Made by a program: the position numbers and the translations under genes
Part shown: positions 1-64,000 of the stretch, one piece after another
Position numbering within the stretch: the stretch's first letter is position 1
Layout of the letters: each line of letters opens with the position of its first letter
Notes under the pieces: generated by a model
Database searches by the model: none
What the model was told of the DNA's origin: nothing
What the model saw: only the letters and a program-made list of their open reading frames with translations
Sequence record: FJ373894
DNA length: 64,000 bases
Origin: Shigella phage Ag3
Reading direction: 5' to 3' (one strand)

Positions 1-14
1 TGTTGTTCCTCTTG

Positions 15-371
15 TTAAGATCTCATGCCTTGTGGGATCAGATTAGCCCCACGGCGGCGTAAAAAGAAGTTTACGATGGAGTGATATTGGAACTTCGGGA
101 TGATCTCTACACCGTCTTCCGTCGTATACCATTCCACTGTGTTGGTGCGCACTGGAAGGGGGAATGACGGCAGATCCAGCTGTACGAGTTCACCCTCTTG
201 GCAGATCATGCCGATGCCATATTCCTCCCAGATTTTACGATTGTCAAAGAACTCCAGAGTCTGCTCCGGACTCAGCTCAATCGCTTGTTTGGTGTGGCAC
301 ACCTGTTTGGCGGCCTGCACCAGGCCAGCCATAAAATCATTGTGTAACATGATGTGCTCCTGGTTTAACAT
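15..371 (-). CDS. hypothetical protein
   Basis: 118-aa ORF co-oriented with and directly downstream of the helicase gene; no recognisable motif. Confidence 0.4.
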   Translation of the reverse strand: MLNQEHIMLHNDFMAGLVQAAKQVCHTKQAIELSPEQTLEFFDNRKIWEEYGIGMICQEGELVQLDLPSFPLPVRTNTVEWYTTEDGVEIIPKFQYHSIVNFFLRRRGANLIPQGMRS

Positions 372-412
372 TCAGATCATAGAATTATACCCTATGACCC
401 ACGGTATTGAAT

Positions 413-1846
413 TTAACCGAAATTCCAATTATTGACTGTTTGGGCTTTCTGCTCATCGCTCGCCGCCGAACCTGACTTGTTGAGGTCATGTTTGATGTGT
501 ACATTCTCAACATATTTGGCCTCAGCCTCAGTCAGGTCCTTCTTAACTTCATTCCAGTCCAGGTCAAACAGGATCTGTTTGTCTTGGTCCATACCAAACA
601 GGAATGACTTGAGCTTCTGCTTGTTGGCATAACGGTTCTTGAGTATTGAGGCTCGGGCTTTCTTGACCGCCGCCAGTTCGTCAGGAGCATAGAATGCCAT
701 GATGAAGTCGGCCACCTTCGGGATACCGATAGCATCTGCCAGATCACTGATTCCACCGTCAGTGCTATTCTGATTCTCACGGTTGAACTGCATACCAGTC
801 CATACAGGGACATCAAACTCAAATCCCAGCGCACGAAACTCACGAGCCACAGACGTGTAATAGACGTTCGTGTTCTGCATCAGGTGGGCAGGCAGGCGCG
901 AGGAAGCAGCTTCACCAAGGTAGTCAATGATGATGACGTCAGGGGCGCGGCCTGTTGCTTGGATGTACTCAAGGATGTCGCGGCGGAATAAACCTGTGTG
1001 CCCAGCGCCGGACGGATATTCCTTGATGACGATATCACCCTTGGGTGCACCATCTTGGCGACTGCGGAGCTTCTCTATCGTGGCGATGTACTCGTGCCTT
1101 GTGAGTTTCTCTAAAGACTCAAAGTCGCGACGCATGATACGGGCATCAAGACGGTGTCGCCAGACGTTCTCGGCCACTTCGAGGGTGAATACAAAGACGT
1201 TCAGCCCCTGCTCCGAGTACCCTGCGGTCAGGTCAATCAGCGTTGTGGTCTTACCTGCGTTGATCGCGCCTGTTACGATGTTCAGTGTCTTCTTACCAAC
1301 GCCGCCGCGCGTCGCCTTGTTGAAGATCTCAACCGCGAACGGGATCTTGGCCTCGTTGGAGTTCATATGGTCATACTGCTCTGCCGCCATCTCCCAATAG
1401 ATGTGGCCGAGGTATGAATCAAACCGGATCGCCAGGGCTTCCTGCAACAGGGTCGGGATGTTGTTCATCTCGTCCTTGCGCTTCTCATCCCCATAGATGT
1501 TGACGGCGGTCTTGATTGCGTTATGTACAGCCTTTTGCCGCGCCCAGGTCTCTGTTTCCTTCGCCAGCCACTCTTCATTGAAGGTGTTGTCGTTGATGTT
1601 CTCCAGGGCAGATACCGCCTGGTCAAACACATATTCGTTCAGCTTTGTCCGTTCAAGAATGATAGACAGTGCTTCGATAGACGGGCGGGCATTGTACTCT
1701 GCGGCATAACTGTCAATCAGGCCAAAGATAACCTTTTCGCCTTCGTTGTCAAAATAATCGGCTTTCAGGTACGGCAGGATCTTTCTTTGATAATCTTCAT
1801 TGTAAATCAACTGTGAAAGCACGACAGATTCGAGTAACATTGGCAA
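413..1846 (-). CDS. 41: replicative DNA helicase (DnaB-like, T4 gp41 homolog)
   Basis: 477 aa; Walker A GAINAGKTT, Walker B IIIDYLG, DnaB-type C-terminal RecA fold; sits in the uvsX-40-41 order seen in T4. Confidence 0.9.
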   Translation of the reverse strand: MPMLLESVVLSQLIYNEDYQRKILPYLKADYFDNEGEKVIFGLIDSYAAEYNARPSIEALSIILERTKLNEYVFDQAVSALENINDNTFNEEWLAKETETWARQKAVHNAIKTAVNIYGDEKRKDEMNNIPTLLQEALAIRFDSYLGHIYWEMAAEQYDHMNSNEAKIPFAVEIFNKATRGGVGKKTLNIVTGAINAGKTTTLIDLTAGYSEQGLNVFVFTLEVAENVWRHRLDARIMRRDFESLEKLTRHEYIATIEKLRSRQDGAPKGDIVIKEYPSGAGHTGLFRRDILEYIQATGRAPDVIIIDYLGEAASSRLPAHLMQNTNVYYTSVAREFRALGFEFDVPVWTGMQFNRENQNSTDGGISDLADAIGIPKVADFIMAFYAPDELAAVKKARASILKNRYANKQKLKSFLFGMDQDKQILFDLDWNEVKKDLTEAEAKYVENVHIKHDLNKSGSAASDEQKAQTVNNWNFG

Positions 1847-2176
1847 CTACCCCACCAAAAATTTATTGTATTCCTGAGCATTACGCTGCATGAGGGTTAC
1901 AAGGATATCCCCTGTCACCTCAGTGAACAAGTCATTTTCTTTCAAATTCACAAACATCAGACGTAATGGTTTCTTCAATATATCGGTCACGAAAGACAGG
2001 CGGGGTTCGCCGTCCACTTCGTTGATGGCAACCTTGCCGAACCGGAATTGAACGCCACGGAATTTGCCAGAAGTGATCTTGATGATCGCCAGCTGATCAG
2101 CACCAGGGTCGATGATTGTGTAGTTATTGGGGGAGTTGCCTCCCCCTCCGTTGTCACTCGGATGTGTTGATAACAT
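1847..2176 (-). CDS. hypothetical protein at the position of T4 gene 40
   Basis: small ORF between uvsX and the helicase gene, stop abuts helicase ATG; Gly-rich segment; start taken at internal Met. Confidence 0.4.
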   Translation of the reverse strand: MLSTHPSDNGGGGNSPNNYTIIDPGADQLAIIKITSGKFRGVQFRFGKVAINEVDGEPRLSFVTDILKKPLRLMFVNLKENDLFTEVTGDILVTLMQRNAQEYNKFLVG

Positions 2177-3239
2177 GGTCCATTTGCTCCAGCATGTTCG
2201 CAGGCATAACAGTACCGTTAGAAACACCGAACATCTTCTTCACGTCATCGGCGAAGTCGACATTCTCCAGCAGCGGATACCAGAAATCATCATCCATCTG
2301 ACGCTTCTGATATTTCTTTTCCTTCTCAGGATCGAAGCCGCCCTTGGCTGTACGCACATACCAGCCGGAAGACGGCATATCAACGTAACCCAGAGCACGA
2401 GCGATCTCAAGTAGACCGCTCCAACGGTCAATACCGCCGTCGTACAGCACTGTCACAGGGAGTTTGGCTTTCTCTTTGACATGGCGACCTTTCATGATGC
2501 CGATGTTGAAGTTCCAGCCCAGCAGATCTTTGTCTTCCTTCACCTGAGAACGGGTGATGAACCAGATCAGGTTAGACGACAGGAAGCCCTGCTTGCCGCC
2601 TTTGATGTTAGGCTCGGCATACTGGTTGCCGATCTCGTCATAGTAGGAGTTGATCCACACCAGCACGAGGTCTTTGCTGTTGATTTCAGGAGTGATGACG
2701 CGCCAGAAGCTGTTGAGGGCACGGGCACGGGTCATGTCTTGGGTGTCGTTGCCTTTGATCGCATCTTCAACTTCCTTAGTGGAGGGAAGCTGGCTGATAG
2801 AGTCAATAAAGATGATGACATGGTCACCCTTCTTAACTTCCTGAAGGATTTGTAGTAGGCGGATCTTAGTCTGCTCAACGTTGTCAATCGGTACGTACAG
2901 GACGCGGTCCATGTCAATGCCCATGGAGGTCCAGTAATCGGCGTTGGCACCTTTTTCCGAATCCGCGAAGATACACAGGGCATCAGGGAACTTGTCCATG
3001 TACGCCTTGACATCTACCAGACCGAACATCGTTTTGAAGGTACGGGAATCACCCACCATCATCTTGATACCGGAGATCAGGCCACCGTCAATACGCCCAG
3101 ACCAGGCGATGTCGATCAGGGGAATACCAGTAGAACAGATGATAGACGGTTCCAGCGCGTCGGATTGGGACAGCACTGAAGCCTGGTCGTCATGTTTCTT
3201 GGCAACCTTCAGCATGCGGTCCATTAATGAACTGGCCAT
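2154..3239 (-). CDS. uvsX: UvsX recombinase (RecA family)
   Basis: 361 aa; strong similarity to T4 UvsX core (atypical Walker A GDSRTFKT, FIDSIS Walker B, DMTRA, KLPVTVLYDGGID); upstream of gene 41 as in T4. Confidence 0.85.
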   Translation of the reverse strand: MASSLMDRMLKVAKKHDDQASVLSQSDALEPSIICSTGIPLIDIAWSGRIDGGLISGIKMMVGDSRTFKTMFGLVDVKAYMDKFPDALCIFADSEKGANADYWTSMGIDMDRVLYVPIDNVEQTKIRLLQILQEVKKGDHVIIFIDSISQLPSTKEVEDAIKGNDTQDMTRARALNSFWRVITPEINSKDLVLVWINSYYDEIGNQYAEPNIKGGKQGFLSSNLIWFITRSQVKEDKDLLGWNFNIGIMKGRHVKEKAKLPVTVLYDGGIDRWSGLLEIARALGYVDMPSSGWYVRTAKGGFDPEKEKKYQKRQMDDDFWYPLLENVDFADDVKKMFGVSNGTVMPANMLEQMDHVINTSE

Positions 3240-3766
3240 TTCACTTCCTCTTTATTGTTGATCGTCGTTAATAATTCTACACCCATAACCTTCTGGGACA
3301 AAATGTTAACCGCCTCTTGGATGCTCTTCAGGGACATCATCTCAACAGGAGACGGTGCGTCATTATGTCGGTCGGTTAGGTACATATTGCGCAGATTGTT
3401 GTAGTTCGTGCGGTTGATGCACGCAGCGTTCAGCGCAATATTCAGGATATACATCATCTGTTCAATGGTTACATCCTTCGGCATGGCGTGGATGTAATAG
3501 ATCGAGCCTTCGAAGTAGACGTCCACCAGTTCATCTGGTATCTCGACGCCACCACTGGCATACTCTTCGATCATCCTGAACAGAGACTCTGGTTGCTCGC
3601 TGGCGATCTTATGCGTGACAGTCGCCGAAAGACCATCACCCAGTTTAACAGGCCTGGTGTATTCAGTGAGGAATACATTATGACCGCCGCCGATGATGTG
3701 CTCGGCGAAATTAGCGGATGCGTTCGCCGCGTTGTCTGCATGATATGAAACGACGACTGTAAACAT
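3224..3766 (-). CDS. hypothetical protein
   Basis: 180-aa ORF co-oriented in operon-like array; no recognised motif. Confidence 0.45.
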   Translation of the reverse strand: MFTVVVSYHADNAANASANFAEHIIGGGHNVFLTEYTRPVKLGDGLSATVTHKIASEQPESLFRMIEEYASGGVEIPDELVDVYFEGSIYYIHAMPKDVTIEQMMYILNIALNAACINRTNYNNLRNMYLTDRHNDAPSPVEMMSLKSIQEAVNILSQKVMGVELLTTINNKEEVKWPVH

Positions 3767-4320
3767 TAGAACTCCAGGGTCAGAGGGGTTTCTGTGGACT
3801 TGTCGTAATCCGCGCCGCCAGCAGCACGCAGACGATTGCGATCGTTCTTGCGCTTGTGTGCCAGCATGTAAGTCTCAATATCGATCTCCATGTAAGAACA
3901 CGCAGCCGACAGGAAGAACATGAGGGTCTCGACACAAGGTTCGTTCATGAACTGCCCAAGGCGATACGTCACACCGCGATGCCCAACAGCACCCAAAGCA
4001 GATGGGGTGAATTCGCGACCACCGAGGATTTCGAATTCTTCTTCGATCTCGCCTTTGGTGCGGTCCATAAGGATGAAGCACAGCATGAAGTGTACCACGT
4101 CCACCAGTTCATAGACTGCGTTCGCATGGTGAAACCCGACGTCGTTGCCATAGACCTTCCAGTCGCGACTGGTTTCGTCAAGGAACTCTGCCCATTCACG
4201 ATAGATGGAGTTGATGACTGCGTTCTGACTCCATACATTCTTCCACTCTTCCCCAAAGTAGGCCACGTTGGTGGCCTTTTGGAGTTCGAGCAGGCTTTTG
4301 ATATGCCCTGCTGTGATCAT
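3766..4320 (-). CDS. all-alpha NTP pyrophosphohydrolase (dimeric dUTPase/dCTPase, MazG-like)
   Basis: 184 aa; acidic helical motifs (EEW..W, EFLDE, HF) typical of dimeric dUTPase/MazG fold; adjacent to nucleotide-metabolism genes. Confidence 0.45.
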   Translation of the reverse strand: MITAGHIKSLLELQKATNVAYFGEEWKNVWSQNAVINSIYREWAEFLDETSRDWKVYGNDVGFHHANAVYELVDVVHFMLCFILMDRTKGEIEEEFEILGGREFTPSALGAVGHRGVTYRLGQFMNEPCVETLMFFLSAACSYMEIDIETYMLAHKRKNDRNRLRAAGGADYDKSTETPLTLEF

Positions 4321-4886
4321 TTACGTTCTCCGTAGAATTTAACGAACGGTGCCCAACCATCAAATGGATTGAGGAATTCGTAGTCCACTTCCATCTTGTC
4401 AATGAAAGCCTCTATATCGTCCTCTATGATACCAGCGCGGTCGGCCTTTGAAATGCGGGTGATAGGACATTTCGTACTCAGCGCCCATTCATATTCCTGA
4501 GGGGTACGCAGGTCACTCACGATGTAATGGACGTGAGGGTTCTGCTCTACCAGAGGAAGCTGGAAGCGCTTGAAGAACGCCAGGAACAGATCGGGCTGTA
4601 CATAACGCAAGCCCGTATCGCTGCCGAGATGGAGCCAGATCTGCCTTGGGGTTAAGCCCTTGGGGTTATCAGGGTGGACGTAAGGAACGTCCTTCACGGC
4701 ATCCTCTACCTCCGCTGGCAGCCATGGGTAGATGTAGTTGGCAACCCGGCGCAGTTCGTCTGAGAAAGAAAGACGCTGGATATCCATATCGCCCTGTAGA
4801 TGGTGATAGCTGATGAGGGACTCCAAACAGAAGTCCTTACCGGAGCGCTTGCGCCCCGTAAAGAATTCGAGGTTCGGGTACATCAT
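4317..4886 (-). CDS. 1: deoxynucleoside monophosphate kinase (T4 gp1-like)
   Basis: 189 aa; N-terminal P-loop FTGRKRSGKD matching T4 gp1 GVKRSGKD motif. Confidence 0.7.
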   Translation of the reverse strand: MMYPNLEFFTGRKRSGKDFCLESLISYHHLQGDMDIQRLSFSDELRRVANYIYPWLPAEVEDAVKDVPYVHPDNPKGLTPRQIWLHLGSDTGLRYVQPDLFLAFFKRFQLPLVEQNPHVHYIVSDLRTPQEYEWALSTKCPITRISKADRAGIIEDDIEAFIDKMEVDYEFLNPFDGWAPFVKFYGERK

Positions 4887-5932
4887 ACCACACCTTCCAG
4901 GAACTTAGGATCAACAATCTTGCGGTCAACTGGAGAATGGGTGAGCGCAATGTTCAAACCATGATCCTGAATCCGGTTCATGTTGATGAGCTTATCGTTC
5001 AGTTTGCAGTACAGGCAGTATGCCATTTGCATGATCAAGCCACGATCAGCATCATATTCCTTCAGGTGAGCAACCAAAGTTTCCCACGGGCTACCGATAT
5101 CACAATGATGGAGCACACCAGTGAACAGATTGCGGATATGGTTCTGGTTGGTCACGTTCTTGAAGTGAATCATGGAGTTGATGAACCCAGCTTCTACTTT
5201 GGTGTCCTTCGTGATCTTGCCCAGCTGCTTCTGGCTGACTTCATTGTTGTAGTAATGAAGATTGTTGGAGAAGAGCTTGTACTGGCCGACATCAACATCC
5301 AGCACCTGAGCAATCACTTCCTGAAGAATAGAGAACTCAATGAAGTTGATTGAACTCATCCCCCACAGAACATCCTGTGAGCGGTTGATGACCGTCAGGT
5401 TCAGGCGACCGTCAACGATGGCGAACAACAGAGCCAGGTTACACACCATGTCTTTAGTCTTCGCTTCGCCACTCTCGCTGAACTTCGCCAGGCCAGCATC
5501 TGAATCCAGAGCCGGATCATAGATGGTGAGGTACGCCTGACGGGTGTTTGGGTTCTTGCGCAGGCGGTTGATGACGCTATCCAGCTGGCCATGGGCGTAC
5601 AGACGCGGACCATAAGCGGCTCGCCATGTTACCCCATCATCCGAAAAGTTAGCAGCGCGAGGCAATACGCGTGACAGGAACTTTATGTCGTTGCGGCCTG
5701 ACAACACCCAGAAGGTCTCCCCAATAGCTGCGATAGCCGATGAGTTGCGACCTTCAACGGAGAGCCAGCGGTCACGAATATCGGAAACAGTGATCGTCAC
5801 ACCATCAAGGAATCGGGTGCCGTCCGTGTTGATCTCCGCGTTACCAGGGTCCGACTCAATTCCGTATTCGCGGATAGCCAAGACAGCCTGCTTCAGCATG
5901 TCATTGTTGTTAATTGCTTTGATTTCCATCAA
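4883..5932 (-). CDS. thymidylate synthase-family pyrimidine C5 methylase/hydroxymethylase
   Basis: 349 aa; TS-fold motifs (RQAYLTIYDP, catalytic Cys in KDMVCN, RSQDV...SINF with Asn at the pyrimidine-specificity position); longer than canonical ThyA and Cys-Asn replaces Pro-Cys-His. Confidence 0.75.
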   Translation of the reverse strand: MMEIKAINNNDMLKQAVLAIREYGIESDPGNAEINTDGTRFLDGVTITVSDIRDRWLSVEGRNSSAIAAIGETFWVLSGRNDIKFLSRVLPRAANFSDDGVTWRAAYGPRLYAHGQLDSVINRLRKNPNTRQAYLTIYDPALDSDAGLAKFSESGEAKTKDMVCNLALLFAIVDGRLNLTVINRSQDVLWGMSSINFIEFSILQEVIAQVLDVDVGQYKLFSNNLHYYNNEVSQKQLGKITKDTKVEAGFINSMIHFKNVTNQNHIRNLFTGVLHHCDIGSPWETLVAHLKEYDADRGLIMQMAYCLYCKLNDKLINMNRIQDHGLNIALTHSPVDRKIVDPKFLEGVV

Positions 5933-6603
5933 TCAATACTCCCAAAATCACGACAGAGGAATGCCATTACAGCCTGGTCTACTGTTAGACCGTGAGACTT
6001 CATCATACCTGCGGCCACCGTAGGGAACAAGCCTTTATGGCGCTGGCGATGGTCTTGAACACGCTCCCACTTCTCTACCACGAGGCTCTCATTGAAGTCC
6101 GCACCGCCGTTGCGTGATTTCACACGGGCGATGCACGTTTCAAGAGGGGTGTCCATGAAGAGAACAACCAGTTCGCGCGGTGGGCGCGTCAGGCGGGGGA
6201 TCCAGGAACTCAGTAGAGTTGAAGGGATGATGCCTTCGAAGATCACATCGTATACCTGATATTCAGGTAGATCAGCGATGCTCAGGGCGAAGAGCATTTG
6301 TTCAGTGTCCTTCAGTGAATCAACCCCCTTGGACTTTGACTTGTCATATTTGCCGATACACACCACGTTGAATGACGGGCAGACCGTCAACATAATCTTG
6401 CCGTCATGTGTCACAACATACGCCTGAGGATCCCTCTCCGCCAGCTGAGACGGTACGGTGGATTTGCCGCTACCATTGGAGCCTTTGACGTAATAGAGTT
6501 GCCCTCGTGCTGGGTAGATCCCCTTTACGACGGGTGGTTTAATGAATGTGTGGACGGGGCGCTTGAGCAACCCCTTGAGGGAGTAGGACATAGACTGCTC
6601 CAA
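5929..6603 (-). CDS. P-loop kinase (nucleotide/nucleic acid kinase family)
   Basis: 224 aa; Walker A GSNGSGKST; immediately downstream of the TS-family gene. Confidence 0.55.
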   Translation of the reverse strand: MEQSMSYSLKGLLKRPVHTFIKPPVVKGIYPARGQLYYVKGSNGSGKSTVPSQLAERDPQAYVVTHDGKIMLTVCPSFNVVCIGKYDKSKSKGVDSLKDTEQMLFALSIADLPEYQVYDVIFEGIIPSTLLSSWIPRLTRPPRELVVLFMDTPLETCIARVKSRNGGADFNESLVVEKWERVQDHRQRHKGLFPTVAAGMMKSHGLTVDQAVMAFLCRDFGSID

Positions 6604-6665
6604 TAAACAAAAGGAGCTGCTATTATAGCAGCCCCTTCATCTATTGAACAGCTTCTGAACTTAAA

Positions 6666-7532
6666 TTACGCGGCGGCTTTCGCTTCGGCCAGCGCCTGAG
6701 GCAACCATGCGTTGATTGCTTTGACCAGAGACTCAGCATCGGCCTCTTTGATCTTCTGGCGTTTGGTGAAGGACTTGCCGTTCACGTACAGACTGAAGCC
6801 CCAGCCGCCGGAAACGATAGGCGCGACGTCAACGTATGTGTTGGTGCGGGCGTGCAGGTTTTCAGGGTTGGCCAGTTCGGTGACCGGGAACTGGAACCAG
6901 CGCATGTCTGGGTTCACGTAGCTCAGGAACACACCTGGGACAACTCCTGCTTCAATCGCAGCCAAGACCGGACCGTGGGTAGATGCACGGGCGGCGTCAA
7001 CCATTTCTTCACGTTTGGTATGACGGCGTTTACGCTCTTCCAGCGCCGCCTGCGGGGTCAGGGTCTTACCCTTCGCCGCTTCTTTCAGCATAGAAGACGC
7101 CAGGGAACCTACTTTCGCGTCGGACGGCTGATTACCTTCTTCCAGCGCTGCGTTGACTGCGTCTTTAACCGCGTCTACCGGGGCGTCAGACACTGGGGCT
7201 TCACCTGCGTCGGCGTTACCAGCACCAGCGGTTGCGTCGGCAGAGATCGGCGCTTCAGCATCAACGGTTTCAGCGTCTTTCAGGGATACTTCAGCGTGGG
7301 CTTGCTCTTGGGCTTGCGCCAGAGCCTGCTGAGTTTCTTCCTTCTCTTCAGCGCTCAGACCTTCAATCAGTTCGAAGCCGTTGGCGGACTGAAGAACGCC
7401 TTCCACCATACGGCGCAGGGTAACGTTGCCGATCATCAGGCCTGCTTCTTTGATTTCAGCCTGGATAGCAGTAACGTCTTTGCCTTCAATTTCAATTTTG
7501 GTACCAGAATCTACATGAAGAATATATGACAT
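6666..7532 (-). CDS. hypothetical protein with acidic Ala/Glu-rich low-complexity linker
   Basis: ORF 6666..7634; likely start at internal Met (MSYILHV); central A/E/D-rich region. Confidence 0.45.
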   Translation of the reverse strand: MSYILHVDSGTKIEIEGKDVTAIQAEIKEAGLMIGNVTLRRMVEGVLQSANGFELIEGLSAEEKEETQQALAQAQEQAHAEVSLKDAETVDAEAPISADATAGAGNADAGEAPVSDAPVDAVKDAVNAALEEGNQPSDAKVGSLASSMLKEAAKGKTLTPQAALEERKRRHTKREEMVDAARASTHGPVLAAIEAGVVPGVFLSYVNPDMRWFQFPVTELANPENLHARTNTYVDVAPIVSGGWGFSLYVNGKSFTKRQKIKEADAESLVKAINAWLPQALAEAKAAA

Positions 7533-7708
7533 AATAAAAACCCTTTCGTTATTAAGACCGTCTTCGCGGCATATTGCTGTTCTGACTGTGTAGTGAGAAC
7601 ATAATATACTGCATTTTTCATAAATGTAAACCACTTTTTATTGAAAAGAAGTTTACACCTTAGTGTTACATGGTGCCCCGCCAAGCGGAGCGCGAACTTG
7701 CGTGAATA

Positions 7709-8002
7709 TTAACTTTCTACGTCAATATTGAAAACCATTTCCGGCGGCCAACAAGTTGTTAGCTCGACTTTTGCGAACCGTGGTTGGCAGTACGCATCAA
7801 CTGACTCATCAAACAGACAGTGTTCTACATTTGCGACCATCAGATCATCATCCAGCACTTCAACAGAATGGACAATGATCTTGTGGTCATACGTCAGGCA
7901 ACCGTCTAAATGCATGTTGTCGGCGCGGAGGTGTTGCATGATGAAATACTCTATGATCGACTCAAGGACAGTCGTCATCTTCAGATAACGTTTCATACAC
8001 AC
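7709..8002 (-). CDS. hypothetical protein
   Basis: 97-aa ORF, co-oriented, flanked by intergenic AT-rich region. Confidence 0.35.
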   Translation of the reverse strand: MCMKRYLKMTTVLESIIEYFIMQHLRADNMHLDGCLTYDHKIIVHSVEVLDDDLMVANVEHCLFDESVDAYCQPRFAKVELTTCWPPEMVFNIDVES

Positions 8003-8016
8003 CTCTCACAGTGGGG

Positions 8017-8766
8017 TTATTTGGACAGGTAGAAGTTTGGAACTTCAGGGAAATGCTCTGGTAGATATTCCCCCAGAATATCCTGCTTCACCTTCCCTTC
8101 GATATCTTCGCGGATCCGACGAATTACGTCTTCCTGTTGTTCTATCGCCATCACTTCTTCCATAGCGGAGTACAAGTTGTCTAGAATGACACCTACGTAG
8201 TTGTGGATGGCACGACAGGAGTTCTGGTCATACTCCATATCTGGATGAATCGCCAGGTCGACCTGATCACGCCCTACCAGCAGATGCCCAGACACCAGAT
8301 TTATCGGGTATTGGAATACTTCACCAGATTTGACAGCAACCCCGTCGGCTTGCTTCAGCAGGAATTCGGTTTCAGAGAAGCGTTCAAGTAGTTCCGATGG
8401 GAATACCATATCGAGATTCTGACGCTTGCGACTAAAGAAGTACAGACAATGCGCCAGTTTCAGGCATGCATCGGTAGCCATCTTCATGTGTGCTTTAGCG
8501 TGTTCATAACCAGCGATCACATCACGGACATAATCGTACAGGTCGGCATGACCAAAACGGATGTCCTCTTCGAAGCGGATTGCCGCCTCGCTGTCTGATT
8601 TCAAACCCAGCACGTCAAAGATGTTGTGTTCACGGACGGATCTGCCTTTGCGATCAAAGCCCAGAACACAACCGACTTCGAATCCACTCTTTTCAAAATT
8701 TGGGAGTTTCATATCAAGGCGAGCTGGGGTGAATTCCAACCCGAACATACGATAAAATTGTGACAT
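8017..8766 (-). CDS. hypothetical protein
   Basis: 249-aa ORF; ATG at 8764-8766; GC hairpin just upstream. Confidence 0.5.
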   Translation of the reverse strand: MSQFYRMFGLEFTPARLDMKLPNFEKSGFEVGCVLGFDRKGRSVREHNIFDVLGLKSDSEAAIRFEEDIRFGHADLYDYVRDVIAGYEHAKAHMKMATDACLKLAHCLYFFSRKRQNLDMVFPSELLERFSETEFLLKQADGVAVKSGEVFQYPINLVSGHLLVGRDQVDLAIHPDMEYDQNSCRAIHNYVGVILDNLYSAMEEVMAIEQQEDVIRRIREDIEGKVKQDILGEYLPEHFPEVPNFYLSK

Positions 8767-8790
8767 GTTATAGCCTCATTGTTTAGGTTT

Positions 8791-8821
8791 ACCCGTTCAC
8801 GAATTATCCCTCGGAACGGGT
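8791..8821 (-). terminator. intergenic stem-loop
   Basis: ACCCGTTC / GAACGGGT 8-bp stem with 15-nt loop between genes 8829..9533 and 8017..8766. Confidence 0.4.
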
Positions 8822-8828
8822 TATAGAA

Positions 8829-9533
8829 CTATTTCTTCTTATGCATCCGACGCGCATCTTTCCAAACAGACATCTGACTCTGTTTCTGGAAGCGAGCGGT
8901 GCGCATGAAGAGGACGATCTCCCAGTACTGTGGCTCGATCTCATAGAGCTGAGTTCGGAAGCGGTCGGCGCGGTACAATTTCACACAGTGATTGTACAGC
9001 GGGTGGTTGGCGAACCGCTTCAGAGCATCCCAAGTGAGCTTCAGTCGCGTCTTTGAGCGGTACGCCCGTTCGTTGCGCAACTTGATGAGATCTTCGAACA
9101 CTAACAGCCTGAGCTTCGGTGGCAGGTAATGCATGTTCAGTCCCCAGAGGTATGTCACGCCCTTCTCTCCAAAGGTGATCCCATCACCCTGAGCGAAGTT
9201 GAAGAAGAACACCAGAGGATACATATCCCAGTACGGCAGTTCGTCCTTCGTCAGAGCGTCGTATTTGAAATAGAACATGCGCCCGACCATATACCGCACA
9301 CCCTGTACGGGGCGCTTGTGATCAGCGAACGCCTGTTTCATATGGTTGGGAGTCAGGTTGGCGTCCTTAGACACACGCTCCATGAACCACACATGCGAAC
9401 GGCGGATGTTGCGCTTCGCCTCTGGACCGAAGTGTTGGCGGTACTTTCGGATGTATCGCTTGACGAGTTCAGGGGCGTCCATCTCGGCCGGAAACAGCAA
9501 CGGATCTTCTTCGCCAGCTGCATTCTTTGCCAT
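8829..9533 (-). CDS. hypothetical protein
   Basis: 234-aa basic protein; ATG at 9531-9533. Confidence 0.5.
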   Translation of the reverse strand: MAKNAAGEEDPLLFPAEMDAPELVKRYIRKYRQHFGPEAKRNIRRSHVWFMERVSKDANLTPNHMKQAFADHKRPVQGVRYMVGRMFYFKYDALTKDELPYWDMYPLVFFFNFAQGDGITFGEKGVTYLWGLNMHYLPPKLRLLVFEDLIKLRNERAYRSKTRLKLTWDALKRFANHPLYNHCVKLYRADRFRTQLYEIEPQYWEIVLFMRTARFQKQSQMSVWKDARRMHKKK

Positions 9534-9544
9534 TTGTCAACTCC

Positions 9545-9552
9545 TATAAATA
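9545..9552 (+). promoter_or_regulatory. T4-type late promoter box TATAAATA
   Basis: exact TATAAATA about 35 nt upstream of the 9587 GTG start, with GGAG RBS. Confidence 0.5.
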
Positions 9553-9586
9553 ACAACAGTTATCTTATTTAAGTGGAGTCCTCACC

Positions 9587-18700: not shown

Positions 18701-18925
18701 TCAGCGTTTGAGGCTGGCGGCGAGTCCACTAACGTCGGTCACGGTCTGGTCAGCGAGGACGATAACAGGCATAGACATGCGCTGTTTACCAGTCAACTTC
18801 TGAAGTTCTTCCAGCTGGTAGTCTTTGTCCAGCTTGAGGATCTTGTGTTCCATCCCTTTCATCTTGCACAGATTTTCGGCTGTTACACACTGAGCGCAAC
18901 CTTGTTTGGAATAGATCGTAATCAT
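18701..18925 (-). CDS. nrdH: glutaredoxin-like NrdH redoxin
   Basis: 74 aa; CAQC active site near N-terminus; immediately downstream of nrdA-nrdB. Confidence 0.75.
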   Translation of the reverse strand: MITIYSKQGCAQCVTAENLCKMKGMEHKILKLDKDYQLEELQKLTGKQRMSMPVIVLADQTVTDVSGLAASLKR

Positions 18926-18934
18926 TTCTCACCT

Positions 18935-20038
18935 TTAAGCGAATTTGAGGCCGTCGGATACTGAACCAGTCAGTACACCCATCAGATAATCGGGAGCTTC
19001 AGCTTCCTGCAATGCGTATTGCATTGTCTTATTATTTAGCCATTCGTTGATCCATGGCACTGGGCATTCCTTACGTGGTTCCCCAGGATATGGGTGTCCG
19101 ATAGCGCCCATGCGGTGGGTGAGCAACCAGTCTACCATATGGTGTAGGATCTTCGCGTTCAGACCAAGCATAGAGCCGTCCTGGAACAGATAGTCAGCCC
19201 ATTGCTTCTCCTGATTGCCCACGTCCAAGAACATCTGGGTCATCTCACCGCGCAGTTCCTCACGGATGATTTCGAAGTCAGGGTCCATACCAGGCAGGCG
19301 GTTCAGCAGCGTCTGGGTCAGGATCAGATGATCTTGCTCATCACGGGCGATCTGGCGGATGATTTTAGCATTGCCTTCCATCTTCTTCTGGAACTGTGTG
19401 AACGCCCAAGAGCATGCAAAGGACACGTAGAAGCGGATACCTTCCAGTGTGTTGGCAGCAAACAGAGCACGCCAGAATGCACGTTTGGCATTCATAATGT
19501 CTTCACGGGTAAAGGCACGACCAGCCATACGCATGCCGCTGTAACGAACCATGTCGTCATAGTGAGTACTAATCTGATGCGCGCAATCCACGATCTCTGC
19601 AACGTCCAACACGTGGTCAAACACGATGCCAGGATCGTTCACAGTGTTGCGCAGGATGTGGGTGTACGACAGAGAGTGAATGGCTTCCTGGCGTGTCCAC
19701 TCAAGGACGGCGAACTGCATTTCAGGGGTAGACGCCCACGGACCAAACGCCTCGAACGGAGCCGCACCCTGAATAGAATCCAGCATGGTCTGGCGCTTCA
19801 GGTTGCTCTCATAGATGCGCTTTTCAGCAGGTGTGAGGGTTGCATAGTCGGCCTTGTCCTTGGTGATGTCCACCTCTTCAGGACGCCAGAACTGGCTGAG
19901 ACCTTTCTCATACCACTTCTGTACGAATGGCCAGGCCACAATATCATAGCGCTGGATGCTCACTGGGTCACCGAAGAACGGCAGACCAGTGTTGTTCGAG
20001 CTTGGGTCGAATACGGAGAATTGTTTCTGTTCGCTCAT
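18935..20038 (-). CDS. nrdB: ribonucleotide reductase class Ia beta subunit
   Basis: ORF 18935..20104, start at Met23 (MSEQKQF); ferritin-like R2 fold with di-iron ligand helices. Confidence 0.9.
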   Translation of the reverse strand: MSEQKQFSVFDPSSNNTGLPFFGDPVSIQRYDIVAWPFVQKWYEKGLSQFWRPEEVDITKDKADYATLTPAEKRIYESNLKRQTMLDSIQGAAPFEAFGPWASTPEMQFAVLEWTRQEAIHSLSYTHILRNTVNDPGIVFDHVLDVAEIVDCAHQISTHYDDMVRYSGMRMAGRAFTREDIMNAKRAFWRALFAANTLEGIRFYVSFACSWAFTQFQKKMEGNAKIIRQIARDEQDHLILTQTLLNRLPGMDPDFEIIREELRGEMTQMFLDVGNQEKQWADYLFQDGSMLGLNAKILHHMVDWLLTHRMGAIGHPYPGEPRKECPVPWINEWLNNKTMQYALQEAEAPDYLMGVLTGSVSDGLKFA

Positions 20039-20039
20039 G

Positions 20040-20333
20040 TTATGCCTTGCCTTCGTGGAGTTTGATCTGTTCAGTGGTGATGTAATTCTTGATGTTAGCA
20101 ACAAAATCCTGGCGTTTGTCTTCAGGTAATTTGCTGAGGTCTAGAAGGAAGTGGGTACGGTTCACAGTATCCAATGGATCCGTGTAGTTCAACGGGATAG
20201 CCGTGACTTCGCCGCCGTTGTGCCAAGCAGCGGCCACCTTCACGTTGCGCAGAACATTCTCCGCTTCCATTTTGCTGTTGTGTTTGAGCAAGATACCTGG
20301 TTGACCAGGGACCAACAATAACGTCTGGAACAT
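20040..20333 (-). CDS. hypothetical protein between nrdA and nrdB
   Basis: 97-aa ORF; stop abuts nrdB start. Confidence 0.4.
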   Translation of the reverse strand: MFQTLLLVPGQPGILLKHNSKMEAENVLRNVKVAAAWHNGGEVTAIPLNYTDPLDTVNRTHFLLDLSKLPEDKRQDFVANIKNYITTEQIKLHEGKA

Positions 20334-20403
20334 ATAGAACTCCTGATGAATAAGGGGTGATATCTCACCCCTGATGATATAACGGTAGCAGGTTTAGACC
20401 AAC

Positions 20404-22683
20404 TCACACCACACAGGTGTCACAAACTTCTTCAGCCTGTTTCAACTCTTCGTCTTCCTTGGCGTCCTTGTTCGTGTTGTAATACAGAGTCTTACCACCC
20501 CACATATAGAAGGACAGGATATCCTGCATCATCTTGGCGCGAGGGATCTTGCCATCTGGGTACTTCTCTGGGTCATACCACGTGTTGGTACTGATGGACT
20601 GGTCAACCCAGCGCTGGATGACAGCAGCGGTCTTCAGGTACTCAATGCAGTCCAGGTCCCACTTGAGGTCATACAGCGGTCCAAGGGTCTCAACATCCGG
20701 AACAACCTGCTTGTACGTGCCGTCCTTGCTGCCCTTAATGCTCACCAAGCCCTTCGGTGGCTCAATGCCGTTCGTTGCGTTGAGGACTTGTGAGGAGCTT
20801 TCGGTAGGGGCTACTGCCAGCAGGGTGGCATTGCGGATACCATAGGTCTTCAGGTCATCCTTCAGGTCATCCCAGTCCAGCCCATATGCCATGCCTTCCG
20901 GCTTCTTACCATTTGGCAGGATGTCAAGCGGAAGCGGCTGAAGATCGGCGGTGACCTGTCCCATACCATGGATGGTTCCACGTTTGCAAGCGCCGAACTT
21001 CATAGCCAGACGGTTGGATGCCTTGACCAGATAGAAGTGAAGGTGTGCCATCCATGCATCCAGCATCTCGAGGCCAGCTGGTGAGCCGTAGCCCGTGAAG
21101 TTCTTGGCCAAGAAGTGGGCCACGTTCACGATACCAACGCCCAGAGGACGATAGTCTTCAACAGCCTTGCGAGCCTGAATCGCTGGATAGTCCTGATATT
21201 CGAGCAGCATGTCCAGCGCAGACACCAACACGAACGCCACGTCTTCCATTTCGGTCGGGTCTTCGAATGCTGTCAGGTTGAAGGAAGCCAGGGTGCACAG
21301 AGCCACGCGCCCGTTTTCATCGTTGTACTGCTCAAACTCACGGGTCGGCAGGGCGATTTCAAGACACAGGTTGGAGCTGTAGATGGTGTCGAGGTTGAAT
21401 GGGCTGTATTCATTCATGTGATCGACGAATGCGATGTAGATGCGGCCTGTGTCTGAACGCTGGTCTAACAGCATCTGGAACACTTCTTCGGCCTGCAGCT
21501 TCTTAGAACGAACCAGGCCTGCATCGGCGGCCTTGATCATGTTCTCATACAGAGTACGGAACTTGTCAACGTCGGCGAAGTATGCTTCGTACATTTCGCG
21601 GTTGTCTTTCGGGTCGAACAGATACAGAGGCTGCTTGGCAACCAGGCGCTCAAACATCACGCGGTTGATCTGAATACCGTAGTCGATACGGCGTTCGCGG
21701 TTTTCTTCAGTGCCACGGTTATTCTTCAGTACAACGACGTCATCGAACTGGTAATGCCACAGAGGGATGTACGCTGTCGCCGCACCACCACGAATGCCGC
21801 CCTGGGAGCAAGACTTGAGCGCCCCAGTGAGATACTTGATGAATGGGATCAGGCCTGTGTGAACCATCTCTCCGCCGCGAATAGGACTGCCAATCCCACG
21901 GATAGCCCCGACGTCAAAGCCGATACCCGCACGTTTGGACACATAGTCAACGATGGTCTTGGCCGTTGCGTTGATAGAGTCCAGGGTGTCACCAGTTTTG
22001 ATCAGGACACAGGAACTGAACTGACGGGTAGGAGTACGAACACCTGCCATAATCGGGGTGGGAAGACTGAACTTGCCTGTGCTGGCATATTCATAGAACT
22101 TCTTCACCATCTCCAGGCGGCTGTCTTTGTCCCAGTTAGAGAACAACGCCATGGCGATTCCCATGTACATGACCTGTGGGGTTTCGTAGAAGATCTTGCT
22201 GTCTTTCTTGGAACGGTCGCGCAGCAGATACTTCTCTGTCAGCTGGCCCATGGCCGCCCACGTGAAGTTCTTATCGCGTTTGTGGTTAATGACATCGTTC
22301 AGCTCGTTGAACTCTTCTGTCGTGTAGAGATCAAGGAACTCACGATCATACACGCGCTGTTTGATGTTCTTGACGAAGATATCCAGCAGGTGAGGCGGCT
22401 TGTACTGGCCATAGACAGCCTTGCGCAGATCATATGACTTCAGACGAGCAGCCACATACTGGTAATTGGGTTTGTCTACAGAGATCAGTGAAGCCGCAGC
22501 CTGGATGAGGATATCCTGAATGCGATCTGTTCTCATGTTGTCGGTGAACTGAATCTTCGATGCAGCGATCACCTCTGACATTGATACACCAGTCAGTCCG
22601 TCACATGCGCGGTCTACGACTTCGTGTGGTTTCTCAATATCAAAGGGGACAGAAGATCCGTCCCGCTTAATGACGTTAATCAT
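20404..22683 (-). CDS. nrdA: ribonucleotide reductase class Ia alpha subunit
   Basis: 759 aa; N-terminal ATP-cone (VIKRDGSSVPFD), catalytic core, C-terminal Cys pair (CDTC). Confidence 0.95.
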   Translation of the reverse strand: MINVIKRDGSSVPFDIEKPHEVVDRACDGLTGVSMSEVIAASKIQFTDNMRTDRIQDILIQAAASLISVDKPNYQYVAARLKSYDLRKAVYGQYKPPHLLDIFVKNIKQRVYDREFLDLYTTEEFNELNDVINHKRDKNFTWAAMGQLTEKYLLRDRSKKDSKIFYETPQVMYMGIAMALFSNWDKDSRLEMVKKFYEYASTGKFSLPTPIMAGVRTPTRQFSSCVLIKTGDTLDSINATAKTIVDYVSKRAGIGFDVGAIRGIGSPIRGGEMVHTGLIPFIKYLTGALKSCSQGGIRGGAATAYIPLWHYQFDDVVVLKNNRGTEENRERRIDYGIQINRVMFERLVAKQPLYLFDPKDNREMYEAYFADVDKFRTLYENMIKAADAGLVRSKKLQAEEVFQMLLDQRSDTGRIYIAFVDHMNEYSPFNLDTIYSSNLCLEIALPTREFEQYNDENGRVALCTLASFNLTAFEDPTEMEDVAFVLVSALDMLLEYQDYPAIQARKAVEDYRPLGVGIVNVAHFLAKNFTGYGSPAGLEMLDAWMAHLHFYLVKASNRLAMKFGACKRGTIHGMGQVTADLQPLPLDILPNGKKPEGMAYGLDWDDLKDDLKTYGIRNATLLAVAPTESSSQVLNATNGIEPPKGLVSIKGSKDGTYKQVVPDVETLGPLYDLKWDLDCIEYLKTAAVIQRWVDQSISTNTWYDPEKYPDGKIPRAKMMQDILSFYMWGGKTLYYNTNKDAKEDEELKQAEEVCDTCVV

Positions 22684-22722
22684 AGCGATCCTCGGTTTGT
22701 GTTATAAGCAGGTTTTATTATA

Positions 22723-22749
22723 CGCCGCCCTCGTAGATTGAAGGCGGCG
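22723..22749 (-). terminator. intergenic stem-loop between phoH and nrdA
   Basis: CGCCGCC / GGCGGCG 7-bp GC stem with 13-nt loop. Confidence 0.4.
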
Positions 22750-22768
22750 GGGAGTGTTGGTGAGTTAC

Positions 22769-23641
22769 TTAAATGTCGTACAGATCGTTGACTTCCAGCA
22801 TCAGGCGGGTGAAGTCCCCGCGCCCGTTGCGGTCGGTCTTGTTGAATTCGATGATGCTGAACGGCTGAACCCATTCAGGATATTCATCACCGACACCAAC
22901 ACCATCGATCTTCAGAGTTCCGGCCTCCAGCTTGGCGTTGAAGTCGCGGAAGGAACCGACGTACTTTTCCAGGGCGCTATCACGCAGGCGCTTGTTGGAC
23001 TGTTTGATGTCACCGTTGACAAAGATGTAGGTTGAATCAGATGCGCGAGTCAGCAGGTTCTTCAGCTGCTCCATATCGCATTCTTGGGCTTCTTCGATGA
23101 TCAGGAAGGTGTCGTCAAAGGTCATCCCCTTGATGGTCTCCAGATCCTGGATCTCGATGATCCGCTTCTCCCACAGGTAGTTGAAGAAACCGTCGCTGCC
23201 AGTATCGGTCTTCAGCACCTTCTTCAACGTCTGAATCAGGGGCATCAGGTATGGCATGAGCTTTTCGTATGTGTCACCAGGACGGAAGCCTGCTGTCTGG
23301 CCTGTTGGCAGCGGAGAGCGCGTGATGACGATCTTGCTGACAACTTTATCGATCAGTAGCTTGGCGGCGGCTGAGGCACCACAGTACGATTTACCTGTAC
23401 CAGCAGGACCGATCGCGATGGTGAGGTTTTCTTCAAGAGCAGATTGATATGCGAGGTTCTGATTCTCTGAGAGGCCATTGAACGGAGCGATTCTGAAGTC
23501 ACCTTTGGAGAACTTCATCCAGTCATCTTCTTTCTGAACAGTCTCTTTCTTACGTGCTGACTTGGTCTTGCCCGCTGGCTTCATACTTACAACTTTGGTG
23601 GCAGATTGCATGGGAACCTTCCTATATCTCAGGGGTGTCAT
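22769..23641 (-). CDS. phoH: PhoH-like ATPase
   Basis: 290 aa; Walker A GPAGTGKS and PhoH-type C-terminal region. Confidence 0.85.
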   Translation of the reverse strand: MTPLRYRKVPMQSATKVVSMKPAGKTKSARKKETVQKEDDWMKFSKGDFRIAPFNGLSENQNLAYQSALEENLTIAIGPAGTGKSYCGASAAAKLLIDKVVSKIVITRSPLPTGQTAGFRPGDTYEKLMPYLMPLIQTLKKVLKTDTGSDGFFNYLWEKRIIEIQDLETIKGMTFDDTFLIIEEAQECDMEQLKNLLTRASDSTYIFVNGDIKQSNKRLRDSALEKYVGSFRDFNAKLEAGTLKIDGVGVGDEYPEWVQPFSIIEFNKTDRNGRGDFTRLMLEVNDLYDI

Positions 23642-23662
23642 CTAATACTAAAGGACAAACAT

Positions 23663-24355
23663 CTATTGATTTACAAAACCTAACCATCCCGCGTCTTCTT
23701 TTGGGTTCCAACCATCTTTGAATTTATTGACCATAGTCCTCAATGAATTGTTCGGAGAGACGAAACCGAAATATCTACCGAGTCTGCAATATCCTTCTTG
23801 TTTTAATTTCCATTTCTCATAGTATTTATCGGCATCTTTCCATATCTTTAACGTGGTGGCGTTGGAAGCTGGGCTTTCCCAAGGAGGAACGCCTTTCATT
23901 TTGGAGTACATGTCTTTCATTTTATCCGGATAAAGTTTATGCATATTCTTCATTCTTTCCGAAGATTCTTTCCTTATATTTGGATTCTCTGAATTCAAAC
24001 GCTTCATCCTTTCCGATCTCATTTTTCTTAATTCAGGATCTTCTTTGCACCTCAGTTTGTGGGCAATTGAGGACTTCCTGCGAAGCCAACCATGAGTTTT
24101 GTTGTTTCTTCCGTTGTGTGGGTTGTAACCACCCATCATGTTGGCGGCGAATATCAATTTCCTGTTGTCTGGGTGCATCTTTACGAGCAAGAGATGAGCA
24201 ACATAATGTTCTTCCGGCGTCAGGCGAACAAGGTTGTCGGGGTTGTCCGAACCACCCATGCATTTCGGCACAACATGATGCAATTCGGAATATCCTTCTA
24301 TGGTTCTTTGTTTGGCTTTGTTGATTAGTGACTGATAGATATTGGCGTAGTTCAT
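23663..24355 (-). CDS. HNH homing-type endonuclease
   Basis: 230 aa; HNH motif HHVVPKCMGGSDNPDNLVRLTPEEH; basic repetitive C-terminal DNA-binding-like region. Confidence 0.8.
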   Translation of the reverse strand: MNYANIYQSLINKAKQRTIEGYSELHHVVPKCMGGSDNPDNLVRLTPEEHYVAHLLLVKMHPDNRKLIFAANMMGGYNPHNGRNNKTHGWLRRKSSIAHKLRCKEDPELRKMRSERMKRLNSENPNIRKESSERMKNMHKLYPDKMKDMYSKMKGVPPWESPASNATTLKIWKDADKYYEKWKLKQEGYCRLGRYFGFVSPNNSLRTMVNKFKDGWNPKEDAGWLGFVNQ

Positions 24356-24418
24356 AGAGCACCTCCATATGCTCTAATTAAGGCGATAACCCAGCATACC
24401 CGAGGGGTGGATAAAGAA

Positions 24419-24438
24419 AAAGGCCGTTTCCGGCCTTT
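24419..24438 (-). terminator. terminator hairpin downstream of endolysin gene
   Basis: AAAGGCCG-TTTC-CGGCCTTT 8-bp stem. Confidence 0.55.
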
Positions 24439-24441
24439 GAG

Positions 24442-25254
24442 TTAACTGAAACTCTTGTATGCAGCAGCGAGCTTCGTGTCGTACTGGTTCTTGGCATACG
24501 CCGGACCATTATAGCGCCGCGCAAACTCAGCCCAGTTCTTGTCCTTCAGAGCCTGCCAGAGCTTGACGTCGGCCTTGATGAACTTCACGAATGCCATCAG
24601 ATGAGCACGTTCGCCTGTCAGGAAGTCATTGAACATCTCCTTGGCGTTGGCGTACCCACAGACCTGGCAGTTGAAGCCCATGATCTGGAAGAGGCCGTAT
24701 GAAGCGCTCTCGTACGCACAATCCTCATCGATGTTGATGGCTGCGTGAAGTCGATCCAACTCCGCGTCGCCGCCCGTGTACCCGCCTGCCACTGGACTGA
24801 CAAGGGTTGGATACATCTGACCAGCAGCATTCGCCCGAGCCTGCCCGAACTTCGCCATCATCTTCTTGTACATGATGTGACGCTCAAACAACGTCTTGAT
24901 CTTACCAGACTTGGTGAAGCCAGTGCCACGGGATTCAACCTGATTGACTGCCTTCACAGAGGCGAGGTCAACTCCCAGCTGGTTGGCTGCGTCGATAAGG
25001 TCAGCCTCAGTCAGGTGATCCTGATGAGAGTCTCCGGCGTTGCGAATAGCATAGGAGGTCTTTGGACCCACAATACCATCAATGACAAGCCCCGCACCCG
25101 CCTGAACAGTCTTGACAGCGTTCTCTGTTGCCTTACCAAAGATGCCGTCAGCGACGAGGGTGAAGCCGATTTTGTTGAGGCTCTGCTGAAGTGATTTGAC
25201 TTCAGAGCCGCGTGTGCCAAGTTTTAGAATGGCCATAAGAAAATACCTCCGCAA
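24442..25254 (-). CDS. endolysin (peptidoglycan-binding domain plus muramidase-like catalytic domain)
   Basis: 270 aa; N-terminal PG_binding_1-like repeat (GSEVKSLQQSLNKIGF...DGIFG), C-terminal YGLFQIMGFN-type catalytic region. Confidence 0.7.
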   Translation of the reverse strand: MRRYFLMAILKLGTRGSEVKSLQQSLNKIGFTLVADGIFGKATENAVKTVQAGAGLVIDGIVGPKTSYAIRNAGDSHQDHLTEADLIDAANQLGVDLASVKAVNQVESRGTGFTKSGKIKTLFERHIMYKKMMAKFGQARANAAGQMYPTLVSPVAGGYTGGDAELDRLHAAINIDEDCAYESASYGLFQIMGFNCQVCGYANAKEMFNDFLTGERAHLMAFVKFIKADVKLWQALKDKNWAEFARRYNGPAYAKNQYDTKLAAAYKSFS

Positions 25255-25305
25255 TGAATGCGAAGGTATTTAAAGTGAAAGTGAACTACTTGAGGAACTG
25301 CCGTG

Positions 25306-25605
25306 TCACATATTATCGTGGATTTCTTTCAACTGGGTAATGTAATCTTCGACAGCGGACTTTAAACCTTCATATGCCATTATTGCAGAAGCAACATAAC
25401 GACTGGTAATACTATCATCATATTCTTTAAAACCAGAAAACCAAGATCCCGTGGTTAGTAGATGCTGAACGTAAACATCTCCGCAAGAAAGGATAACTTG
25501 GGAGAAAGAACATGTGTCTATTACCCAGGGTTTTGAAGTATGTGAAGCCAGCAGTTGTGCTGTTTCTTCCGCAATCTTGGTCGCTTCTGAGCTGCTCAGT
25601 TTCAT
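25306..25605 (-). CDS. hypothetical protein
   Basis: 99-aa ORF. Confidence 0.4.
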   Translation of the reverse strand: MKLSSSEATKIAEETAQLLASHTSKPWVIDTCSFSQVILSCGDVYVQHLLTTGSWFSGFKEYDDSITSRYVASAIMAYEGLKSAVEDYITQLKEIHDNM

Positions 25606-25790
25606 CTTGCTACCACCACTGGCATGACTTCGTTGAAGGACGTACGAACTTCAGTGTCGTACCCATATTTTTCCAGGACTGCTAACATCGCCTGCTCGAG
25701 TTCCTCTTGGAACTGAGGGAAGACTTTGTTCGGAATGCGGTCGGCAACCCAGAGAGCGCCTGAAGAGGCTTGGATGACAGCGCGGGACAT
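25602..25790 (-). CDS. hypothetical protein
   Basis: 62-aa ORF overlapping downstream start by 4 nt. Confidence 0.35.
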   Translation of the reverse strand: MSRAVIQASSGALWVADRIPNKVFPQFQEELEQAMLAVLEKYGYDTEVRTSFNEVMPVVVAR

Positions 25791-25844
25791 AATGGTCTCC
25801 TACCAAAAATCTGAATAAGGAGGGGAGTTTCCTCCCCCTTTCGA

Positions 25845-26333
25845 TTAAGCCAGTTTACCCACCAGGGTCTGAACGTCTTTGGCGGTCAGTTTACCCATTT
25901 TGACGTACTGAGCTTTTGCTTCACCACCAGCCGCTTTCACGATGTCTTCGTTTGCGTAGCCTTTCTTAGGGAAGACCATCACAGAGAAGGAACCGTTGTT
26001 CAGTGGGTTCAGCTGGATGCGACCTTTACCGACTACGATGGTGCCGTAAGTTTCGGTGTTCGCTTCGACAACGTGGATGTCGCGGCCCAGGTCTTTCAGC
26101 ATGCCAACTTTGTCGGCAGTCTTAGCAACCACAGCTTTGTCAACCACAACCTGCTCTACCAGGGTGAAGCCGTTGGTCGCTTTCACTTTGCCGTTCAGCA
26201 GGTTCATGAAGGAAGTTTTGCCACCAGTGAAGCCAGCTGCCTGAGCGATGCGGAACATTTCAACTTTAGCAACTTCGGTGTTCAGTTCGAAAGAGATGGT
26301 GCCGTTGGTGATCAGAGTTTTGGTAGTAGCCAT
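25845..26333 (-). CDS. hypothetical protein
   Basis: ORF 25845..26369; start at ATG 26331-26333 (MATTKTL) with GAGGA RBS; promoter-like element and hairpin upstream. Confidence 0.5.
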   Translation of the reverse strand: MATTKTLITNGTISFELNTEVAKVEMFRIAQAAGFTGGKTSFMNLLNGKVKATNGFTLVEQVVVDKAVVAKTADKVGMLKDLGRDIHVVEANTETYGTIVVGKGRIQLNPLNNGSFSVMVFPKKGYANEDIVKAAGGEAKAQYVKMGKLTAKDVQTLVGKLA

Positions 26334-26396
26334 GATGTAATTCCTCATAATGTAGTTGGTTCGTTTCACTTTTCATTCGGCGGTGTGTTGCCGCCC

Positions 26397-26426
26397 TATG
26401 TGAACTATAATAGTGCATCATTATTG
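26397..26426 (-). promoter_or_regulatory. early-promoter-like element (CTTTAC-N18-TATTAT) followed by stem-loop
   Basis: minus-strand -35-like CTTTAC and -10-like TATTAT upstream of gene 25845..26333, followed by GGCGG/CCGCC hairpin at 26369-26385. Confidence 0.35.
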
Positions 26427-26480
26427 AAGAGTAAAGTCTTTTTCAATAAATTTTTAAAATAATTTTGAAGTATTTTAAAA

Positions 26481-26499
26481 GGCCTCATTCGACGAGGCC
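26481..26499 (-). terminator. terminator hairpin
   Basis: GGCCTC-attcgac-GAGGCC followed by T-rich run on minus strand. Confidence 0.5.
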
Positions 26500-26528
26500 T
26501 GGAGGGAGGTGATGTGAAGTAAAAAGTT

Positions 26529-26735
26529 TTAGCTCGGGCGAACTCTTACAAACTCGCGAGCCAATTCGGCCTGCTCAGCACTGATAGGAACCCCATGGAA
26601 GTCCACCTGGCCATTCTTCCAGCCGTGGATGAAACTCGGGGACTCTTCCCCAGATAGGACATACCCCTCACGAGATTTCAAGTATCCCCGCACGATCTCC
26701 CCGTCGTCCAGTTTGTTCAGTTCTTCTAACGTCAT
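26529..26735 (-). CDS. hypothetical protein
   Basis: 68-aa ORF downstream of primase, followed by terminator hairpin. Confidence 0.4.
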   Translation of the reverse strand: MTLEELNKLDDGEIVRGYLKSREGYVLSGEESPSFIHGWKNGQVDFHGVPISAEQAELAREFVRVRPS

Positions 26736-27790
26736 TTCACTTTCCTCAGTTCAGCGAATTGCAATGAAGCGGCCATACCCTGGTAGACGTTCTTGGCGAT
26801 CAGCTTCAGGAGGTCTTGTATCGGCATGTTGCCCTTTGATGGCATGACCATGTCGTTGATATCCTTCCACGGAACGTCAGGCGGGAACAGCACGACCTTG
26901 ACACCTTTATCTATCATCTTCTGAATACCATCACAGACCTGCGGGTTCCGGTACTGATTATCAGGGATATAGATGTCGCCCTTCACGCTCAACAAGTCGG
27001 CATCTGCCGACGCCATACAATTCGGCAGGAAGAGGCTATCAATCGGACCTTCCACCACCAGCTTGGTCTTGTGAATGTTCACCCGGTCTTCCCCATAGAC
27101 TTTGGTGTCCTCGTCCTTGGGCTTGACTGTCGCGTATCGCAGGGTCGCGTTCTTGTCGAATGCACGCCCCTGAACGACCTTCATCCGCCCGTCTTGCGTC
27201 CAGAATGGAATTACCAGGCGCTCGTCATCAGGGATCTTCAGTTGCTTTTCGGGGTCTGTTTCAAACAGCTTCAGGTCTTCACGAAAGCGCTGTGTGTAGT
27301 ACAGTAAGGACCAAGTGCTCTCCGGCAGCCCTCGCCACTGTACGTACTGTCGAGCCTTATGGTCAGGCGGTAGTAGATCAAGCCGGAGCATATTGCCGAG
27401 GAGGCTTTCGTCGCGTTTTGCCGCCACTGAACCGATACGGGCGGTCTGTGTCAGCTTTGGCAACGGCTTCAGGGAAGGAAGTGGTCTGCCCGACGTATCA
27501 CCCAGCAGGCGGAACTTCTCCATGTTGTACTCTGTTGAGAGGCGTTCGTCGAACTTCTTCAGCCAGAACTCAAATGACCAGCCATTCATCTGGTTGCAGT
27601 TGTGGCACTTGAACCGGAAGCAGTCATGATCCCGATCATAGAAGAAGTATCCACGGCGCTTGTTAGCAGACTTCGTGGAGTCACCACACAGGGGACAACG
27701 GAAGTTTGCGACAGTACCAACGCGCTCCCACTTGAACTTGTCAAGGCGGGGCGACACGTTGTTGATAAATTGCTCGTCAAGAAATTTCAT
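26732..27790 (-). CDS. 61: DNA primase (T4 gp61 homolog)
   Basis: ORF 26732..27868; start taken at Met27 (ATG 27788-27790, coupled TAATG with upstream stop); zinc ribbon FRCPLCGDSTKSANKRRGYFF matches T4 gp61; TOPRIM-like C-terminal region. Confidence 0.85.
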   Translation of the reverse strand: MKFLDEQFINNVSPRLDKFKWERVGTVANFRCPLCGDSTKSANKRRGYFFYDRDHDCFRFKCHNCNQMNGWSFEFWLKKFDERLSTEYNMEKFRLLGDTSGRPLPSLKPLPKLTQTARIGSVAAKRDESLLGNMLRLDLLPPDHKARQYVQWRGLPESTWSLLYYTQRFREDLKLFETDPEKQLKIPDDERLVIPFWTQDGRMKVVQGRAFDKNATLRYATVKPKDEDTKVYGEDRVNIHKTKLVVEGPIDSLFLPNCMASADADLLSVKGDIYIPDNQYRNPQVCDGIQKMIDKGVKVVLFPPDVPWKDINDMVMPSKGNMPIQDLLKLIAKNVYQGMAASLQFAELRKVK

Positions 27791-28401
27791 TAGATCTTCG
27801 GCCTCTGGAACACTTCGGTCACAGTATAGTCTACACCACGACTTTGAGCTATACACAGTTGACGCCAAGCCCCATACAGGATATTCTGCTCCCCGGCAGT
27901 GTTGCGCTCAAAGTGGGCGAAGCCGTCCAGGAGTTCCATGTAGCTGCGCATGTGTCGGGTAACAGTCCTTCCTCTCTTGATCTGTTCATCAAGATACTTC
28001 TGATAATGCTCTGGTGATGACAATGAAGAGTACTGCATGTCTGGCACATGAACTGGCATCAGGGACTTGCGGGGTGTGAAGTAGAACAACCCCCACTTTG
28101 GTGGCAGGTCTTCAACCCTGATCACATCCTGAGGGCAGACATAAAAGCGGTATGCGCCCATCCCTGTTGTGGGGTCCATCCGATGGGGCTTCTTCTTGTC
28201 AGTGAGAAAGTCGGCGCGGGACACCTTCACTTCCATCAGGACAGAGCACCCGCCTGAACGAAACCCGATGGCATCAGGTGATTCTTTGTTGTCAAACGAA
28301 TTTGGCTCGATGAAGACAGCGCCGCAGTTCATGCGACCGCGCAGGTAGTTGGCCGCGATCTCACATCCTTCGCGGTGTGATGGGATAAAGATTTTGCTCA
28401 T
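27790..28401 (-). CDS. hypothetical protein (possible PD-(D/E)xK nuclease fold)
   Basis: ORF 27790..28431, start at internal Met (MSKIFIP); D-x12-EVK arrangement; weak assignment. Confidence 0.35.
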   Translation of the reverse strand: MSKIFIPSHREGCEIAANYLRGRMNCGAVFIEPNSFDNKESPDAIGFRSGGCSVLMEVKVSRADFLTDKKKPHRMDPTTGMGAYRFYVCPQDVIRVEDLPPKWGLFYFTPRKSLMPVHVPDMQYSSLSSPEHYQKYLDEQIKRGRTVTRHMRSYMELLDGFAHFERNTAGEQNILYGAWRQLCIAQSRGVDYTVTEVFQRPKI

Positions 28402-28458
28402 TGTCCTTTCCTTTCGGTGAATAATGAGCAAAATTATATGCCTTTATTTTGTATTGAC

Positions 28459-28812
28459 TTACGACAGCTGCTTCAGTTTGTAGATCGTCTGATAGCACAG
28501 CGTCTTGATTTCATCAAGCGTGTTCTGAAGGTGGGAGTCGCACTGCCTGTAGATGCCATCGACGTCTATCACCACGCTGTTGACATAGGAGATAGGGTCT
28601 GGGTTGTACAATTTGATGTTCTCAAACGACGGAACGTACTGGCCACCCGCACCGATGTATGCTTCGGTAAACGTGTCCAGCAAGTCCTCCAGTTCCCCGT
28701 AGAACTCCCCGAGTGCTTTGTGCTTGGCATAGGACGTTGTAACGAAGTGTAAGGCATGAGAGTGGGCTATAGCAAGCAGTCCACGGTTGATGAAAATACT
28801 CGCGTTAACCAT
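28459..28812 (-). CDS. hypothetical protein
   Basis: ORF 28459..28866 with start at internal Met. Confidence 0.4.
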   Translation of the reverse strand: MVNASIFINRGLLAIAHSHALHFVTTSYAKHKALGEFYGELEDLLDTFTEAYIGAGGQYVPSFENIKLYNPDPISYVNSVVIDVDGIYRQCDSHLQNTLDEIKTLCYQTIYKLKQLS

Positions 28813-28862
28813 GATTTGTTTCCTCAGAAAAAGAAATCCCCCTGTATTTAGGGGGATTGTAA

Positions 28863-29102
28863 TCACGGCTTGACCAGAGTCATCTTGACGGTTTCACCCG
28901 TGTCGGTGTCTGTCAGGGTCATGACGTCTTGCGCATTCACAGACTTCACTTTCCCTTGTCGTTTGTCGCCGTTGCGGTTGTAGTAGTCGATCAGCTCGCC
29001 TTTAGTTGGGCGACCAACATCAGTGATGTCATACTGTCCACGCTTACCCAGAGCACGATGGTCAACTTTCGCCTCTGCCAGGAAGTCTTTAAACCCTTTC
29101 AT
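28863..29102 (-). CDS. hypothetical protein
   Basis: 79-aa basic protein. Confidence 0.4.
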   Translation of the reverse strand: MKGFKDFLAEAKVDHRALGKRGQYDITDVGRPTKGELIDYYNRNGDKRQGKVKSVNAQDVMTLTDTDTGETVKMTLVKP

Positions 29103-29111
29103 ACAACCTCC

Positions 29112-29681
29112 TTAGACAGGCTTGACGCCGAGGAACTTGGCGATATCAGCAGCCAGGTTTTTACCCTTGCTGATGTCCTGTTCCTTGCCATTGCATGTGA
29201 CGATCACATACGGGTCGTCTTCGCCGCCGAAGTTCACGGTGATCGCCTTGCCGATGCCAGGGATGCCAGAGTATTCGAACTCAGTGCGACCACTTTTGCG
29301 GGACTTGCCAACACCCAGTGCTTTGCCGATCATCTTGTCCATGTTCGCCAGTTCCTGAGCATAGGCTTCGGTCACCTGACCTTTGTCAGCAGACTTGCCA
29401 AAGAAGAATTCGAAACCGTCATGGACAGCAACGACTTCCTGACCTTGGGAGATACCGTGAGTCTGGTCTGGGGTCAGCTTCACCTTGATGGTATTGCCGT
29501 TGGTTAACTCCAGGTTGTAGACATCCGCCTGATTGTCAGGGGTAATCTGGGTCACGGTAGCACCTGAGCACCACTGAGTGCCGTCAGCTTGCTTGGTGAT
29601 GGATACGCTTTTGCCCTGGACACCAGCATGGGTCTGAGGCTGAGCAGCTTGTTCTTTAAAGTATTGAAGGAACGGTTTCAT
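29112..29681 (-). CDS. hypothetical protein
   Basis: 189-aa ORF. Confidence 0.45.
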   Translation of the reverse strand: MKPFLQYFKEQAAQPQTHAGVQGKSVSITKQADGTQWCSGATVTQITPDNQADVYNLELTNGNTIKVKLTPDQTHGISQGQEVVAVHDGFEFFFGKSADKGQVTEAYAQELANMDKMIGKALGVGKSRKSGRTEFEYSGIPGIGKAITVNFGGEDDPYVIVTCNGKEQDISKGKNLAADIAKFLGVKPV

Positions 29682-29738
29682 CTTGAATCTCCTCGGGGAT
29701 TTCAGTTATTTATAAGCCCCCGAAGGGGCTTTAGATGA

Positions 29739-31658
29739 TCAGATTTTAATCTGCATGTTGCCGCCCAGGGACTGCTCATACTCACTGTATGCGCTCTCCC
29801 CGTCGTCTTTCGCCCACTGGTCAGACTGCTGGGCGCGAGCCAGAGTCATCAGGTTTGGTTCAGTCGGGTTGTAACCCTTGGATTTCGCATCCTGGTACAG
29901 AGTCTGCAGGTACTGGTTGGCGCGGTCAATCTGAGCTTTGAACTCGCGATATGCACCTTCAGTTGTATTGCGGCGGAAGGTGATATCCCAGTCCACGTTC
30001 AGAGTCTGACCATCACGGCTTGCATAGATCTGCCAATCCAGGTCGCGACCTTTTGGAGCGTTGTCGCGGATGGAACCAGCGTATGTTGCAAGGTCAACAC
30101 CAGTCTTCTTAGCAGTATCCGGTTCTTTATCCAGGCGTTCTGTTTCTTTGGACAGGATACCCAACATAAATTCATTGGTGCGGCGATCCGCCATGTCGTG
30201 CCCGCGCCAAAGGACTGAACCGTTGTTGTCAACAAAAATGTCGTCCAAAAATACTTGTTTCGGATTATGTGACGTGCTGTTCAGAGTTTGCATATTCCGA
30301 GATATCATTTCCATTTTAGAAGAAATTTCATCGATCACGGCCTGAACAATATCTTTCTTCAAAGGAAGTTCATATGTCTTCGGATTGTTCAACAGTCGCC
30401 CTTTCTGAGAGATCATCGGCGTGAACGCGACTTTTCCTTTGTCGTAGTAATAGGTCACATTCGTGGTCAATACAGCACCATCATACTTCCCAGTTTTCGG
30501 GAAATTGACACCAGACCAAGTGATGGACATACCGTTGACAGTCTCACCAAACACCATGGCGTTGCGCGGCATCTTCAGGGTTCCAGAGTTGACCAGATCA
30601 GCGCCCTGGGCATTCAGGTCGATAGAACCATAGATGGTCCCGCTACGATCTTTCAGCATCAGGGTCTTGTCGCCCTTCTCTGGGATGATTTCCAGCAGGT
30701 GCTTGCCGCGCAGAGGCTCTTTGTTGAGTTCCAACAGAGCAGTGTTCCCTGGTTTCACACGATTCAGGACAGCGTCGGTCACTTTCAGAGTCCAGTTTGC
30801 GGTCTCAACATAACCCCAACCCTGAGAATGGCGAATACCCTTGATAGGGTAAGGGGCGCTCATCGGCACTGCGCTAATTTCCCATTCGCCGCGATACTGA
30901 TGTTCGGCCACGTATGTGATCGTTTCCATGATTTCGTTTGCCACCCGACGAGCATCGCCAGAGATGACACCAGGCTGAGTTTCGATTTCAGAGAACACGT
31001 TGTAGGTCAGATTCTTGCCATCGACTGAATCGAAGCTGACGATGATCACCAGACCACCTTTAGTTTGATAACGCGCCTGTCCGATCTTCTTAATGCTTTC
31101 CCCTGGGAGATAGCTTGCTTTCTGGTCAATGTTGGTATCAATGATACCCAGAACACGAGCGATGAAACCGCTGTCACGCAATTGATCGATACTGGTTGCC
31201 CCGATTGTGGTGTTGGAGTCAGCTGGCGCGGACTTCTGCTGAGAACCTTTCCAAAATTTTGTGGACGCCGTGGTGAAATCATTCAGGATACTGATAGGGA
31301 CTTGCGGTAATTTCAACTGACGAGCAATGAAATCAGCACTTTGCCCACGCACAGATTTCTCATTCATGTATGCGCCAACATACACGCCTGGCTCATTGTA
31401 GTGGGGAGCGATATTTGCCGTGTTCATGCGGCCTCTCTCCTTACCAACCCATATCAACATGGGTTGATCCCCGTTTGAAGTTAATTTCCATCCGTTGGAA
31501 TCATCAACAGAAGATGAAGCCCCCACATCTGGGGTATTGTCCTGAACCGGAACGTCGCCGACCTTGTCCGGGTCATCCCATGTGATGCCCTGCATCTTCG
31601 GACCGTCGAATACCTGAGCAGGATCTTTACCCTTGCGAACCAGCCATACATAAACCAC
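29739..31658 (-). CDS. large hypothetical protein
   Basis: 639-aa ORF (GTG at 31658; true start may be the downstream ATG near 31595); no recognised catalytic motif. Confidence 0.5.
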   Translation of the reverse strand: MVYVWLVRKGKDPAQVFDGPKMQGITWDDPDKVGDVPVQDNTPDVGASSSVDDSNGWKLTSNGDQPMLIWVGKERGRMNTANIAPHYNEPGVYVGAYMNEKSVRGQSADFIARQLKLPQVPISILNDFTTASTKFWKGSQQKSAPADSNTTIGATSIDQLRDSGFIARVLGIIDTNIDQKASYLPGESIKKIGQARYQTKGGLVIIVSFDSVDGKNLTYNVFSEIETQPGVISGDARRVANEIMETITYVAEHQYRGEWEISAVPMSAPYPIKGIRHSQGWGYVETANWTLKVTDAVLNRVKPGNTALLELNKEPLRGKHLLEIIPEKGDKTLMLKDRSGTIYGSIDLNAQGADLVNSGTLKMPRNAMVFGETVNGMSITWSGVNFPKTGKYDGAVLTTNVTYYYDKGKVAFTPMISQKGRLLNNPKTYELPLKKDIVQAVIDEISSKMEMISRNMQTLNSTSHNPKQVFLDDIFVDNNGSVLWRGHDMADRRTNEFMLGILSKETERLDKEPDTAKKTGVDLATYAGSIRDNAPKGRDLDWQIYASRDGQTLNVDWDITFRRNTTEGAYREFKAQIDRANQYLQTLYQDAKSKGYNPTEPNLMTLARAQQSDQWAKDDGESAYSEYEQSLGGNMQIKI

Positions 31659-32118
31659 GGTCAGGGACAGGCGCGTAGGTCAGGTCCATGACGTTCAGCT
31701 TCTGCTTCAGGCCGGACTGGCGGATGATCTTAGGAATCAGGGTCATCCCGCGTTCCAGCGCTTTCTTAGAGAAGTTGACAGCATAACCATCGATGGTCTT
31801 GCCCAGAGGGGTCGCCAGGAACTGCTTGGTCGCTTCGATCATGGAAGCAATGACGCGCATTGGGTTCTTGAAGCGAGCGATAGCATCAGGATAGACGGAG
31901 CCGCGCTTCTGGCCGATGAAGACCTGACGAACGTTCTTGCCCAGCCCCTGAGGGGTATAGAACTGAATGCGGTATTCCTTTTCATCTTCGTCGATGAAGG
32001 TGAAGAACACATCGCCTGCGTTCTTCTTGCCCATGGTCAGCTCATACGGAGCGGAGTTGAACGCTTCGTCCAACTGATCCTTTTCCTGCATGAACTGAAG
32101 GAAATTTGGCTTTGACAT
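31627..32118 (-). CDS. hypothetical protein
   Basis: ORF 31627..32169, start at ATG 32116-32118 with AGGAG RBS. Confidence 0.45.
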   Translation of the reverse strand: MSKPNFLQFMQEKDQLDEAFNSAPYELTMGKKNAGDVFFTFIDEDEKEYRIQFYTPQGLGKNVRQVFIGQKRGSVYPDAIARFKNPMRVIASMIEATKQFLATPLGKTIDGYAVNFSKKALERGMTLIPKIIRQSGLKQKLNVMDLTYAPVPDRGLCMAGSQG

Positions 32119-32193
32119 TTTGTATCTCCTGATGGAATTATGGCGGTTTCTTCTAATTAGCGAAACCAAAAGAGAGCCGAAGCTCCCCTTATC

Positions 32194-32529
32194 TTATTTT
32201 TGAACTTTGGCTACCGACATCGCCCAGAGTGGGAGGGTGTGTGAGTCCAGGGCTTCCAGCAGATATTCAATGCGCTCTGACATGATGCCTTCAGGGAAGT
32301 TTACTTCTTCCGGCTCGTTATTGGCCGTCCAGCCCAGAGATAACCCTTCAGCGTGATGGATGATATAAACGAAGTCGCCTGATTCGTAGTCCTTTTCCAT
32401 CAGGTCGAAGAACGCTTCCATCTCTTCGTCGGAGAAATAGTAGATGCGAGGTACAGAGCCGTCAGCAAAGTGCTCAGCGCCCTGGAAGGCAAACATGTCA
32501 TCGGCTGTGAAGTTCTTGAGTTGTGTCAT
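32194..32529 (-). CDS. hypothetical acidic protein
   Basis: ORF 32194..32550; start at ATG 32527-32529 preceded by conserved GGAACTATATC motif. Confidence 0.45.
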   Translation of the reverse strand: MTQLKNFTADDMFAFQGAEHFADGSVPRIYYFSDEEMEAFFDLMEKDYESGDFVYIIHHAEGLSLGWTANNEPEEVNFPEGIMSERIEYLLEALDSHTLPLWAMSVAKVQK

Positions 32530-32551
32530 GATATAGTTCCTTCGGTTCAAA

Positions 32552-32827
32552 TTAACGGCGGAAAGGGCGGTTTGCGTTTTCGCGGTTAGACCAATTCTTT
32601 TCAGCCCGAGCGATAGCCGCTGGACTCCATTCGCGTTCCCACTCTTTGTCTACTTCAGCCTGGTTGGCAGGCTCTACCATTTCAACACCAGGGAAGTCGC
32701 GTGACATGATTTCGCGCAGCTGGGCAGCTGGGGCAGTCTGGGCGTGGATCAATTCTTCGCCGTCGTAAACCTTGGCCATCAGGTATTTCTGGCCGTGGCG
32801 GATATATGCGTCGAGGATAATTTTCAT
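32552..32827 (-). CDS. hypothetical protein
   Basis: ORF 32552..32848 (TTG); probable ATG start at 32825-32827 with AGGAA RBS. Confidence 0.45.
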   Translation of the reverse strand: MKIILDAYIRHGQKYLMAKVYDGEELIHAQTAPAAQLREIMSRDFPGVEMVEPANQAEVDKEWEREWSPAAIARAEKNWSNRENANRPFRR

Positions 32828-32901
32828 GGTGTAGTTCCTGCTTTTCAAGTTGGTGTCGTACTGCTTATGGAATGAAGTATAGGGAAGGATATTGAAGAAG
32901 T

Positions 32902-32921
32902 AAAGGGGCGTTTGCCCCTTT
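32902..32921 (-). terminator. terminator hairpin
   Basis: AAAGGGGC-GTTT-GCCCCTTT 8-bp stem with flanking T-run. Confidence 0.55.
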
Positions 32922-32934
32922 TATTGAATTATTT

Positions 32935-33573
32935 TTAAGGCGTTGGGTTCACAATCGGAATGTGGAATCTGATTCCTGCGATGATATCCTTCAGCTGTGG
33001 CTTCCAGCCATCTACCAAACGGGGTAGAGCGATAGCACCAGGCTGAACTAAAATGATGTCGCTGCCTGTGATATTGTGCTGAGGGAACTGGGCAAGGTAC
33101 TGCTCCATGGTGACACCCTCATCAATCAGAACCGCACCGACGTCAGACGATGCGTAGGTTGCACCCAGACCGTCAACGCCCCACGCCAAGATGCCCCAGT
33201 CAGGGATGTTGGCTTCAGATGTGATGGTGAACCCAAACACAGTGTTCAGGGAGGTGAAGGAATAGACATCGTGAGTGATGTCATACACCAGATACCCCTT
33301 GGCCAGCATATCGGCAAAGATCGCGTCCGTATCCCCCGCCGCTGGAGTTGGCACAGAAAACAGCAGCTCGCCCTCAGGAGGGGCAGGATACGTGCCGAGG
33401 GCATAGAGGCACCATGCATCAATGCACTTCTTAATGAACGCCTCGGGTGCGACATAATCGGCAAGGCGCACAGTCCCCGAGTACTCGGATACGATGATGC
33501 CTTCCTTCGTGCCCTGTAGAGCGATGAAGACCAAGATATGTTCATATCCGGTCTGAGATGGAGTGATGTTCAT
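32935..33573 (-). CDS. hypothetical protein
   Basis: ORF 32935..33669, start at internal Met (MNITPSQ) overlapping upstream stop. Confidence 0.45.
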   Translation of the reverse strand: MNITPSQTGYEHILVFIALQGTKEGIIVSEYSGTVRLADYVAPEAFIKKCIDAWCLYALGTYPAPPEGELLFSVPTPAAGDTDAIFADMLAKGYLVYDITHDVYSFTSLNTVFGFTITSEANIPDWGILAWGVDGLGATYASSDVGAVLIDEGVTMEQYLAQFPQHNITGSDIILVQPGAIALPRLVDGWKPQLKDIIAGIRFHIPIVNPTP

Positions 33574-34187
33574 TATCTTGTCCTCTTCAGTTTCTCTATC
33601 GTGCGCTTGTTCATGGCGATCACCCGAGGATCTACCTCGGAGATGGTCCGGCCTTTGAAGGACACACATTTCTGAAGATATTTAGCTTTCTTCACGACGT
33701 CAGCGGCATAAGCGTTCGATGCGGGATTACGGGCGAAGCCAGCATTGTAAGAGGAGAGGGATTTGCGTACATTCTGCTTGTGATAGGTCAGCCAGAACTG
33801 CATCTCATCGAGGGCGGCTTGCGCGGCATATTCTTGGTCGGTCAGCAACTTTATGGCGACATTGGCATAGCACTTGCGATTCTTACAACCTTCGCGATCA
33901 CCAACTGTCTTCACCTTGTTCTGAAAGGCTCCCATGTTGGCCGCCTTGAGACCGTAGCGCATTGACACTACATCTTCACCAGCACGGCTCTCTCGCCAAG
34001 ATATGGCAGCCAGGGTGTAACCAAGATCTTGTGTCTTGCCTATGTGGTAGGCAGTTGCCAGCGTATTAAGTTGTTGCTCAGAGAAATCATAAACACATTG
34101 ACTTGTATTTTGGGAAGCGTGCACATTCCCGCTGGCAATGGTAAAGGTCACGGACAAGGCCATGGCCTTCAACGTTGTCATCGTCAT
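33573..34187 (-). CDS. secreted protein with signal peptide (possible lytic transglycosylase-like)
   Basis: 204 aa; N-terminal signal peptide MTMTTLKAMALSVTFTIASGNVHA; ISWRESR motif reminiscent of SLT catalytic Glu-Ser; weak. Confidence 0.4.
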   Translation of the reverse strand: MTMTTLKAMALSVTFTIASGNVHASQNTSQCVYDFSEQQLNTLATAYHIGKTQDLGYTLAAISWRESRAGEDVVSMRYGLKAANMGAFQNKVKTVGDREGCKNRKCYANVAIKLLTDQEYAAQAALDEMQFWLTYHKQNVRKSLSSYNAGFARNPASNAYAADVVKKAKYLQKCVSFKGRTISEVDPRVIAMNKRTIEKLKRTR

Positions 34188-34286
34188 GATGGCGTTCCTT
34201 ATGTGGATTGTCGACTTGCAGCTCGCTTGAGCCTCCTGACAGGGGTTAAAAGATAAAGGGCACGTGGTATTTAGTGCCCTTTGGCC

Positions 34287-34565
34287 TCATTCATAGATGA
34301 GGTGGTAGGATTCTTCGATGCACTCCAGCCAGCCGTAGACGAACTGTAGAGGGTCATCCCAGTCACACGCCTTGCCGATCGTGAACTGACCGTCTAGACA
34401 ATCCCCGCGCTCGTAGAAGTTCACGGTGCCATCAATCGTGATAACGTTTCCAGTCTGCATCACTGCTTTGACACCAACCGCAACCTTGTGGTGTTTATGT
34501 TTCGCATTCCAGGTATCAGCAGCAATCTGGCCTGCCGAAAACAGTTCAACGTTGTCTTCTTTCAT
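34287..34565 (-). CDS. hypothetical protein
   Basis: 92-aa ORF. Confidence 0.4.
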   Translation of the reverse strand: MKEDNVELFSAGQIAADTWNAKHKHHKVAVGVKAVMQTGNVITIDGTVNFYERGDCLDGQFTIGKACDWDDPLQFVYGWLECIEESYHLIYE

Positions 34566-34875
34566 ACGTTTGTCTCAGGTGTTCAGTAAAGGATTTACCC
34601 AGCTTGCGGAATAGTTTAATACGACCAATGACTTTGACGTAAACATCTCCGTGGCAGGGGCGTGGCTTACACCAGCACCCCAAGATCTTCCCGTCAAGCT
34701 CAAGGAGTTCATCCTCGGTGATATCCCCTTCAATCAGGCGCACATACAGGTCTTCTTCAAACAGTTCGATACAGACGCCTCGTCCATGGTCTTTGACCTC
34801 GAACGGGTTCCCCCATTTACCAGGCCGACCAATGTAGACGTCGTATGGCTCCTTCTTGAAGTGGACGACTTTCAT
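34546..34875 (-). CDS. DUF4326-family protein (GNP and CWC motifs)
   Basis: 109 aa; WGNPF and CWCKPRPCHG motifs characteristic of DUF4326 as I recall the family. Confidence 0.5.
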   Translation of the reverse strand: MKVVHFKKEPYDVYIGRPGKWGNPFEVKDHGRGVCIELFEEDLYVRLIEGDITEDELLELDGKILGCWCKPRPCHGDVYVKVIGRIKLFRKLGKSFTEHLRQTYERRQR

Positions 34876-35036
34876 TTCAGGATTTGACCTGCAAGTAGAT
34901 AACAGAACCAGACAGAGAACCCGAGATACCCCAGTGCTTTCAGGTAGTTTTTCCTTTCGGTTTCACGAGAAAATGCAATGATGTCAATGATGCATGCAAA
35001 GATCAGAATAGCCAGTTTAATTTGTTCGTAGTTCAT
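34872..35036 (-). CDS. small membrane protein (54 aa)
   Basis: not in ORF track; ATG 35034-35036 with AAGAAGGA RBS, two hydrophobic segments, stop overlaps downstream ATG (ATGA). Confidence 0.35.
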   Translation of the reverse strand: MNYEQIKLAILIFACIIDIIAFSRETERKNYLKALGYLGFSVWFCYLLAGQILK

Positions 35037-35038
35037 AA

Positions 35039-37375
35039 TCAATCCTTCTTGATAACTTCGGTCAGGCCGTTTCGCAGGCCATAACGGATGTTGTGTTGGA
35101 AGTATTCCTGGAACTCCTGCTCACGCTGACTGATGACAAACAGGTTGTTCCCGCCGAACTTATGCTTCAGCATCTCAACCGATTCCTGCACCCCGCGCTC
35201 GCTCATGTTCTCAAGGATTTCGTCCAGGACAAACAGGTTACATTGCACCGATGCCTTGAGGTTAGCCACGTCGCGCAGAGCCAGTGTCACCGCCAGGTTC
35301 AAACGACTGCGCTGGCCAGTAGACAGGGAGAAGATGCTCTGCCCCTTGCGGCCTGCTGCGCTCATGGTGATCTCAAAGGTATCGTCAACAACGATGTCCA
35401 GGAACATGTTGAGGGCTTCAAGATACTCGTTGATCTTGCTATTGAGGAATGGCAAGTACAGGGCGATGATACGCGCCTTGGTCTGGTCATCCTTCAAGAA
35501 GAACAGGAGGTGCTGTAAGTCCTGGAGTTCCTCATCTGCATCTTCACGGAGTTCATACAGAGCCTCCAGTTCACCTTCCAACGCAGCGATAGAGTTCTCC
35601 AGGTCGGCGGTAGGCGTCGGCTGTACAGCCAGTTTACGCTCCAGATCGGCAATAGACGCCACGAGAGGAGCACGACGGGCTTTCAGCTCGGCGATCTTAT
35701 CATCGACGGCTTTAATCCCGCTGACGGCATTCTCTCGCGTCTGTTGCAGCGACGCAGTGATGTCTTCAAAACGAACGTTCAGCGCCTTGCGGATGTCAAG
35801 GATCTTCTGTTGGCATTCACGGTTCAGCGAATTACACTCAATCGTGGCCGCTTCATGGAACCCCTGAATGTCACGGTGCAGCTGCTTGATGTTGTCAACG
35901 ATTTCGTCGGCCTGCTTGCGCATTGCATCCAGTTCGGCATCCAACACAGCAATGTCAGCAACCAGCTTGTCGTCCTGAGCCTTGTGACCATCAATCAGGG
36001 CGGTGACATCGGCAGTGACCTTATCCAGCTGATCCAACTTCGCCTGCAGTTCCTGTATCTGAGGGTTGTACTTGCTCTCAATGCGCGCCTTGGTATCGTC
36101 AGACACCAGCTGGGTGCATGTTGGGCAAGCCCCCATATCGTGGAAGCGCTTGATGGCCGCTTGATGACCATCCATTTCTGTTTGGAAACGGATACGGAAG
36201 TTCTCACCCTGTTGGCGGCGCTGGATAGCAGCGTTCAGGGTGTCCAGGTTGGCGTTGCGTTCGGTGAGCAGGGTGTTCTTGCTTTCGGCCACCGTAAAGG
36301 CGCGGTCACGCAAGACCTGAAGATCATGCTCCGCAGTAGACACTTCGATGCGCTCATAATCATCGGCCTTTTCCTGAGCGGCATCCTTCACCGCCTGGAT
36401 CTTGGCTTCAAAGTCTTTCTTGACAGCCTCGATCTCCACCATGGATTCGTCATGAAGGCGGCTTTCCACCGTCTTCATTTCCTGAGTGGCTTCGAATTCC
36501 ACGGCAGTGAGACGGGTGCGCTCCTCATTCTGCGCGGCAATGTCAGCGTCCAGCGATACCAGGGCTTCCCGTTGCTGTACAAGGATATCGGCCGACTGCT
36601 GTTGGATAAGGGCATTGGATTGCTCTATCTGCTGCAGCTGCGTCTTCTTGTTGGTGTGGTCAACAACCTTCAACGCACATTCATTCGCGATCGTGTCCAG
36701 CTTTTCGTTCGCTTTCTTGATGGATGCCTTGACATCTTCGTTCATCAGGCTGAAGAAGCCCAAGTCCCAGATAGTCTCCACCATGGCGCGACGGTCGGCG
36801 GTGTACATCTCCGTGAACGGAATGAACTTCTCTTTGCCCAGCACCAGAGAGTTCTCAAACATCTTCTGGTCCACGCCGATGAGGTTCACGATGTACTTGT
36901 TCATGTCGGCTTTGGCTGCTTCATTATCGATCTGCAACCACTTGCCGTCCACCATCTGGTAGACTTCAACAAAGTCAGGTTTAATGCCACGGCGAACCTT
37001 CCATTCGCTACCACGGCAGGCAAACTCTACCTCACCCACACATTCCTTGCGGCTCTGTGAGTTTACCAGGCCTGCCTTCTTCTCCTTCTTGCTGTATGTG
37101 TCGTTGTACAGTACGAAGAATAGCAGCCATACCAACATCGTGGATTTACCCGCGCCGTTATCGTCAGACGTGACGAGGGTAGCCGGGTTGCGCTGGTAAT
37201 CAATCTCCATGAACTGATTACCAATGGAGCGGAAGTTCTTGGCGCGGCCTTTGCGGAAGGTCAGTTTGTGCGTAATGTTGTCACGCACTTCAAATGGGAC
37301 TTCGACCTCAACCGGAGTGTCGGCTTCCTTCAAAAGATTGCCAAATTTGGCCAGGATATCTGTGCTCTGAGTCAT
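35039..37375 (-). CDS. 46: recombination endonuclease subunit gp46 (SbcC/Rad50-like ATPase)
   Basis: 778 aa; Walker A DDNGAGKST, long coiled-coil with zinc hook CPTC, C-terminal signature/D-loop (LSTGQRSRL, VLDE). Confidence 0.9.
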   Translation of the reverse strand: MTQSTDILAKFGNLLKEADTPVEVEVPFEVRDNITHKLTFRKGRAKNFRSIGNQFMEIDYQRNPATLVTSDDNGAGKSTMLVWLLFFVLYNDTYSKKEKKAGLVNSQSRKECVGEVEFACRGSEWKVRRGIKPDFVEVYQMVDGKWLQIDNEAAKADMNKYIVNLIGVDQKMFENSLVLGKEKFIPFTEMYTADRRAMVETIWDLGFFSLMNEDVKASIKKANEKLDTIANECALKVVDHTNKKTQLQQIEQSNALIQQQSADILVQQREALVSLDADIAAQNEERTRLTAVEFEATQEMKTVESRLHDESMVEIEAVKKDFEAKIQAVKDAAQEKADDYERIEVSTAEHDLQVLRDRAFTVAESKNTLLTERNANLDTLNAAIQRRQQGENFRIRFQTEMDGHQAAIKRFHDMGACPTCTQLVSDDTKARIESKYNPQIQELQAKLDQLDKVTADVTALIDGHKAQDDKLVADIAVLDAELDAMRKQADEIVDNIKQLHRDIQGFHEAATIECNSLNRECQQKILDIRKALNVRFEDITASLQQTRENAVSGIKAVDDKIAELKARRAPLVASIADLERKLAVQPTPTADLENSIAALEGELEALYELREDADEELQDLQHLLFFLKDDQTKARIIALYLPFLNSKINEYLEALNMFLDIVVDDTFEITMSAAGRKGQSIFSLSTGQRSRLNLAVTLALRDVANLKASVQCNLFVLDEILENMSERGVQESVEMLKHKFGGNNLFVISQREQEFQEYFQHNIRYGLRNGLTEVIKKD

Positions 37376-37376
37376 G

Positions 37377-38492
37377 TTATGCGTCCAGTTTGTTCAGGCG
37401 TTGTTGGGCAGCATTGTAGAAGTGCTCTGCCAGTTTACAGACGTTGTCAGGGCGCTGGATGTTGTTCCCGGCGCGGATATCCTTCTTCAGGACTTCCACT
37501 GCATCGGTCGCCACCATCTCTTCAGTGACCTCAACCTTCTCAGCCGCCACGGTGATAGTCCGGTCGATGAAGTTGTAGTCAATGCACTTGCAGCGCTTCA
37601 TGGCATCACAGAACTTTTCATAATGCTTAGCATTGTCGCGGTTCTGTACGATTACCTTAACGATCTGTCCTTCAATACCCAAGCCTGTGTTCAGCCATTC
37701 CGGGTCGATCCAGTTACCCTCATCGTCTGAGGACAACTTGGTGTAGTCATACTCCACATAGCGGAACAACGTCTGGTGCTCACTGTTGGGGATGAATACC
37801 TCTCCGCCGCGCATGTCGTCCACATAGAAGCCACGGTTGGTGCCGTCTTTGTAGTCTTCCCAGTTCAGGTGATACGGAGTCCCAATATATTGAATGTTAC
37901 CTTCCATCGAACGGGTATGGAAATGTCCCGTGTCGACCCTGGTAAACTTGGAAAGCAGAGCAACGTCGATCTGACCGTGATCACAAGTAGAAGACTGGTA
38001 CATTTTGAACCCTGCCAGCTCCAGATGCGCAAAACAGTACTCGGCGTCTGTATCTTGTATCGCTTTAATAGACGCATCATAGTTCTCCTTGTTGATCCAA
38101 GGCAGCAGCAGAGTCTTGACACCCTCGATCAACACTTCGGTCGGTTCGCTGTAGTAGCAGTACACATCTGGGTCGAGTTCGTTCAGGTAGGATGGCCAGT
38201 TGATGCGGTTGGTCTCTTCCAGGGTGATGTCGTGGTTGCCAACAATGCCATTCCACTTGATGCCAGCCGCTTTCAGCGCTGGAGTTAATTCATCCTTCAG
38301 CCAGTCTTTGTCGCGCCCGTACATGAATTTTCGGACGTCAAACGTGTCACCCAATTGCCAGACCTCATGGATGTCCGAGTCGACAAGCTCGGGGATGAAA
38401 TAGTTGATGAGGTAGTTCTTGATGAAGTCGCGAACGTAACGGGAACCATTACGGCTCCCGATATGCAGATCGCCTATTTTAGCAATCGCCAT
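37377..38492 (-). CDS. 47: recombination endonuclease subunit gp47 (SbcD/Mre11-like nuclease)
   Basis: 371 aa; calcineurin-like phosphoesterase motifs GDLH, GNHD. Confidence 0.9.
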   Translation of the reverse strand: MAIAKIGDLHIGSRNGSRYVRDFIKNYLINYFIPELVDSDIHEVWQLGDTFDVRKFMYGRDKDWLKDELTPALKAAGIKWNGIVGNHDITLEETNRINWPSYLNELDPDVYCYYSEPTEVLIEGVKTLLLPWINKENYDASIKAIQDTDAEYCFAHLELAGFKMYQSSTCDHGQIDVALLSKFTRVDTGHFHTRSMEGNIQYIGTPYHLNWEDYKDGTNRGFYVDDMRGGEVFIPNSEHQTLFRYVEYDYTKLSSDDEGNWIDPEWLNTGLGIEGQIVKVIVQNRDNAKHYEKFCDAMKRCKCIDYNFIDRTITVAAEKVEVTEEMVATDAVEVLKKDIRAGNNIQRPDNVCKLAEHFYNAAQQRLNKLDA

Positions 38493-39270
38493 TATTCTTT
38501 TTCTCCCGTTCTTCTAATCTTTGTTTGAGGGCTTCCCAATCTGGTTCCATCGCACAGATATCATCTTCCAGATTGAATTGGGTTTTGCCGAAGTCCTGAT
38601 CTGAATTGTCTTCGGCCTGCGCTGTTACCGTATTCTTAGCCTGCGCCATGTATTGAAGTATGCCTTTCGCAATCTTTTTATTCGATTCTGCGAGACGAGC
38701 CGCCTCCACCTTCTCTCGCTCCTTCTGCCTTTGAGCGTCCTTTTTGTTCTCAAAGTTGCCGATACGTTCACGGAAGTCCATGCCAATCCCTGTCGCATCA
38801 ACAAAGATCTCTTGTTGGAAGTCAGGGTCGTCTGCCAGGCCTGCGAACCCACCCGCCTCTTCAAATGAGCGCAATTTGATGTACGTATGTTCTTCTTCGA
38901 TATTCAGTTTACGAGCAAATGAGCGATCTGCACACATGGTCACCCAAGAGAAGAAGTTGATCTTCCCTTTCTTTCCAATGTGGTCGACGTCAAAGGTGTG
39001 GAGGTAACGCAGGATGTTGACGATTGCTTCAGAGACCATGTCTTCACGGAAGGGATAGTCGCGATAGTTGTAGCGGGTGCTCATCTTGGTGATGATGCGC
39101 TGGACCTGTAGAGCAACATAGTTGGGGATCTTTGGAAGCCTGGTGCCTTCAGCCAGAGCCTTCTTACGAGCAGGGATCCAATCACGAAGGATACTGATGA
39201 CACGCTCGTTATCTTCGTCCGTGAAATATTTGACGACATTCTCGCCACGATCAACATAATTCATACCCAT
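38479..39270 (-). CDS. 55: late-transcription sigma factor (T4 gp55-like)
   Basis: 263 aa; block similarity to T4 gp55 and position immediately after genes 46-47 as in T4; T4-type late promoter boxes found elsewhere in window. Confidence 0.5.
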   Translation of the reverse strand: MGMNYVDRGENVVKYFTDEDNERVISILRDWIPARKKALAEGTRLPKIPNYVALQVQRIITKMSTRYNYRDYPFREDMVSEAIVNILRYLHTFDVDHIGKKGKINFFSWVTMCADRSFARKLNIEEEHTYIKLRSFEEAGGFAGLADDPDFQQEIFVDATGIGMDFRERIGNFENKKDAQRQKEREKVEAARLAESNKKIAKGILQYMAQAKNTVTAQAEDNSDQDFGKTQFNLEDDICAMEPDWEALKQRLEEREKKNNGDC

Positions 39271-39281
39271 TGTGGGAACCC

Positions 39282-39809
39282 TCAGATACCGATAAATTCA
39301 TCAAAAGATCCAACAACCTTCTTCACTGAGATCTTGTCATTCTCAATCAGGAAGTTGCTGTCGTTTTTGGCTGCTGTGGCCCAGTCATCGGCAAGTTCGT
39401 TACCTTCGTGCCCCGCATGACCCTTAACCCATTTTAGTTCAACTTCACAAATTGAACAAACGAGATCATAGATTCTGAACAGATCTTTGATGAGTTCAAC
39501 GTTCTTGTCTGGGAAACCCTGATACTCCCACTTCGCTCGCCATTCGGTGACGCTCTTGATGGTGTATTGACTGTCAGACCAAATTGTTGCCTTTGGTATT
39601 CTGCGCTCACCCTTTCCTGAGAATGCCCACAGCAGCTTCAATGCGTTGGTCACACCCAACAACTCGGCGATGTTGTTGGTGGACGGGGGAGGTAGGTGAC
39701 CGAAGAACACCTTCCATTGCATACCCGATATTGGCCTGATGACAAATGCCCATCCTGCGGCCTGGTTGGTCTTCGGGTTAGAACCCCCGTCAGAATAAAT
39801 TTCTATCAT
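39282..39809 (-). CDS. rnhA: ribonuclease HI
   Basis: ORF 39282..39905, start at ATG 39807-39809 (MIEIYSDGGS); RNase H DEDD motifs (YSDGG, NNIAEL, DSQY, GHAGHEGNELAD). Confidence 0.8.
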   Translation of the reverse strand: MIEIYSDGGSNPKTNQAAGWAFVIRPISGMQWKVFFGHLPPPSTNNIAELLGVTNALKLLWAFSGKGERRIPKATIWSDSQYTIKSVTEWRAKWEYQGFPDKNVELIKDLFRIYDLVCSICEVELKWVKGHAGHEGNELADDWATAAKNDSNFLIENDKISVKKVVGSFDEFIGI

Positions 39810-39811
39810 GA

Positions 39812-39819
39812 TATAAATA
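39812..39819 (+). promoter_or_regulatory. T4-type late promoter box TATAAATA
   Basis: exact TATAAATA about 35 nt upstream of ATG 39855. Confidence 0.5.
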
Positions 39820-39854
39820 TCCCAAACTGGTTTTATAGAAAGAGGAATGAAACT

Positions 39855-40622
39855 ATGGCACCCCGCGCATATCGTTTCAGTCTCACCGCCCCGCAGATTG
39901 AGCAATTGCTCCTTTCTATCAATGATGCTATCAAGTCAGAAGATATCATCTATGATTATGCTGCAGGTGGGACTGTTGGGCAAGTCGCAGCAGCGTCTGC
40001 CGTCAAGAACATGTGGTTGAAGCTCAACGAGATGGTAACAGGCCAAGGCCTCAAAGATGCCATCAACGCTGCAGAAGACAGCAACGTGTTCACTGACTAT
40101 TATAAGTCTTTACTGGATCGCGAAGGCTGGAAATTTATTGGGTCTCCGGCAGATGAACTTGAGCGAGGCGACATCGACACCGCGAACTTCACGGGTGGTG
40201 AGGTCATTCTACTTCAGAAGAACGCTTCAGGCAACCCCGAATTCCAATACTGGAAGCGAACCCCGGTTGCTGGGGGTGATCCTACCTTTGCATGGGCTTC
40301 GGTCTATGAAGGGAACTCCAATGACTCTTCCATTGAGATCCCTGTGGTTGGCACCAGCGTACTCAAGGACATCCCCAAGGCGCTCTTCCATATGATCGAG
40401 TTCAGAGTGCATGTCTACGATGAGACACTGGGTCATTGGCAGGACACCGACGGAAAAGTAGGGTATCGTGGCGAGGATCTGTTCTACAGCGTCTACAACC
40501 ATGTTCAGACCAAACCTCTCGCCACCATTGACTTCAGTCAAGACACAGATAGCATGACAGTCTCTGTTACTTCCCTGGAGCCGAATGTCAAATGCCATCT
40601 GTCGTTTATCGCTGGTTACTAA
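39855..40622 (+). CDS. late-expressed protein (putative virion component)
   Basis: ORF 39696..40622, start at ATG 39855 (MAPRAYRF) with AGAGGAA RBS and TATAAATA box about 35 nt upstream. Confidence 0.5.
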   Translation: MAPRAYRFSLTAPQIEQLLLSINDAIKSEDIIYDYAAGGTVGQVAAASAVKNMWLKLNEMVTGQGLKDAINAAEDSNVFTDYYKSLLDREGWKFIGSPADELERGDIDTANFTGGEVILLQKNASGNPEFQYWKRTPVAGGDPTFAWASVYEGNSNDSSIEIPVVGTSVLKDIPKALFHMIEFRVHVYDETLGHWQDTDGKVGYRGEDLFYSVYNHVQTKPLATIDFSQDTDSMTVSVTSLEPNVKCHLSFIAGY

Positions 40623-42337
40623 ACCTCGAACACGGCATCAGTAAACCAAGCGGGGAAGAACTCTGGGTTGCGCATCATCAGTGATTCAAAAGAAGAATCA
40701 AGGATGTATGTCGCAGCCCAGTCATTCACGCCCCTGACCGAACGCCCGCACATCTGAACGATACGCAGTACCGCCATCCTGAAGTACGCCGATGGGTCTA
40801 CACTGTTGACGTGAGCCACCAGAGGATCACCAAGGTAATCGTATGGAACCTTGATCAAGATCTGAAATCGGCTGTAATCGCCTTTGAAGTCATACCCCTC
40901 TTCCATAGCCGGACTGGCGATGACACAAGGCGTCTTCGTCCGGAACGCGTGTTCCATGATGTCCATCAGAGCCTTACGAGTACGAGGAACGTGAATCATA
41001 TTCCGGTACTTACTGAACTTCTGTAGAGCCAGGGCGCGGTCATAACTTACTGTGTGAATGATACCAGACTGCCCAGGGTGGAATGCGATGATTTCATCCA
41101 CGTATTCGGCCAGCTTCTTCATCTCATAGTCACCCATGTTCGCCGTCATCTTCATGATGGGCATGTAGTTGACTTTCCGGTTCTCAATCGGGATAGGGTT
41201 GCCGATCTGAATCTTGTGGTACTCGCCCTCACGGATACCCAGTGACCGAGCGTACGAGTCAATCCCACAAATGGTCGCCGACATGTGAACGTGGTAGTCA
41301 CCCTTGCGGAACAGGCCGAACTGGGATACATCAGATGCGATGACAGGCTTGAACTGAATCATACCCTTGTCCTTCTCCTGCACGATGAAGGTGCTGGCGT
41401 TGGTCTGCCCCATGATCCCACAGTAGTCGCTGAGGTTGTGAAGGGTGTCAATGATGTCCGACAACTTCATCACCTGGGCTTCAGTCAGGCGCTCGTCCTC
41501 TACCAGTTCCTCAAGAGTTTCCAGCAGGGCTTCAACCTTGTCATGCAGGTCGTCAAATATCGAATGCATCTCGCCTGTTAGTGAGTACAGCTTGCCCAGC
41601 TCATAGTTCTCTGTGCGCCTGATGATATCCGTGATGGTCTCCACGATAGGCACTCCCTCGGGGATCGTAAGCAACCCCCTTACAGCATTTATACTGTATT
41701 CCATGATCGTGTGCTCTAGGAGCGTAGAGGGCATCTTATGGCACTCGTCAAGGATCAGCATATCGGCGCGGTTTTCCGGCTTCATACAGATCGTCGTGCA
41801 CATCTCCACCATCATGGCGGCGTTGGTGCAGCGCAGAGAAGAGATGTCCGTCCACTGACGACGCGCCTGAACATATGGACAACGATTCTTGTTACAGTGG
41901 CCATCTCGGCATGCCATACGGCACTGGATGGCGTTGTAATACAGGTCAGGGCTGATATGGCAACGATAGTTCTTCTTGCCCTTCAGGATGTCTATCGCCA
42001 CGGCTTTCTCCGCCGCATACTGATCCTGCAGACCTTTGGTCGGTGTTGTGATAGACGTGCGGAACTGGCCATATGGGTTGCGCTCAAGAACCAGATGGCG
42101 AAGCACATTATGAATGGTAGTGCCGATGAGGGATTTGCCCACACCAGTCGGAGCCTCGATGATCACGTGTTTGAATTTCTTATTCACAAGGGCATCAACG
42201 GCTTCAACGATGCATTCCATCTGTCCTGGGTTGGCGGTGTCGTATGGGAAGAACTCAGTGGCAAGAGACTTGATGCGGTCTATGCTAACTGGTCCGACGC
42301 CATCAAGCGCCTTGGTATATTGGTTGAATGCTGTCAC
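40619..42337 (-). CDS. DinG/XPD-like superfamily 2 DNA helicase with Fe-S cluster domain
   Basis: 572 aa; Walker A APTGVGKS, DEAH-type box ILDECHK, four-Cys cluster (CHISPD..CRMACRDGHCNKNRCP). Confidence 0.75.
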   Translation of the reverse strand: MTAFNQYTKALDGVGPVSIDRIKSLATEFFPYDTANPGQMECIVEAVDALVNKKFKHVIIEAPTGVGKSLIGTTIHNVLRHLVLERNPYGQFRTSITTPTKGLQDQYAAEKAVAIDILKGKKNYRCHISPDLYYNAIQCRMACRDGHCNKNRCPYVQARRQWTDISSLRCTNAAMMVEMCTTICMKPENRADMLILDECHKMPSTLLEHTIMEYSINAVRGLLTIPEGVPIVETITDIIRRTENYELGKLYSLTGEMHSIFDDLHDKVEALLETLEELVEDERLTEAQVMKLSDIIDTLHNLSDYCGIMGQTNASTFIVQEKDKGMIQFKPVIASDVSQFGLFRKGDYHVHMSATICGIDSYARSLGIREGEYHKIQIGNPIPIENRKVNYMPIMKMTANMGDYEMKKLAEYVDEIIAFHPGQSGIIHTVSYDRALALQKFSKYRNMIHVPRTRKALMDIMEHAFRTKTPCVIASPAMEEGYDFKGDYSRFQILIKVPYDYLGDPLVAHVNSVDPSAYFRMAVLRIVQMCGRSVRGVNDWAATYILDSSFESLMMRNPEFFPAWFTDAVFEV

Positions 42338-42389
42338 TTTCTTCCTCCTATGGGATTCGCCTTTAGTTTAACCGATTCCCAGGAACGAA

Positions 42390-42416
42390 AAAGCCGGAGT
42401 ACAATGCTCCGGCTTT
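42390..42416 (-). terminator. rho-independent terminator downstream of HU gene
   Basis: AAAGCCGGAG-tacaatg-CTCCGGCTTT 10-bp stem with T-run on minus strand. Confidence 0.6.
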
Positions 42417-42465
42417 CTCTTTTGTCACGCCCCGCGTTGCAGAGGCCGGACCGAACCAGGTTGAA

Positions 42466-42744
42466 TTACTTGCCGTTGGCAGCGTTCTTCAGACCTTCGC
42501 CCACTTTAAATTTCACAACGTTTTTCGCTTCGATCTGAATGGTCTGGCCGTTCAGAGGGTTACGACCTTCACGAGCTTCCTGGTGCTTCACTTCGAACGC
42601 GCCGAAGCCGACCAGCTGTACAGATGCGCCTGCAGCAACTGCAGTTTTAACGCCGTCGATAAAGGATGCCACTACTTTCTCCGCTTCGCCTTTGGTGATG
42701 TTCTGGGTCGAAGCAATGTGGGCAACAAATTCAGTACGATTCAT
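42466..42744 (-). CDS. HU/IHF-family DNA-binding protein
   Basis: 92 aa; HU signature (GFGAFEV..R.GRNP.NGQ). Confidence 0.85.
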   Translation of the reverse strand: MNRTEFVAHIASTQNITKGEAEKVVASFIDGVKTAVAAGASVQLVGFGAFEVKHQEAREGRNPLNGQTIQIEAKNVVKFKVGEGLKNAANGK

Positions 42745-42837
42745 CTGGATTTCTCCGTTGGGTTAATGTTTACTTTCATGTTCACTACAAGAGGACTACA
42801 GTTTAACTAAGAAATTTTATTGAATAAAGCGGAATTA

Positions 42838-43086
42838 TTAGCCTTTCGCCACGTCTTCAGTCGTCATCGTGCCATAACATCCGCAGCGTTCACAAATCAC
42901 TCTGACGCAAGGCTTAAAAGTCTGAACATTAGACACAGGAACGTTCACCGCCCTTGAAGAAACCTGCATTTCGCGGACTTCAACCCGTTGTTCGACCAGG
43001 CGCTCATCGTCCAAGAAGGTGATCGTCTTGTGAGGACAACGTATTGACGATTCACCAACCCAGATTATTGCCATGTTGGGACTCAT
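42838..43086 (-). CDS. small cysteine-rich (zinc-binding) protein
   Basis: 82 aa; CPHK and CERCGC motifs. Confidence 0.4.
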   Translation of the reverse strand: MSPNMAIIWVGESSIRCPHKTITFLDDERLVEQRVEVREMQVSSRAVNVPVSNVQTFKPCVRVICERCGCYGTMTTEDVAKG

Positions 43087-43361
43087 GATTTGACCTCCGA
43101 TTTGGAGATTAACAATTCCATCTCTGCTCTGGTGACAATCGTTTCTACATGAACATCATCTATCAGCATCTCGTTCAGAAGATCGTACCCCAGGACTTGC
43201 ACACCAAAAGACTTTTTGTTCAGTTCTGACTCTATGTCGAGAACTCGCTGAACCGTTAGACCGCCGGAAGAGAATGGGACCGGATAGAAGGTGGAACGCA
43301 CTTGGGCACACCCATTCACGCTGTATCGAACCAGCAGGACATCACACCATACGCCAGCCAT
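43083..43361 (-). CDS. hypothetical protein
   Basis: 92-aa ORF. Confidence 0.4.
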   Translation of the reverse strand: MAGVWCDVLLVRYSVNGCAQVRSTFYPVPFSSGGLTVQRVLDIESELNKKSFGVQVLGYDLLNEMLIDDVHVETIVTRAEMELLISKSEVKS

Positions 43362-43362
43362 G

Positions 43363-44046
43363 TTACACCTCCACCGCGTGAGACTTCAGGAGTTCATCAA
43401 TCGCTTTCTGTCCCATATAAGAGAATGGGGTGCGCTGGTAGAATGCCCACAGAACCAACTGAACGACAGCGCGGGAACGGGTTTCGGCTCGCATCACCAG
43501 GTCGCTGAAATGAGGAGACTGCGCCGTCCATTGGATCTCTTCGCCCAGGTCTTGATTACAGGTCACGGAGATGCGGAACTTGTTGCACAGATTGTCGACT
43601 TCTTTGTACGCATCGGTAGACACCCGAAGTTGGTCTGCATGCGCCCATGGTGTCGTGACGATTCTTTCACCCATCACTTTATCAGAGATAAACCAATCAA
43701 TGGATTCAACAAACTTGCCGAAATGGTCGATGCGATAAATGCAGTCTCCCCCTTCCATAGAACGCATGGCATGATAGCGAGCGTCGATTTCGTTGTTGTG
43801 CATCGCGTTGAAGTCGATGAACACGCGACGCGCCAACACAACATCTTCCGGCTCCAGAGGGATGTATTCCCCTTCGTTGCTAGACCTCCGGATGTTCGGA
43901 TAATGTAGAATGCCGCTTAAATGCCCAGTGCAATATACATAACGAGGTCCAACACCCCCGACACGAGCATGAGCGACATAGGATGGTTCTGTGAATCGCA
44001 AGTGGCCTTGATCGGCACCGACGATAATAGAATAAAGTTTTTCCAT
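43363..44046 (-). CDS. hypothetical protein
   Basis: ORF 43363..44061; ATG 44044-44046 preceded by conserved AGACTATATC motif and 5-prime hairpin. Confidence 0.45.
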   Translation of the reverse strand: MEKLYSIIVGADQGHLRFTEPSYVAHARVGGVGPRYVYCTGHLSGILHYPNIRRSSNEGEYIPLEPEDVVLARRVFIDFNAMHNNEIDARYHAMRSMEGGDCIYRIDHFGKFVESIDWFISDKVMGERIVTTPWAHADQLRVSTDAYKEVDNLCNKFRISVTCNQDLGEEIQWTAQSPHFSDLVMRAETRSRAVVQLVLWAFYQRTPFSYMGQKAIDELLKSHAVEV

Positions 44047-44068
44047 GATATAGTCTCTCAAATGAAAA

Positions 44069-44092
44069 GGGCGACCTTATGATAAGTCGCCC
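44069..44092 (-). promoter_or_regulatory. leader stem-loop upstream of gene 43363..44046
   Basis: GGGCGAC-cttatgataa-GTCGCCC 7-bp stem. Confidence 0.45.
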
Positions 44093-44103
44093 GAGGTTAT
44101 TGA

Positions 44104-45012
44104 TTATTGGAAATCACCAACATACATGTTCAGCTTGTCATCCCAGTTCAGAACAACACGGATCGTTGCGGTATCTTCTGGGAAGGTCAGTTTGTCACAC
44201 ATGGCGCGATTAACATAAGTCCCACTCTGGTTCACGTTGTAGTCCTTGCCTTGCATGATACCAAAACGCTTGAAGTCCCGTGTCACCATCATGTTCAGGG
44301 TCGCCCATGGGAGTGATTCACGCAATGCTTTACACAGGATAATCTTTCCATTCGGCCTGAATGATACAAACAACTCATTAGCAACCCGGCGGCGGGTGGG
44401 CGCCTCGAGTTCGCGCAGGGAGATAAATTCAGAGGGATCGTCCAATGCACCCAGGGTGATCATGTCTTCGCGAACTTTATTGACAATTTCAGTTACTGCT
44501 GACACGACTTCAACTGCCGGATTCGTCTTAAATGGCTCAACAGTCGTGGACATCTTGGATACAGACATCCCGTTGCCGTTGCGCTTCTCTGCATATTGCT
44601 CGACGGACTTGTCGCTCACTGGAGGCAGTTTGGTGGCAGGAGTTATGACCGGGCTTGCATCTGGTTTCGCCTTTGGAGTACTCCGAGCCGCACGCAGCTT
44701 TTCCTGGGCTTCCAGAATGCGCTCTTGACGAGAAAGTGGAGCCTTTGGGGTGATCTTCGTACTGAAGTCGGAAACACCCACCCAGTCACCCTGGTCATTA
44801 CGCTTGGCGACCAGAGTCAGTTTGTGGATGATGCCCTGAAGTTTGCTCTCACGCAAGTTGTCGGCATACCAGAACTTCGCGCCCATCTCGAACTTCTCGG
44901 CGAAGATCACGCGAGCGTCTTCGTGCACCAACATAACTTTGGCTGTGTTGGGGGCAAAAGCCTTATTCTTTTCGATAATCGCCGCAGCGATTGATTTGGT
45001 CAGGAGCATCAC
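44104..45012 (-). CDS. hypothetical protein
   Basis: 302-aa ORF with Pro/Lys-rich central linker. Confidence 0.45.
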   Translation of the reverse strand: MMLLTKSIAAAIIEKNKAFAPNTAKVMLVHEDARVIFAEKFEMGAKFWYADNLRESKLQGIIHKLTLVAKRNDQGDWVGVSDFSTKITPKAPLSRQERILEAQEKLRAARSTPKAKPDASPVITPATKLPPVSDKSVEQYAEKRNGNGMSVSKMSTTVEPFKTNPAVEVVSAVTEIVNKVREDMITLGALDDPSEFISLRELEAPTRRRVANELFVSFRPNGKIILCKALRESLPWATLNMMVTRDFKRFGIMQGKDYNVNQSGTYVNRAMCDKLTFPEDTATIRVVLNWDDKLNMYVGDFQ

Positions 45013-45060
45013 AGTGTATTCCTTCAGTTCACAATGTAGGGCTAAATTTTAACCCGAAAC

Positions 45061-45378
45061 TTATTTTTGAAATCCGACAAAGTCCTGGGCAATCCCCCGA
45101 CAATACATCAGATCTTTCTTCGTTTGTGGGCTGTTATCAGCCGCAGTCAGCATCATGGGAAGATCCAGCGCATTCTCTATCTGATCAACACTGAACAGAT
45201 CAAGGCGCTTCAGCTCTCCCTCGAAGTCAGACAGGAGGATAGATGTATCTTTGTCGTCTGGATGGAATTGCTGATACGTCTCCATCCAGGCGGCGCAGGT
45301 ATTCAGTTTAGACGGTGGTGTGGCGTTTACACACCCGGCCATCAGTAACAGCAGGAGTAGGATTTTACCTTTCATCAC
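45061..45378 (-). CDS. lipoprotein (lipobox LMAGC)
   Basis: 105 aa; N-terminal signal with lipobox, three additional Cys. Confidence 0.5.
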   Translation of the reverse strand: MMKGKILLLLLLMAGCVNATPPSKLNTCAAWMETYQQFHPDDKDTSILLSDFEGELKRLDLFSVDQIENALDLPMMLTAADNSPQTKKDLMYCRGIAQDFVGFQK

Positions 45379-46061
45379 TCGTTCTCCTTCATCATATTGT
45401 CGCAGTCAACACGAGTCTGCTGGAGTTCGCGCGACATGCGAGGATCATCAAGGTTCACGCTCAGATTCGTGGCCAAGTCTTTCAGACCGTTCTGAACACG
45501 ATCCTCAAAATAATGGTCGTTCTCAACCAGCCAGGCTCTGAGGCCAAGAGCGCGAGTACGCCATTCCTTCTTCAGGACGCGATCAGAGGTCTGCGTAGCG
45601 CTGTATTCGAATACTTTGATGCACTGATTGCCATCGTTGATGAGGTTCAGGTGACGGCGGCCTATCTGCACACCCTTCTGTAATGCCGGAGAAGGGAGAG
45701 AACGGCACTGTCTGACTGTCATTCGGCCTTGGGTGCCCATACGCCCAGTCATGATAAGATCGCCAGCCTCCATGCCGCCTCGATTAAATTCATCGTCATT
45801 GAGGTAGCCCTTGAGGTTATAGGCTCCCTGTTTGTAACGGTTGAACTCAATCCCAGCATTGACCACAGCAGTGGAGACGTTGCCCGTGTTCCAGAGTTCA
45901 GCAAAGTTCTCTATGGAACCAGACTTGTCGATGGCGACTGCCTGGGAGAACCCAGCACAGTAGGAAAGATCAGACCACAGTTTGTCACCTGTGGAGTTCA
46001 GCTTGGCGGCGGCGGGTAATGCCAGACCAGCCAGCACGACCCCGAGGATTAAACGTTTCAT
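45375..46061 (-). CDS. secreted periplasmic protein
   Basis: ORF 45375..46154, start at ATG 46059-46061 (MKRLILGVVLAGLALPAAA) with GGAG RBS; cleavable signal peptide; stop overlaps lipoprotein start. Confidence 0.5.
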   Translation of the reverse strand: MKRLILGVVLAGLALPAAAKLNSTGDKLWSDLSYCAGFSQAVAIDKSGSIENFAELWNTGNVSTAVVNAGIEFNRYKQGAYNLKGYLNDDEFNRGGMEAGDLIMTGRMGTQGRMTVRQCRSLPSPALQKGVQIGRRHLNLINDGNQCIKVFEYSATQTSDRVLKKEWRTRALGLRAWLVENDHYFEDRVQNGLKDLATNLSVNLDDPRMSRELQQTRVDCDNMMKENE

Positions 46062-46140
46062 GGTGATTCTCCTTATTTCATTGGATGAAATGATAGGTGG
46101 CTCACCATGTTGAGTAAAGGGTTTCAATAAACTATCGTAT

Positions 46141-46599
46141 TCAGAAGCGAGCATCAGACACGGTTCTGAACTTCACACCCTTGAACTGCTTGGCGACCTT
46201 GACGAACTCCATCGCTGGCATGTCCACTTTGTAGACCTTGATGCGCTGGCGGTCATCCATGTTCAGAGCGGCCACATAGCGGTGTGAGCCGTCGACCACG
46301 TAATTGTCAGAAGACACCCAAACTCGACCCATGGGCTTCTTGTTCCGGATGTTCTTCATGATCTTCCAGACCTTCATCTTGTTGATTTCGTTCTGAGTGA
46401 GACGGAGGGATTTGATTGGAACCTGGCCAGCGTCGATAGTGATGCCAAGTTCCTCCAGGTAGTCGTGGAACGCCTGCTGCTTGTCATCGTCAATCTGCGG
46501 CATAGAAGAACGAGAAAGCCCGAGGTTTCCAACAGGAATCCTCAGGCCGTTGATAATGTTCAACCAGTCTATGAAGGAAGACATGAACATGAGATTCAC
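46141..46599 (-). CDS. ParB/sulfiredoxin-like domain protein
   Basis: 152 aa; DGSHRY motif resembling ParB N-terminal domain DGxHR. Confidence 0.4.
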   Translation of the reverse strand: MNLMFMSSFIDWLNIINGLRIPVGNLGLSRSSMPQIDDDKQQAFHDYLEELGITIDAGQVPIKSLRLTQNEINKMKVWKIMKNIRNKKPMGRVWVSSDNYVVDGSHRYVAALNMDDRQRIKVYKVDMPAMEFVKVAKQFKGVKFRTVSDARF

Positions 46600-46623
46600 C
46601 TCGGGATATGGATTATCCCTTAG

Positions 46624-46815
46624 TTAGCGCATCCAGCGATCCTTTCTCTCTTTCTCCTTGCGTTCGCGACGTTTCTGGTCGGATCGGAATAACCAATAGA
46701 AGAAGTTCCCACCCAAGATGAAAACCACCGCGATTATTACCAGGACACCCTTCACAATTTCCCAAACCAATTCTTTATCCAAATTATACCTCGTCTTCTT
46801 CAGGTCCACCATCAA
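46624..46815 (-). CDS. small single-pass membrane protein with basic C-terminus
   Basis: 63 aa; one TM segment then RRERKEKERKDR tail. Confidence 0.4.
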   Translation of the reverse strand: MMVDLKKTRYNLDKELVWEIVKGVLVIIAVVFILGGNFFYWLFRSDQKRRERKEKERKDRWMR

Positions 46816-47071
46816 TCAGGATACGAGCGGTGTCGAAACCTTCCCCGCCTGTGTTCAACAGCTTGGTCAGATCATCAAGGGTGTCGACAGGACCAAGATC
46901 AGCCTTGCGCAGAATGAACTCGAGAAGGCCGTAGAGCGCTGTTTTGTACCGTTCATTGTCGATATCGTTTTTGACTTTCATTAAGTCAATAATCGCGTCT
47001 GTCTCCCTGAAACCTGTTTCAACTTCACTGCGCACCATAGAGAATAGAGCGAGTTCTTCGTCCCTTTTCAT
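46784..47071 (-). CDS. hypothetical acidic protein
   Basis: 95-aa ORF. Confidence 0.4.
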   Translation of the reverse strand: MKRDEELALFSMVRSEVETGFRETDAIIDLMKVKNDIDNERYKTALYGLLEFILRKADLGPVDTLDDLTKLLNTGGEGFDTARILIDGGPEEDEV

Positions 47072-47442
47072 AACGTACCCCCGACAGAGATCAAGAACTC
47101 TTCTTCAATGGTCGTGACAGGGCGGCGGTTGCGGGTTTCGATCATGAAGCCCCAGCCGCCGTCGGCGACGTTGCCAAAGGTCTTGACGCCAAAGGTCTTC
47201 GTCCTGTTGGAGCAGGCATAGAAGTCCAGGATGAACGGACTGCCCTGATTGTCGATCCCACGGTTTACGCCGTCCGATACGCAGCGCTCAATCATCTTCC
47301 CGTTCTTATACAGAACGAGGTCTTGGCCATACGCCTTGAAAGCATAAACGCCGTTGGTGGACACTCCGGTAATCACAGGAGGAGCGGAAACAACAGCGAA
47401 GGAAGCGCCCAGCAGGGCAACAGCGAGGATTAACTTTTTCAT
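47068..47442 (-). CDS. secreted protein with signal peptide
   Basis: ORF 47068..47463, start at ATG 47440-47442 (MKKLILAVALLGASFAVVSA); preceded by AGACTATATC motif and hairpin. Confidence 0.5.
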   Translation of the reverse strand: MKKLILAVALLGASFAVVSAPPVITGVSTNGVYAFKAYGQDLVLYKNGKMIERCVSDGVNRGIDNQGSPFILDFYACSNRTKTFGVKTFGNVADGGWGFMIETRNRRPVTTIEEEFLISVGGTL

Positions 47443-47466
47443 GATATAGTCTCTTGATTTCAAATG

Positions 47467-47488
47467 GGCGAGGCAATCATACCTCGCC
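47467..47488 (-). promoter_or_regulatory. leader stem-loop upstream of gene 47068..47442
   Basis: GGCGAGG-caatcata-CCTCGCC 7-bp stem. Confidence 0.45.
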
Positions 47489-47501
47489 GGAGTTTATAGA
47501 A

Positions 47502-47741
47502 TTAACTGATATGCTTCAGAAGAGCGAAGAGGATCGCGGCCTTGGCCTTTACCTTTCCCACGACGCCTGTCTCGACATCAACTTCTTCAGCAACCCACTC
47601 TTTGCCCTTCTTGCTGATGATAACGTCACGGCGCTGTGCGTAGACTTCTTTGGTCGCATACACACGGCGGAACCCCTTTGCGCGCAGCAAGCCCCAATTG
47701 CGATCAATCTCTACTGAAGTTTCGACCATTTTGTTCTTCAT
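47502..47741 (-). CDS. hypothetical basic protein
   Basis: 79 aa; preceded by early promoter, 5-prime hairpin and AGGACTATATC motif. Confidence 0.5.
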   Translation of the reverse strand: MKNKMVETSVEIDRNWGLLRAKGFRRVYATKEVYAQRRDVIISKKGKEWVAEEVDVETGVVGKVKAKAAILFALLKHIS

Positions 47742-47763
47742 GATATAGTCCTGCTTTCAAACA

Positions 47764-47782
47764 GGCGGGAACTATTCCCGCC
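47764..47782 (-). promoter_or_regulatory. 5-prime leader stem-loop downstream of early promoter
   Basis: GGCGGGA-actat-TCCCGCC between -10 box and RBS of gene 47502..47741. Confidence 0.5.
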
Positions 47783-47793
47783 CCAGAATTTGA

Positions 47794-47822
47794 ATTATAC
47801 GTGAGTTATTGAAGAAGTAAAC
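47794..47822 (-). promoter_or_regulatory. T4 early-type promoter (GTTTAC-N17-TATAAT)
   Basis: on minus strand GTTTAC (47817-47822) and TATAAT (47794-47799) separated by 17 nt, followed by 7-bp stem-loop and RBS of gene 47502..47741. Confidence 0.5.
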
Positions 47823-47837
47823 CGTTATTCAATATTC

Positions 47838-48122
47838 TTAACTTCTCTCCCAGATGTCTTCCAGGACATCACGCATATTTCTGAGTTCCGGAGTATCACC
47901 GAAGAAAGTTTCCATTTCCCCCTCTTCACCACCCGCCAACAACCAGAATGAGCTGTCAAGGTCTTCTGGGTCTTCTTCGTGGAAGAAACCCTGCTCAACC
48001 ATTTTGATGATAGAAGGTTCGGCGCGCTTGAAGTCCTTTTCTGTCACCACATCAGAGTAGTCGAACTGGTTGTCATAAGACATGATGGAAATGATCTTAT
48101 CAAATATTTCTTTGCTGGTCAT
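47838..48122 (-). CDS. hypothetical acidic protein
   Basis: 94 aa; preceded by hairpin and AGGACTATATC motif. Confidence 0.5.
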   Translation of the reverse strand: MTSKEIFDKIISIMSYDNQFDYSDVVTEKDFKRAEPSIIKMVEQGFFHEEDPEDLDSSFWLLAGGEEGEMETFFGDTPELRNMRDVLEDIWERS

Positions 48123-48142
48123 GATATAGTCCTGATTTCATC

Positions 48143-48161
48143 GGCCTTCACAATGAAGGCC
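48143..48161 (-). promoter_or_regulatory. leader stem-loop upstream of gene 47838..48122
   Basis: GGCCTTCA-caa-TGAAGGCC 8-bp stem followed by GATGAAATCAGGACTATATC-ATG. Confidence 0.5.
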
Positions 48162-48196
48162 GTCTATTGAATAATAGCGGGTGTTTATCTAAAGTA

Positions 48197-48220
48197 AAGC
48201 CCCAACAAATGTTGGGGCTT
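48197..48220 (-). terminator. terminator hairpin downstream of ACP-like gene
   Basis: AAGCCCCAAC-AAAT-GTTGGGGCTT 10-bp stem. Confidence 0.55.
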
Positions 48221-48223
48221 CTG

Positions 48224-48550
48224 TTATTTGCGCAGGGCAACCACGAGTTCAGCGAGTTCACCCATGGTCGGGTCGTCGCCTTTACTGCCCAGCCAGCCGT
48301 CGTCGATTTCGACCTGAAACTCTTCTTCGAGGTCCATTACGATTTCGATGGCATCCAGTTCATCACCGCCGAGGTCTTTCTTGGTGCGGAGACCAGCCAG
48401 CTTGTCCAGGGCATCGTTGATTACCACTTCGGCATCGACGATCCCTTTGATGCTACTCTTGTCCTCATCACTGACTTCCAGATTCAGATTGTCAGTGGCG
48501 TACTGAGCCAGATGACGCATGACTTCAACATATGTTGGTTTACTGCTCAT
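48224..48550 (-). CDS. acyl-carrier-protein-like protein lacking the phosphopantetheine-attachment Ser
   Basis: 108 aa; DLGGDELDAIEIVMDLEEEF aligns to ACP motif DLGADSLD..ELVMALEEEF but Ser is Glu. Confidence 0.55.
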   Translation of the reverse strand: MSSKPTYVEVMRHLAQYATDNLNLEVSDEDKSSIKGIVDAEVVINDALDKLAGLRTKKDLGGDELDAIEIVMDLEEEFQVEIDDGWLGSKGDDPTMGELAELVVALRK

Positions 48551-48569
48551 GCTACTTCTCCCAAAGAAA

Positions 48570-48585
48570 GGCGGGTTGCCCCGCC
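48570..48585 (-). terminator. intergenic stem-loop downstream of vWA gene
   Basis: GGCGGG-TTGC-CCCGCC. Confidence 0.4.
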
Positions 48586-48592
48586 CGTTGGA

Positions 48593-50794
48593 TTAAATTT
48601 TGATCTCTTTCTCTGCCAGTTCGGCAGTGACCTTGTACTTCACACCATCCACTTCAACTTCCATGGTGGACTCTTCCAGGTCGAGGTCGGTGAACCAGCC
48701 GTGGCCAGCAACGATACCATACACCACTTTAGACAGCGTCTTGTTCAGGGCGCGGACTTCGGTGATGGCCGCCTTGGCAGCAGCGTCGATCCAGTTTTCG
48801 ATCAGCTGTTTCTGTACGGCTTCAGGCACGGCAGTGATCGCAGGAGACTTCACGAATGCCTCGTACTCTTTCAGGGCATTGGCGATGAACAAGTCACCCG
48901 CATTGAGTTTCTTGTTCTCGGCAATCTTTTTCTGTACTGCCGCGATGCTAGGCAGAGAAGACGCCCCAGCGATCTTAACGTTCAGCTCACGGCTCATGTA
49001 GACATCCGTGGAGTCCTTCAGTTCGGTCTTCGGTGAGAAGCCGTAATCGCGGATGCCGTAGGAGGACAGGAACTCGGCCGCCTCAGCGCCGTACTGTACT
49101 GCCAGGCCTTTGGCGTTGCCTTTGCCAACCAGTTCATCACGGAAGAACTTCAGCACCTTCTGCTTGCCTTTCAGGGCTTCCAGACGGACGTTGTCAGCAA
49201 AGAACTGAGCAGCACTGATGTTCTTGACCATGGCGCGGTTGACCAGCGGTACGCTTTCCAGGTTCAGGACAAACACTTCCGGACCACCAAACACATGGAC
49301 GCCCATCTGACACAGATTGGTTACAACTTCAACATCAGCCCTGAACGGCAGAGTCTTCACGTTGATGATGCCGTCTTTGACGATGGTGTAGTTGCGCCAC
49401 TGGAAAGTATCCAGTTCTTCAGGCAGACCGAACTTCTTCTGCACGAACTCCGGAATCGCCACAGTGCCGTGTTGGACAGTGCGTACACTGATATTAGGGC
49501 GTTCGGAGTTATAGACCAAATCGCTGATTGGCACAACACCCAGATCGTTGGTAGGTTCGAACGTCGGGTTCCACTCTTCGTGCTCGGCCAGCTTGAGAGC
49601 CAGGGCTTTGCGCTCTTCTTTGGACTCGGCGTTCGCGATCTGTTCTGCCAGCTTGTCTTCGGTATCGTCCAGTTTCTGAGCCGTACCGCGACCGATGCTC
49701 TTGTAGGAGAACATAGGATGTTTGGTAGCAACACACACGCCAGCTTCAGCCAGATACGTCAGCACGTCAACGACGGTCGTCGCATCTTCAGCTGGAACCA
49801 GGTCATAGTCAATACCGTCAACGCCGCGCAGCTGGTCATCAACGATGGCCTGGGTCAGATCAACTTTGATGTTGGAGTAGTCCTGCTTGGTGAAGCAGTT
49901 GCTGTACTGTTTGATGAAGCGAACGTCACCAGTTTTCTTCAGTGCAGCCCACACCAGGTCTGCGTCCATGATGTGTACGCCGTAGAACGCCAGCACGTAT
50001 GCCGCCTGGATGTCCGCCAGTGCATCAAGCTGGTCGATCATGTTAGGATTGACGACCCACAGCTTCGTGACGCTCTCAGGGATGCTCACGTGGCCGATAG
50101 GATGGTCTTCATCCGGCTGTACCGCCAGCACAGTTGCTACGCCGTTTTCAACGTAGATGGCATGATCATACAGCAACGGAACATCAACAACCACTTTCGG
50201 CACCGAGGACTTCAGTACGTTTTCCAGCTCGGTCTGATATTCGGTCTGGCCTTCGGCGAACACGTGAGTCGCGCCGGAACGTTCAGACATCAGAGCCAGC
50301 AGTTCGCGGTTGCAGTACCAGCCGTATTCGATGAATGTGACGTTGTCGAAAGCGGAAGGAAGTTTTTCGGCGGTCTCCAGGATCTCATTGGAGCGCCAGC
50401 AGTTGTCATAACCATCGGTCATGAACGCCAGGTTGTTGACATAGCCAGGCTTCTTCAGACTACGAGCGGTGTCTACAGCCAGACCCAGAGGTTCCACGAA
50501 TCCAGTGCATCCGGACGGTTGTAGGAAGCGGTCGATCAGTTTGTTCAGCTCGCTCAGGTCAGATGCTGCACTAACCTGACGGCCAGCGAACACAGTACCA
50601 AAGTCGCCACGGGATGAGAAATACAGAACACTCACAGTGTCTTCCGGCTTCACCAGAGAAGGCAGGTTCTCCTTCAGATGCTTACGGACTTCAGGGAGCG
50701 CACGGTACATCGAATAAGAGATGTCCACAACGATTACATGGTTGGACGGGGCAGCAGTCGCAACCGCATTCTTAAATTCTAATGATTCAATCAT
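48593..50794 (-). CDS. von Willebrand factor A (MIDAS) domain protein
   Basis: ORF 48593..50878, probable start at internal Met (MIESLEF); N-terminal vWA with DxSxS (VVDISYSM) and TDG (FMTDGYDN) motifs; about 730 aa. Confidence 0.6.
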   Translation of the reverse strand: MIESLEFKNAVATAAPSNHVIVVDISYSMYRALPEVRKHLKENLPSLVKPEDTVSVLYFSSRGDFGTVFAGRQVSAASDLSELNKLIDRFLQPSGCTGFVEPLGLAVDTARSLKKPGYVNNLAFMTDGYDNCWRSNEILETAEKLPSAFDNVTFIEYGWYCNRELLALMSERSGATHVFAEGQTEYQTELENVLKSSVPKVVVDVPLLYDHAIYVENGVATVLAVQPDEDHPIGHVSIPESVTKLWVVNPNMIDQLDALADIQAAYVLAFYGVHIMDADLVWAALKKTGDVRFIKQYSNCFTKQDYSNIKVDLTQAIVDDQLRGVDGIDYDLVPAEDATTVVDVLTYLAEAGVCVATKHPMFSYKSIGRGTAQKLDDTEDKLAEQIANAESKEERKALALKLAEHEEWNPTFEPTNDLGVVPISDLVYNSERPNISVRTVQHGTVAIPEFVQKKFGLPEELDTFQWRNYTIVKDGIINVKTLPFRADVEVVTNLCQMGVHVFGGPEVFVLNLESVPLVNRAMVKNISAAQFFADNVRLEALKGKQKVLKFFRDELVGKGNAKGLAVQYGAEAAEFLSSYGIRDYGFSPKTELKDSTDVYMSRELNVKIAGASSLPSIAAVQKKIAENKKLNAGDLFIANALKEYEAFVKSPAITAVPEAVQKQLIENWIDAAAKAAITEVRALNKTLSKVVYGIVAGHGWFTDLDLEESTMEVEVDGVKYKVTAELAEKEIKI

Positions 50795-50957
50795 CGTTAT
50801 TGCCTTCTTCAGGGTTGTCTTCGGCCTCACCTTCCGGCTTGACCAGCATGTGTTCCAGGAAATCGCGATTGAGTTCAATCTGACTCATCAGCGTTTCCGA
50901 TGGGCTAAAGCGGCGGTCGAGGTTGTCGACGCCCGCACGTTCAAATGGTTTGGCCAT
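50787..50957 (-). CDS. small acidic protein
   Basis: ORF 50787..51014 with start at internal Met (MAKPFER). Confidence 0.35.
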   Translation of the reverse strand: MAKPFERAGVDNLDRRFSPSETLMSQIELNRDFLEHMLVKPEGEAEDNPEEGNNDD

Positions 50958-50958
50958 A

Positions 50959-51318
50959 TCAGCCGCCCTTGACTTCAGTAACGCCAGGGATCGACCGCAG
51001 GGCTTGGCGAACATCGGCGACCTTGTCCTTCTCCACAGTCACCACAATGAACGAGAAGTTCCTTTGTTTACGCCATTTCTTGAAGTGTGAGACAAGCTGT
51101 ACTTCGTTTTCTTCTGCGCCGCTTCCCCCTTCTACAGGGACGTAAACGACACCAGATTCAATAACTACATCGGCGTCATCGGGGATATCTGCGTCTACAT
51201 CTTCGCGATATTCACCATTGACTTTGATGCAATGATCGTCGTGCCAAGCGCCGTTCACCCAATATTCATCATCGTGGTAGTACGCATTGAATTCCGCGCC
51301 TTTCATCTTCACAGACAT
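50959..51318 (-). CDS. hypothetical acidic protein
   Basis: 119-aa ORF immediately downstream of Prs-NAMPT fusion gene. Confidence 0.45.
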   Translation of the reverse strand: MSVKMKGAEFNAYYHDDEYWVNGAWHDDHCIKVNGEYREDVDADIPDDADVVIESGVVYVPVEGGSGAEENEVQLVSHFKKWRKQRNFSFIVVTVEKDKVADVRQALRSIPGVTEVKGG

Positions 51319-51360
51319 CAGGTTTCCCTCAAAACAGGGGAGTTGCCTCCCCTTCGGTTA

Positions 51361-53004
51361 TCAGATTTGTGAGGCCAGTTCCGCCACCAGAGGAGCGGCG
51401 CGGACACGCGCATCTTCCAGAGTTTGAGTGTTGAAGAACTTGCCGTCACGATACACCAGCTGGTGCTGGTTGTCGGCGTCTTGTACCTGATCAAAGGTGA
51501 TACCGTCAACCAACACTAGTTTACCCTGAGAGTCTTTAATGACTTTAAGGAAACCACGCGCAGACTTTTTAGTCCCGCCTTTATCGGTCTTCGGCTCTTT
51601 GAAGATCTCACGGAATTCACCGTTCACCTTACCAGCCGTTGCTTTCACCGCCGTGCCAGTACTGTCACGGGTGTTCATCTGGTAGGTGTAGGAACCGATA
51701 CCGAACACCACGTTGATGGAAGCGAAGTTCCGGCCAGCCAGACGGCTAAAGATCTGGTCTTCACGCGCCAGGGTGATGGAGTCGCCGTAAATCAGACCGA
51801 TGTGTTCGTCCAACAGGAAGTGGCCAGTTTCGGTCTGGGTCCCGCCAAAGATCTCCCACAGGCGCTGGATAGAGCCGACTGCTTCAGAACGGCTGATGAT
51901 ATTACGGTCGTCTGCCATCAGAGAGTTGATCGTGCCTTCGCCTGTAATCAGGTGATAGGTGTTCGTCTCTTCGATGTGAATGACTTCGGTGCTGCTAGAC
52001 ACGCCGCTGATGTTCAGCGTGGCGCGGTCTTTGAACCCCTCAATTCGGTAGCCGCCGACGATATGAACTGGGTCGCCCGAGTCAGGGCGGATCACGACTT
52101 TACCGTTACGCGCCATGATAATATCTTTCAGGCGCGGCAGATAGTCGTCGATGACCTGCCAGTAATCCCACGCATCAGACACGATGCTGACGATGCCATC
52201 AGGATACACGTCCTGCACCAGGCGGCGGAAGGTTTCGAATTCGCCATCCTTCGTACCCATACACATCACGGCGTGTTCGGTAGCCGCAACAGAACCAGCA
52301 ACGACATAGTCTTCGTCGATGTCTGCGCCATAATACTCTTCAACGAACGTGCGCCCACCGTCGCAGATATCATCGACCACCACCAGATAACGGTCTTTGA
52401 TCAGTTCAGGGTTTGTAATGCTCACCCCAATGATCTCACCAGTCTTGGTGTCACGGTTCTTGTGTCCGTAGACAACAGGAACGCCATCCAATGACAGGCT
52501 GAGGGCTTCGGTCTTCTTCGCCGCGCCGCCGTCAGGAGCTACCAGCACAGCGTTGTTCCCACGGATGAACCAGCCCAGATACTGCCGCACGATGTAATCT
52601 TGCGGGACAACATGGACGTTGTTGATCAGAGAAGTCACAACATGGCTGTGAGGGTCTTTGATCGCCACACGGTCAAAGTTCATGCTATTGATGAACTCAG
52701 CCGCCCACTTCACGGACAGAGGCTCTCCGAAGTCGCAATGGCGGTCCTGGCGAGCATACGGGAAGTAAGGGATATACGCATGGAAGGTCGTCAGACGGTC
52801 CACGTTACCCAGGCCGCGCACGGCGTTAACCAGCAGTGCCAGCTCAACGAAGTCGGCTGATGATTTGATGTGGGCATCAATCACCACGTTCTGGACGTGG
52901 CCGACAGGGATACCAGCCTTTTGGATCTTGATATGTTCCTCACCACCTGGGAAGGTGAAGTGTTTGTAGAACACATCTTGGTCGTTCAATTTCAAACGAA
53001 ACAT
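51361..53004 (-). CDS. fusion protein: ribose-phosphate pyrophosphokinase-like N-terminus joined to nicotinamide phosphoribosyltransferase-like C-terminus
   Basis: 547 aa; residues ~1-225 carry Prs motifs (FPGGE, PYFPYARQDR, VLVAPDGGAAKK, VVVDDICDGGRT); residues ~226-547 match the NAMPT C-terminal half (YYG..VAATEHA, VSIVSDAWDYW, RPDSGDP). Confidence 0.75.
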   Translation of the reverse strand: MFRLKLNDQDVFYKHFTFPGGEEHIKIQKAGIPVGHVQNVVIDAHIKSSADFVELALLVNAVRGLGNVDRLTTFHAYIPYFPYARQDRHCDFGEPLSVKWAAEFINSMNFDRVAIKDPHSHVVTSLINNVHVVPQDYIVRQYLGWFIRGNNAVLVAPDGGAAKKTEALSLSLDGVPVVYGHKNRDTKTGEIIGVSITNPELIKDRYLVVVDDICDGGRTFVEEYYGADIDEDYVVAGSVAATEHAVMCMGTKDGEFETFRRLVQDVYPDGIVSIVSDAWDYWQVIDDYLPRLKDIIMARNGKVVIRPDSGDPVHIVGGYRIEGFKDRATLNISGVSSSTEVIHIEETNTYHLITGEGTINSLMADDRNIISRSEAVGSIQRLWEIFGGTQTETGHFLLDEHIGLIYGDSITLAREDQIFSRLAGRNFASINVVFGIGSYTYQMNTRDSTGTAVKATAGKVNGEFREIFKEPKTDKGGTKKSARGFLKVIKDSQGKLVLVDGITFDQVQDADNQHQLVYRDGKFFNTQTLEDARVRAAPLVAELASQI

Positions 53005-53114
53005 AATGTAGCCTCATGGTGTATTGTACAGCCGTATTATACTGTGATGCACAAATTGAAACACCCAGCAAATATACTGGGCGTCATTGATATTGAAGGA
53101 GTTTGATAATTCAG

Positions 53115-53909
53115 TTATTTGTAGGAATCGACGATGGCCTTGAACAGCGCGTCCTTCTGGTCGGTTGGGATATAATCCGCCGGAGCCAGCAAGAGCCGCC
53201 TGATGTCTTCACAGCAGCCTTTCTGTTCTTCGGCGCTCATCTTATCCCAAGTGGTGGCATTAAAGTAGATCCCACCCTTGTAAGCCGCCGTGCAAGTCTT
53301 GGCCAGGCGAACAACGAGTTCAGAATACAGTTCATCAGGCCGCATGTGTGAACGCAAATATGTTTCCACTCTGGCCTGGACTTTGCTGTTGTGTTGGTCA
53401 TTGTGAAGTTCGTTGTCGGTATGAATAAATTCAGCACCGAATCCGCGACTTGGGTCTCGTGGATGATGGAACACGAAAGACTGGCTATGACCTTTCAAGA
53501 ATTCCATCCCAGCCATATGATTTATCTTCCCCCTTTCGGAGATGTACTGCAAGATATCTATCTTCGCATCGGCGGTGGCCGCCTCCAACATCTGCTTCTC
53601 CACAACGGCGCGGTAGGCTTCCAGTTCCCACAACTGGGAGAAGGTCTTGTCATAGGCCAGCTTCTTACCCAACTCTTCATCAAAGTTGGCAGGGTCGATG
53701 GAAGTAGAGCTATTCTTGCCCCAGACGACGAAGCCGTTGTCCATCTTGAAGTGGCAGGTGATGACACGATGACCGCCGACTTCACGGTCTTCATAGATGA
53801 CTTCGGCAATGTGGGACTTCAGGAGGTCTGGAGACAGCTTCAGACCTTCGCGAACAGATTTACCCTTCAGCTCAACACCTTTGGGTTCATTACGATTGAT
53901 GGTTGCCAT
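53115..53909 (-). CDS. hypothetical protein
   Basis: ORF 53115..53942, start at internal Met (MATINRN). Confidence 0.45.
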   Translation of the reverse strand: MATINRNEPKGVELKGKSVREGLKLSPDLLKSHIAEVIYEDREVGGHRVITCHFKMDNGFVVWGKNSSTSIDPANFDEELGKKLAYDKTFSQLWELEAYRAVVEKQMLEAATADAKIDILQYISERGKINHMAGMEFLKGHSQSFVFHHPRDPSRGFGAEFIHTDNELHNDQHNSKVQARVETYLRSHMRPDELYSELVVRLAKTCTAAYKGGIYFNATTWDKMSAEEQKGCCEDIRRLLLAPADYIPTDQKDALFKAIVDSYK

Positions 53910-54291
53910 TCTGTGTTTCCCGTAATTGGTTGCATACAACAACTACTTTACGGCACATGTCGATATCGAACAAGCCAATATGACACTCACGCTTCTTTAT
54001 CCCCAGCTTATGCGCCAGCCAACTGTAAGCGTCGCTTCTGCTCCTCTCTCCGCTTTTCCACAATGGGTCAAACGATCTATGGGCTTTTCGCTTCTCGGCA
54101 CGGAGAGCGGCATTCGCCATCCTTCCCAGAGGTTGTCTGCCGTCTCCATGGGCATGGCAACCGACACGAGCGTCACATGGAGTGCATACCCAGAACTTCA
54201 GATTGCGGAGGTCAGGGCGATGAGGGTGGAGGACGTCACCACCGACGAATTCGGCTGGGAGGCCACAGTAATCACAGATGACAGGTTTCAT
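53890..54291 (-). CDS. zinc-finger protein
   Basis: ORF 53890..54318, start at MKPVICDYCG; CxxC and CTPCDARVGCHAHG motifs. Confidence 0.45.
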   Translation of the reverse strand: MKPVICDYCGLPAEFVGGDVLHPHRPDLRNLKFWVCTPCDARVGCHAHGDGRQPLGRMANAALRAEKRKAHRSFDPLWKSGERSRSDAYSWLAHKLGIKKRECHIGLFDIDMCRKVVVVCNQLRETQNGNHQS

Positions 54292-54351
54292 ATTCTTTGT
54301 CCAAAAGAAACCCCGCACATGGCGGGGTTGCTCAGGCCGAGGCCAACAGGG

Positions 54352-54723
54352 TTATTTCAGCAACGCTTCCAGTTCTTCAACAGATTTGTTTTCCAGCTCC
54401 TGCTGTTTCTTACGCTGGATCAACTCCAGGATAACCTGGTTGTTCGCCTTACGCTCTGCCGCGTCTTTGCTGTCGTCACGCTCTTTCAGCTTAACGCCGA
54501 TGATGTGCTTGACAACGTCGAAGCGCAGCTGCAGTTCGGAGTCAACGGCGCTTTTGGTGCCGATGAAATCTTCTTCATCAGTTTCCGCTGCCTTCACCTG
54601 ACGGCTCAGGCTCTTCGCCATTTCGTTCAGGGCATTCAGGCTCAGATCCCAAACCTGCTCAACAGACAGCAGACCTTTGTTGGATTCGAAGCGCAGTTTC
54701 AGACGGGTTGCTTTATCGAACAT
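54352..54723 (-). CDS. hypothetical coiled-coil protein
   Basis: 123 aa, charged helical. Confidence 0.45.
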   Translation of the reverse strand: MFDKATRLKLRFESNKGLLSVEQVWDLSLNALNEMAKSLSRQVKAAETDEEDFIGTKSAVDSELQLRFDVVKHIIGVKLKERDDSKDAAERKANNQVILELIQRKKQQELENKSVEELEALLK

Positions 54724-54767
54724 TTTACTATCCTCAATGATGAATGGGTTACAATTTCAAATTAGGT

Positions 54768-56786
54768 TTAGAACACAACTTTCACAGTGCGGTTGAACGA
54801 GCCGCTCACCTTCACGAACACGTGGTTGCGTTGGGTGGTAGAGAAGCCCAGACCGGACAGCTGCTCAGTGCTTGGCTGTACTTTAATCTTACCGCCTAAC
54901 ATTTCAAAAACCTTGCGGTGTTTATCAAGTTCCGGCTTCAGATATTCGTTGTAGAAGCCACGAGTGCCGACAGGGTTAGCACAACCTTCCAGGATGAAGA
55001 ACACGTGCTTGTTGCCCGTCTGCTCGCCGTCCCAATGGTTTGGTGAGTTCAGAACCAGCTGCACTTTCTGGAATACCGAGGTCTTGATGCCCCAGATTTC
55101 CTGCGAGCGTTCGTCGTCCTTCAGGGTAGAACGGATGTCTACCACTTGTCCAGCGCGGACATCAATCACAACAGCCAGAGTGCGATCTTTGTGCTTCAGG
55201 CCAGGATGCGAAAAACGCTTGGTCTGGCCTTTGTATTCAACTTCGATTTCGAAGCCCATATCACAGGTTTCACGCTGGCTGAAGTTAGTGACATAGAACT
55301 CGTACAGACCATCACGCAGCTTGCGTTCATCGCTGAAGAAGATGTTCTCCACCGGGCGGCGGTTGGGGTCAATACCGTCCATACCGTTCATGTCGATATC
55401 CAGGGTTGCGCCAGTTGCCGAGCGACGGTTGTGGTAATACACATGATTGTGTAAAGGATCGTTCAGGCTCAGATCCAGGTCATCGTTGTTATGCCACGCC
55501 AGGGACACACGGAGGAAACCGTCAACGTTGCCGCCTGCCGTCTTCACGCGCTCTTTGATGGAGTCGGCCACTTCACCGTTGTATGACCAGCTGAAGCCGT
55601 TGTTCCACTTGAACAGGTTAGGAGCGCCTGCGGTAGCCGGGGCGATCAGGGACATCAGGTTGCCAGTGTGAGAGTTTTCAACCAGCACTTCCAGGGAATG
55701 CGCCTTTGGCAACACGTTGGTCAGGAAGTCGTCGATGGTGATTTCTTCAACCTTGTCCAGGGACTTGGTCGGAGTCTTCACTTCAGACGCCAGCTGAGCA
55801 AACGGGTCCATCTTCTTCTGCGCTGCCAGGTCGGCAAACAAAACGTTGTTGATGGTCAGGTCGTCATATACAGCATAACGGCGGCCAAGGGATTCGGTCA
55901 GACCCAGCGCTTCGACTTCTTTCTGTGCGTTTTCAATCATGGACTTCGTGACCAGTGCAGTCGGGCGCTTATAGTTCTGAGGAGCGACTTTGGCTTCAAA
56001 GGACTTCACGGCGGTTTCCAGATCCCGACCTTCGTTGAGGTCTACCAACAGAGAGCCAATCACGGTATTACGGATGCCGTGAGGGGTGTGTCCGTTTGCA
56101 CGGTAGCCAGTACGCCAAGCCCACAGAGCGCGTTTCTCTTCTGCAGTTTGTTCGTACAGGGTCTTGCTCGTCACGAACGCCTGCACAGCAGCTTTGTGCT
56201 CTTCACCACGATACAGAGAATTCTGATCAATCAGTTCCAGAACGATTTCGGCCGATTCCAGAGACAGTTCACGCAGGCCGCGCTCAAACACTTCAATCGC
56301 CTGGCGGATTTCACCCTTCTTAGAAGCGATGACATCAGCCCGCAGAACATAGCTGGGCAGCAGGTCGGTGTGGAAGTGGTTGTAGGTGCGGACATTACCG
56401 TCTTTCATTTCGTGATTCGACTCAACACCGACTTTCTTGGTATCGTTGAAGTACACGTCGACGATTGCGTGTTGCTTGACATACGCAGACAGCGCCGCAG
56501 CGACAACGTCGTATTCGTTACCCAGCTGAATGTTATCCCAGATAGAGATCACGTTCAGGTCGGCGTCGATGGTCACCACACCGCCGATGTTACGGATGAA
56601 TTGTTTGCAGCAGGTGCAGTCGTGCTCGGTACGCTCACGGTAAAGCGGGTTGGTGCCAGCAGGGAAAGAAGACAGATACAGATCCCACAGAGCATCTTTA
56701 TCGATGTTGGTCATGAACAGACCAGTTGCTGACATGGCCAGCACGTTGTTATTAACAGCTACTGCGAAGGGCTTAAATTCTGACAT
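54768..56786 (-). CDS. large hypothetical protein
   Basis: 672 aa; no Walker or polymerase motifs recognised. Confidence 0.5.
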   Translation of the reverse strand: MSEFKPFAVAVNNNVLAMSATGLFMTNIDKDALWDLYLSSFPAGTNPLYRERTEHDCTCCKQFIRNIGGVVTIDADLNVISIWDNIQLGNEYDVVAAALSAYVKQHAIVDVYFNDTKKVGVESNHEMKDGNVRTYNHFHTDLLPSYVLRADVIASKKGEIRQAIEVFERGLRELSLESAEIVLELIDQNSLYRGEEHKAAVQAFVTSKTLYEQTAEEKRALWAWRTGYRANGHTPHGIRNTVIGSLLVDLNEGRDLETAVKSFEAKVAPQNYKRPTALVTKSMIENAQKEVEALGLTESLGRRYAVYDDLTINNVLFADLAAQKKMDPFAQLASEVKTPTKSLDKVEEITIDDFLTNVLPKAHSLEVLVENSHTGNLMSLIAPATAGAPNLFKWNNGFSWSYNGEVADSIKERVKTAGGNVDGFLRVSLAWHNNDDLDLSLNDPLHNHVYYHNRRSATGATLDIDMNGMDGIDPNRRPVENIFFSDERKLRDGLYEFYVTNFSQRETCDMGFEIEVEYKGQTKRFSHPGLKHKDRTLAVVIDVRAGQVVDIRSTLKDDERSQEIWGIKTSVFQKVQLVLNSPNHWDGEQTGNKHVFFILEGCANPVGTRGFYNEYLKPELDKHRKVFEMLGGKIKVQPSTEQLSGLGFSTTQRNHVFVKVSGSFNRTVKVVF

Positions 56787-56901
56787 GATGTAGTCTTCCT
56801 GTTTCAGTTCAAATGTGCGCCCCGTTTGCCAGGGCGCTTCGTTTAAGTGAGGTCAATAATACGTTGAAAAAAGTTATTGAAGAATGAAGTAAAGGGAATC
56901 T

Positions 56902-58122
56902 TTATTCAGGTTTCTTCAAACGGTCCAGCAAATTGACGGAACCACGTTTGAGCACGACTTCATCACAGCGCTTTTTGTATTCCCCACCGCCGTCATAGCT
57001 GACCTTGCCCCGAGGTTTTTCGCCGCGCCCAACCGCCTCAACACAGCGAGTGTACTTGCTCAGTTCACAGAACATGTTCTCCAGCTGCATAACGTTCATG
57101 CATTGGTCTACAGGCTCTTCGGCCGACCAGAATTGCTCGCGAACATACCCATATTGGGAGTACACTGCGTCCTGATTATCCCGTAGCCAGAATATGCATT
57201 CTTCGTGAGTCATGCCGTCCTTGTTCAGGAACAGCAGATCAATACCTGCGCGACAGCCCGGTCCGGCGATCGTGAAGTGGTTCTCACTGAACGGATAACC
57301 AGGCATGTACGTGAAGTCAACCCAGATCTGGTATGCCAGGAATGGACCAAGACCTTCGATGTCGTCGTACATGCGCTGGTATACTTCCAGAGGAGTACCA
57401 AGGCGCAGCAGGTCATGGAAGTAATTTGGATACTTGTTGACGAATGCCTTCAGGGAACGGATGACACGCATTGGCATGTACGGCTCCCAGCCTTCTATGG
57501 TGTAGAAGTCCGGCTCTGCTTCAGCAATAGCCTTGGCTTCCTTATAATCCATGTTCTGGGTCGAACCGTCCTTACAGATCAGGTTCACCATCATCCCACC
57601 GAAGCGCTGCTCTTTGTGGTTGACAACCAGCTCAGGGAAAGCCAGGCATTGCTTCAGACCGCCTGTGTTGAAGGCATTGGTGAATACTTTACCGCCGTCG
57701 GCCTCGAACTTCTGAAGTCGTTCGCGGGTTGCGTCAAGGTTGATCTTGGCGAATTCTTTGATCGTCATCGCGCCGCCGATAGCCTGGATCGGATCCCAGA
57801 GGTTGAACATGCGGAACAGAACGCAGTTGAACATCTTGTCTGCCATGCCCAGAGCATCGTTCTTGACGATGTTATTGATCAGGTTGAGAGACTGCCTGTC
57901 GTGCTCTCTCCGGACGTTACAGAACTTGACCTGCCGTAGTATAGGATTATTGGTCCAAGGGGCAGGAAGACGCTGGACGTCCTTCTTGACGTGGATCTTA
58001 TAGCGCTCGCTCATCCATTCGTAAGACAGGCGGGTATGGGTCGGACTGAGAACCGGTTTGGCCGACTTTATCTTTTCTTCACGGACACCGCAGTACGGGA
58101 CGTCCAGGGCTTTATCTTTCAT
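56902..58122 (-). CDS. hypothetical protein
   Basis: 406 aa; no recognised motif. Confidence 0.5.
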   Translation of the reverse strand: MKDKALDVPYCGVREEKIKSAKPVLSPTHTRLSYEWMSERYKIHVKKDVQRLPAPWTNNPILRQVKFCNVRREHDRQSLNLINNIVKNDALGMADKMFNCVLFRMFNLWDPIQAIGGAMTIKEFAKINLDATRERLQKFEADGGKVFTNAFNTGGLKQCLAFPELVVNHKEQRFGGMMVNLICKDGSTQNMDYKEAKAIAEAEPDFYTIEGWEPYMPMRVIRSLKAFVNKYPNYFHDLLRLGTPLEVYQRMYDDIEGLGPFLAYQIWVDFTYMPGYPFSENHFTIAGPGCRAGIDLLFLNKDGMTHEECIFWLRDNQDAVYSQYGYVREQFWSAEEPVDQCMNVMQLENMFCELSKYTRCVEAVGRGEKPRGKVSYDGGGEYKKRCDEVVLKRGSVNLLDRLKKPE

Positions 58123-58191
58123 GGTATCCTCTTAGAATACGAAAAACAGAGGCCATTATAGCCTCTGTTGTTTAGTGAATAACTGTATATC

Positions 58192-59061
58192 TTAATCGAT
58201 ACGGGTCAGCTGGGTTATAGATGGTTGCACTGGGCTGGCCACATAGATACGGACGTTGGCTTTCCATTCACCCCAGATCAACGGCAGAGTTGGGAAGTTG
58301 TCTTCATTGAAAACAAACACGGGAATATAACTCTCGACTGTTTCACCAGAGAACGCCTGGAAGCCCATCTTGGCGTACCCCATAATCTCGTCAACAAAGT
58401 CGAACGGAGCGAAGGCAACACCAGCGTGTTCGTTGCATCCGAGTTGACCTGGGGTAGCCGTGCCCGTCAGAATGATTTCGGTGATCTGGCGCTTAGGCTC
58501 GGTGGTCAACATATCAGAGAAGTCCGGCTCTTTGAATGCTGCCATGTTCTTCAGGAACTTGCCAGCCGGGTACTCTTTGCCGTCGACGGTGATGGTGTCT
58601 ACCACTTTGATGCACGCCTGAGGGAATTCCCCTTCGATGCGTAGACTTTCGCGTGGGAAGCCTTTGTTGTAGTAGTAATCCAGTGCAGGCACAACTTCAC
58701 CTTCATTACGGATGAACTTGCTCATGTTGGAAGCATAAACGCGCTGTAGGCACTCATCGCCGTCGAAACCAGCAATGTGAGCCACGCCGTCATTGACGGT
58801 GGTGATATCACCCTGAGCGTCCATGATGTCCTTCAGGATTTCCTGAATGGTTCTGGTCTGGTAAGGTTCTTGTTTAGGTGTGAGCACCAGATCCAGTTTC
58901 ACATCGCAATCGTAGTACGCCGCCTCTAACAGTTCGCGGGTCTCTTCCAGCACCAGTTTCGCCTGATTGCGGATCTTACCAAAGTCGGGCGATGTGACGT
59001 CGCCCTTTGCATTACCGAAAGCCAGATTCAGATTCACGTTCTTAGAAAATGTAGTTGTCAT
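58192..59061 (-). CDS. hypothetical protein
   Basis: 289 aa; occupies the position downstream of regA where T4 has gene 43. Confidence 0.45.
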   Translation of the reverse strand: MTTTFSKNVNLNLAFGNAKGDVTSPDFGKIRNQAKLVLEETRELLEAAYYDCDVKLDLVLTPKQEPYQTRTIQEILKDIMDAQGDITTVNDGVAHIAGFDGDECLQRVYASNMSKFIRNEGEVVPALDYYYNKGFPRESLRIEGEFPQACIKVVDTITVDGKEYPAGKFLKNMAAFKEPDFSDMLTTEPKRQITEIILTGTATPGQLGCNEHAGVAFAPFDFVDEIMGYAKMGFQAFSGETVESYIPVFVFNEDNFPTLPLIWGEWKANVRIYVASPVQPSITQLTRID

Positions 59062-59077
59062 GATTTAGCGACTCCAG

Positions 59078-59542
59078 TTATTCGCTTTTGGCCTTTGTAG
59101 GCCGGATAATGTATTTTGGGACCAGCTTCCATTCAGGAACCTGATCGTGTTTAACCACTTTAATGCGTGACATATCGGCGGCTTCGGTGACCTGCTCGGG
59201 ATGAATGACCTTCACCATGTTCCACTGCTCAAGCAGCTTGATGATGCGGTTCATCCTCAGGACATCTTCGCGGTTAAACCCGTTGTAATGTCCGTCCAGC
59301 ATAAACAGATGCTTGAAGTGGACGATATAATACTTGCCATACTTATGAAGAATATGACAAGTCTGATACAGAGTATTCGGCTCTTGGCGCGTGTTTACCC
59401 CAATTCGGCTCAGTGTTTCCTTGATCCCCAGGAATATTCCTGGCCGATCTTGGTTCAATTGAACTTCAACCATACAATCAACGATGCTGGCCTCATCGTT
59501 GACGGCTGAAATGTTCAATATGTCTAGCGTATTGCGCGCCAT
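59078..59542 (-). CDS. regA: translational repressor RegA
   Basis: 154 aa; YQTCHILHKYGKYYIVHFK and C-terminal EWKLVPKYIIRP match T4 RegA; position after gene 62 as in T4. Confidence 0.85.
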   Translation of the reverse strand: MARNTLDILNISAVNDEASIVDCMVEVQLNQDRPGIFLGIKETLSRIGVNTRQEPNTLYQTCHILHKYGKYYIVHFKHLFMLDGHYNGFNREDVLRMNRIIKLLEQWNMVKVIHPEQVTEAADMSRIKVVKHDQVPEWKLVPKYIIRPTKAKSE

Positions 59543-59571
59543 GACTCATTCCCCTTTTACAATAGTTTGAA

Positions 59572-59994
59572 CTACTTAGCCTTGCGCGGTTTCGCTTTGG
59601 CGTTCAGCTCAGTACGTCCCATCTTCTCGCGTATCTCGGCCAGGACTTCCTTCGGCAAGAAACGGACGTACTCGGATGCCTTCTCCATGCTGATGTAGAA
59701 GTACTCGGAGAGTAACTTCACGTCAGGATCAATCGGACCTTTCTTAGACCATTTGTCGTAGCGTTTCCGCGCCGGAATGGTGTGAAAGGCATATGACCAT
59801 TGCATCCATGGAGTAACGGCATGCAGCTTGTTCATCTGCTGTGCAGTCACCAGAGTGTCTTTGCTCTGAGCTAAACCACGCCGCGTCATAAACGGGTCGA
59901 ATCCTTTCAACACTTCTGGGTCATCGGACTGCAGAAGGTTTTCTTTGCTGCTGTTCAGAGCAGCCAGGTAATCGAACAATCCAGGGGCGGCCAT
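59572..59994 (-). CDS. 62: clamp loader small subunit (T4 gp62 homolog)
   Basis: 140 aa; IPARKRYDKWSKK matches gp62 VPRGKRYGKWAK; follows gene 44. Confidence 0.7.
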   Translation of the reverse strand: MAAPGLFDYLAALNSSKENLLQSDDPEVLKGFDPFMTRRGLAQSKDTLVTAQQMNKLHAVTPWMQWSYAFHTIPARKRYDKWSKKGPIDPDVKLLSEYFYISMEKASEYVRFLPKEVLAEIREKMGRTELNAKAKPRKAK

Positions 59995-59998
59995 AGTA

Positions 59999-60988
59999 TC
60001 ACTTCCACTTGATGTTGAGCATGACGTTGGTCAGGAAAAACACAGCATGCAGCCAGACATCGCCGACCTGACGGTGTTCAATCTGAGACTGACCACATAC
60101 GCATACCAGATCAGGGATAGACTCATTCTGAACCAGCATCGGCTTCTCTTTATCCTGTGGTACACAGAACTGGAAGAAGCGGGAATAGAAGTCTTCGGTG
60201 ATGTAGTTCTGGTTGTCAGTCACCCACTGCTTCATGCCAGCCCAGTCATTGCCTTTCAGCATATCAACCAACACACCCATGTCGGCAGATTTCAATACGG
60301 CGAGGGCGCGTTCATCGATCTTGCCGTAGGTGGTGACGTTATCCTGTAGGGCACCCATGATGCGGCGGTTATCGGGGAAATGACGTTTGACAATAGCAGC
60401 CAACACAGGAGGGTCATACTCAACACCTTCGCTGCGAAGGATTTCAGCACAGCGGCGCATGAACTGAAGTTTTACCTCATCAGCCTCGGTCTCATTCCAG
60501 ATAAAGTCGATTTCACGGCAACGAGAGCGCAGAGGTTCGTTCACACGCTGCTTGGCGTTGGTGGTCAGGATGAATGAACAGTTCTTGGAGACCTTCTCCA
60601 CAATACCCTTCAGCGACTCCTGTGCCGCCATAGACAGACGCTCTACTTCGTCGAGGATAACGACTTTGCGGCCACCGAATACACTCACACCAGTAGAGTA
60701 CTGAATCACGCGGTCACGGATAACGTCGATGCTGTTGTCCAGGGATGCGTTGATCATCAGTGGTTGCTTACAGCCGATTTCATTACACACGGCCAGGGCA
60801 GAGGTAGTCTTGCCAGTACCAGGCTGAGGGGAGTAGAACAGCATAGACGGGATGTTGCCGTTGCCACTGGTAATGTAGCCATGGATTTTAGCGCGGACGT
60901 CTTGAGGGATGATGATCTCGTCCAGGTTGTCAGGGCGGTACTTGTTTTCCCATGCGTACTGGTCGGAAACGATAGTGATATTAGACAT
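59999..60988 (-). CDS. 44: clamp loader large subunit (AAA+ ATPase, T4 gp44 homolog)
   Basis: ORF 59999..61042, start at ATG 60986-60988 (MSNITIV); Walker A GTGKTT, Walker B ILDEVER, sensor motifs. Confidence 0.85.
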   Translation of the reverse strand: MSNITIVSDQYAWENKYRPDNLDEIIIPQDVRAKIHGYITSGNGNIPSMLFYSPQPGTGKTTSALAVCNEIGCKQPLMINASLDNSIDVIRDRVIQYSTGVSVFGGRKVVILDEVERLSMAAQESLKGIVEKVSKNCSFILTTNAKQRVNEPLRSRCREIDFIWNETEADEVKLQFMRRCAEILRSEGVEYDPPVLAAIVKRHFPDNRRIMGALQDNVTTYGKIDERALAVLKSADMGVLVDMLKGNDWAGMKQWVTDNQNYITEDFYSRFFQFCVPQDKEKPMLVQNESIPDLVCVCGQSQIEHRQVGDVWLHAVFFLTNVMLNIKWK

Positions 60989-61020
60989 TTCAGCCTCGTG
61001 TAGAAGAATCATTTCAAATA

Positions 61021-61039
61021 GGCGGGGAACGCCCCCGCC
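61021..61039 (-). promoter_or_regulatory. stem-loop between gene 45 and gene 44
   Basis: GGCGGGG-aacgc-CCCCGCC in the 45-44 intergenic spacer. Confidence 0.4.
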
Positions 61040-61069
61040 CACACATTATAGCATCAGGCTGGAGATTGA

Positions 61070-61738
61070 TTACTCAATCTGTGCGCCGACGAAGTAATTG
61101 ATCGTCGCGTCGGATGATTGGAAGTTCACCATCTGCAGCTCAGCGCAGGCACGCAGAGTGTAGTTACCTTCGATCATCTTCAGGTTAGCAACGTCCAGTG
61201 GCATGACGAAGTCCGGCAGCGCAGTTTCACCCAGCTCAACGGTGTAGTTGTTGGAGTTGTCCAGGGTAGTGGTGGTTGCAACCAGGCGAGTTTTGCCACC
61301 CTGAGCAACCAGGCGCACAGTCTTGTGACCGAGGGTAGAACAGGCGCGGGTCAGTTCTTTCATCTTCTCTGGAGTGATGATCGCTTCAAAGTCGACAGAC
61401 GGCAGTTCAATGGTGTCAGCCGGAACAACAGTGAGTTCTTTAGCAGAACGCCAGAATTGCAGCTGAGAGCTTTCGCCTTTCAACAGGATGTAGTCCTGAT
61501 GGAATTCGGCTTTACCGCCTTTGAAGGAAGGCAGGCGCTGGATGGCCAGAAGTTTGGTCAGGTCCAGGATAGGGAACTCAAACGGGAAGTCTTCTTCGAT
61601 CTGTGCCACGGCGATAACAGTAGACGAATCGTTAATGCTGCGCAGCATCTTACCCGGTGTCAGAACGATAGATGGGTTGATGGTCTCAAAGTTGGCCAGC
61701 AACTGGAGTGTACGTTCGGAGAGAGTGATCTCTTGCAT
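61070..61738 (-). CDS. 45: sliding clamp (T4 gp45 homolog)
   Basis: 222 aa; N-terminal LQLLANFETINPSIVL matches gp45 LLKNFATINSGIML. Confidence 0.85.
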   Translation of the reverse strand: MQEITLSERTLQLLANFETINPSIVLTPGKMLRSINDSSTVIAVAQIEEDFPFEFPILDLTKLLAIQRLPSFKGGKAEFHQDYILLKGESSQLQFWRSAKELTVVPADTIELPSVDFEAIITPEKMKELTRACSTLGHKTVRLVAQGGKTRLVATTTTLDNSNNYTVELGETALPDFVMPLDVANLKMIEGNYTLRACAELQMVNFQSSDATINYFVGAQIE

Positions 61739-62078
61739 TTATGTATCCTCAAAATATAGTGGGGTTCAAGTCATGTTTGACGCAATCTAGTATCGCTGTG
61801 TTGTGCTTATAGAACAAGTGGCAAATTGCGCTACGCGTTATTAATAAATGCCTTCGGCATTTATGGACTTTATTAAAGATAATAACCTTTATTAATCCTA
61901 TTCGCTTCGCTCATAAAACAAATACTCGTTGTTCGTTAACACTCACAACTCGTATAATACCACGCCATTTGTTCAACAGGAAAGCAATTTTTATTCAACA
62001 GCAAAATTAATTTATTTGGTCTAAACATGCACGCGAAATAATATGTATGTCATGTTAACCAACACACGAGAGTAATAT

Positions 62079-62456
62079 ATGAAACAGTTCGTAGGATTAT
62101 ATGCGGTCGGATGCAGTAAGCCAGACGCCATCCTCACCGCAGGGCAATTTGTCACAGGCACCCCAGTTTGTCTGACGCAGCTGGCGTCAGACAAGAACTT
62201 ACCATCGGAGCCGCGATTTGTCCCTCTGGGTTTGATGACAGGCCTGAAAGTTGGTCTGTATGTCGGTGTGGTGACGTTTGAAAACGGCGTCGAAGCGAAG
62301 GTTCTGCCATTCAAATTGGGCAGCGAACAAATGCTGAAGGACACTATCAGTGAACACCTGAACGCACAATGTCTGGTTTCTCTGGACAAATTGTTCGGCG
62401 CAGTATCTGATGAAGGCGAGGCCACCCCCGCCTATGTGAATCAAGATCAGTCGTGA
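62079..62456 (+). CDS. hypothetical protein
   Basis: 125-aa plus-strand ORF after 340-bp AT-rich intergenic region; 3-prime end overlaps uvsW stop region. Confidence 0.45.
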   Translation: MKQFVGLYAVGCSKPDAILTAGQFVTGTPVCLTQLASDKNLPSEPRFVPLGLMTGLKVGLYVGVVTFENGVEAKVLPFKLGSEQMLKDTISEHLNAQCLVSLDKLFGAVSDEGEATPAYVNQDQS

Positions 62457-63955
62457 TTACCCAGCGCCACCTTCATGAACTCCACAGGGTGGCGCTCTGT
62501 CAGGTAGAACTTGTATCGCTCATGAGAGTGCCTGATAGCGTGGTTCGTGCTGGCGTTGTACGACACATCATCCACTAAGTCCCATATCCACGCGACGTCC
62601 TTGGAGGAGTGCTGACGCATCAGACGACCCAATGTCTGTATGACGCGGATATATGACTTGCTCGGGTGCGCCAGTACAAGGTGGTGTAGCTTCTTGATTG
62701 ACACACCCTGTTGCATTGTCCCGTATGAAGCCAACAACGTGATATCCTCTCCATCCTCCATCGCTTTCTGTATGCGGCGGCGGTCTTCGATCTTCACTTC
62801 CCCGTTGATGACAAACACGTTGGGCTTGACTGCGCTCAGCATATCGTACACAACCATCATGTGGGCGTCAATACGCTCGAACATGATGGCCACGTTCCCT
62901 TTCAGATTCAGTGCCATCTTGGCGATCAGTTCGTTGCGGGACTGGTGTGTAATAAGGTATTCTATTTCCTTGGTATAATCCCCGTCCAGACCAACAGCAT
63001 CCGCCGGAGTGTGCTTTAGCTGAATCATCTTCACTTTGATGTCAGTGGCGTACCCGAGATTGATAAGGTCGCGAGCCGTGATGATCTTATGGTACGCCCC
63101 GAAGTGAGCCACCACCTGAAGCCCGGCAACTTTGGTGTTCGACAGCGTACCTGTAACCCCCAGGCGCTGGTCGGCGTAGATGCAGTTGTTGAGGATATAG
63201 GACAGTTTCTCAGACTTGGAGGTATGCACTTCATCCACCACGATGTCACCGAACTGGTGGAACCATTCCTTCGGCTGGTCTTGAATGCCCTGCCATGTAC
63301 TGATGACGATTGGTTTGCTGATTTCCTTTGTCGCGCCCTCAAAGATCAACTGAGTGTTGGCAACGGGCTTCCAATCGCTGCCGTGTGCGTACTCTTCAAA
63401 GTTGTCGTACAGCTGAGTGACCAGGTGAATCGACGGCACCACGATAAGCGTCTTCAGAGGACTTTCGAGAGCTTCTCTGCGCTGCCTGTAGTACCGCGCC
63501 ATGACATACAGAATAAAGGACTTACCAGCACTCGTAGCCAGTTCACAGACGCATCTGGTTTGACGCATAGCCTTGGCGATGGTGTCGTACTGATAGTCGC
63601 GGGTCTCAGCATCGATGTATTCGTGATTTTCGGTGCGGATCTTTGGATGGAGACTGTCGATGAAGTCATGGATTTCTTGATCTGGGATGTCCTGAATGTA
63701 CTTCAGAGCCGGATCCAGTTCAATGGTGTATTTGTTGTTCTTGCAGAACTTGAACACCTCAAACAGTAGGCCGATATCAATCAGACCGGATGACTTGGTG
63801 AACAAGCGAACAACCCCGTCCCATTTAGAGAAGGGGTTGGGAACGAAGTTCGGGTCTTCGAATTTGAAGTAGTCATTCAGCTCTTCCCTGATAGAAAGAT
63901 CTGCGATGCAACGCATGCGGACTTCGTTAACCTTAACAATCTGAATGTCTGCCAT
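62447..63955 (-). CDS. uvsW: UvsW SF2 DNA helicase
   Basis: 502 aa; Walker A TSAGKS, DEAH-like box (VVDEVH), helicase C motifs; N-terminal region matches T4 UvsW architecture. Confidence 0.85.
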   Translation of the reverse strand: MADIQIVKVNEVRMRCIADLSIREELNDYFKFEDPNFVPNPFSKWDGVVRLFTKSSGLIDIGLLFEVFKFCKNNKYTIELDPALKYIQDIPDQEIHDFIDSLHPKIRTENHEYIDAETRDYQYDTIAKAMRQTRCVCELATSAGKSFILYVMARYYRQRREALESPLKTLIVVPSIHLVTQLYDNFEEYAHGSDWKPVANTQLIFEGATKEISKPIVISTWQGIQDQPKEWFHQFGDIVVDEVHTSKSEKLSYILNNCIYADQRLGVTGTLSNTKVAGLQVVAHFGAYHKIITARDLINLGYATDIKVKMIQLKHTPADAVGLDGDYTKEIEYLITHQSRNELIAKMALNLKGNVAIMFERIDAHMMVVYDMLSAVKPNVFVINGEVKIEDRRRIQKAMEDGEDITLLASYGTMQQGVSIKKLHHLVLAHPSKSYIRVIQTLGRLMRQHSSKDVAWIWDLVDDVSYNASTNHAIRHSHERYKFYLTERHPVEFMKVALGNHD

Positions 63956-64000
63956 ACAAAATCTCCCAAGATATATGGGGTATTTAGCGATCCGGCCAGA

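Follow-up and report, generated by a model that had tools for sequence, protein, structure and literature searches.

Background

Thymidine hypermodification of the Vi1 type has been described in two studies that also list Agtrevirus phages (Lee et al. 2018, PMC5889632; Lee et al. 2021, PMC8989533). In the DNA of ViI, CBA120 and related phages, 5-(2-aminoethoxy)methyl-dU (5-NeOmdU) occupies ~ 40% of the T positions; ~ 60% of the T positions in ViI-like DNA are plain thymine, and dC is normal. According to the published pre-replicative scheme for ViI, hmdU first replaces T fully, and part of it is then converted to T on the polymer. A genomic association between a thymidylate synthase (TS) homolog and the 5-hmdU DNA kinase (5-HMUDK) has been reported (PMC5889632), and in the literature the ViI TS homolog is named dUMP hydroxymethyltransferase. 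ViI gp67 phosphorylated 5-hmdU DNA in vitro (PMC8989533), and 5-NeOmdU was reconstituted with a lysate mix containing five ViI proteins, gp160 among them (PMC5889632). The same genes have been listed for SKML-39 and AG3 (both Agtrevirus) and for LIMEstone (PMC5889632), and they are also annotated in SW16-7 and PP35. The PP35 paper describes the structure of the modification as "yet to be determined", and our literature search found no Agtrevirus or Limestonevirus genome whose nucleosides had been analysed.

Three further systems are relevant for comparison. The SPO1 programme follows the same logic, with a dUMP hydroxymethylase, a dNMP kinase, dUTP/dTTP-clearing enzymes and a dCMP deaminase, but it stops at hmdU and is without 5-HMUDK. 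In the clusters of the Pseudomonas M6/PaMx11/Yuavirus group, siphoviruses unrelated to the phage studied here, the hydroxymethyltransferase adjoins 5-hmdU DNA kinases, a phosphohydrolase, a nucleotide kinase and a dCMP deaminase, whereas the tailoring differs, as a glycine transferase and radical SAM or flavin enzymes lead to 5-NedU or 5-NmdU and not to 5-NeOmdU. The hydroxymethyl-cytosine module of T4 (gp42, gp1 and the dCTPase/dUTPase gp56) has a three-enzyme design in common with the present locus, including a dNMP kinase of the same PHROG, and gp56 reportedly falls within the all-alpha pyrophosphatase superfamily that also includes the pyrophosphatase described below. The modified base in T4 is, however, cytosine, and the decoration is carried out by glucosyltransferases in place of the DNA kinase and amino-acid transferase of the Vi1-type pathway.

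Here, we analyse a stretch of 64,000 nucleotides (hereafter, the window). We are confident that its region 3766-6603 represents the nucleotide-pool arm and the first DNA-level step of Vi1-type thymidine hypermodification in a member of the Ackermannviridae. The module has already been published; the system is known, and the present locus is an ordinary example of it. Its nearest analogue is the hmU pathway of SPO1 and ViI rather than the T-even hmC pathway with which it had originally been compared.

Results

Organization of the locus

The nearest relative of the window is Salmonella phage P46FS4 (Agtrevirus), with 98.9% nucleotide identity, and SW16-7 shares 97%; the window phage is an Agtrevirus-type member of the Ackermannviridae, subfamily Aglimvirinae. 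In the ORF list, 3766-6603 is filled by four ORFs, all on the minus strand, and their Pfam and PHROG matches lie far beyond chance, which bears out the original prediction of a nucleotide module at this site. The four genes are real and form a single tightly overlapping operon, transcribed in the order P-loop kinase, TS-family enzyme, gp1-like kinase and dUTPase_2-family pyrophosphatase. The kinases had been described as following the TS-family gene and the pyrophosphatase as preceding it, which is the order along the plus strand; in the direction of transcription, the operon opens with the P-loop kinase and closes with the pyrophosphatase. Adjacent genes share 1-4 nt at their start and stop codons (1 nt between the 5-HMUDK stop and the TS-family start), and the four genes thus look translationally coupled. 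The features of the window that concern us are the following:

6610..6638, minus strand: terminator-like hairpin (pattern scan)
6591 to 5929 (5929..6591), minus strand: 5-HMUDK (kinase 1), 220 aa; PF18748, ortholog of ViI gp67
5929 to 4883 (4883..5929), minus strand: predicted dUMP hydroxymethyltransferase of the TS superfamily, 348 aa; PF00303, ortholog of ViI orf66
4886 to 4317 (4317..4886), minus strand: predicted T4 gp1-like dNMP kinase, 189 aa; phrog_139, ortholog of ViI "dnk" orf65
4320 to 3766 (3766..4320), minus strand: all-alpha (dimeric-dUTPase family) NTP pyrophosphatase, 184 aa; PF08761, phrog_173
3224..3766, minus strand: co-transcribed ACT-like domain protein, 180 aa; PF24021
56902..58122, minus strand: homolog of ViI gp160 (aGPT-PPlase clade 1, now Pfam "HMUDK_hel"), 406 aa; PF18723
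58192..59061, minus strand: MazG-like pyrophosphatase, 289 aa; phrog_2144, ViI orf161

The ACT-like protein matches PF24021 ACT_phage (E 1.1e-80), and its gene shares 1 nt with the stop of the pyrophosphatase gene and 16 nt with the start of the UvsX gene. The protein was found only in Ackermannviridae records, and among the 30 rows listed its gene adjoins the pyrophosphatase and/or UvsX genes wherever the record is annotated. The hairpin, a 13-bp stem followed by a T-run, lies between the upstream gene and the 5-HMUDK gene; it is a consensus match alone, and terminator-like sites in the region were no more numerous in the pattern scan than in shuffled sequence.

ViI (Kuttervirus) shares the gene order 5-HMUDK, TS homolog, dnk, dUTPase_2, ACT-like and UvsX with the window, at identities of 56-92%, as well as the gp160 homolog with its MazG-like neighbour. 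ViI belongs to the Cvivirinae, whereas the window phage belongs to the Aglimvirinae, and divergence between the two phages is clearly greater in the pyrophosphatase (62%) and the ACT-like protein (56%) than in the kinases.

The 5-hmdU DNA kinase

Residues 18-212 of the 220-aa P-loop protein cover positions 1-195 of the 196 in the PF18748 HMUDK_HMUD1 profile (E 3.2e-107, 356.9 bits vs a cut-off of 27). ViI gp67 (YP_004327432), encoded at the same genomic position, is 87.7% identical across the full 220 aa. On the strength of this homology to an assayed enzyme, we assign the protein as 5-HMUDK, which would phosphorylate the hydroxymethyl group of hmdU in DNA to give 5-PmdU. The likely start is the ATG at 6591, which has a GGAG site upstream and yields the 220 aa of the ViI ortholog, so that the length of 224 aa given originally needs correction.

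Two kinases had been predicted to flank the TS-family gene. The gp1-like one stands, but the assignment of the P-loop protein as a nucleotide kinase is ruled out by the PF18748 match (E 3e-107) and by the 88% identity to the assayed ViI gp67. The label "terminase small subunit" that 5-HMUDK carries in RefSeq and in phrog_800 is a mislabel.

The TS-family enzyme

The original prediction had left the TS-family protein as either a thymidylate synthase or a dUMP hydroxymethylase: which of the two does the operon encode? The TS-family membership predicted at 4883..5932 holds, whereas the start and the length of 349 aa do not, as the likely start is the ATG at 5929, with a GGAG-type ribosome-binding site and a product of 348 aa that fits the length of the ViI ortholog. 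PF00303 is matched above its gathering score (E 3.9e-16, 59.4 bits vs a cut-off of 24.3), over residues 68-236 only. ViI orf66 (77.7% identity) occupies the same place in the gene order.

Beyond ViI, the dUMP hydroxymethylases rank above ThyA in similarity. In blastp, the 348-aa protein scores 115 bits with SPO1 gp29 (34% identity over the catalytic core, E 5e-33), 122 bits with the dUMP hydroxymethyltransferase (dU-hmt) of the Yuavirus Lydia (33% identity) and 62 bits with E. coli ThyA (23% identity), so that the SPO1 gp29 score is about twice that of ThyA. The PHROG scores are 617 bits for phrog_3676, 201 for phrog_5131 (the family of SPO1 gp29 and the M6-type enzymes) and 92 for phrog_160 (ThyA and T4 gp42). 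None of the seven NCBIfam ThyA equivalog models was reached (19.6-58.8 bits vs cut-offs of 108-427).

The alignment with ThyA (EC 2.1.1.45), which had been proposed as a check, points in the same direction. It is uncertain around ThyA Arg21 and Trp80. The nucleophile and nucleotide-binding residues are kept (Cys163, Asn195, Glu71, Tyr106, Arg130, Arg183-Ser184-x-Asp186 and His225/Tyr227). As predicted, a Cys-Asn pair replaces the Pro-Cys-His of ThyA, with Val-Cys163-Asn164 aligned to Pro-Cys146-His147. Of the folate and hydride-transfer features of ThyA, His147 is replaced by Asn164, Leu143 by Asp and Trp83 by Phe95, while Trp80 falls in an alignment gap where the alignment is of moderate reliability. 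The closing C-terminus is also absent: the last 110 aa bear no relation to ThyA, and the protein is 84 aa longer, close to the ~ 85 aa estimated earlier. The His147-to-Asn and Leu143-to-Asp changes and an [FY]SDDG motif are shared with SPO1 gp29 and the Yuavirus dU-hmt. SPO1 gp29 also resembles the 348-aa protein in its PCN-type motif (VCN in the window), its uracil-selecting Asn and its long non-ThyA C-terminal tail, although the C-terminal extensions of the two give no profile alignment and the PHROG matches stop at about residue 250.

Could the protein nevertheless be an ordinary thymidylate synthase, and the module a plain dTTP supply composed of ThyA, thymidylate/dNMP kinases and dUTPase? 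The PF00303 match, the complete set of core residues that bind dUMP and serve the Cys attack, the database labels "thymidylate synthase" and "thymidylate kinase" (RefSeq, PHROGs) and the thymine remaining in ViI-like DNA would all agree with this reading. We nevertheless consider it very improbable, given the missed equivalog models, the lost folate-stacking and closing elements, the twofold greater similarity to the SPO1 gp29 and M6-type enzymes and the hmdU-derived base carried by ViI-like phages. In addition, the neighbouring "thymidylate kinase" is the PF18748 protein described above. 5-HMUDK has no substrate unless hmdU is made, and we therefore read the adjoining TS-family enzyme as the source of hmdU; 5-HMUDK is a hallmark enzyme, and its presence decides between the two options in favour of dUMP hydroxymethylase. 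The second of the two original options is thus retained, on the basis of ViI orthology, the closer relation to SPO1 gp29, the loss of ThyA-specific folate and hydride-transfer residues and the 5-HMUDK neighbour, and the protein is predicted from its sequence to be a dUMP hydroxymethyltransferase producing 5-hmdUMP from dUMP and methylene-tetrahydrofolate.

A hydroxymethylase of this superfamily could also act on a cytosine nucleotide, either dCMP, as T4 gp42 does, or CMP, as MilA does, with T-even-like hydroxymethyl-cytosine DNA as the outcome. MilA (CMP 5-hydroxymethylase) is in fact the top solved-structure match (E 1.7e-17), and the gp1-like kinase and all-alpha NTP pyrophosphatase give the module a T4-like flavour. 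The pyrimidine-selecting residue, however, speaks for uracil: Asn195, in the SINF motif singled out originally, aligns with ThyA Asn177 and SPO1 Asn194 and stands against Asp179 of T4 dCMP hydroxymethylase, and an Asp lies beside its position in the MilA alignment. ThyA His207 and Tyr209, which bind the deoxyribose 3'-OH, are kept as His225 and Tyr227. T4 gp42 gave no blastp match to the 348-aa protein, and in ViI-like DNA it is T and not dC that is modified. We regard a cytosine substrate as extremely unlikely; the conserved Asn195 supports uracil as the substrate base, and the dUMP substrate suggested earlier on this ground appears to be correct.

A third reading is that the enzyme has a dual outcome, producing some dTMP besides hmdUMP, which would explain why only ~ 40% of T positions are hypermodified. 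Judged by sequence alone, the plain thymine of ViI DNA is compatible with some dTMP synthesis; the TS proton-relay residues Tyr106 and Glu71 are kept, and no second TS-family gene was found in the window. In the published view, however, hmdU replaces T fully in ViI DNA before its partial conversion on the polymer, and the folate-positioning residues for hydride transfer are lost, so that we give a dual outcome little credence and retain the dedicated dUMP hydroxymethyltransferase.

The dNMP kinase and the pyrophosphatase

The T4 gp1-like kinase was correctly recognized in the original prediction: the 189-aa protein matches phrog_139 "deoxynucleoside monophosphate kinase" (E 5.7e-47), as does T4 gp1 (E 1.8e-65; query sequence verified against PDB 1DEK). 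In the pairwise comparison of the two, the common GxKRSGKD P-loop segment alone is significant (E 0.003), and a second collinear segment, LG(S/T)D ... Y(I/Y)V(S/P)D(L/T)R, has an E-value of 0.43. No direct match was found in PDB (phmmer) or Pfam. The identity to ViI "dnk" orf65 is 92%, and the kinase is predicted to convert 5-hmdUMP to 5-hmdUDP.

The dimeric-dUTPase-like pyrophosphatase is likewise confirmed, with PF08761 dUTPase_2 above its gathering score (E 1.8e-7, 32.1 bits vs a cut-off of 22.9; residues 7-166 against profile positions 2-158 of 162) and a phrog_173 match (E 5.5e-40). The NCBIfam dUTPase equivalog scored 27.8 bits vs a cut-off of 300. The top PDB match is the Campylobacter jejuni dimeric dUTPase 1w2y, whose E46, E49, E74 and D77, which we take to be metal ligands, align with E42, E45, E71 and D74 (ExxE ... 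ExxD), and the four acids at the metal-binding positions are intact. The ViI counterpart is orf63. The protein is predicted to be a dUTPase, possibly also a dTTPase, that supplies dUMP and excludes dU, and perhaps also dT, from DNA.

Proposed pathway

The genes suggest the following route. The pyrophosphatase and a dCMP deaminase whose gene lies outside the window would supply dUMP and block dUTP from DNA, and the pyrophosphatase may remove dTTP as well. Cys163 of the 348-aa enzyme would then attack C6 of dUMP, a methylene group would be taken from CH2-THF, and the addition of water in place of hydride would release 5-hydroxymethyl-dUMP. The gp1-like kinase would produce 5-hmdUDP and host NDP kinase 5-hmdUTP, and the phage polymerase would insert hmdU for T. 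We infer these first four steps from family membership and the published hmU-phage scheme. In the fifth step, 5-HMUDK would form 5-PmdU on DNA; in the sixth, a gp247-type amino acid:DNA transferase would swap the phosphate for serine, and a gp226-type PLP decarboxylase would complete 5-NeOmdU, the expected final product (both enzymes are encoded outside the window). The basis for the last two steps is homology to assayed enzymes. 5-NeOmdU blocks many restriction enzymes, and host restriction would thus be unable to cut the phage DNA.

Second locus and tailoring genes

The 406-aa protein at 56.9-58.1 kb matches PF18723 (E 8.5e-82) and is 84% identical to ViI gp160 over 407 aa; it marks a second site within the window at which part of the hypermodification system is encoded. 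The adjoining 289-aa protein matches phrog_2144 "MazG-like pyrophosphatase" (E 1.2e-131) and shares 61% identity with ViI orf161, with no match in Pfam, and is a candidate further nucleotide-pool sanitiser. The homologs of gp226, gp243 and gp247 lie outside the window, and we infer their presence in the window phage from its relatives. In P46FS4, the gp247 homolog (PF18724) is 92% identical and the gp226 homolog 93% identical, and a homing endonuclease interrupts the second DNA kinase.

Organization of the operon and assignment of the DNA kinase

Region 3766-6603 contains four open reading frames, every one on the minus strand, and a fifth gene follows before UvsX:

6591-5929, minus strand, P-loop protein, 220 aa
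5929-4883, minus strand, thymidylate-synthase-family protein, 348 aa
4886-4317, minus strand, predicted dNMP kinase, 189 aa
4320-3766, minus strand, pyrophosphatase, 184 aa
3766-3224, minus strand, ACT-like protein (PF24021), 180 aa

Neighboring genes of the operon overlap by 1-4 nt (TGATG or ATGA), which indicates a single translationally coupled operon. The nucleotide module originally predicted here is confirmed with minor corrections: the ATG codons at 6591 and 5929 are each preceded by a GGAG-type site and give protein lengths equal to those of the orthologs in Salmonella phage ViI (Kuttervirus), and the alternatives proposed by the ORF finder, TTG codons at 6603 and 5932, are probably incorrect. 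A 13-bp terminator-like hairpin, a pattern match only, lies at 6638-6610 between the operon and the upstream gene; sigma-70-like and terminator-like matches in 3000-8200 were not commoner than in shuffled sequence. Three copies of the T4-type late promoter motif TATAAATA lie in the window (9545, 29707 and 39812; 0.6 expected), none of them close to the module.

The 220-aa protein matches the Pfam family '5-hmdU DNA kinase' (PF18748) from end to end, at 357 bits (cut-off 27; E 3.2e-107), and is 87.7% identical over its full length to ViI gp67 (YP_004327432), which occupies the same genomic position and has been demonstrated to phosphorylate 5-hydroxymethyl-dU (5-hmdU) in DNA (PMC8989533). In RefSeq and in phrog_800 the protein is labeled 'terminase small subunit', and in some GenBank records 'thymidylate kinase'. 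Both assignments were rejected on the strength of the PF18748 and gp67 matches; in ViI, the small terminase is annotated separately, adjoining the large terminase. These labels, like 'thymidylate synthase' for the neighboring gene, are propagated errors. Of the two kinases originally predicted, both genes are real, but what had been described as a P-loop kinase is the 5-hmdU DNA kinase, whose identity had been missed.

The 189-aa protein appears to be a dNMP kinase of the T4 gp1 type, in line with the original prediction: it belongs to phrog_139 (E 5.7e-47), a family that also includes T4 gp1 (E 1.8e-65; the sequence compared is identical to PDB 1DEK). In the pairwise comparison with T4 gp1, the GxKRSGKD P-loop alone was significant, and a phmmer search of the PDB gave no match. 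The predicted dimeric-dUTPase-like nature of the 184-aa protein was likewise borne out by a score over the gathering threshold of PF08761 and by phrog_173 (E 5.5e-40). Its residues E42, E45, E71 and D74 align with E46, E49, E74 and D77 of the C. jejuni dUTPase 1w2y, which we take to be metal ligands. The pyrophosphatase is probably active and may accept either dUTP only or, like its counterparts in hmU phages, dTTP too.

The ACT-like gene is co-transcribed with the module. Its family comprises 268 records, all from Ackermannviridae, and among the 30 records listed, the gene adjoins the pyrophosphatase and/or UvsX wherever the record is annotated. A search for the ACT-like protein together with hydroxymethylases outside Ackermannviridae found no case. 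Upstream of the operon and of the terminator-like hairpin, the ORF at 6666-7634 (minus strand) encodes 322 aa from a GTG (288-322 aa as annotated in relatives), with a central stretch rich in Ala, Glu and Asp and no Pfam family; the label 'succinate/fumarate mitochondrial' in one record looks implausible.

The TS-family protein resembles dUMP hydroxymethylases

The original prediction allowed the TS-family protein to be either a thymidylate synthase or a dUMP hydroxymethylase. The protein was aligned with ViI orf66, the dUMP hydroxymethyltransferase (dU-hmt) of Yuavirus Lydia, SPO1 gp29, T4 gp42 and E. coli ThyA, the sequences of the last two having been checked against the PDB. The catalytic Cys163 (ThyA Cys146) is kept, as are Glu71, Tyr106, Arg130, Arg183-Ser184-x-Asp186, His225 and Tyr227. 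The alignment also upheld two earlier readings, namely Val-Cys-Asn in place of the Pro-Cys-His of ThyA and the retained Asn of the SINF motif, Asn195, which corresponds to ThyA Asn177. At the folate and hydride-transfer positions of ThyA, Trp80 falls in a gap, and Trp83, His147 and Arg127 are replaced by Phe95, Asn164 and Gln131, respectively. The changes His147 to Asn and Leu143 to Asp and the motif [FY]SDDG are common to the protein, SPO1 gp29 and the Yuavirus enzyme.

Bit scores of the TS-family protein against reference sequences and families
Lydia dU-hmt (blastp), 122
SPO1 gp29 (blastp), 115
E. coli ThyA (blastp), 62
T4 gp42 (blastp), no match
phrog_3676 (Ackermannviridae type), 617
phrog_5131 (contains SPO1 gp29 and Lydia), 201
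phrog_160 (contains ThyA and T4 gp42), 92

Against seven NCBIfam ThyA equivalog models the protein scored 20-59 bits, with cut-offs of 108-427. A plain ThyA was therefore rejected: the equivalog cut-offs are missed, folate-positioning features are missing and SPO1 gp29 scores above ThyA. Among solved structures the best match was MilA, a CMP hydroxymethylase (E 1.7e-17), which has Asp beside the selecting position, where our protein has Asn; we read this match as pointing to a hydroxymethylase-type scaffold, not to cytosine specificity. A dCMP or CMP hydroxymethylase was also rejected, since Asn195 is kept and T4 gp42 gave no blastp match. The protein lies nearer the dUMP hydroxymethylases. 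The original interpretation was partly supported: its hydroxymethylase option very probably holds, and the DNA kinase that decides the matter had been overlooked. The window has no other TS-family gene, and identity of the protein to the ViI enzyme is 77.7%.

Pfam PF00303 spans residues 68-236 only, and where ThyA has its closing C-terminus the protein has a tail of ~110 aa (4883-5230), unrelated to ThyA, that looks lineage-specific. This extension had no Pfam match, the C-terminal 119 aa had no PDB match (phmmer), and no profile alignment was obtained with the extensions of SPO1 or M6-type dUMP hydroxymethylases. A single-sequence AlphaFold2 model of the 348-aa enzyme was unusable (mean pLDDT 34, pTM 0.23).

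Remaining pathway genes and proposed route

Elsewhere in the window, a homolog of ViI gp160 (58122-56905, minus strand) is 84% identical to the ViI protein (tblastn; PF18723, E 8.5e-82) and adjoins a MazG-like pyrophosphatase (59061-58195, minus strand) with 61% identity to its ViI counterpart (tblastn). No NCBIfam model matched either of these or the dNMP kinase. Genes for gp226, gp243, gp247 and dCMP deaminase are not in the window, an absence that the ViI gene order predicts. Salmonella phage P46FS4, the nearest RefSeq relative, has homologs of gp247 (serine:DNA transferase, PF18724; 92% identical) and gp226 (PLP decarboxylase; 93% identical), and ViI-like final chemistry is therefore expected.

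In the proposed route, dUMP supplied by the pyrophosphatase and dCMP deaminase would be hydroxymethylated to hmdUMP by the TS homolog, converted to hmdUTP by the gp1-like kinase together with the NDP kinase of the host, and put into DNA by the phage polymerase. The DNA kinase would then phosphorylate hmdU on DNA to 5-PmdU, the transferase would attach serine via its hydroxyl group, and the PLP enzyme would decarboxylate the adduct to 5-(2-aminoethoxy)methyl-dU (5-NeOmdU). We infer the steps up to hmdU incorporation from family membership and from the scheme published for hmU phages, explicitly applied to ViI by Lee et al. 2021 (PMC8989533); for the putative DNA-level steps, the basis is high identity to ViI enzymes that have been assayed.

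In P46FS4 (17564-19156), a second 5-hmdU DNA kinase (PF18747, HMUD2), homologous to ViI gp243, is damaged: ~13 codons at the start and half of the P-loop are lost, a GIY-YIG homing endonuclease gene ends directly inside it, and the annotated ORF begins at the Met75 equivalent.

Relatives, published context and other features of the window

Over the 3-kb region, identity is 98.9% to P46FS4, 96-97% to SP-9-14, SW16-7, ChubbyThor, SKML-39 and MK-13, and ~92% to Dickeya Limestoneviruses; the first 25 kb of the window showed the same pattern of relatives. These identities place the window in an Agtrevirus-type member of Ackermannviridae.

Lee et al. 2018 (PMC5889632) reported that 5-NeOmdU replaces ~40% of T in ViI, CBA120, CBA6 and 1.255.O, that the DNA kinase co-occurs with dUMP hydroxymethyltransferase, and that the same syntenic genes exist in SKML-39, AG3 and LIMEstone. 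The PP35 (Limestonevirus) paper named the orthologous ORFs, its authors leaving the exact modification undetermined; the SW16-7 paper listed the same genes in a phage 97% identical to the window; and a 2024 review described them as conserved across the family. The finding is therefore already known: it adds nothing biological to what Lee et al. described in 2018 and 2021, and for the window it is mainly an annotation correction. Ag3 almost certainly carries hypermodified thymidine, which the public labels (terminase small subunit, thymidylate kinase or synthase) hide. The modification matters for restriction digestion, sequencing chemistry, escape from CRISPR and restriction, and therapeutic Ackermannviridae phages.

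No published nucleoside analysis of Agtrevirus or Limestonevirus DNA was found, so this lineage might end with a base other than the 5-NeOmdU of ViI, or with another modified fraction, an outcome that we consider very unlikely. Some room for it is left by the pyrophosphatase and ACT-like protein, just 56-62% identical to ViI, by the disrupted second kinase of P46FS4, and by the gp160-type protein, which could, for example, be what reconverts phosphorylated hmdU to thymine.

A search of the 64-kb window for tRNA and tmRNA genes found none. In a chimeric 547-aa ORF (51361-53004, minus strand), ribose-phosphate pyrophosphokinase (~aa 1-219) is joined to nicotinamide phosphoribosyltransferase (~aa 227-554). 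Shigella phage ChubbyThor has two overlapping genes there, and an 872-bp deletion in the window, with its junction at ~52340-52347 and 8 bp of microhomology, made a single reading frame of the two; Ag3 has probably lost a functional NAD+ salvage pair. Downstream of this remnant, a 761-aa protein (48593-50878, minus strand) has a von Willebrand factor A domain at its N-terminus.

Follow-up and report, generated by a model that had tools for sequence, protein, structure and literature searches.

Probable late promoters with a TAAATA core in a Shigella phage of the Ackermannviridae

Ten boxes of the TAAATA type, three of them with the exact sequence TATAAATA, were found in the window, the whole stretch of 64,000 nucleotides of Shigella phage Ag3 (record FJ373894) that was analysed here. 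The TATAAATA boxes are real, and very probably they are promoters of late genes which the phage reads with a T4-like sigma factor of its own. Their spelling is a minority form of a family motif of which the core is TAAATA and the usual form CTAAATAcc. The phage is an Agtrevirus (Ackermannviridae, ViI-like) and the window is 98% identical to Shigella phage ChubbyThor. Since the family motif was already known from close relatives, the finding of the boxes is correct and ordinary. The evidence consists of the sequence, position, strand bias and conservation of the boxes, the presence of three late-transcription proteins, and predicted hairpins.

Boxes and the genes they precede

The boxes lie on both strands, and 8 of the 10 are followed by their start codon at 25–38 nt. 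They are listed here with one weak candidate variant.

9545–9552, plus strand: TATAAATA box, 34 nt before GTG 9587, gp54-like baseplate tail-tube initiator
9566–9573, minus strand: CTTAAATA box, 32 nt before ATG 9533, gp2 DNA end protector
13345–13352, minus strand: CGTAAATA box, 38 nt before ATG 13306, RuvC-like Holliday junction resolvase
14365–14372, plus strand: TATAATTA, weak candidate variant box, 28 nt before ATG 14401, gp26-like baseplate hub
15676–15683, plus strand: CATAAATA box, 34 nt before ATG 15718, gp5 baseplate hub / tail lysozyme
25267–25274, minus strand: TTTAAATA box, 30 nt before ATG 25236, endolysin
28845–28852, minus strand: CCTAAATA box, 32 nt before ATG 28812, DUF5856 protein
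29707–29714, minus strand: TATAAATA box, 25 nt before ATG 29681, 189-aa protein (PHROG 4048) without assigned function
34268–34275, minus strand: ACTAAATA box, 80 nt before ATG 34187, 204-aa protein
39812–39819, plus strand: TATAAATA box, 35 nt before ATG 39855, 255-aa protein (PHROG 3833) without assigned function
63981–63988, minus strand: GCTAAATA(cccc) box, 25 nt before ATG 63955, UvsW helicase

The initial annotation had placed exact TATAAATA copies about 35 nt before the genes at 9587 and 39855; both are present, at 34 and 35 nt as counted from the end of the box to the start codon, but the third copy, on the minus strand at 29707, had been missed. Its CATAAATA variant before the gp5 gene is confirmed, and the genes at 14401 and 62079 do lack an exact box, the former having the one-mismatch TATAATTA upstream. 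The description of the boxes as preceding plus-strand genes is true for those at 9587, 15718 and 39855 and is too narrow: six of the ten belong to minus-strand genes (gp2, the RuvC-like resolvase, endolysin, DUF5856, the 189-aa protein and UvsW), which sit inside the supposed early region, and a further box precedes the 34187 gene.

The boxes at 9545 and 9566 are divergent partners within a 53-nt intergenic region. ATG 25236 is more likely than TTG 25254 to be the true endolysin start. The 39812 box is intergenic if RNase H starts at ATG 39809, and the Pfam domain begins at residue 35 of the long ORF. The product of the 34187 gene is RegB-like according to the ChubbyThor annotation, and ChubbyThor has a UvsW box at the same site as that at 63981. 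Whether TATAATTA at 14365 is a box at all is uncertain because the TAATTA class, to which it belongs, is without significant enrichment.

Taking ChubbyThor and the window together, the boxed genes include gp6, gp48, gp4, gp2, gp54, gp5, scaffold, sheath, gp14, tail fibre, tail spike and endolysin, a set that fits a late programme. The UvsW and junction resolvase genes also carry boxes; uvsW is expressed late in T4. The same holds for T4 gene 49 (PMC3014915). To call the genes at 39855, 29681 and 28812 "late" would be circular, none of the three having an assigned function. Some obvious late genes, such as major capsid, portal and gp25, have variant boxes only, or none.

Counts and position

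The initial annotation had proposed a count of the octamer and a test of its position, and the two came out differently. The count is weakly above chance, with 3 copies in the window against 0.59 expected and at least 3 in 3 of 100 shuffles; octamers with one mismatch are not in excess (18 observed, 17.5 expected). The search pattern used in the AG3 paper, TATAAATA with one mismatch, was rejected on the latter figures as mixing noise with real sites, and was replaced by an unbiased ranking of hexamers upstream of starts. By position the exact octamer is enriched: all three copies stand 25–35 nt upstream of a co-oriented start, inside a zone of 20–45 nt which makes up 1.8% of strand-positions (binomial p = 5.7e-6). 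The four exact copies in the ChubbyThor genome (159 kb) likewise all fall in this zone, provided that the short start of the 39855 orthologue is used.

In the ChubbyThor genome TAAATA is the top-enriched hexamer between -70 and -16 upstream of starts (21 of 47 copies, 14-fold, p = 1.9e-19), and among hexamers made up of A and T only it has the highest upstream fraction, 0.45 against 0.08 pooled. The upstream copies are mostly in the sense orientation (21 versus 4 antisense), as are those in the spacers of tandem genes (16 versus 3, p = 0.002). Intergenic copies in ChubbyThor number 26, compared with 9.4 ± 3.0 after shuffling, and 26 was reached in 0 of 2000 trials. Its coding DNA holds 20 copies versus 70 expected from base composition, a shortfall to which codon usage and the TAA stop codon contained in the motif must contribute. 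Within the window 9 of 15 TAAATA copies are located 20–45 nt upstream of a co-oriented start (p = 8e-13). The intergenic excess is modest when taken on the window only: 9 copies against the approximately 4.4 which composition alone would give in its non-coding DNA (58% A+T), with 9 being reached in 59 of 2000 shuffles.

We asked whether TAAGTA and TAATTA could serve as weaker boxes for the capsid, portal, tail-tube and gp26 genes. Five of 15 TAAGTA copies are upstream of genes (p = 1e-4) versus 2 of 24 for TAATTA, which is not significant. This is suggestive of TAAGTA, and not TAATTA, as a weaker box; the portal and tail-tube genes of ChubbyThor are preceded by the TAATTA variant.

The motif

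In 28 candidate sites TAAATA is invariant and the preferred form is (A/C)CTAAATAcc. Position -12 is C in 14 of the 28 sites and the T4-like A in 5, and the four positions which follow the hexamer are C in 13, 17, 11 and 12 sites, respectively, so that a typical box with its tail reads TAAATAcccc or TAAATAcctt. The window contributes CTAAATAcag (28845), CTAAATAcca (34268) and CTAAATAcccc (63981), and CTAAATA is found upstream of genes at about 13 sites in ChubbyThor. Compared with the family motif CTAAATAcCcc, TATAAATA and CATAAATA have only the TAAATA core in common.

Conservation among relatives

The boxes persist at orthologous sites in six genera amid diverging flanks, and at a given site TATAAATA, CTAAATA, TAATTA and TAAGTA interchange. 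The 9545 box is kept in 20 IMG/VR relatives, with a variable 13-nt spacer to the divergent 9566 box; Serratia phage 3M has TATAAATA at this position, and Vibrio phage 1.244.A has CTAAATA. At the 9566 site TTAAATA is found in all relatives, the Vibrio relative having CTAAGTA, and at the 13345 site CTAAATAccc occurs in the Kuttervirus-like and Klebsiella-phage relatives. The 15676 site is CATAAATA in 20 of 20 Ackermannviridae relatives, with flanks that vary between genera, and the 25267 box is invariant in 16. Relatives have TATAAATA, CTAAATA or CTAATTA at the 29707 site, apart from the Serratia phage, which has no box there. At 39812 the Agtrevirus-, Limestonevirus-, Klebsiella-, Erwinia- and Serratia-phage relatives carry TATAAATA and the Kuttervirus-like ones TATAAGTA.

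Late-transcription proteins

Three proteins with counterparts in the late transcription apparatus of T4 are encoded in the window:

38479–39270, minus strand: gp55 homologue, late sigma factor, 263 aa (PHROG 234 "late sigma transcription factor", E 6.8e-52)
11935–12180, minus strand: gp33 homologue, late-transcription co-activator, 81 aa (Pfam PF16805, E 1.2e-18; PHROG 254, E 3e-21)
61070–61738, minus strand: gp45 homologue, sliding clamp, 222 aa (PHROG 223, E 1.8e-64)

The first of these had been recognized as gp55-like in the initial annotation, and rightly so. Direct comparison with T4 gp55 failed, pairwise BLASTP giving no similarity (E = 95) and phmmer against PDB only spurious FtsZ matches, and a family profile was therefore needed. 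The profile of 12 members has T4 gp55 (7d7c_F) as its best PDB match (E 3.1e-7), and hhalign of the homologue to T4 gp55 gave a probability of 88% (E 3.3e-6). The best PDB matches of the gp33 homologue are to T4 gp33 (3tbi_A and 7d7d_K; E 0.015–0.02), while for the gp45 homologue the Pfam gp45-slide_C match is below the cut-off (E 0.0017).

Seven residues of T4 gp55 (N13, L54, R57, F86, H95, Y97 and T99) pocket the flipped bases at -12, -9 and -8 (PMC7892883). Four of the seven are identical in the window homologue, N13/R57/F86/T99 corresponding to N21/R66/F93/T111, and three are conservatively substituted: L54M (M63), H95F (F107) and Y97W (W109). Two alignment methods and MAFFT agree on these pairings. 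At the C-terminus MAFFT pairs the clamp-binding motif of T4, SLDFLYEAND, with TQFNLEDDI; the window protein, which is about 80 residues longer than T4 gp55, continues for approximately 27 residues past this segment, and some relatives are without it.

Hairpins at the boxes

Two boxes are located in the 5' arms of strong predicted RNA hairpins:

13307–13351, minus strand: resolvase-leader hairpin with a 14-bp outer stem; the 3' arm ends 1 nt before the ATG and the 5' arm holds the 13345 box
25241–25271, minus strand: endolysin-leader hairpin with a 13-bp stem, AAAUACCUUCGCA / UGCGGAGGUAUUU; the 5' arm holds the 25267 box and the 3' arm includes the Shine-Dalgarno sequence GGAGG

The resolvase hairpin has a folding energy of -22.9 kcal/mol (z -4.5) and that of the endolysin -18.0 kcal/mol (z -4.1), neither value being equalled in 200 shuffles. 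An RNAalifold consensus of the resolvase leader collapsed to -0.76 kcal/mol, MAFFT having misplaced a compensated 1-bp indel, and the stem was assessed by folding individual sequences: it measures 13–15 bp in 20 of 20 relatives, among which an A-U pair has once become U-A and a G:C insertion is compensated. Seven distinct relatives retain 13 of 13 pairs of the endolysin stem, the changes being one-sided C-G / U-G switches only. Both predicted folds are stable and would hide the ribosome binding site (RBS) or start codon in the manner of T4 e and 49.

Three further boxes are associated with hairpins. That at 28845 lies in the loop of a terminator-like hairpin (28835–28858) and that at 34268 in the loop between the arms AGGGCAC and GTGCCCT of a hairpin with a T-rich run after it; that at 29707 comes directly after a GC-rich hairpin. 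The conservation of the boxes at 13345, 25267, 28845 and 34268 could accordingly be owed to RNA structure.

Function of the boxes

We consider it quite likely that the boxes are -10-type late promoters, used by host core RNA polymerase together with the gp55-like sigma factor of the phage; if T4 is a guide, gp33 as co-activator and gp45 as sliding clamp probably take part. The functional element would be TAAATA, at T4 positions -11 to -6, preceded by (A/C)C and followed by a C-rich stretch, and TATAAATA and CATAAATA would be tolerated minority spellings of it. We infer that gp55 binds to the boxes, and likewise the place and the time of RNA start. Transcription would begin about 6 nt after the final A, near A 9558 in the case of the 9545 box, giving leaders of some 20–30 nt. 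The T4-style late programme put forward in the initial annotation agrees in silico with the gp55, gp33 and gp45 homologues and the conserved boxes without a -35 element, but TATAAATA is not the consensus of this phage. A literature search found no transcriptome, transcription start or transcript 5'-end study for the Ackermannviridae, nor timing or binding data for this phage or any other member of the family.

At the endolysin and resolvase genes this model gives the hairpins a role. Earlier read-through RNA would fold, bury the RBS and be untranslatable, and only RNA begun at the late promoter would be translated, as in T4 e and 49; with a start about 6 nt past either box, most of the hairpin's 5' arm would be missing from the RNA.

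A more far-reaching proposal, which we advance tentatively and with some doubt, is that the gp55 of the Ackermannviridae follows a grammar unlike that of T4, with TAAATA as its only requirement, a preference for C at -12 and a C-rich discriminator, and that the phage uses this promoter systematically as a structural switch. The Ackermannviridae have partly hypermodified thymidines. The altered grammar may be linked to H95F and Y97W in the base pockets, and perhaps to these modified bases. As for the switches, a promoter in hairpin arms would unlock translation of lysin and resolvase, and one in a terminator loop would restart transcription beyond the stop signal.

Four of the ten window boxes (resolvase, endolysin and the two terminator loops) overlap strong predicted hairpins and a fifth abuts one, and from this it might be argued that TAAATA acts in the RNA, as part of arms or loops serving termination, RBS occlusion or processing, its likeness to a T4 late box being incidental. 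We regard this as unlikely. TAAATA keeps the same spacing to start codons irrespective of structure, terminator loops have no structural need for it, and the boxes at 9545, 9566, 15676, 39812 and 63981 were not seen in hairpins, the scanned region covering the first three. If the T4 e/49 mechanism holds, the hairpin cases are moreover expected under the promoter model.

It is decidedly unlikely that the boxes are instead -10 hexamers for host sigma-70, that is, early or constitutive promoters which do not depend on gp55. TATAAATA does contain TATAAA, one mismatch from TATAAT, and host-like promoters are used elsewhere, TTCAAT-N14-TATAAT occurring 20 times versus 3.3 expected; however, that early-type motif is a separate element with a different distribution, and no sigma-70-type -35/-10 pair from the scan coincides with any box. 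The 28 sites have no conserved -35 element and no conserved base upstream of -13; between -22 and -3, counted from the hexamer, no base exceeds 12 of 28 at any position. Furthermore, CTAAATAcc, the most frequent form, makes a poor -10 element for sigma-70, and the boxed genes are mostly concerned with the virion and lysis.

That they are functionless chance strings in A+T-rich intergenic DNA is barely credible in spite of the marginal octamer count, given their specificity of position and strand, the first rank of TAAATA among all hexamers genome-wide, and above all the conservation of orthologous sites across genera despite changing flanks, which nearly refutes it.

Relation to known late promoters

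In T4-type late promoters, transcription starts about one helical turn after an 8-bp TATAAATA box. As in T4, where the box spans -13 to -6, the putative promoters described here have a single -10-like A/T box without a -35 element, on either strand and before virion, lysis and late recombination genes, and gp55, gp33 and gp45 are encoded in both phages. The differences are that the A at -12 of T4, which is flipped into a deep pocket of gp55, is here mostly C; that the segment directly downstream of the box, A+T-rich in T4 (PMC2988020), is C-rich; and that gp55 carries H95F and Y97W.

In the late consensus of Aeromonas phage Aeh1, a/gC at -13/-12 replaces TA (PMC2988020), and its spelling (A/G)CTAAATA is the same box as (A/C)CTAAATA. 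Aeh1 is a member of the Straboviridae, and its gp55, which differs from that of T4 at L54F and R57H, keeps H95 and Y97, unlike the window protein. The two phages thus have C at -12 without a common substitution in the -12 pocket to account for it, and Y97W as its cause is unsupported.

Two motifs, CTAAATAcCcc and TTCAAT[N14]TATAAT, are attributed to the family in the EspM4VN paper (PMC7283392). Judged by sequence, CTAAATAcCcc, the "Viunalikevirus" / Ackermannviridae motif, is the same motif as the window boxes, and CTAAATA with a C-rich tail is conserved across the family. Table S2 of the 2011 phiSboM-AG3 paper lists ...caactccTATAAATA and ...gctgcgCATAAATA as putative late promoters, the sequence identical to the 9545 box being Porf072 and that identical to the 15676 box Porf084; the 9545-type box was there given to the gp2 gene, which is on the opposite strand. 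Thirty-three late promoters of LIMEstone1 were assigned by T4 similarity (PMC3296691), while according to the CBA120 paper the sequence recognized for late transcription in the family had yet to be identified (PMC3184105). The AG3, LIMEstone1 and EspM4VN accounts employ the T4 octamer with one mismatch, or a motif without positional statistics.

In T4 e, 49, soc and I-TevI, a late promoter inside an RBS-sequestering hairpin gates translation (PMC3014915). The likeness of e and 49 to the two leaders described above extends to the late box in the 5' arm, to a 3' arm with the Shine-Dalgarno sequence or adjoining the start codon, and to the functions controlled, lysin and Holliday-junction resolvase. 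The resolvase here is RuvC-like and not an endonuclease VII homologue, and the lysin is unrelated in position; gating is predicted here from sequence and folds. Hairpin-embedded boxes are not reported in the earlier family papers, and RBS-hiding hairpins with late boxes at the endolysin and resolvase genes would be an addition to them.

Implications

The boxes themselves were predicted in 2011 and no new question is opened by them. The late-promoter grammar, with its TAAATA core and CTAAATAcc form, allows more accurate maps of late transcription units for the Ackermannviridae. Phages of this family are widely used in biocontrol and in reporter or engineering work against Salmonella, E. coli O157, Shigella, Klebsiella and Dickeya, and the grammar shows engineers the sites of late payload expression; the endolysin and resolvase hairpins are flagged as putative timing devices, best left undisrupted. 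Lastly, the phage provides one more diverged gp55 with an altered preference at -12, which helps in comparing how minimal sigma factors read DNA.

Probable late promoter boxes in the window

The T4-type late promoter octamer TATAAATA occurs exactly at 9545-9552 (+), 39812-39819 (+) and 29707-29714 (-), the third having been missed in the initial annotation, and its variant CATAAATA at 15676-15683 (+). The gaps to the start codon are 34, 35, 25 and 34 nt, respectively, so that exact boxes do stand about 35 nt before the 9587 and 39855 genes and a variant before the gp5 gene, as had been claimed. The raw count of TATAAATA is barely unusual (3 vs. 0.59 expected; at least 3 in 3/100 shuffles) and one-mismatch matches show no excess in the window (18 vs. 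17.5 expected). It is the placement of the exact boxes, not their number, which confirms the observation: all three precede a start codon of the same orientation by 20–45 nt, and the zone so defined comprises 1.8% of the strand-positions in the window (p = 5.7e-6).

The region 9000-17500 matches two phages of the genus Agtrevirus (Ackermannviridae, Aglimvirinae), Shigella phage ChubbyThor at 98.3% over its full length and Salmonella phage SKML-39 at 97.3%. Annotated ChubbyThor proteins, placed by tblastn, provided the gene table of the window, in which the minus strand carries nearly all genes. Those on the plus strand are listed below.

Plus-strand genes of the window (start, strand, product)
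9587, +, gp54-like tube initiator
14401, +, gp26-like hub, plus a small ORF
15718, +, gp5
17401, +, gp25
39855, +, 255-aa protein with no known function
62079, +, 125-aa protein with no known function

The hexamer TAAATA, the core of the boxes, is found 15 times on both strands of the window vs. 31 expected for uniform sequence. Nine copies are in non-coding DNA, which makes up 5.8% of the window; the copy at 39812 joins them as a tenth provided that the RNase H gene begins with ATG 39809, a start which the Pfam domain boundary suggests. Of the 15, nine stand 20–45 nt before a start codon of the same orientation (p = 8e-13). The intergenic excess within the window is modest (9 vs. 4.4 expected; 59/2000 shuffles reach 9), so that it is position, strand and conservation, not count, that carry the case.

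Candidate late promoters with a TAAATA core, named by first coordinate (strand, sequence, downstream gene)
9545, +, TATAAATA, gp54
9566, -, CTTAAATA, gp2
13345, -, CGTAAATA, RuvC-like resolvase
15676, +, CATAAATA, gp5
25267, -, TTTAAATA, endolysin
28845, -, CCTAAATA, DUF5856 gene
29707, -, TATAAATA, 189-aa protein with no known function
34268, -, ACTAAATA, 204-aa gene, 80 nt downstream
39812, +, TATAAATA, 255-aa protein with no known function
63981, -, GCTAAATAcccc, UvsW

The association with plus-strand genes made in the initial annotation holds for boxes 9545, 15676 and 39812, but is not exclusive, six boxes closely preceding minus-strand genes and a seventh, 34268, standing 80 nt before one. 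The 14401 and 62079 genes indeed lack an exact box. The former has only a variant, TATAATTA, 28 nt upstream, of a type also present before the portal and tail-tube genes of ChubbyThor, in which TAATTA as a class is not enriched; the latter has no box and is preceded by 340 nt that carry elements of host-like promoters.

Several features of the gene layout deserve mention. The long RNase H ORF (39282-39905, -) starts at TTG 39905 and overlaps both the 39855 gene and its box; since the in-frame ATG 39809 is residue 33 and its Pfam RNase_H domain extends from residue 35, the shorter start is more likely, and would leave a 45-nt divergent spacer. Upstream of gp5, 361 nt (15357-15717) are non-coding, with a bidirectional terminator at 15355-15374, a TATAAT near 15430 and, at the far end, the late box; a 43-aa minus-strand ORF is annotated at the counterpart in ChubbyThor. 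A 547-aa ORF (51361-53004, -) matches parts of two ChubbyThor proteins, ribose-phosphate pyrophosphokinase (N-terminal 222 residues) and nicotinamide phosphoribosyltransferase (C-terminal 328 residues), which implies a deletion of ca. 0.9 kb fusing two NAD-salvage genes. Lastly, the counterpart of 29739-32169 (-) in ChubbyThor is a single 683-aa hypothetical protein; a 180-aa ORF (31627-32169, -) shares 96% identity with its N-terminus and a 639-aa ORF (29739-31658, -) does not match the remainder. The pattern suggests a gene that is variable or has been replaced locally.

The TAAATA core element

The ChubbyThor genome was assembled whole (159,319 bp) and the upstream region of each gene with an intergenic gap was inspected, revealing that CTAAATAcc recurs before late genes. 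In an unbiased ranking of hexamers by how enriched they are at -70..-16 before all 202 starts, TAAATA came first (21/47 genomic copies in this zone, 14-fold, p = 1.9e-19), above TCAATA, TTCAAT and TATAAT, all three of them parts of a distinct, host-like promoter. Its upstream fraction (0.45 vs. 0.08 pooled) is by far the highest among the 64 A/T-only hexamers. Upstream of starts 21 copies are sense and 4 antisense, and in spacers between tandem genes 16 and 3 (p = 0.002). Intergenic copies number 26 vs. 9.4 ± 3.0 in composition-matched shuffles, none of 2000 reaching 26. In coding DNA the hexamer is 3.5- to 5-fold rarer than base composition predicts (ChubbyThor, 20 vs. 70; window, 5 vs. 26), a deficit which must be due in part to the TAA stop codon within the motif; the scarcity fits selection against stray late promoters, confounded by this stop and by codon usage.

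Alignment of 28 candidate sites, in which TAAATA is invariant by construction, gave C 14, T 6, A 5 and G 3 for the preceding base, mostly A or C before that, four C-rich bases on the 3' side, and no conservation further upstream. The phage's own consensus is consequently (A/C)CTAAATAcc(cc). In the whole ChubbyThor genome four sites have the T4 spelling TATAAATA and two have CATAAATA.

Conservation among relatives

Relatives were drawn from IMG/VR for five boxed genes, with two more distant GenBank phages. Both boxes of the divergent gp2/gp54 spacer are kept in 20/20 relatives, with variation in the 13 nt that separate them; LIMEstone1 has TATAAGTA here, Serratia phage 3M (67% protein identity) TATAAATA / TTAAATA and Vibrio phage 1.244.A (34% identity) CTAAATA / CTAAGTA. 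The gp5 box CATAAATA is invariant, with flanks varying by genus. Before the 39855 gene five lineages have TATAAATA and the Kuttervirus-like group TATAAGTA; before the 29681 gene, at the same site after a hairpin, the box is TATAAATA, CTAAATA or CTAATTA depending on lineage. Such swaps at orthologous sites provide direct evidence for TATAAATA and CTAAATA being interchangeable forms of one element.

Homologs of T4 late-transcription proteins

The claim of a gp55-like gene at 38479-39270 (-) is borne out: the ORF matches PHROG 234, "late sigma transcription factor" (E 6.8e-52). Pairwise comparison with T4 gp55 reveals no similarity (BLASTP E 95); a profile of 12 family members has T4 gp55 (PDB 7d7c_F) as its best match in the whole PDB (E 3.1e-7; hhalign probability 88%). 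In the cryo-EM study of the T4 late complex, gp55 residues N13, L54, R57, F86, H95, Y97 and T99 make up the pockets into which this protein flips the bases at -12, -9 and -8 (PMC7892883). Three concordant alignments place N21, M63, R66, F93, F107, W109 and T111 of the window protein at these positions; as most are kept, the -9/-8 adenines, which are within TAAATA, would face a largely conserved surface. The residue stacking on the -12 base changes from Y to W. This change was considered as the cause of the lost A at -12 but is not supported as such, since Aeh1, with a/gC at -13/-12 of its late promoters (PMC2988020), keeps H95 and Y97 and a simple correlation of residue and base thus fails.

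Homologs of the co-activator gp33 (11935-12180; PF16805, E 1.2e-18) and the sliding clamp gp45 (61070-61738; PHROG 223, E 1.8e-64) are also present. Together with the boxes, these three proteins lend good in silico support to the T4-style late transcription programme originally suggested. The gp55 homolog has 263 aa in the window vs. 242 in ChubbyThor, the two diverging after residue 236; the window form (3' end 38479-38541, -) overlaps the start of the gp47 gene, and both length classes are found among relatives in the databases.

Boxes associated with hairpins

In the endolysin leader (25241-25274, -) a 13-bp stem (AAAUACCUUCGCA / UGCGGAGGUAUUU) starts with the box TTTAAATA and holds in its 3' arm the Shine-Dalgarno GGAGG of ATG 25236, probably the true start rather than the TTG 25254 of the ChubbyThor annotation. 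The predicted hairpin (-18.0 kcal/mol, z -4.1) keeps 13/13 pairs in relatives, where the sole changes, between C-G and U-G, are one-sided. In the leader of the RuvC-like resolvase (13307-13352, -) the box is in the 5' arm of a 14-bp stem which ends 1 nt before ATG 13306 (predicted -22.9 kcal/mol, z -4.5). A 13-15-bp stem is predicted here in every relative; one pair has switched from A-U to U-A, and a G:C insertion is compensated. The box is CTAAATAccc in other genera. Most of the 5' arm would be missing from RNA starting about 6 nt past either box. Boxes 28845 and 34268 are in the loops (CTAAATAC / CTAAATACC) of terminator-like hairpins 28835-28858 (-) and 34256-34283 (-), and box 29707 adjoins a hairpin; late RNA from these three would start past the stop signal. 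The two loop boxes may be a designed restart past a terminator, or a coincidence.

That four boxes overlap hairpins gives some weight to a role at the RNA level. These cases are, however, compatible with promoters, and no hairpin overlap was seen for boxes 9545, 9566, 15676, 39812 and 63981, the first three of which lay in the scanned region. Use by host sigma-70 is unlikely: no -35/-10 pair from a consensus scan coincides with any box, nothing upstream of the boxes is conserved, and this phage has another motif, TTCAAT-N14-TATAAT, as its host-like promoter. When up to 2 mismatches are allowed, this motif occurs 20 times in the whole window (3.3 expected; 0/100 shuffles reach 20), 16 on the minus strand, including the following.

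Examples of TTCAAT-N14-TATAAT
12834-12859, -
22717-22742, -
56856-56881, -
61045-61070, -

This bias fits early and middle transcription of the minus strand. A perfect sigma-70 consensus (14188-14215, +; TTGACA, 16 nt, TATAAT; 12/12 matches) falls within the gene 13827-14357 of the minus strand and precedes the gp26-like start at 14401 by 186 nt. Chance strings are excluded by the position, strand bias and conservation of the boxes. Judged from sequence, the boxes are very probably late promoters.

Relation to described phages

The motifs CTAAATAcCcc and TTCAAT[N14]TATAAT reportedly originate from the 2012 "Viunalikevirus" proposal. They are given as the two regulatory motifs of the family Ackermannviridae in the EspM4VN paper (PMC7283392), and 33 late promoters were assigned in LIMEstone1 by T4 similarity (PMC3296691); the CBA120 paper, by contrast, describes the late recognition sequence of the family as not identified (PMC3184105). 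The 2011 study of phiSboM-AG3, of the same genus, noted gp55, gp33 and gp45 homologs and, allowing one mismatch to TATAAATA, 17 sites, highlighting those before gp2, gp5 and gp6 (PMC3121705). Its Table S2B sequences "tctttgccatttgtcaactcctataaata" and "tataaggcaaaatccgctgcgcataaata" are identical to 9524-9552 and 15655-15683 of the window; the former was attributed to gp2, on the opposite strand, whereas the box points to gp54. Two of the three boxes initially flagged were thus published in 2011 as putative late promoters, and the flagged boxes represent less common spellings of a family motif already known. Our literature search found no transcript mapping for Ackermannviridae.

In T4 genes e, 49, soc and I-TevI, the ribosome-binding site is sequestered in early read-through RNA and RNA from the late promoter is translated (PMC3014915). 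The endolysin leader has the same design as that of gene e and the resolvase leader as that of gene 49, a lysin and a Holliday-junction resolvase again. These putative hairpin-gated promoters appear to be undescribed for the Ackermannviridae, and to be new examples of a known T4 device.

Follow-up and report, generated by a model that had tools for sequence, protein, structure and literature searches.

A Putative Iron-Sulfur Helicase of the XPD/DinG Superfamily and an HU-Family Protein Encoded by Shigella Phage Ag3

Introduction

The proteins of solved structure nearest to the phage helicase described here are DinG, XPD, FANCJ, and CHL1, all of which are repair helicases. E. coli DinG (6FWR/6FWS) is a 716 aa protein encoded by an SOS-regulated host gene and consists of a superfamily 2 (SF2) core with a DExH-type motif II, an Arch domain, a C-terminal Helicase_C_2 domain, and a cysteine cluster that ends in C-P-[YF] ahead of motif II. 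The first cysteine ligand of DinG lies far upstream of the others. Archaeal XPD, represented by the T. acidophilum protein (4A15/2VSF) and about 550 to 620 aa in size, has the same four-domain architecture as the XPD of TFIIH. E. coli DinG is reported to help replication across transcribed regions (PMC2770101). The helicase set of phage T4 has gp41, Dda, and UvsW, and the XPD/DinG family is outside it, as the original prediction for the locus analyzed here had pointed out. Dda is an SF1B enzyme without sequence homology to the phage helicase and can be compared with it as a proposed functional analog only.

Bacterial HU (1HUU of B. stearothermophilus, HupA/HupB of E. coli) is a protein of about 90 aa that carries a GFG segment and the arm residues R58, R61, and P63, and in E. 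coli HU-alpha position 55 is R. The SPO1-type phages, whose DNA contains hmU, also have an HU homolog, TF1, with chains of 99 aa. The DNA of the Ackermannviridae contains 5-NeOmdU, a hypermodified thymidine derived from 5-hmdU (PMC11721090). We analyzed a stretch of 64,000 nucleotides (hereafter, the window) from Shigella phage Ag3 (FJ373894), an Agtrevirus-like member of the Ackermannviridae; the nearest relatives of the window are P46FS4, SW16-7, and Gloob.

Results

The Helicase Gene and Its Family

The 572 aa helicase and the HU-like protein that had been predicted in the window were both found as ORFs at exactly the positions claimed for them. The helicase gene is defined by the following features:

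40619..42337, minus strand: coding sequence of an SF2 helicase of the XPD/DinG family, 572 aa, with a GTG start
42344..42349, minus strand: ribosome-binding site AGGAGG of the helicase gene, seen directly in the sequence

The length and start of the protein are the same in annotated relatives, and a ribosome-binding site is annotated at the equivalent place in Marshall. Profile searches matched the helicase to PHROG 2488 (E = 4.9e-261) and to the Pfam families Helicase_C_2, ResIII, and DEAD, but not to DEAD_2 (PF06733). With a profile of the family searched against PDB sequences, the best match was DinG (2.2e-20; 1.1e-06 by phmmer), followed by T. acidophilum XPD (7e-15), then other Rad3/XPD proteins (to 3e-14), CHL1, and FANCJ. 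The AlphaFold2 model (pLDDT 88.1, pTM 0.87) has a predicted fold of four domains (HD1, FeS, Arch, and HD2), as in the solved DinG and XPD structures. Searched with Foldseek, it again matched E. coli DinG best (6fws; E = 1.1e-25, TM 0.66 to 0.67), XPD/Rad3 structures were found at 1e-22 to 1e-19, and matches 1 to 42 were all DinG, XPD, Rad3, or CasDinG. The profile matches, the conservation of the cysteines, and the modeled fold all place the helicase in the XPD/DinG (Rad3) Fe-S SF2 superfamily, as originally predicted.

Membership of the superfamily does not extend to orthology with its named enzymes. The helicase scores 67 bits with the NCBIfam DinG model (NF008729; cut-off 598), 57.9 bits with YoaA (NF053712; cut-off 680), and 26 bits with Rad3 (TIGR00604; cut-off 247), so far under these cut-offs that it is a superfamily member and no ortholog of DinG, YoaA, or Rad3. 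Together with the missing DEAD_2 match, these low scores mean that DinG or XPD function is transferable at the superfamily level only. Judged by sequence, the helicase is part of a separate, mostly viral subfamily. It shares the SF2 core with a DExH motif II, the Arch domain, the Helicase_C_2 domain, and the C-P-[YF] end of the cysteine cluster with DinG but is only about 16% identical to it and shorter, and its gene belongs to a lytic phage and is not an SOS-regulated host gene. It is similar in size and predicted domain architecture to archaeal XPD, yet the phage genome is without TFIIH or nucleotide excision repair (NER) partners. The fold of CasDinG (Csf4) is also similar (Foldseek 6e-20), at an identity of 11%.

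Conserved Motifs and the Four-Cysteine Segment

Conservation was scored across 253 helicase homologs that are 25 to 98% identical. The motifs and the cysteine segment are as follows:

42131..42154, minus strand: motif I (Walker A), A62-PTGVGKS69, with G65, G67, and K68 in 252 to 253 of 253 homologs
41879..41962, minus strand: putative 4Fe-4S segment from the homolog alignment, C126-x12-C139-x8-C148-x4-C153, then P154-Y155
41738..41749, minus strand: motif II (Walker B), D197-E198-C199-H200, DExH type, with D and E in 253 of 253 homologs and H in 251
40733..40756, minus strand: motif VI, Q528-xx-G531-R532-xx-R535, with Q, G, R, and R each in 253 of 253 homologs

The SF2 motifs Q, I, Ia, II, III, and VI have all been preserved; the Q motif glutamine, Q39, is present in 252 of the homologs and the residues S-A-T in 230 to 248. 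The motifs had originally been described as DEAH-type, which is right insofar as motif II is of the DExH type, but it reads DECH rather than literally DEAH, position 199 being C in 175 homologs and A in 56. With these residues in place, the protein looks like an active SF2 helicase.

The helicase has 14 cysteines, and the four conserved ones lie between motifs Ia and II. C126 and C153 are found in every homolog, C148 in 250, and C139 in 238, and C153 is followed by P154 in 161 and Y155 in 248; the predicted four-cysteine domain therefore holds, its cysteines being invariant or nearly so. Neither of the two grounds on which the original prediction could have failed, poorly conserved cysteines or a Walker B motif without its acidic residues, was borne out in the 253 homologs. 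The "NC...ECPF" segment of DinG aligns with C148 and C153, whereas the tight C-x12-C-x8-C-x4-C spacing of the phage protein is unlike that of DinG and of XPD/Rad3. The most likely role of C126, C139, C148, and C153 is to ligate a 4Fe-4S cluster; they could instead hold zinc.

Distribution and Genomic Neighborhood

The helicase gene is carried by 496 phage records, and its relatives amount to 5,604 cluster representatives at 50% identity. Some sources label relatives "Rad3-related DNA helicase." The subfamily is spread widely in the T4 superfamily and in haloarchaeal tailed viruses, where the homologs are 27% identical. The gene is listed in the published core genome of the Ackermannviridae (PMC10892097, Table 5) and is widespread in T4-like phages outside the Tevenvirinae; it is no unusual addition. 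Annotations of both the helicase and HU genes are present in hundreds of GenBank records: the observation is correct but ordinary, the two being already annotated core genes of the Ackermannviridae. In the searchable literature, we found no biochemical or genetic data on the helicase family, and a search for a characterized phage XPD/DinG helicase or Ackermannviridae HU returned genome descriptions and one core-gene table only.

The setting of the two genes had been called a T4-type replication module. One flank fits this description, with genes for gp46, gp47, gp55, and RNase HI, but the other is made up of small hypothetical genes and spanins. RNase HI is near the helicase gene in Ackermannviridae and in Aeromonas phage TSW001, and in phiM9 the nearby genes include one for a T4-type RNase H and one that is EndoV-like. 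The HU and helicase genes are adjacent only in four enterobacterial genera of the Ackermannviridae; in Aeromonas TSW001, Acinetobacter SH-Ab 15599, and phiM9, they are not neighbors. An arrangement so restricted by lineage reflects common ancestry and not a joint function, and we rejected the idea that the HU-like protein and the helicase act together as a pair.

The surroundings of the wider subfamily were surveyed by calling ORFs on 80 viral contigs with helicase relatives and clustering the neighbors, in a sample that comes mostly from one environmental T4-like group. The commonest neighbors were small unknown proteins, a gp15-like sheath stabilizer, the gp20 portal, and dCMP deaminase; immediately downstream of the approximately 80 relatives were a gp15-like gene in about 35 and gp20 in 22. 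No conserved replication or repair partner was found beside the helicase relatives in these approximately 80 environmental neighborhoods.

We did not detect any homolog of T4 Dda by TBLASTN in the window or in the full P46FS4 genome (best E 0.9), nor was one found in the complete phiM9 genome (best E 0.085). The helicases annotated in P46FS4 and phiM9 are gp41-like, UvsW, and the XPD/DinG-like helicase. Coarse record counts show a largely complementary distribution: 165 Salmonella phage records have the helicase and 50 have any Dda match, and 740 Escherichia phage records have Dda and 32 the helicase.

The HU-Family Gene, Its Terminator, and Upstream Region

The HU-like gene is accompanied by two noncoding features:

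42466..42744, minus strand: coding sequence of an HU/IHF-family protein, 92 aa, with an ATG start after GGAG
42388..42416, minus strand: intrinsic terminator of the HU gene, a hairpin and U-tract, from folding, shuffles, and compensatory changes
42782..42830, minus strand: noncoding block upstream of HU, a candidate promoter or 5′-UTR element, conserved in four Ackermannviridae genera

The protein matches Pfam PF00216 (Bac_DNA_binding) over its full length (E = 5.9e-30; residues 1 to 90 on profile positions 1 to 90 of 90), and 34 HU/IHF sequences in the PDB match it at E ≤ 1e-5, the best HU at 1e-18 to 1e-19. Its scores with the NCBIfam models for HU-alpha, HU-beta, and IHF-alpha/beta, 65 to 73 bits, are under the cut-offs of 111 to 162. 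The translation contains G46-F47-G48, R58, and the arm motif R61-N62-P63, as bacterial HU does, and position 55 is Q. We take the R-N-P with its intercalating proline and the other arm residues to be DNA-binding, their roles being known from HU structures. Other phage HU homologs are 37 to 47% identical, and a second HU-family gene is present in the genome. A recent capture of host hupA or hupB was considered and rejected, since E. coli HU is matched less closely (about 6e-15 to 2e-14) than Bacillus HU (about 1e-18 to 1e-19) and the identity to a Salmonella HU is no more than about 40%.

The terminator stem, AAAGCCGGAG/CTCCGGCTTT at 42390..42416, has the core GCCGGAG/CTCCGGC and is followed by five U. 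It folds with a dG of −21.6 kcal/mol (z −3.3), a value as good as which was reached by none of 200 shuffles, and a terminator is annotated at the equivalent place in Marshall. Compensatory stem changes, seen directly in the intergenic alignment, preserve the pairing in CBA120, 0507-KN2-1, and phiEa2809. In this alignment, the phiEa2809 hairpin is shifted relative to the others, and RNAalifold for that reason did not detect the terminator. The original prediction of an HU-family gene with its own terminator is borne out by the full-length Pfam match and by the hairpin and U-tract.

An Rfam scan of 39000..46000 detected no RNA families. The sequence GTTAAACT is found upstream of both genes and occurs three times in the window, a count matched by 8 of 100 shuffles, and for that reason we rejected it as a general promoter motif; a looser form, KTAARCTRWA, has four matches in the window, two of them within coding regions.

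Discussion

The account that we favor, at somewhat better than even confidence, is that of an active-looking Fe-S helicase in an accessory 5′ to 3′ role together with an architectural HU protein. The helicase has a pair of RecA-like motor domains and a helical Arch domain, with a compact insertion placed between motifs Ia and II; if it behaves like DinG and XPD, it would move 5′ to 3′ on single-stranded DNA. From the presence of gp41-like and UvsW-like helicases and the lack of Dda in the genomes of P46FS4 and phiM9, we infer that it serves as the accessory 5′ to 3′ helicase, a third one beside gp41 and UvsW. In this role, it may remove bound proteins as well as R-loops and D-loops in repair and in origin-dependent and recombination-dependent replication, alongside the nearby RNase HI and gp46/gp47. 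The HU-like protein, whose beta-arm residues are intact, probably forms a dimer, and its most likely function is to bend and coat the DNA of the phage. In the proteome of CsCl-purified virions (PMC10892097, Table 6), neither it nor the helicase was detected, and HU may aid replication, recombination, or transcription in the cell, not in the virion. Its terminator may also insulate the helicase gene.

The strongest competitor, which we nonetheless regard as unlikely, is that the helicase is dedicated to DNA repair, checking or unwinding damaged DNA in XPD-like NER or acting in DinG/YoaA-like damage tolerance, and provides extra repair rather than replication capacity. The repair functions of its nearest solved relatives speak for this, as do the nearby recombination nuclease genes for gp46/gp47 and a gene for a pyrimidine-dimer glycosylase of the T4 EndoV type, which in P46FS4 lies at a distance of about 5 kb and in phiM9 about 600 bp downstream. 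Partners resembling UvrA/B/C, TFIIH, or chi (HolC) were not seen in the annotated genomes, and a strictly core gene where Dda is absent fits a housekeeping role in replication and recombination. Since Dda is missing from these genomes, a replacement accessory helicase would fit at least as well as the additional repair capacity originally suggested, to which we still allow a minor share of the probability. The roles of repair and replication overlap in phages of the T4 type, which makes the two readings partly compatible.

For the HU-like protein, it is doubtful that it is a TF1-type regulator, selective for hypermodified DNA and acting in an early-to-late switch, rather than a general architectural protein. 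Several GenBank records name the gene "transcription factor 1," Ackermannviridae DNA carries the 5-hmdU-derived base 5-NeOmdU, SPO1-type hmU phages also have an HU homolog (37% identity for that of SP82G), and the conserved upstream region suggests strong, regulated expression. SPO1 TF1, however, is matched less well (E = 2e-10 to 5e-10) than ordinary bacterial HU, the protein is shorter than the TF1 chains and is without their extra C-terminal residues, and the second HU-family gene complicates the assignment of a role. The labels look like name transfer by annotation pipelines, and the "TF1" label in these records is unsupported; a TF1-like preference for modified DNA would be speculation.

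Far less probable is a function in anti-defense or host takeover, in which the helicase would remove the R-loops that CRISPR effectors form or dislodge host proteins or nucleases from phage DNA, and the original suggestion that it counters host interference found no support. The helicase does match the PADLOC model PDLC01439 ("typeIV_DinG, CAS-IV-A associated") over its full length (E = 1.9e-51), which implies that close relatives occur beside type IV CRISPR loci, and RNA/DNA hybrids are unwound by DinG-type enzymes (PMC10450177). The canonical CasDinG (Csf4) models match only weakly (1.4e-07 and 1.3e-04), no cas genes are nearby, and the surrounding genes are those of phage replication, lysis, and structure rather than CRISPR. 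The same study describes the FeS domain of CasDinG as vestigial, whereas the four cysteines of the phage helicase are invariant or nearly so. Typical anti-defense loci are variable, unlike this core gene at a fixed position in the Ackermannviridae beside recombination and late-transcription genes, and no experimental hint of such a function was found. That the protein is an inactive pseudo-helicase or purely structural, for which we found no supporting point, can practically be dismissed, given that Walker A GxGK[ST], Walker B D-E, and motif VI QxxGRxxR are kept in all 253 homologs, the Q motif in 252, and the motif II histidine in 251, that the reading frame is unbroken and preceded by a strong ribosome-binding site, and that the protein is undetected in virions.

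The accessory role may be extended, in a bolder form that we hold only tentatively and consider improbable as a whole, to a nonorthologous replacement of Dda throughout the T4 superfamily outside the Tevenvirinae, spanning the Ackermannviridae, Pootjesviridae, PhiW-14, and many marine T4-like phages. In phages whose DNA contains hypermodified thymidine, the helicase would be adapted to thread bulky 5-hmdU-derived bases through its FeS/Arch pore, the feature that makes cellular XPD stall at bulky adducts, and the co-conserved HU protein would be matched to this modified DNA as well.

For annotation, the gain is that a "DNA helicase" becomes an XPD/DinG-superfamily enzyme with four invariant or nearly invariant putative Fe-S cysteine ligands. 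Ackermannviridae are common in biocontrol and diagnostics, and knowledge of their essential replication factors is thus of some practical use. If the replacement of Dda is true, it would explain how a large share of the T4 superfamily manages without Dda, and a small, soluble-looking viral Fe-S helicase would offer a model for XPD-type motors on modified DNA.

Gene structure and terminator

The original prediction of two genes in this segment, one for a helicase and one for an HU-like protein with its own terminator, was borne out by the ORF listing, the intergenic sequence, RNA folding, and the annotation of phage Marshall.

40619..42337 (-), helicase ORF, 572 aa
42466..42744 (-), HU-like ORF, 92 aa
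42390..42416, hairpin AAAGCCGGAG-CATTGTA-CTCCGGCTTT, G+C-rich core, then five U on the coding strand

As read from the sequence, the helicase has a GTG start codon 6 bases past AGGAGG, and its start and length are identical in annotated relatives. The hairpin sits in the 128 nt that separate the two ORFs, has a folding energy of -21.6 kcal/mol (z = -3.3; none of 200 shuffles as stable), and occupies the position equivalent to a terminator annotated in Marshall. Alignment revealed stems altered on both sides with pairing kept in CBA120 (GCCGAGG/CCTCGGC) and 0507-KN2-1 (GCCGGGG/CCCCGGC), and a different G+C hairpin with a T-run in phiEa2809. The original observation is therefore correct throughout, save that motif II, described as DEAH-type, is of the DExH type and reads DECH rather than a literal DEAH.

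The helicase belongs to the XPD/DinG superfamily

The helicase matches Pfam Helicase_C_2, ResIII, and DEAD, and PHROG 2488 ("DNA helicase"; 4.9e-261). Searched against the PDB, the single sequence matched E. coli DinG at 1.1e-06, and a 26-sequence family profile matched DinG (2.2e-20), T. acidophilum XPD (7e-15), and then Rad3/XPD, CHL1, and FANCJ, all Fe-S helicases. An AlphaFold2 model built with the family alignment was confident (pLDDT 88.1, pTM 0.87), and its best 42 Foldseek matches in the PDB were all DinG, XPD/Rad3, or CasDinG, headed by DinG 6FWS (E = 1.1e-25, TM 0.66). Conservation was assessed in 253 full-length homologues of 25-98% identity taken from two large protein searches. 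Cysteines C126 and C153 are invariant, C139 is kept in 238 and C148 in 250, and Y155, past C153, in 248; ten further cysteines are less conserved. Walker A G-x-G-K, Walker B D-E, and motif VI QxxGRxxR are present in all 253, the motif II histidine in 251, and the Q motif in 252. The prediction had allowed that the four cysteines might vary among homologues or that the Walker B acids might be missing; these counts therefore establish that both are retained, and the family assignment, now grounded in profile search, cysteines, and Foldseek, was right.

Judged by its sequence, the protein is a superfamily member and the orthologue of no named cellular enzyme. Against NCBIfam models it reaches 67 bits for DinG (cut-off 598), 57.9 for YoaA (680), and 26 for Rad3 (247), and a Pfam search gave no match to DEAD_2. 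The "NC...ECPF" segment of DinG aligns with C148 and C153, and the phage spacing, C-x12-C-x8-C-x4-C, is tighter than DinG's. The PADLOC model PDLC01439 ("typeIV_DinG; CAS-IV-A; associated") matches over the full length at 1.9e-51, far above the canonical Csf4 models, which match weakly; there is no CRISPR context around the gene. The viral-type helicase subfamily may include some of the DinG proteins associated with type IV-A.

Clustered at 50% identity, the family has 5604 representatives at E<=1e-3 (1125 at E<=1e-30), and it occurs in 496 records of sequenced phages: enterobacterial Ackermannviridae; Vibrio, Aeromonas, and Acinetobacter phages; Delftia phage PhiW-14; Rhizobium and Sinorhizobium T4-like phages; haloarchaeal tailed viruses, where it is named "Rad3-related DNA helicase"; and Bacillus phage G and some jumbo phages. 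In GenBank it goes under "DNA helicase", "ATP-dependent helicase", or "dinG", and the Vi01-like core genome table lists a "putative ATP-dependent helicase" with an adjacent "putative DNA binding protein" (PMC10892097, Table 5); the gene is thus already known and annotated. Literature searches turned up neither biochemical nor genetic work on it.

The HU-like protein

The match of the HU-like protein to Pfam Bac_DNA_binding spans the whole domain (5.9e-30), numerous HU and IHF proteins of solved structure are also matched, and its translation retains the arm motif G46-F47-G48, R58, R61-N62-P63. Its NCBIfam scores fall under the cut-offs of HU-alpha, HU-beta, and IHF. Recent capture from the host was rejected because identity to a Salmonella HU is only ~40%. 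Several records name the gene "transcription factor 1", which looks like a name transfer: SPO1 TF1 is matched at 2e-10 to 5e-10, more weakly than Bacillus HU (~1e-18 to 1e-19), and has a longer C-terminus that this protein lacks. P46FS4 has another HU-family gene, ORF167 ("histone family DNA-binding", 166 aa; positions 43600-44100 of record L006), outside the window, and its entry in the published core genome is a "putative histone like protein" (PMC10892097, Table 5). HU and the helicase both went undetected in a virion proteome (PMC10892097, Table 6), a result that favours action inside the cell.

42782..42830 (-), conserved non-coding block preceding HU in four Ackermannviridae genera, containing G(G/T)TAA(A/G)CTGTAG
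42362..42372 (-), GGTAAACTATA box resembling the HU upstream motif, 20-30 nt before the helicase start codon

The upstream block is strikingly conserved across the four genera even where HU is just 47% identical, suggesting a conserved promoter or leader; block and box are both candidate elements of this kind. The motif showed no enrichment across the window.

Genomic surroundings

By megablast and tblastn the window is Ackermannviridae, closest to Agtrevirus phages: 40000..43500 is ~95-97% identical in nucleotides to P46FS4, SKML-39, Gloob, and MK-13, the helicase shares 99% identity with its SW16-7 homologue, and HU 100% with that of Gloob. Limestonevirus phiD3 (KM209228) and Kuttervirus Marshall (KF669653) have helicase alleles 97-98% identical (aa) to this one, and Maynard (KF669654) has an HU that is 98.9% identical, whereas most Kuttervirus phages reach just 83-86%; these alleles suggest inter-genus exchange of 40619..42744.

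39282..39905 (-), RNase HI long ORF, 207 aa, TTG start, mechanical ORF call
39282..39809 (-), RNase HI short form, 175 aa in relatives, internal ATG ("MIEIYSDGG...")
39812..39819 (+), T4-type late-promoter box TATAAATA, 36 nt ahead of the convergent gene's ATG
39855..40622 (+), convergent gene, 255 aa, PHROG 3833, stop overlapping the helicase stop by 4 nt
42838..44061 (-), 82-aa ORF (PHROG 31251), 92-aa DUF7425 protein, and 232-aa protein (PHROG 5426)

In the P46FS4 annotation, RNase HI, gp55 late sigma, and gp47/gp46 lie on one flank, spanins and small hypothetical genes on the other, and primase, clamp, clamp loader, UvsW, and NrdAB farther off; Ackermannviridae genes are more scattered than those of Tevenvirinae (PMC11721090). 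The phrase "T4-type replication module" therefore fits only loosely: gp46/gp47, gp55, and RNase HI adjoin, but primase, clamp, and clamp loader are distant.

The PHROG 3833 gene looks like a late gene in opposite orientation between helicase and RNase HI; some relatives annotate it as a structural or baseplate protein. The short RNase HI is probably correct, because the long ORF would cross the opposite gene's late-promoter box; the RNase_H Pfam match starts at residue 35 of the long ORF. In Marshall, RNase HI and gp55 are separated by a GIY-YIG homing endonuclease gene (positions 4535-5269 of record L001); the window (~39270..39282) lacks it and has 11 nt between RNase HI and gp55. The HU-spanin stretch (42838..44061) varies among relatives, and BLAST matches break in two there; in other genera the position is taken by "superinfection exclusion" and SPFH lipoprotein genes.

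Agtrevirus, Kuttervirus, Taipeivirus, and Nezavisimistyvirus share the gene order HU, helicase, convergent gene, RNase HI; in Aeromonas TSW001, Acinetobacter SH-Ab 15599, and phiM9 HU and helicase are not neighbours, and the terminator separates the pair. The adjacency is a mark of common ancestry rather than of a functional unit.

A probable accessory role for the helicase

T4 has three helicases, gp41, UvsW, and Dda. P46FS4, the closest relative, has in its complete genome as annotated helicases a gp41-like primase-helicase, UvsW, and this protein, and no others; a search with T4 Dda gave no hit in that genome or in the window, the best E of 0.9 being a P-loop match in PhoH. A distant relative, Sinorhizobium phage phiM9, has the same triad without Dda. 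Among Salmonella phage records the helicase occurs in 165 and any Dda match in only 50; among Escherichia phage records Dda occurs in 740 and the helicase in only 32. From these triads and counts we infer that this helicase would serve as the accessory 5'->3' helicase of replication and recombination.

Near the helicase there is repeatedly a gene for RNase H: RNase HI in both Ackermannviridae and Aeromonas TSW001, T4-type RNase H together with an EndoV-like gene in phiM9. E. coli DinG is known to act in replication across transcribed regions (PMC2770101). This neighbour and precedent make clearance of R-loops, D-loops, and bound proteins the likeliest activity. A dedicated repair role, the main rival, is rather unlikely and would be compatible with the accessory one; a survey of 80 environmental relatives found no constant neighbour partner. 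Earlier suggestions of added repair or nucleoid-organising capacity, or of countering host interference, are at best partly supported.

HU and the helicase are confirmed, and both are core genes that were already known and annotated. Ackermannviridae DNA contains 5-NeOmdU, a hypermodified thymidine (PMC11721090), and the sole forward-looking element is the proposal that the helicase may replace Dda, together with the idea of a link to modified DNA.

Follow-up and report, generated by a model that had tools for sequence, protein, structure and literature searches.

CTATATC-ATG start motifs in Shigella phage Ag3 probably form the 3' end of a dispersed regulatory cassette family

Introduction

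Promoter-early stem-loop (PeSL) cassettes of T4-like myoviruses were described in RB49 and phi1 (Arbiol et al. 2010, PMC2839356) and are also present in T4/PST and KVP40/nt-1 (Comeau et al. 2014, PMC4122927). The 3' end of a PeSL carries a Shine-Dalgarno (SD) sequence and a start codon (PMC2839356; PMC4122927). The crossovers of RB49 PeSLs were mapped between -10 and the ATG (PMC2839356), and the promoter consensus in T4/PST is TTTACW-N17-TAYWAT (PMC4122927). Start regions of T4-like early genes are also bound by RegA. About 30 early mRNAs have a T4 RegA site, an unstructured segment at the AUG or immediately upstream of it; the T4 SELEX consensus is AAAAUUGUUAUGUAA, and RB69 RegA selects UAA-triplet sites (PMC3014915).

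Here, a 64,000-nt stretch of Shigella phage Ag3 (FJ373894, the window) was analysed. The window belongs to a ViI-like Agtrevirus (Ackermannviridae) genome and shares about 98% identity with Salmonella phage P46FS4. In the literature searched, we found no report of PeSLs in Ackermannviridae and no transcriptome or ribosome-profiling study of this family.

Results

Excess of the motif at the starts of small ORFs

The motif CTATATCATG has six exact copies in the window, with the ATG at 18595, 32529, 44046, 47442, 47741 and 48122. All of them are on the minus strand and at ORF starts, the ORFs encode 79-227 aa, and an SD-type GGA or GAGA ends 7-8 nt upstream of the ATG. The expected number is 0.07 and none of 100 shuffles gave six copies, which confirms the repeated CTATATC-ATG at small-ORF starts reported in the initial annotation. 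The related variant noted there at 32827 is present as GGAACTACACC-ATG. Allowing one mismatch adds 8764, 39807, 56784 and 59059, again all on the minus strand and each preceding an ORF ATG. A count against expectation, which had been proposed as a check, gave an excess at starts. The window has 10 copies of the 7-mer CTATATC versus 3.2 expected; six copies are at starts and the remaining four are about the number expected by chance, so the motif is not equally frequent away from start codons. In the complete P46FS4 genome, ATG follows eight of the 21 copies; of these eight, seven are gene starts with an SD. A position weight matrix trained on the other 83 gene starts of the window predicts 0.03 exact box copies among 89 genes. 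The looser TAYAYYATG is found 16 times versus 2.4 expected, about 13 times at gene starts.

It is hardly conceivable that the box acts as a DNA-level promoter (TTGAAA as -35, TATATC as -10) or a late-promoter variant. TTGAAA matches TTGACA at 5/6 positions and TATATC is -10-like, but the two hexamers are 7-9 nt apart rather than 16-18, and a start 7 nt past TATATC would fall inside the ORF, beyond the ATG. Moreover, the late-type boxes of the genome are different, (C/T)TAAATAcc, and the distance from box to ATG is fixed at 0 nt.

The box as the tip of a putative cassette

The aligned copies show the box to be the conserved 3' tip of a dispersed promoter/hairpin/leader cassette of about 50-100 nt (Table 1). 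Such cassettes number at least nine in the window and at least 13 across the P46FS4 genome. Full copies contain, in order, a predicted terminator hairpin, a predicted T4-type early promoter TTTACT-N16/17-TAYWMT, in some cases a GC hairpin within the 5'UTR, then (T)TTGAA, an AGGA-type SD, the A/U-rich spacer CTAYAYC and ATG, and the following codon is often ACN (Thr). The T-tract of the predicted intrinsic terminator runs into the -35, and in many copies the 5'UTR hairpin is 2-5 nt from the predicted mRNA 5' end. Behind nearly all TTTACT-type promoters of the window and of whole P46FS4 lies a leader of 28-72 nt with ..TGAA..AGGA..TAYAYY-ATG at its end, and each copy finishes with AGGA/GAGA, a 7-nt spacer and ATG. 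The consensus of the cassette alignment is CTTTACTTCTTCAA..CCCTATAATTCA..TGAAAAG.AGGAACTACATCATG. Truncated copies consist of hairpin and leader, or of stop-SD-box-ATG alone, and the member at 26331..26435 has tandem box units, ..CAACTACATT-ATG-AGGAATTACATC-ATG. The cargo of the cassettes is either hypothetical small genes or denV. The conserved start region had initially been given as 11-12 nt; the similarity holds but the length does not, since it reaches (T)TTGAA, hairpin and promoter upstream and codon 2 downstream.

Table 1. Cassette copies, their parts (promoters and terminators as predicted) and the RegA homologue in the window
Feature	Position	Strand	Description
Full cassette	48120..48220	-	before 94-aa ORF 47838-48122
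terminator hairpin	48197-48220	-	T-tract overlaps -35
promoter (predicted)	48171-48198	-	TTTACT-N16-TATTAT
5'UTR hairpin	48143-48161	-	GGCCTTCATTGTGAAGGCC
leader	48120-48142	-	GATGAAATCAGGA-CTATATC-ATG
Full cassette	47739..47821	-	before 79-aa ORF 47502-47741 (hyp56 family)
promoter (predicted)	47794-47821	-	TTTACT-N16-TATAAT
5'UTR hairpin	47764-47784	-	
leader	47739-47763	-	TGTTTGAAAGCAGGA-CTATATC-ATG
Hairpin cassette	47440..47501	-	before 124-aa signal-peptide ORF 47068-47442 (hyp58)
TTCTATAAAC box	47492-47501	-	
5'UTR hairpin	47467-47488	-	GGCGAGGTATGATTGCCTCGCC
leader	47440-47466	-	CATTTGAAATCAAGAGA-CTATATC-ATG
Terminator-like hairpin and leader	44044..44092	-	before 227-aa ORF 43363-44046 (hyp65)
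5'UTR hairpin with T-tract	44069-44092	-	terminator-like
leader	44044-44068	-	TTTTCATTTGAGAGA-CTATATC-ATG
Full cassette, variant box	32825..32922	-	before 91-aa ORF 32552-32827
terminator hairpin	32902-32922	-	overlaps -35
promoter (predicted)	32876-32904	-	TTTACT-N17-TATACT
hairpin-less leader	32825-32875	-	ends TTGAAAAGCAGGAA-CTACACC-ATG
Short internal leader	32527..32554	-	TAA-TTTGAACCGAAGGAA-CTATATC-ATG, between 91-aa ORF and 111-aa ORF 32194-32529
Full cassette	18593..18694	-	before 153-aa ORF 18134-18595 (hyp98)
terminator hairpin	18672-18694	-	overlaps -35
promoter (predicted)	18646-18674	-	TTTACT-N17-TATACT
leader	18593-18645	-	ends AAATTGAAAGCGGGAA-CTATATC-ATG
Variant member	56784..56837	-	before 672-aa ORF 54768-56786; 5'UTR hairpin 56817-56837; leader ACATTTGAACTGAAACAGGAAGA-CTACATC-ATG
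Variant member	26331..26435	-	before hyp89; predicted promoter TTTACT-N17-TATTAT 26407-26435; hairpin 26379-26396
Degenerate member	46059..46118	-	before hyp62; predicted promoter TTTACT-N17-TATCAT 46090-46118; leader ..CAATGAAATAAGGAGAATCACC-ATG
RegA homologue, 154 aa	59078..59542	-	PF01818 E 1.9e-34; 1REG E 3.8e-26

The similarity among the copies reaches from TTGAA through the hairpins and the transcription-start region to the promoter, and TCATTCCATAAGCAG.AC.ACAC is common to cassettes 37 kb apart. This extent argues against the idea that the box is an optimal translation start reached by repeated convergent selection, with no shared ancestry or role in recombination. Convergence would fit the ordinary genes, which favour TATAT over -6..-2, followed by A or C (-1), and in 14/89 cases have ATC directly before ATG as a common generic context, and also the lower opening energies of box-bearing starts (below) and the similar GGAACTATATC-ATG starts on some unrelated IMG/VR contigs. 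However, inter-genome alignments break exactly at the box and duplicated cassettes flank inserted ORFs, which makes convergence improbable.

By sequence, the cassettes match PeSLs, which would extend a known T4-like mechanism rather than reveal a new kind of element. Both combine a terminator stem-loop, a sigma-70-type early promoter, an SD and a start codon at the 3' end, and the promoters are alike in sequence (TTTACW-N17-TAYWAT in T4/PST, TTTACT-N16/17-TAYWMT here). Both are dispersed in many copies amid small accessory ORFs and border ORFs that differ between close relatives by insertion, deletion or replacement, and the RB49 crossovers between -10 and ATG agree with the junctions found here. 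In contrast to PeSLs, which were described in the T4-like group, the present cassettes belong to Ackermannviridae, many of them carry a second GC hairpin beyond the promoter, within the 5'UTR, and their last ~25 nt (TTGAA..AGGA.CTATATC.ATG.ACN) are unusually uniform, into codon 2. Promoter-less truncated copies (hairpin and leader, or stop-SD-box-ATG) also serve as junctions here. A further trait of PeSLs is that mini-circles arise through recombination between neighbouring copies.

Conservation and gene swaps among relatives

The hyp58-type cassette is kept in Agtrevirus, Limestonevirus, Kuttervirus and Taipeivirus. Taipeivirus retains the box, the hairpin and an invariant ATTTGA, while the downstream protein is only ~50% identical. 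The hairpin helix is 99.3% paired across 15 copies, with two compensatory pairs. At the hyp65 start the box is identical in 7/7 genomes compared and the SD part varies; hyp56 orthologues in other genomes carry ATTATATC-ATG.

The same leaders are found before different genes. Three leader types each precede 2-4 unrelated ORFs in different genomes; this set and the IMG/VR set were picked by exact pattern and are thus unusable for measuring box conservation. In IMG/VR, all contigs with more than one match to the pattern are 154-164 kb, the Ackermannviridae genome size. The hyp58-type cassette in other genomes precedes denV, a 168-aa ORF or a 92-aa ORF, the promoter and leader at 32825..32922 precede three other unrelated ORFs, and the 18593..18694 leader precedes an unrelated 77-aa ORF. 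Conversely, the 111-aa ORF (32194-32529) is located directly behind a promoter cassette in other genomes.

The window and P46FS4 differ in gene content at about seven places, of which three break at a leader ATG and four do not involve the box. In the region 33700-31549, the alignment runs at 96% from 33700 to 32823 and at 97% from 32185 to 31549, with unrelated ORFs in between. The left break is ATGA, where homology at the 91-aa ORF stops at 32823, the A following the ATG, and the right break is a stop codon. The internal leader 32527..32554 gives a second alignment to the P46FS4 leader (28 nt, 93%). Another break, at 47738/47739, is the hyp56 ATG. The 94-aa ORF at 47838-48122 is missing in P46FS4, where the equivalent promoter precedes a different ORF. 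The hyp56-hyp61 interval contains 0, 1 or 2 extra ORFs depending on the genome (denV, 168 aa, 92 aa), a separate cassette copy precedes each of them, and in ChubbyThor, L096 and L071 the ORFs are flanked by duplicated cassettes. The denV indel has the box repeated at its edges, over 17-18 nt. A single simple crossover between two box copies does not fit the denV junctions. Among the explanations offered initially, a shared mobile cassette junction is supported by these data: the repeated cassette ends at the box, and unrelated ORFs join identical leaders exactly at the ATG.

It is very unlikely that a dedicated site-specific recombination system uses the leader as its attachment site and forms an integron-like ORF array in a virulent phage. 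Like integron attC arrays, one locus here has a variable number (0-2) of single-ORF cassettes, each with its own conserved hairpin-containing element, and an upstream promoter; the ATG junctions are precise and the repeat is strand-specific. Unlike in integrons, no integrase or recombinase was noticed beside the arrays, whose neighbours are annotated as small hypothetical proteins. The junctions also differ by event (TTTGAA, -35 or ATG), and such varying positions fit homologous or microhomology-based exchange. Furthermore, the repeats hold predicted expression signals (promoter, terminator and ribosome-binding site), and these virulent phages possess a full T4-type recombination apparatus, including UvsX, UvsY and gp46/47 homologues, which leaves homologous recombination as the simplest explanation.

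The box, (A/G)GA(A)-CTATATC-ATG, is therefore probably the SD-spacer-start end of a dispersed regulatory cassette family, at which accessory ORFs are swapped at the start codon. The predicted promoter and terminator would be active, and the cassette would give the first downstream gene early transcription and an open, presumably strong translation start. Given copies that are nearly identical up to the ATG and active phage recombination, crossovers between copies would insert, delete or replace accessory ORFs with the start codon as junction, and an incoming ORF would be expressible at once behind the cassette.

Properties of the start region and a possible operator

The starts agree with protein-level features. 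For the proteins starting at 18595 and 47741, alignment to PHROG profiles begins at residue 1-2, and the 47442 product has a typical signal peptide at the N-terminus. For a homologue of the 18595 protein, the RefSeq start is a TTG located within the predicted promoter.

Centroid folds leave the start regions unpaired, and the leaders that lack a hairpin are less stably folded than shuffles (z +1.6 and +1.2). Box-bearing starts have a modest accessibility advantage: the median opening energy is ~4.1 versus 5.7 kcal/mol for other genes (p = 0.009), and the mean unpaired probability does not differ between the two groups. Codon 2 is Thr (ACA/ACC) in 9/16 unrelated cargo families versus 5/83 other genes (p = 9e-6), and the 7-nt spacer is less variable than the adjoining SD. 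Recombination alone is insufficient for the invariant spacer and the Thr at codon 2, which point to an extra constraint on about -12..+6 that could be ribosome-related or come from a bound factor.

Such a factor could be RegA, since the RegA-type repressor reported initially is indeed encoded in the window (Table 1). GGA(A)CUAUAUC-AUG-AC(A/C) may be an RNA operator by which the RegA homologue or another RNA-binding protein shuts off the cassette-borne early genes jointly, with AGGAACUAUAUCAUGACA as the candidate RNA target for RegA. On the sequence comparison this is unlikely, although it may hold alongside the cassette role. That the 16-nt block is a dedicated operator of one phage protein, beyond a good ribosome-binding site, seems similarly unlikely. 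If it were true, capture would at once provide an ORF with early transcription, efficient initiation and a timed stop to its translation, and the cassette would be a plug-in expression-and-silencing module for accessory genes.

The conserved block is consistent with an operator in that, like T4 and RB69 RegA sites, it is unstructured and located at or just 5' of an early-gene AUG (PMC3014915), spans the AUG and enters codon 2 in unrelated ORFs; the spacer, less variable than the SD, points the same way. The homologue keeps T18, R21 and W81 of T4 RegA, and two of the five RNA-contact residues are changed (K14->G, F106->H). This would permit a specificity unlike that of T4 and makes the divergent RegA the most obvious candidate.

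The RegA operator proposed initially nevertheless found no positive support. In an indirect test based on the T4 regulon, CTATATC is absent from the starts of all homologues of the T4 RegA targets 44, 45, 62, regA, rIIA, rIIB, dexA and cd, and the box is unlike the sequences selected by T4 RegA or the UAA repeats of RB69. The distribution of the box tracks swap junctions and promoter/hairpin cassettes, a pattern that the cassette model already covers. Among ordinary genes the modal spacer is aTATAT(a/c), which makes the box resemble an idealised generic start region. The rIIB start, GGGAACTACAAG-ATG, and the rIIA start, ..TCTATACT-ATG, are weakly similar to the box. T4 RegA sites have no clear consensus, whereas the block here is nearly invariant.

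Recurring start motif in the window

The window belongs to the Agtrevirus (Ackermannviridae, ViI-like) and is co-linear with the Salmonella phage P46FS4, with 96–100% identity for most proteins. Its genes lie mainly on the minus strand and include a T4-like 45-44-62-regA replication cluster. Ackermannviridae are widely used in biocontrol and diagnostics, and their gene regulation is almost undescribed. Promoters are unmentioned in a 2024 review of the family, the AG3 and LIMEstone genome papers contain only generic promoters and terminators, and our literature searches returned nothing relevant on an Ackermannviridae transcriptome or on the leaders described here.

The initial annotation proposed that a motif (A/G)GA(A/C)CTATATC-ATG, hereafter the box, recurs at the starts of small accessory ORFs. 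Consistently, the exact box CTATATCATG was found six times, always on the minus strand, whereas 0.07 copies were expected from dinucleotide-preserving shuffles of the window. Every exact copy has GGA or GAGA at Shine-Dalgarno (SD) distance upstream and an ORF of 79–227 aa downstream. When one mismatch was allowed, four extra sites appeared, all on the minus strand and all before an ORF ATG. The motif is not equally frequent away from starts: bare CTATATC occurs ten times in the window, six times at the box starts, and the remaining four copies are about the chance level (3.2 expected). In P46FS4, the closest relative, the complete genome has 21 copies of CTATATC; ATG follows in eight cases, and seven of the eight open a gene and have an SD. 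With a weight matrix derived from the other 83 gene starts, 0.03 exact copies were predicted among 89 genes, and TAYAYYATG was observed in the window 16 times versus 2.4 expected.

The box starts look genuine. PHROG profile alignments begin at residue 1–2 for the proteins starting at 18595 (hyp98) and 47741 (hyp56), and the product starting at 47442 (hyp58) carries an N-terminal signal peptide. For the P46FS4 homologues, the RefSeq start of the hyp98 gene is a TTG inside the TTTACT promoter (window 18667, minus strand) and that of the hyp56 gene is an internal ATG (window 47729, minus strand). The box ATGs fit the PHROG profiles and are better starts than the RefSeq ones, and at least two RefSeq starts in this close relative look misplaced. 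In annotation, the box can be used to locate true start codons.

Positions of the box, cassette parts and other features in the window
Feature	Position	Strand	Remark
Exact box, ATG position	18595, 32529, 44046, 47442, 47741, 48122	-	exact match to CTATATCATG
Terminator-like hairpins over the -35	48197-48220, 32902-32922, 18672-18694		sequence prediction
Second (5'UTR) hairpins	48143-48161, 47764-47784		sequence prediction
Promoter-less copies, hairpin and leader	47440-47501, 44044-44092
Promoter-less copy	32527-32554		stop codon, SD, box and ATG only
Tandem box units	26331-26354, 53002-53027	-	also in P46FS4 around 99860
TATAAT-loop hairpins	about 6613-6635, about 58147-58167	-	terminator-like
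TTCTATAA(A)(A)C box	47492-47501, about 8830, about 39840	-	ahead of hyp58, hyp114 and RNase H
Cargo ORFs examined for codon 2	18595, 32529, 48122		plus IMG/VR loci L024-L096
RegA homologue	59078-59542	-	PF01818, E 1.9e-34
PRPP synthetase/nicotinamide phosphoribosyltransferase join	51361-53004	-	one 547-aa ORF
Insertion relative to P46FS4	23643-24374		732 nt, between endolysin and PhoH genes
ORF in this insertion	23663-24355	-	230 aa
P46FS4 ORF82 homologue	29739-32118	-	two overlapping ORFs
ORF82 homologue halves	ATG 32118 down to 31627; 31658 down to 29739	-

A longer cassette ends in the box

A (T)TTGAA element lies upstream of every box, and beyond it there is a GC-rich hairpin, a sigma-70-type promoter, or both. 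In a systematic scan, promoters of the form TTTACT-N16/17-TAYWMT were predicted six times on the window coding strand and nine times in the whole P46FS4 genome. Nearly all of them are followed by a leader of 28–72 nt ending in ..TGAA..AGGA(A).(C/A/T)TA(C/T)A(T/C)(C/T)-ATG. The consensus of the aligned copies is CTTTACTTCTTCAA..CCCTATAATTCA..TGAAAAG.AGGAACTACATCATG, and cassettes 37 kb apart have TCATTCCATAAGCAG.AC.ACAC in common around the predicted transcription start. Among the alleles of the final seven bases, CTATATC is the most frequent, the others being CTACACC, CTACATC, AATACATC, ATTACATT and ATTATATC. In three cassettes a terminator-like hairpin stands immediately upstream and its T-tract doubles as the -35, and several cassettes have a second hairpin 2–5 nt past the predicted mRNA 5' end. 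The box itself was rejected as a sigma-70 or late promoter because of its spacing and position. TTTGAA was also rejected as a stand-alone genomic signal, with 59 copies in the window, of which most lie within coding sequence; it is meaningful only when it stands between hairpin and SD.

Tandem box units consist of a first box-ATG followed directly by AGG..box-ATG, for example CAACTACATT-ATG-AGGAATTACATC-ATG, and this looks as though an older box-ATG had gained an SD-box-ATG module directly behind it. The first bases of many leaders are ATGAA or TTGAA, similar to the ATGA after the box. The TTCTATAA(A)(A)C box occurs just upstream of hairpins or leaders that have no sigma-70 promoter, and a separate late-type box, (C/T)TAAATAcc, is found ahead of gp5, endolysin and UvsW. 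These two boxes may represent two non-early promoter classes.

Unrelated genes are exchanged at the leader ATG

From hyp80 (helicase side) to hyp82 (large gene), the window and P46FS4 align at 96–97% as far as the A that follows the ATG (32823), and the alignment restarts just beyond the stop codon. The interval holds two ORFs (91 and 111 aa) with a second short leader between them in the window, and a single unrelated 123-aa ORF in P46FS4. Similarly, the 94-aa ORF at 48122 and a whole second promoter/hairpin/leader stand in place of a different small P46FS4 ORF, and past it the alignment picks up exactly at the ATG of the next gene (47738/47739).

The denV gene is present in P46FS4, EspM4VN and LIMEstone1 and missing from the window, and the edges of this indel are a direct repeat of 17–18 nt made up of the box and its ATG. 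In the genomes with denV, a complete hairpin cassette lies ahead of denV and TGA-AGAGACTATATC-ATG lies ahead of the next gene. A simple deletion of denV was rejected, because one crossover between the flanking box copies fails to give the exact window junction. At the denV position, ChubbyThor has an unrelated 168-aa ORF between two full hairpin cassettes. In other genomes this position holds a 92-aa ORF, either alone or next to the 168-aa ORF as a tandem pair, and every one of these ORFs comes with a cassette copy of its own.

In genomes from IMG/VR, three types of leader each stand ahead of two to four ORFs that are unrelated to one another. When the window is compared with P46FS4, the break falls at a leader ATG in three of about seven gene-content differences, while such leaders precede about one tenth of the genes. 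The initial annotation suggested that the motif is either a shared mobile cassette junction or a common operator for a translational regulator, and pointed to RegA. The swapping of unrelated ORFs at the leader ATG supports the junction, whereas the RegA operator found no support.

Conservation and distribution of the leader

The hairpin cassette of the 47442 gene is present in Agtrevirus, Limestonevirus, Kuttervirus and Taipeivirus. A related-locus search of IMG/VR with hyp58 gave only five loci, and a phage collection was searched by tblastn instead. Although the 47442-type protein of Taipeivirus is only about 50% identical, its cassette keeps the hairpin GG(A)CGGGGTATGATT(A/G)CCCCG(T/C)C, the invariant ATTTGA and GAGACTATAT(C/T)-ATG. 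In the 47442-type helix 99.3% of cells are paired (15 copies), with two compensatory pairs; the leader is thus under purifying selection and is more than a recombination scar. An Rfam scan over the whole window gave no match.

In the IMG/VR pattern scan, every contig with more than one match was 154–164 kb long, the size of Ackermannviridae genomes, and the roughly 50 singleton matches were near the estimated random expectation (about 65). Sequences picked by this pattern cannot be used for measuring box conservation. About 16 singleton contigs of unrelated sizes from outside the Ackermannviridae (within L021–L100) have TTGAA..GGAACTATATC-ATG before ORFs of at least 40 aa, roughly twice a rough random estimate, and start regions like the box may occur in other phage groups.

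Resemblance to promoter-early stem-loops

Promoter-early stem-loop cassettes (PeSLs) were defined in RB49/phi1, T4/PST and KVP40/nt-1 (PMC2839356, PMC4122927). At the sequence level the window elements share all of their characters, with promoter and terminator activity being predicted: a stem-loop, early promoters matching the T4/PST consensus TTTACW-N17-TAYWAT, a 3' end made of SD and start codon, copies scattered among accessory ORFs, and ties to indels and replacements. In RB49, the mapped PeSL crossovers lie between the -10 and the ATG (PMC2839356). The literature searched does not mention PeSLs together with Ackermannviridae.

The window elements are thus probably PeSL-type expression cassettes, in which the uniform SD-spacer-ATG end would serve early accessory genes twice, as the start site of their translation and as the homology at which they are exchanged. 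Ackermannviridae would then share the PeSL-type shuffling of T4-like phages, which would account for the diversification of their accessory gene sets. For engineering, the cassettes would be natural, pre-tested insertion points, and a payload placed right behind CTATATC-ATG should get early expression.

Two terminator-like hairpins with TATAAT in the loop, GGGGCTGCTATAATAGCAGCTCC ahead of the small terminase gene and CAGAGGCTATAATGGCCTCTG ahead of ORF 56902–58122, recall RB49 PeSLs, whose stem-loop overlaps the -10 (PMC2839356).

Translation start, codon 2 and RegA

At box starts the SD-to-ATG distance is 7 nt. Centroid folds leave the SD-box-AUG segments unpaired, and the two leaders that lack a hairpin fold less well than their shuffled controls (z +1.6 and +1.2). 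The median opening energy at -14..+3 was about 4.1 kcal/mol for 12 box-family starts versus 5.7 kcal/mol for 76 other genes (p = 0.009), but mean unpaired probability did not differ between the two groups. With only this modest gap, accessibility was rejected as the sole explanation of the box.

In ordinary genes the preferred bases are T, A, T, A, T at -6..-2, followed by A or C at -1, so the box looks like an idealised form of a general start preference. The spacer is more invariant than the adjoining SD. In addition, Thr (ACA/ACC) occupies codon 2 in 9 of 16 unrelated Ackermannviridae cargo families versus 5 of 83 other genes (Fisher p = 9e-6), indicating that the conserved block extends to about +6. 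The invariance of the spacer and the extension of the conserved block into the ORF are not fully accounted for by the cassette model. Either the cassette supplies ATG-ACN to captured ORFs, or there is a constraint up to about +6, which could come from the ribosome or a bound factor. The near-invariant spacer and the Thr bias raise the question of a dedicated translational regulator.

A RegA homologue is indeed encoded in the window, as had been claimed. T4 RegA targets unstructured RNA at the AUG, or directly 5' of it, in about 30 early mRNAs (PMC3014915), and a putative RegA operator on the box (RNA block AGGAACUAUAUCAUGACA) would be compatible with the cassette role. The window homologue is 154 aa long, has an N-terminal extension of about 23 aa relative to T4, and keeps T18, R21 and W81 among the RNA-contact residues named for T4 RegA, while two of the five are changed (K14 to G, F106 to H). 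Because of the extension and these changes its specificity could differ from that of T4 RegA. The box is unlike both the consensus selected by T4 RegA, AAAAUUGUUAUGUAA, and the UAA repeats selected by RB69 RegA (PMC3014915), and the phage homologues of T4 RegA targets lack the box, with rIIA and rIIB only loosely similar. Comparison of these start regions and selected consensuses gave no positive evidence for a RegA-box link, and we regard the operator as improbable.

Other differences from P46FS4

The 230-aa ORF in the 732-nt insertion matches nothing in Pfam and makes no use of the box. The ORF82 homologue (816 aa in P46FS4) has a strongly diverged middle part (65% identity), and its division may reflect either a frameshift or a true split. 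In the 547-aa ORF, the N-terminal 222 residues of PRPP synthetase run into residues 227–554 of nicotinamide phosphoribosyltransferase; either a deletion has inactivated this NAD-salvage pair, or the two may form a genuine fusion. Relative to P46FS4, 864 nt are deleted, with a microhomology of about 8 nt, the frame is kept, and both halves are recognised by Pfam.
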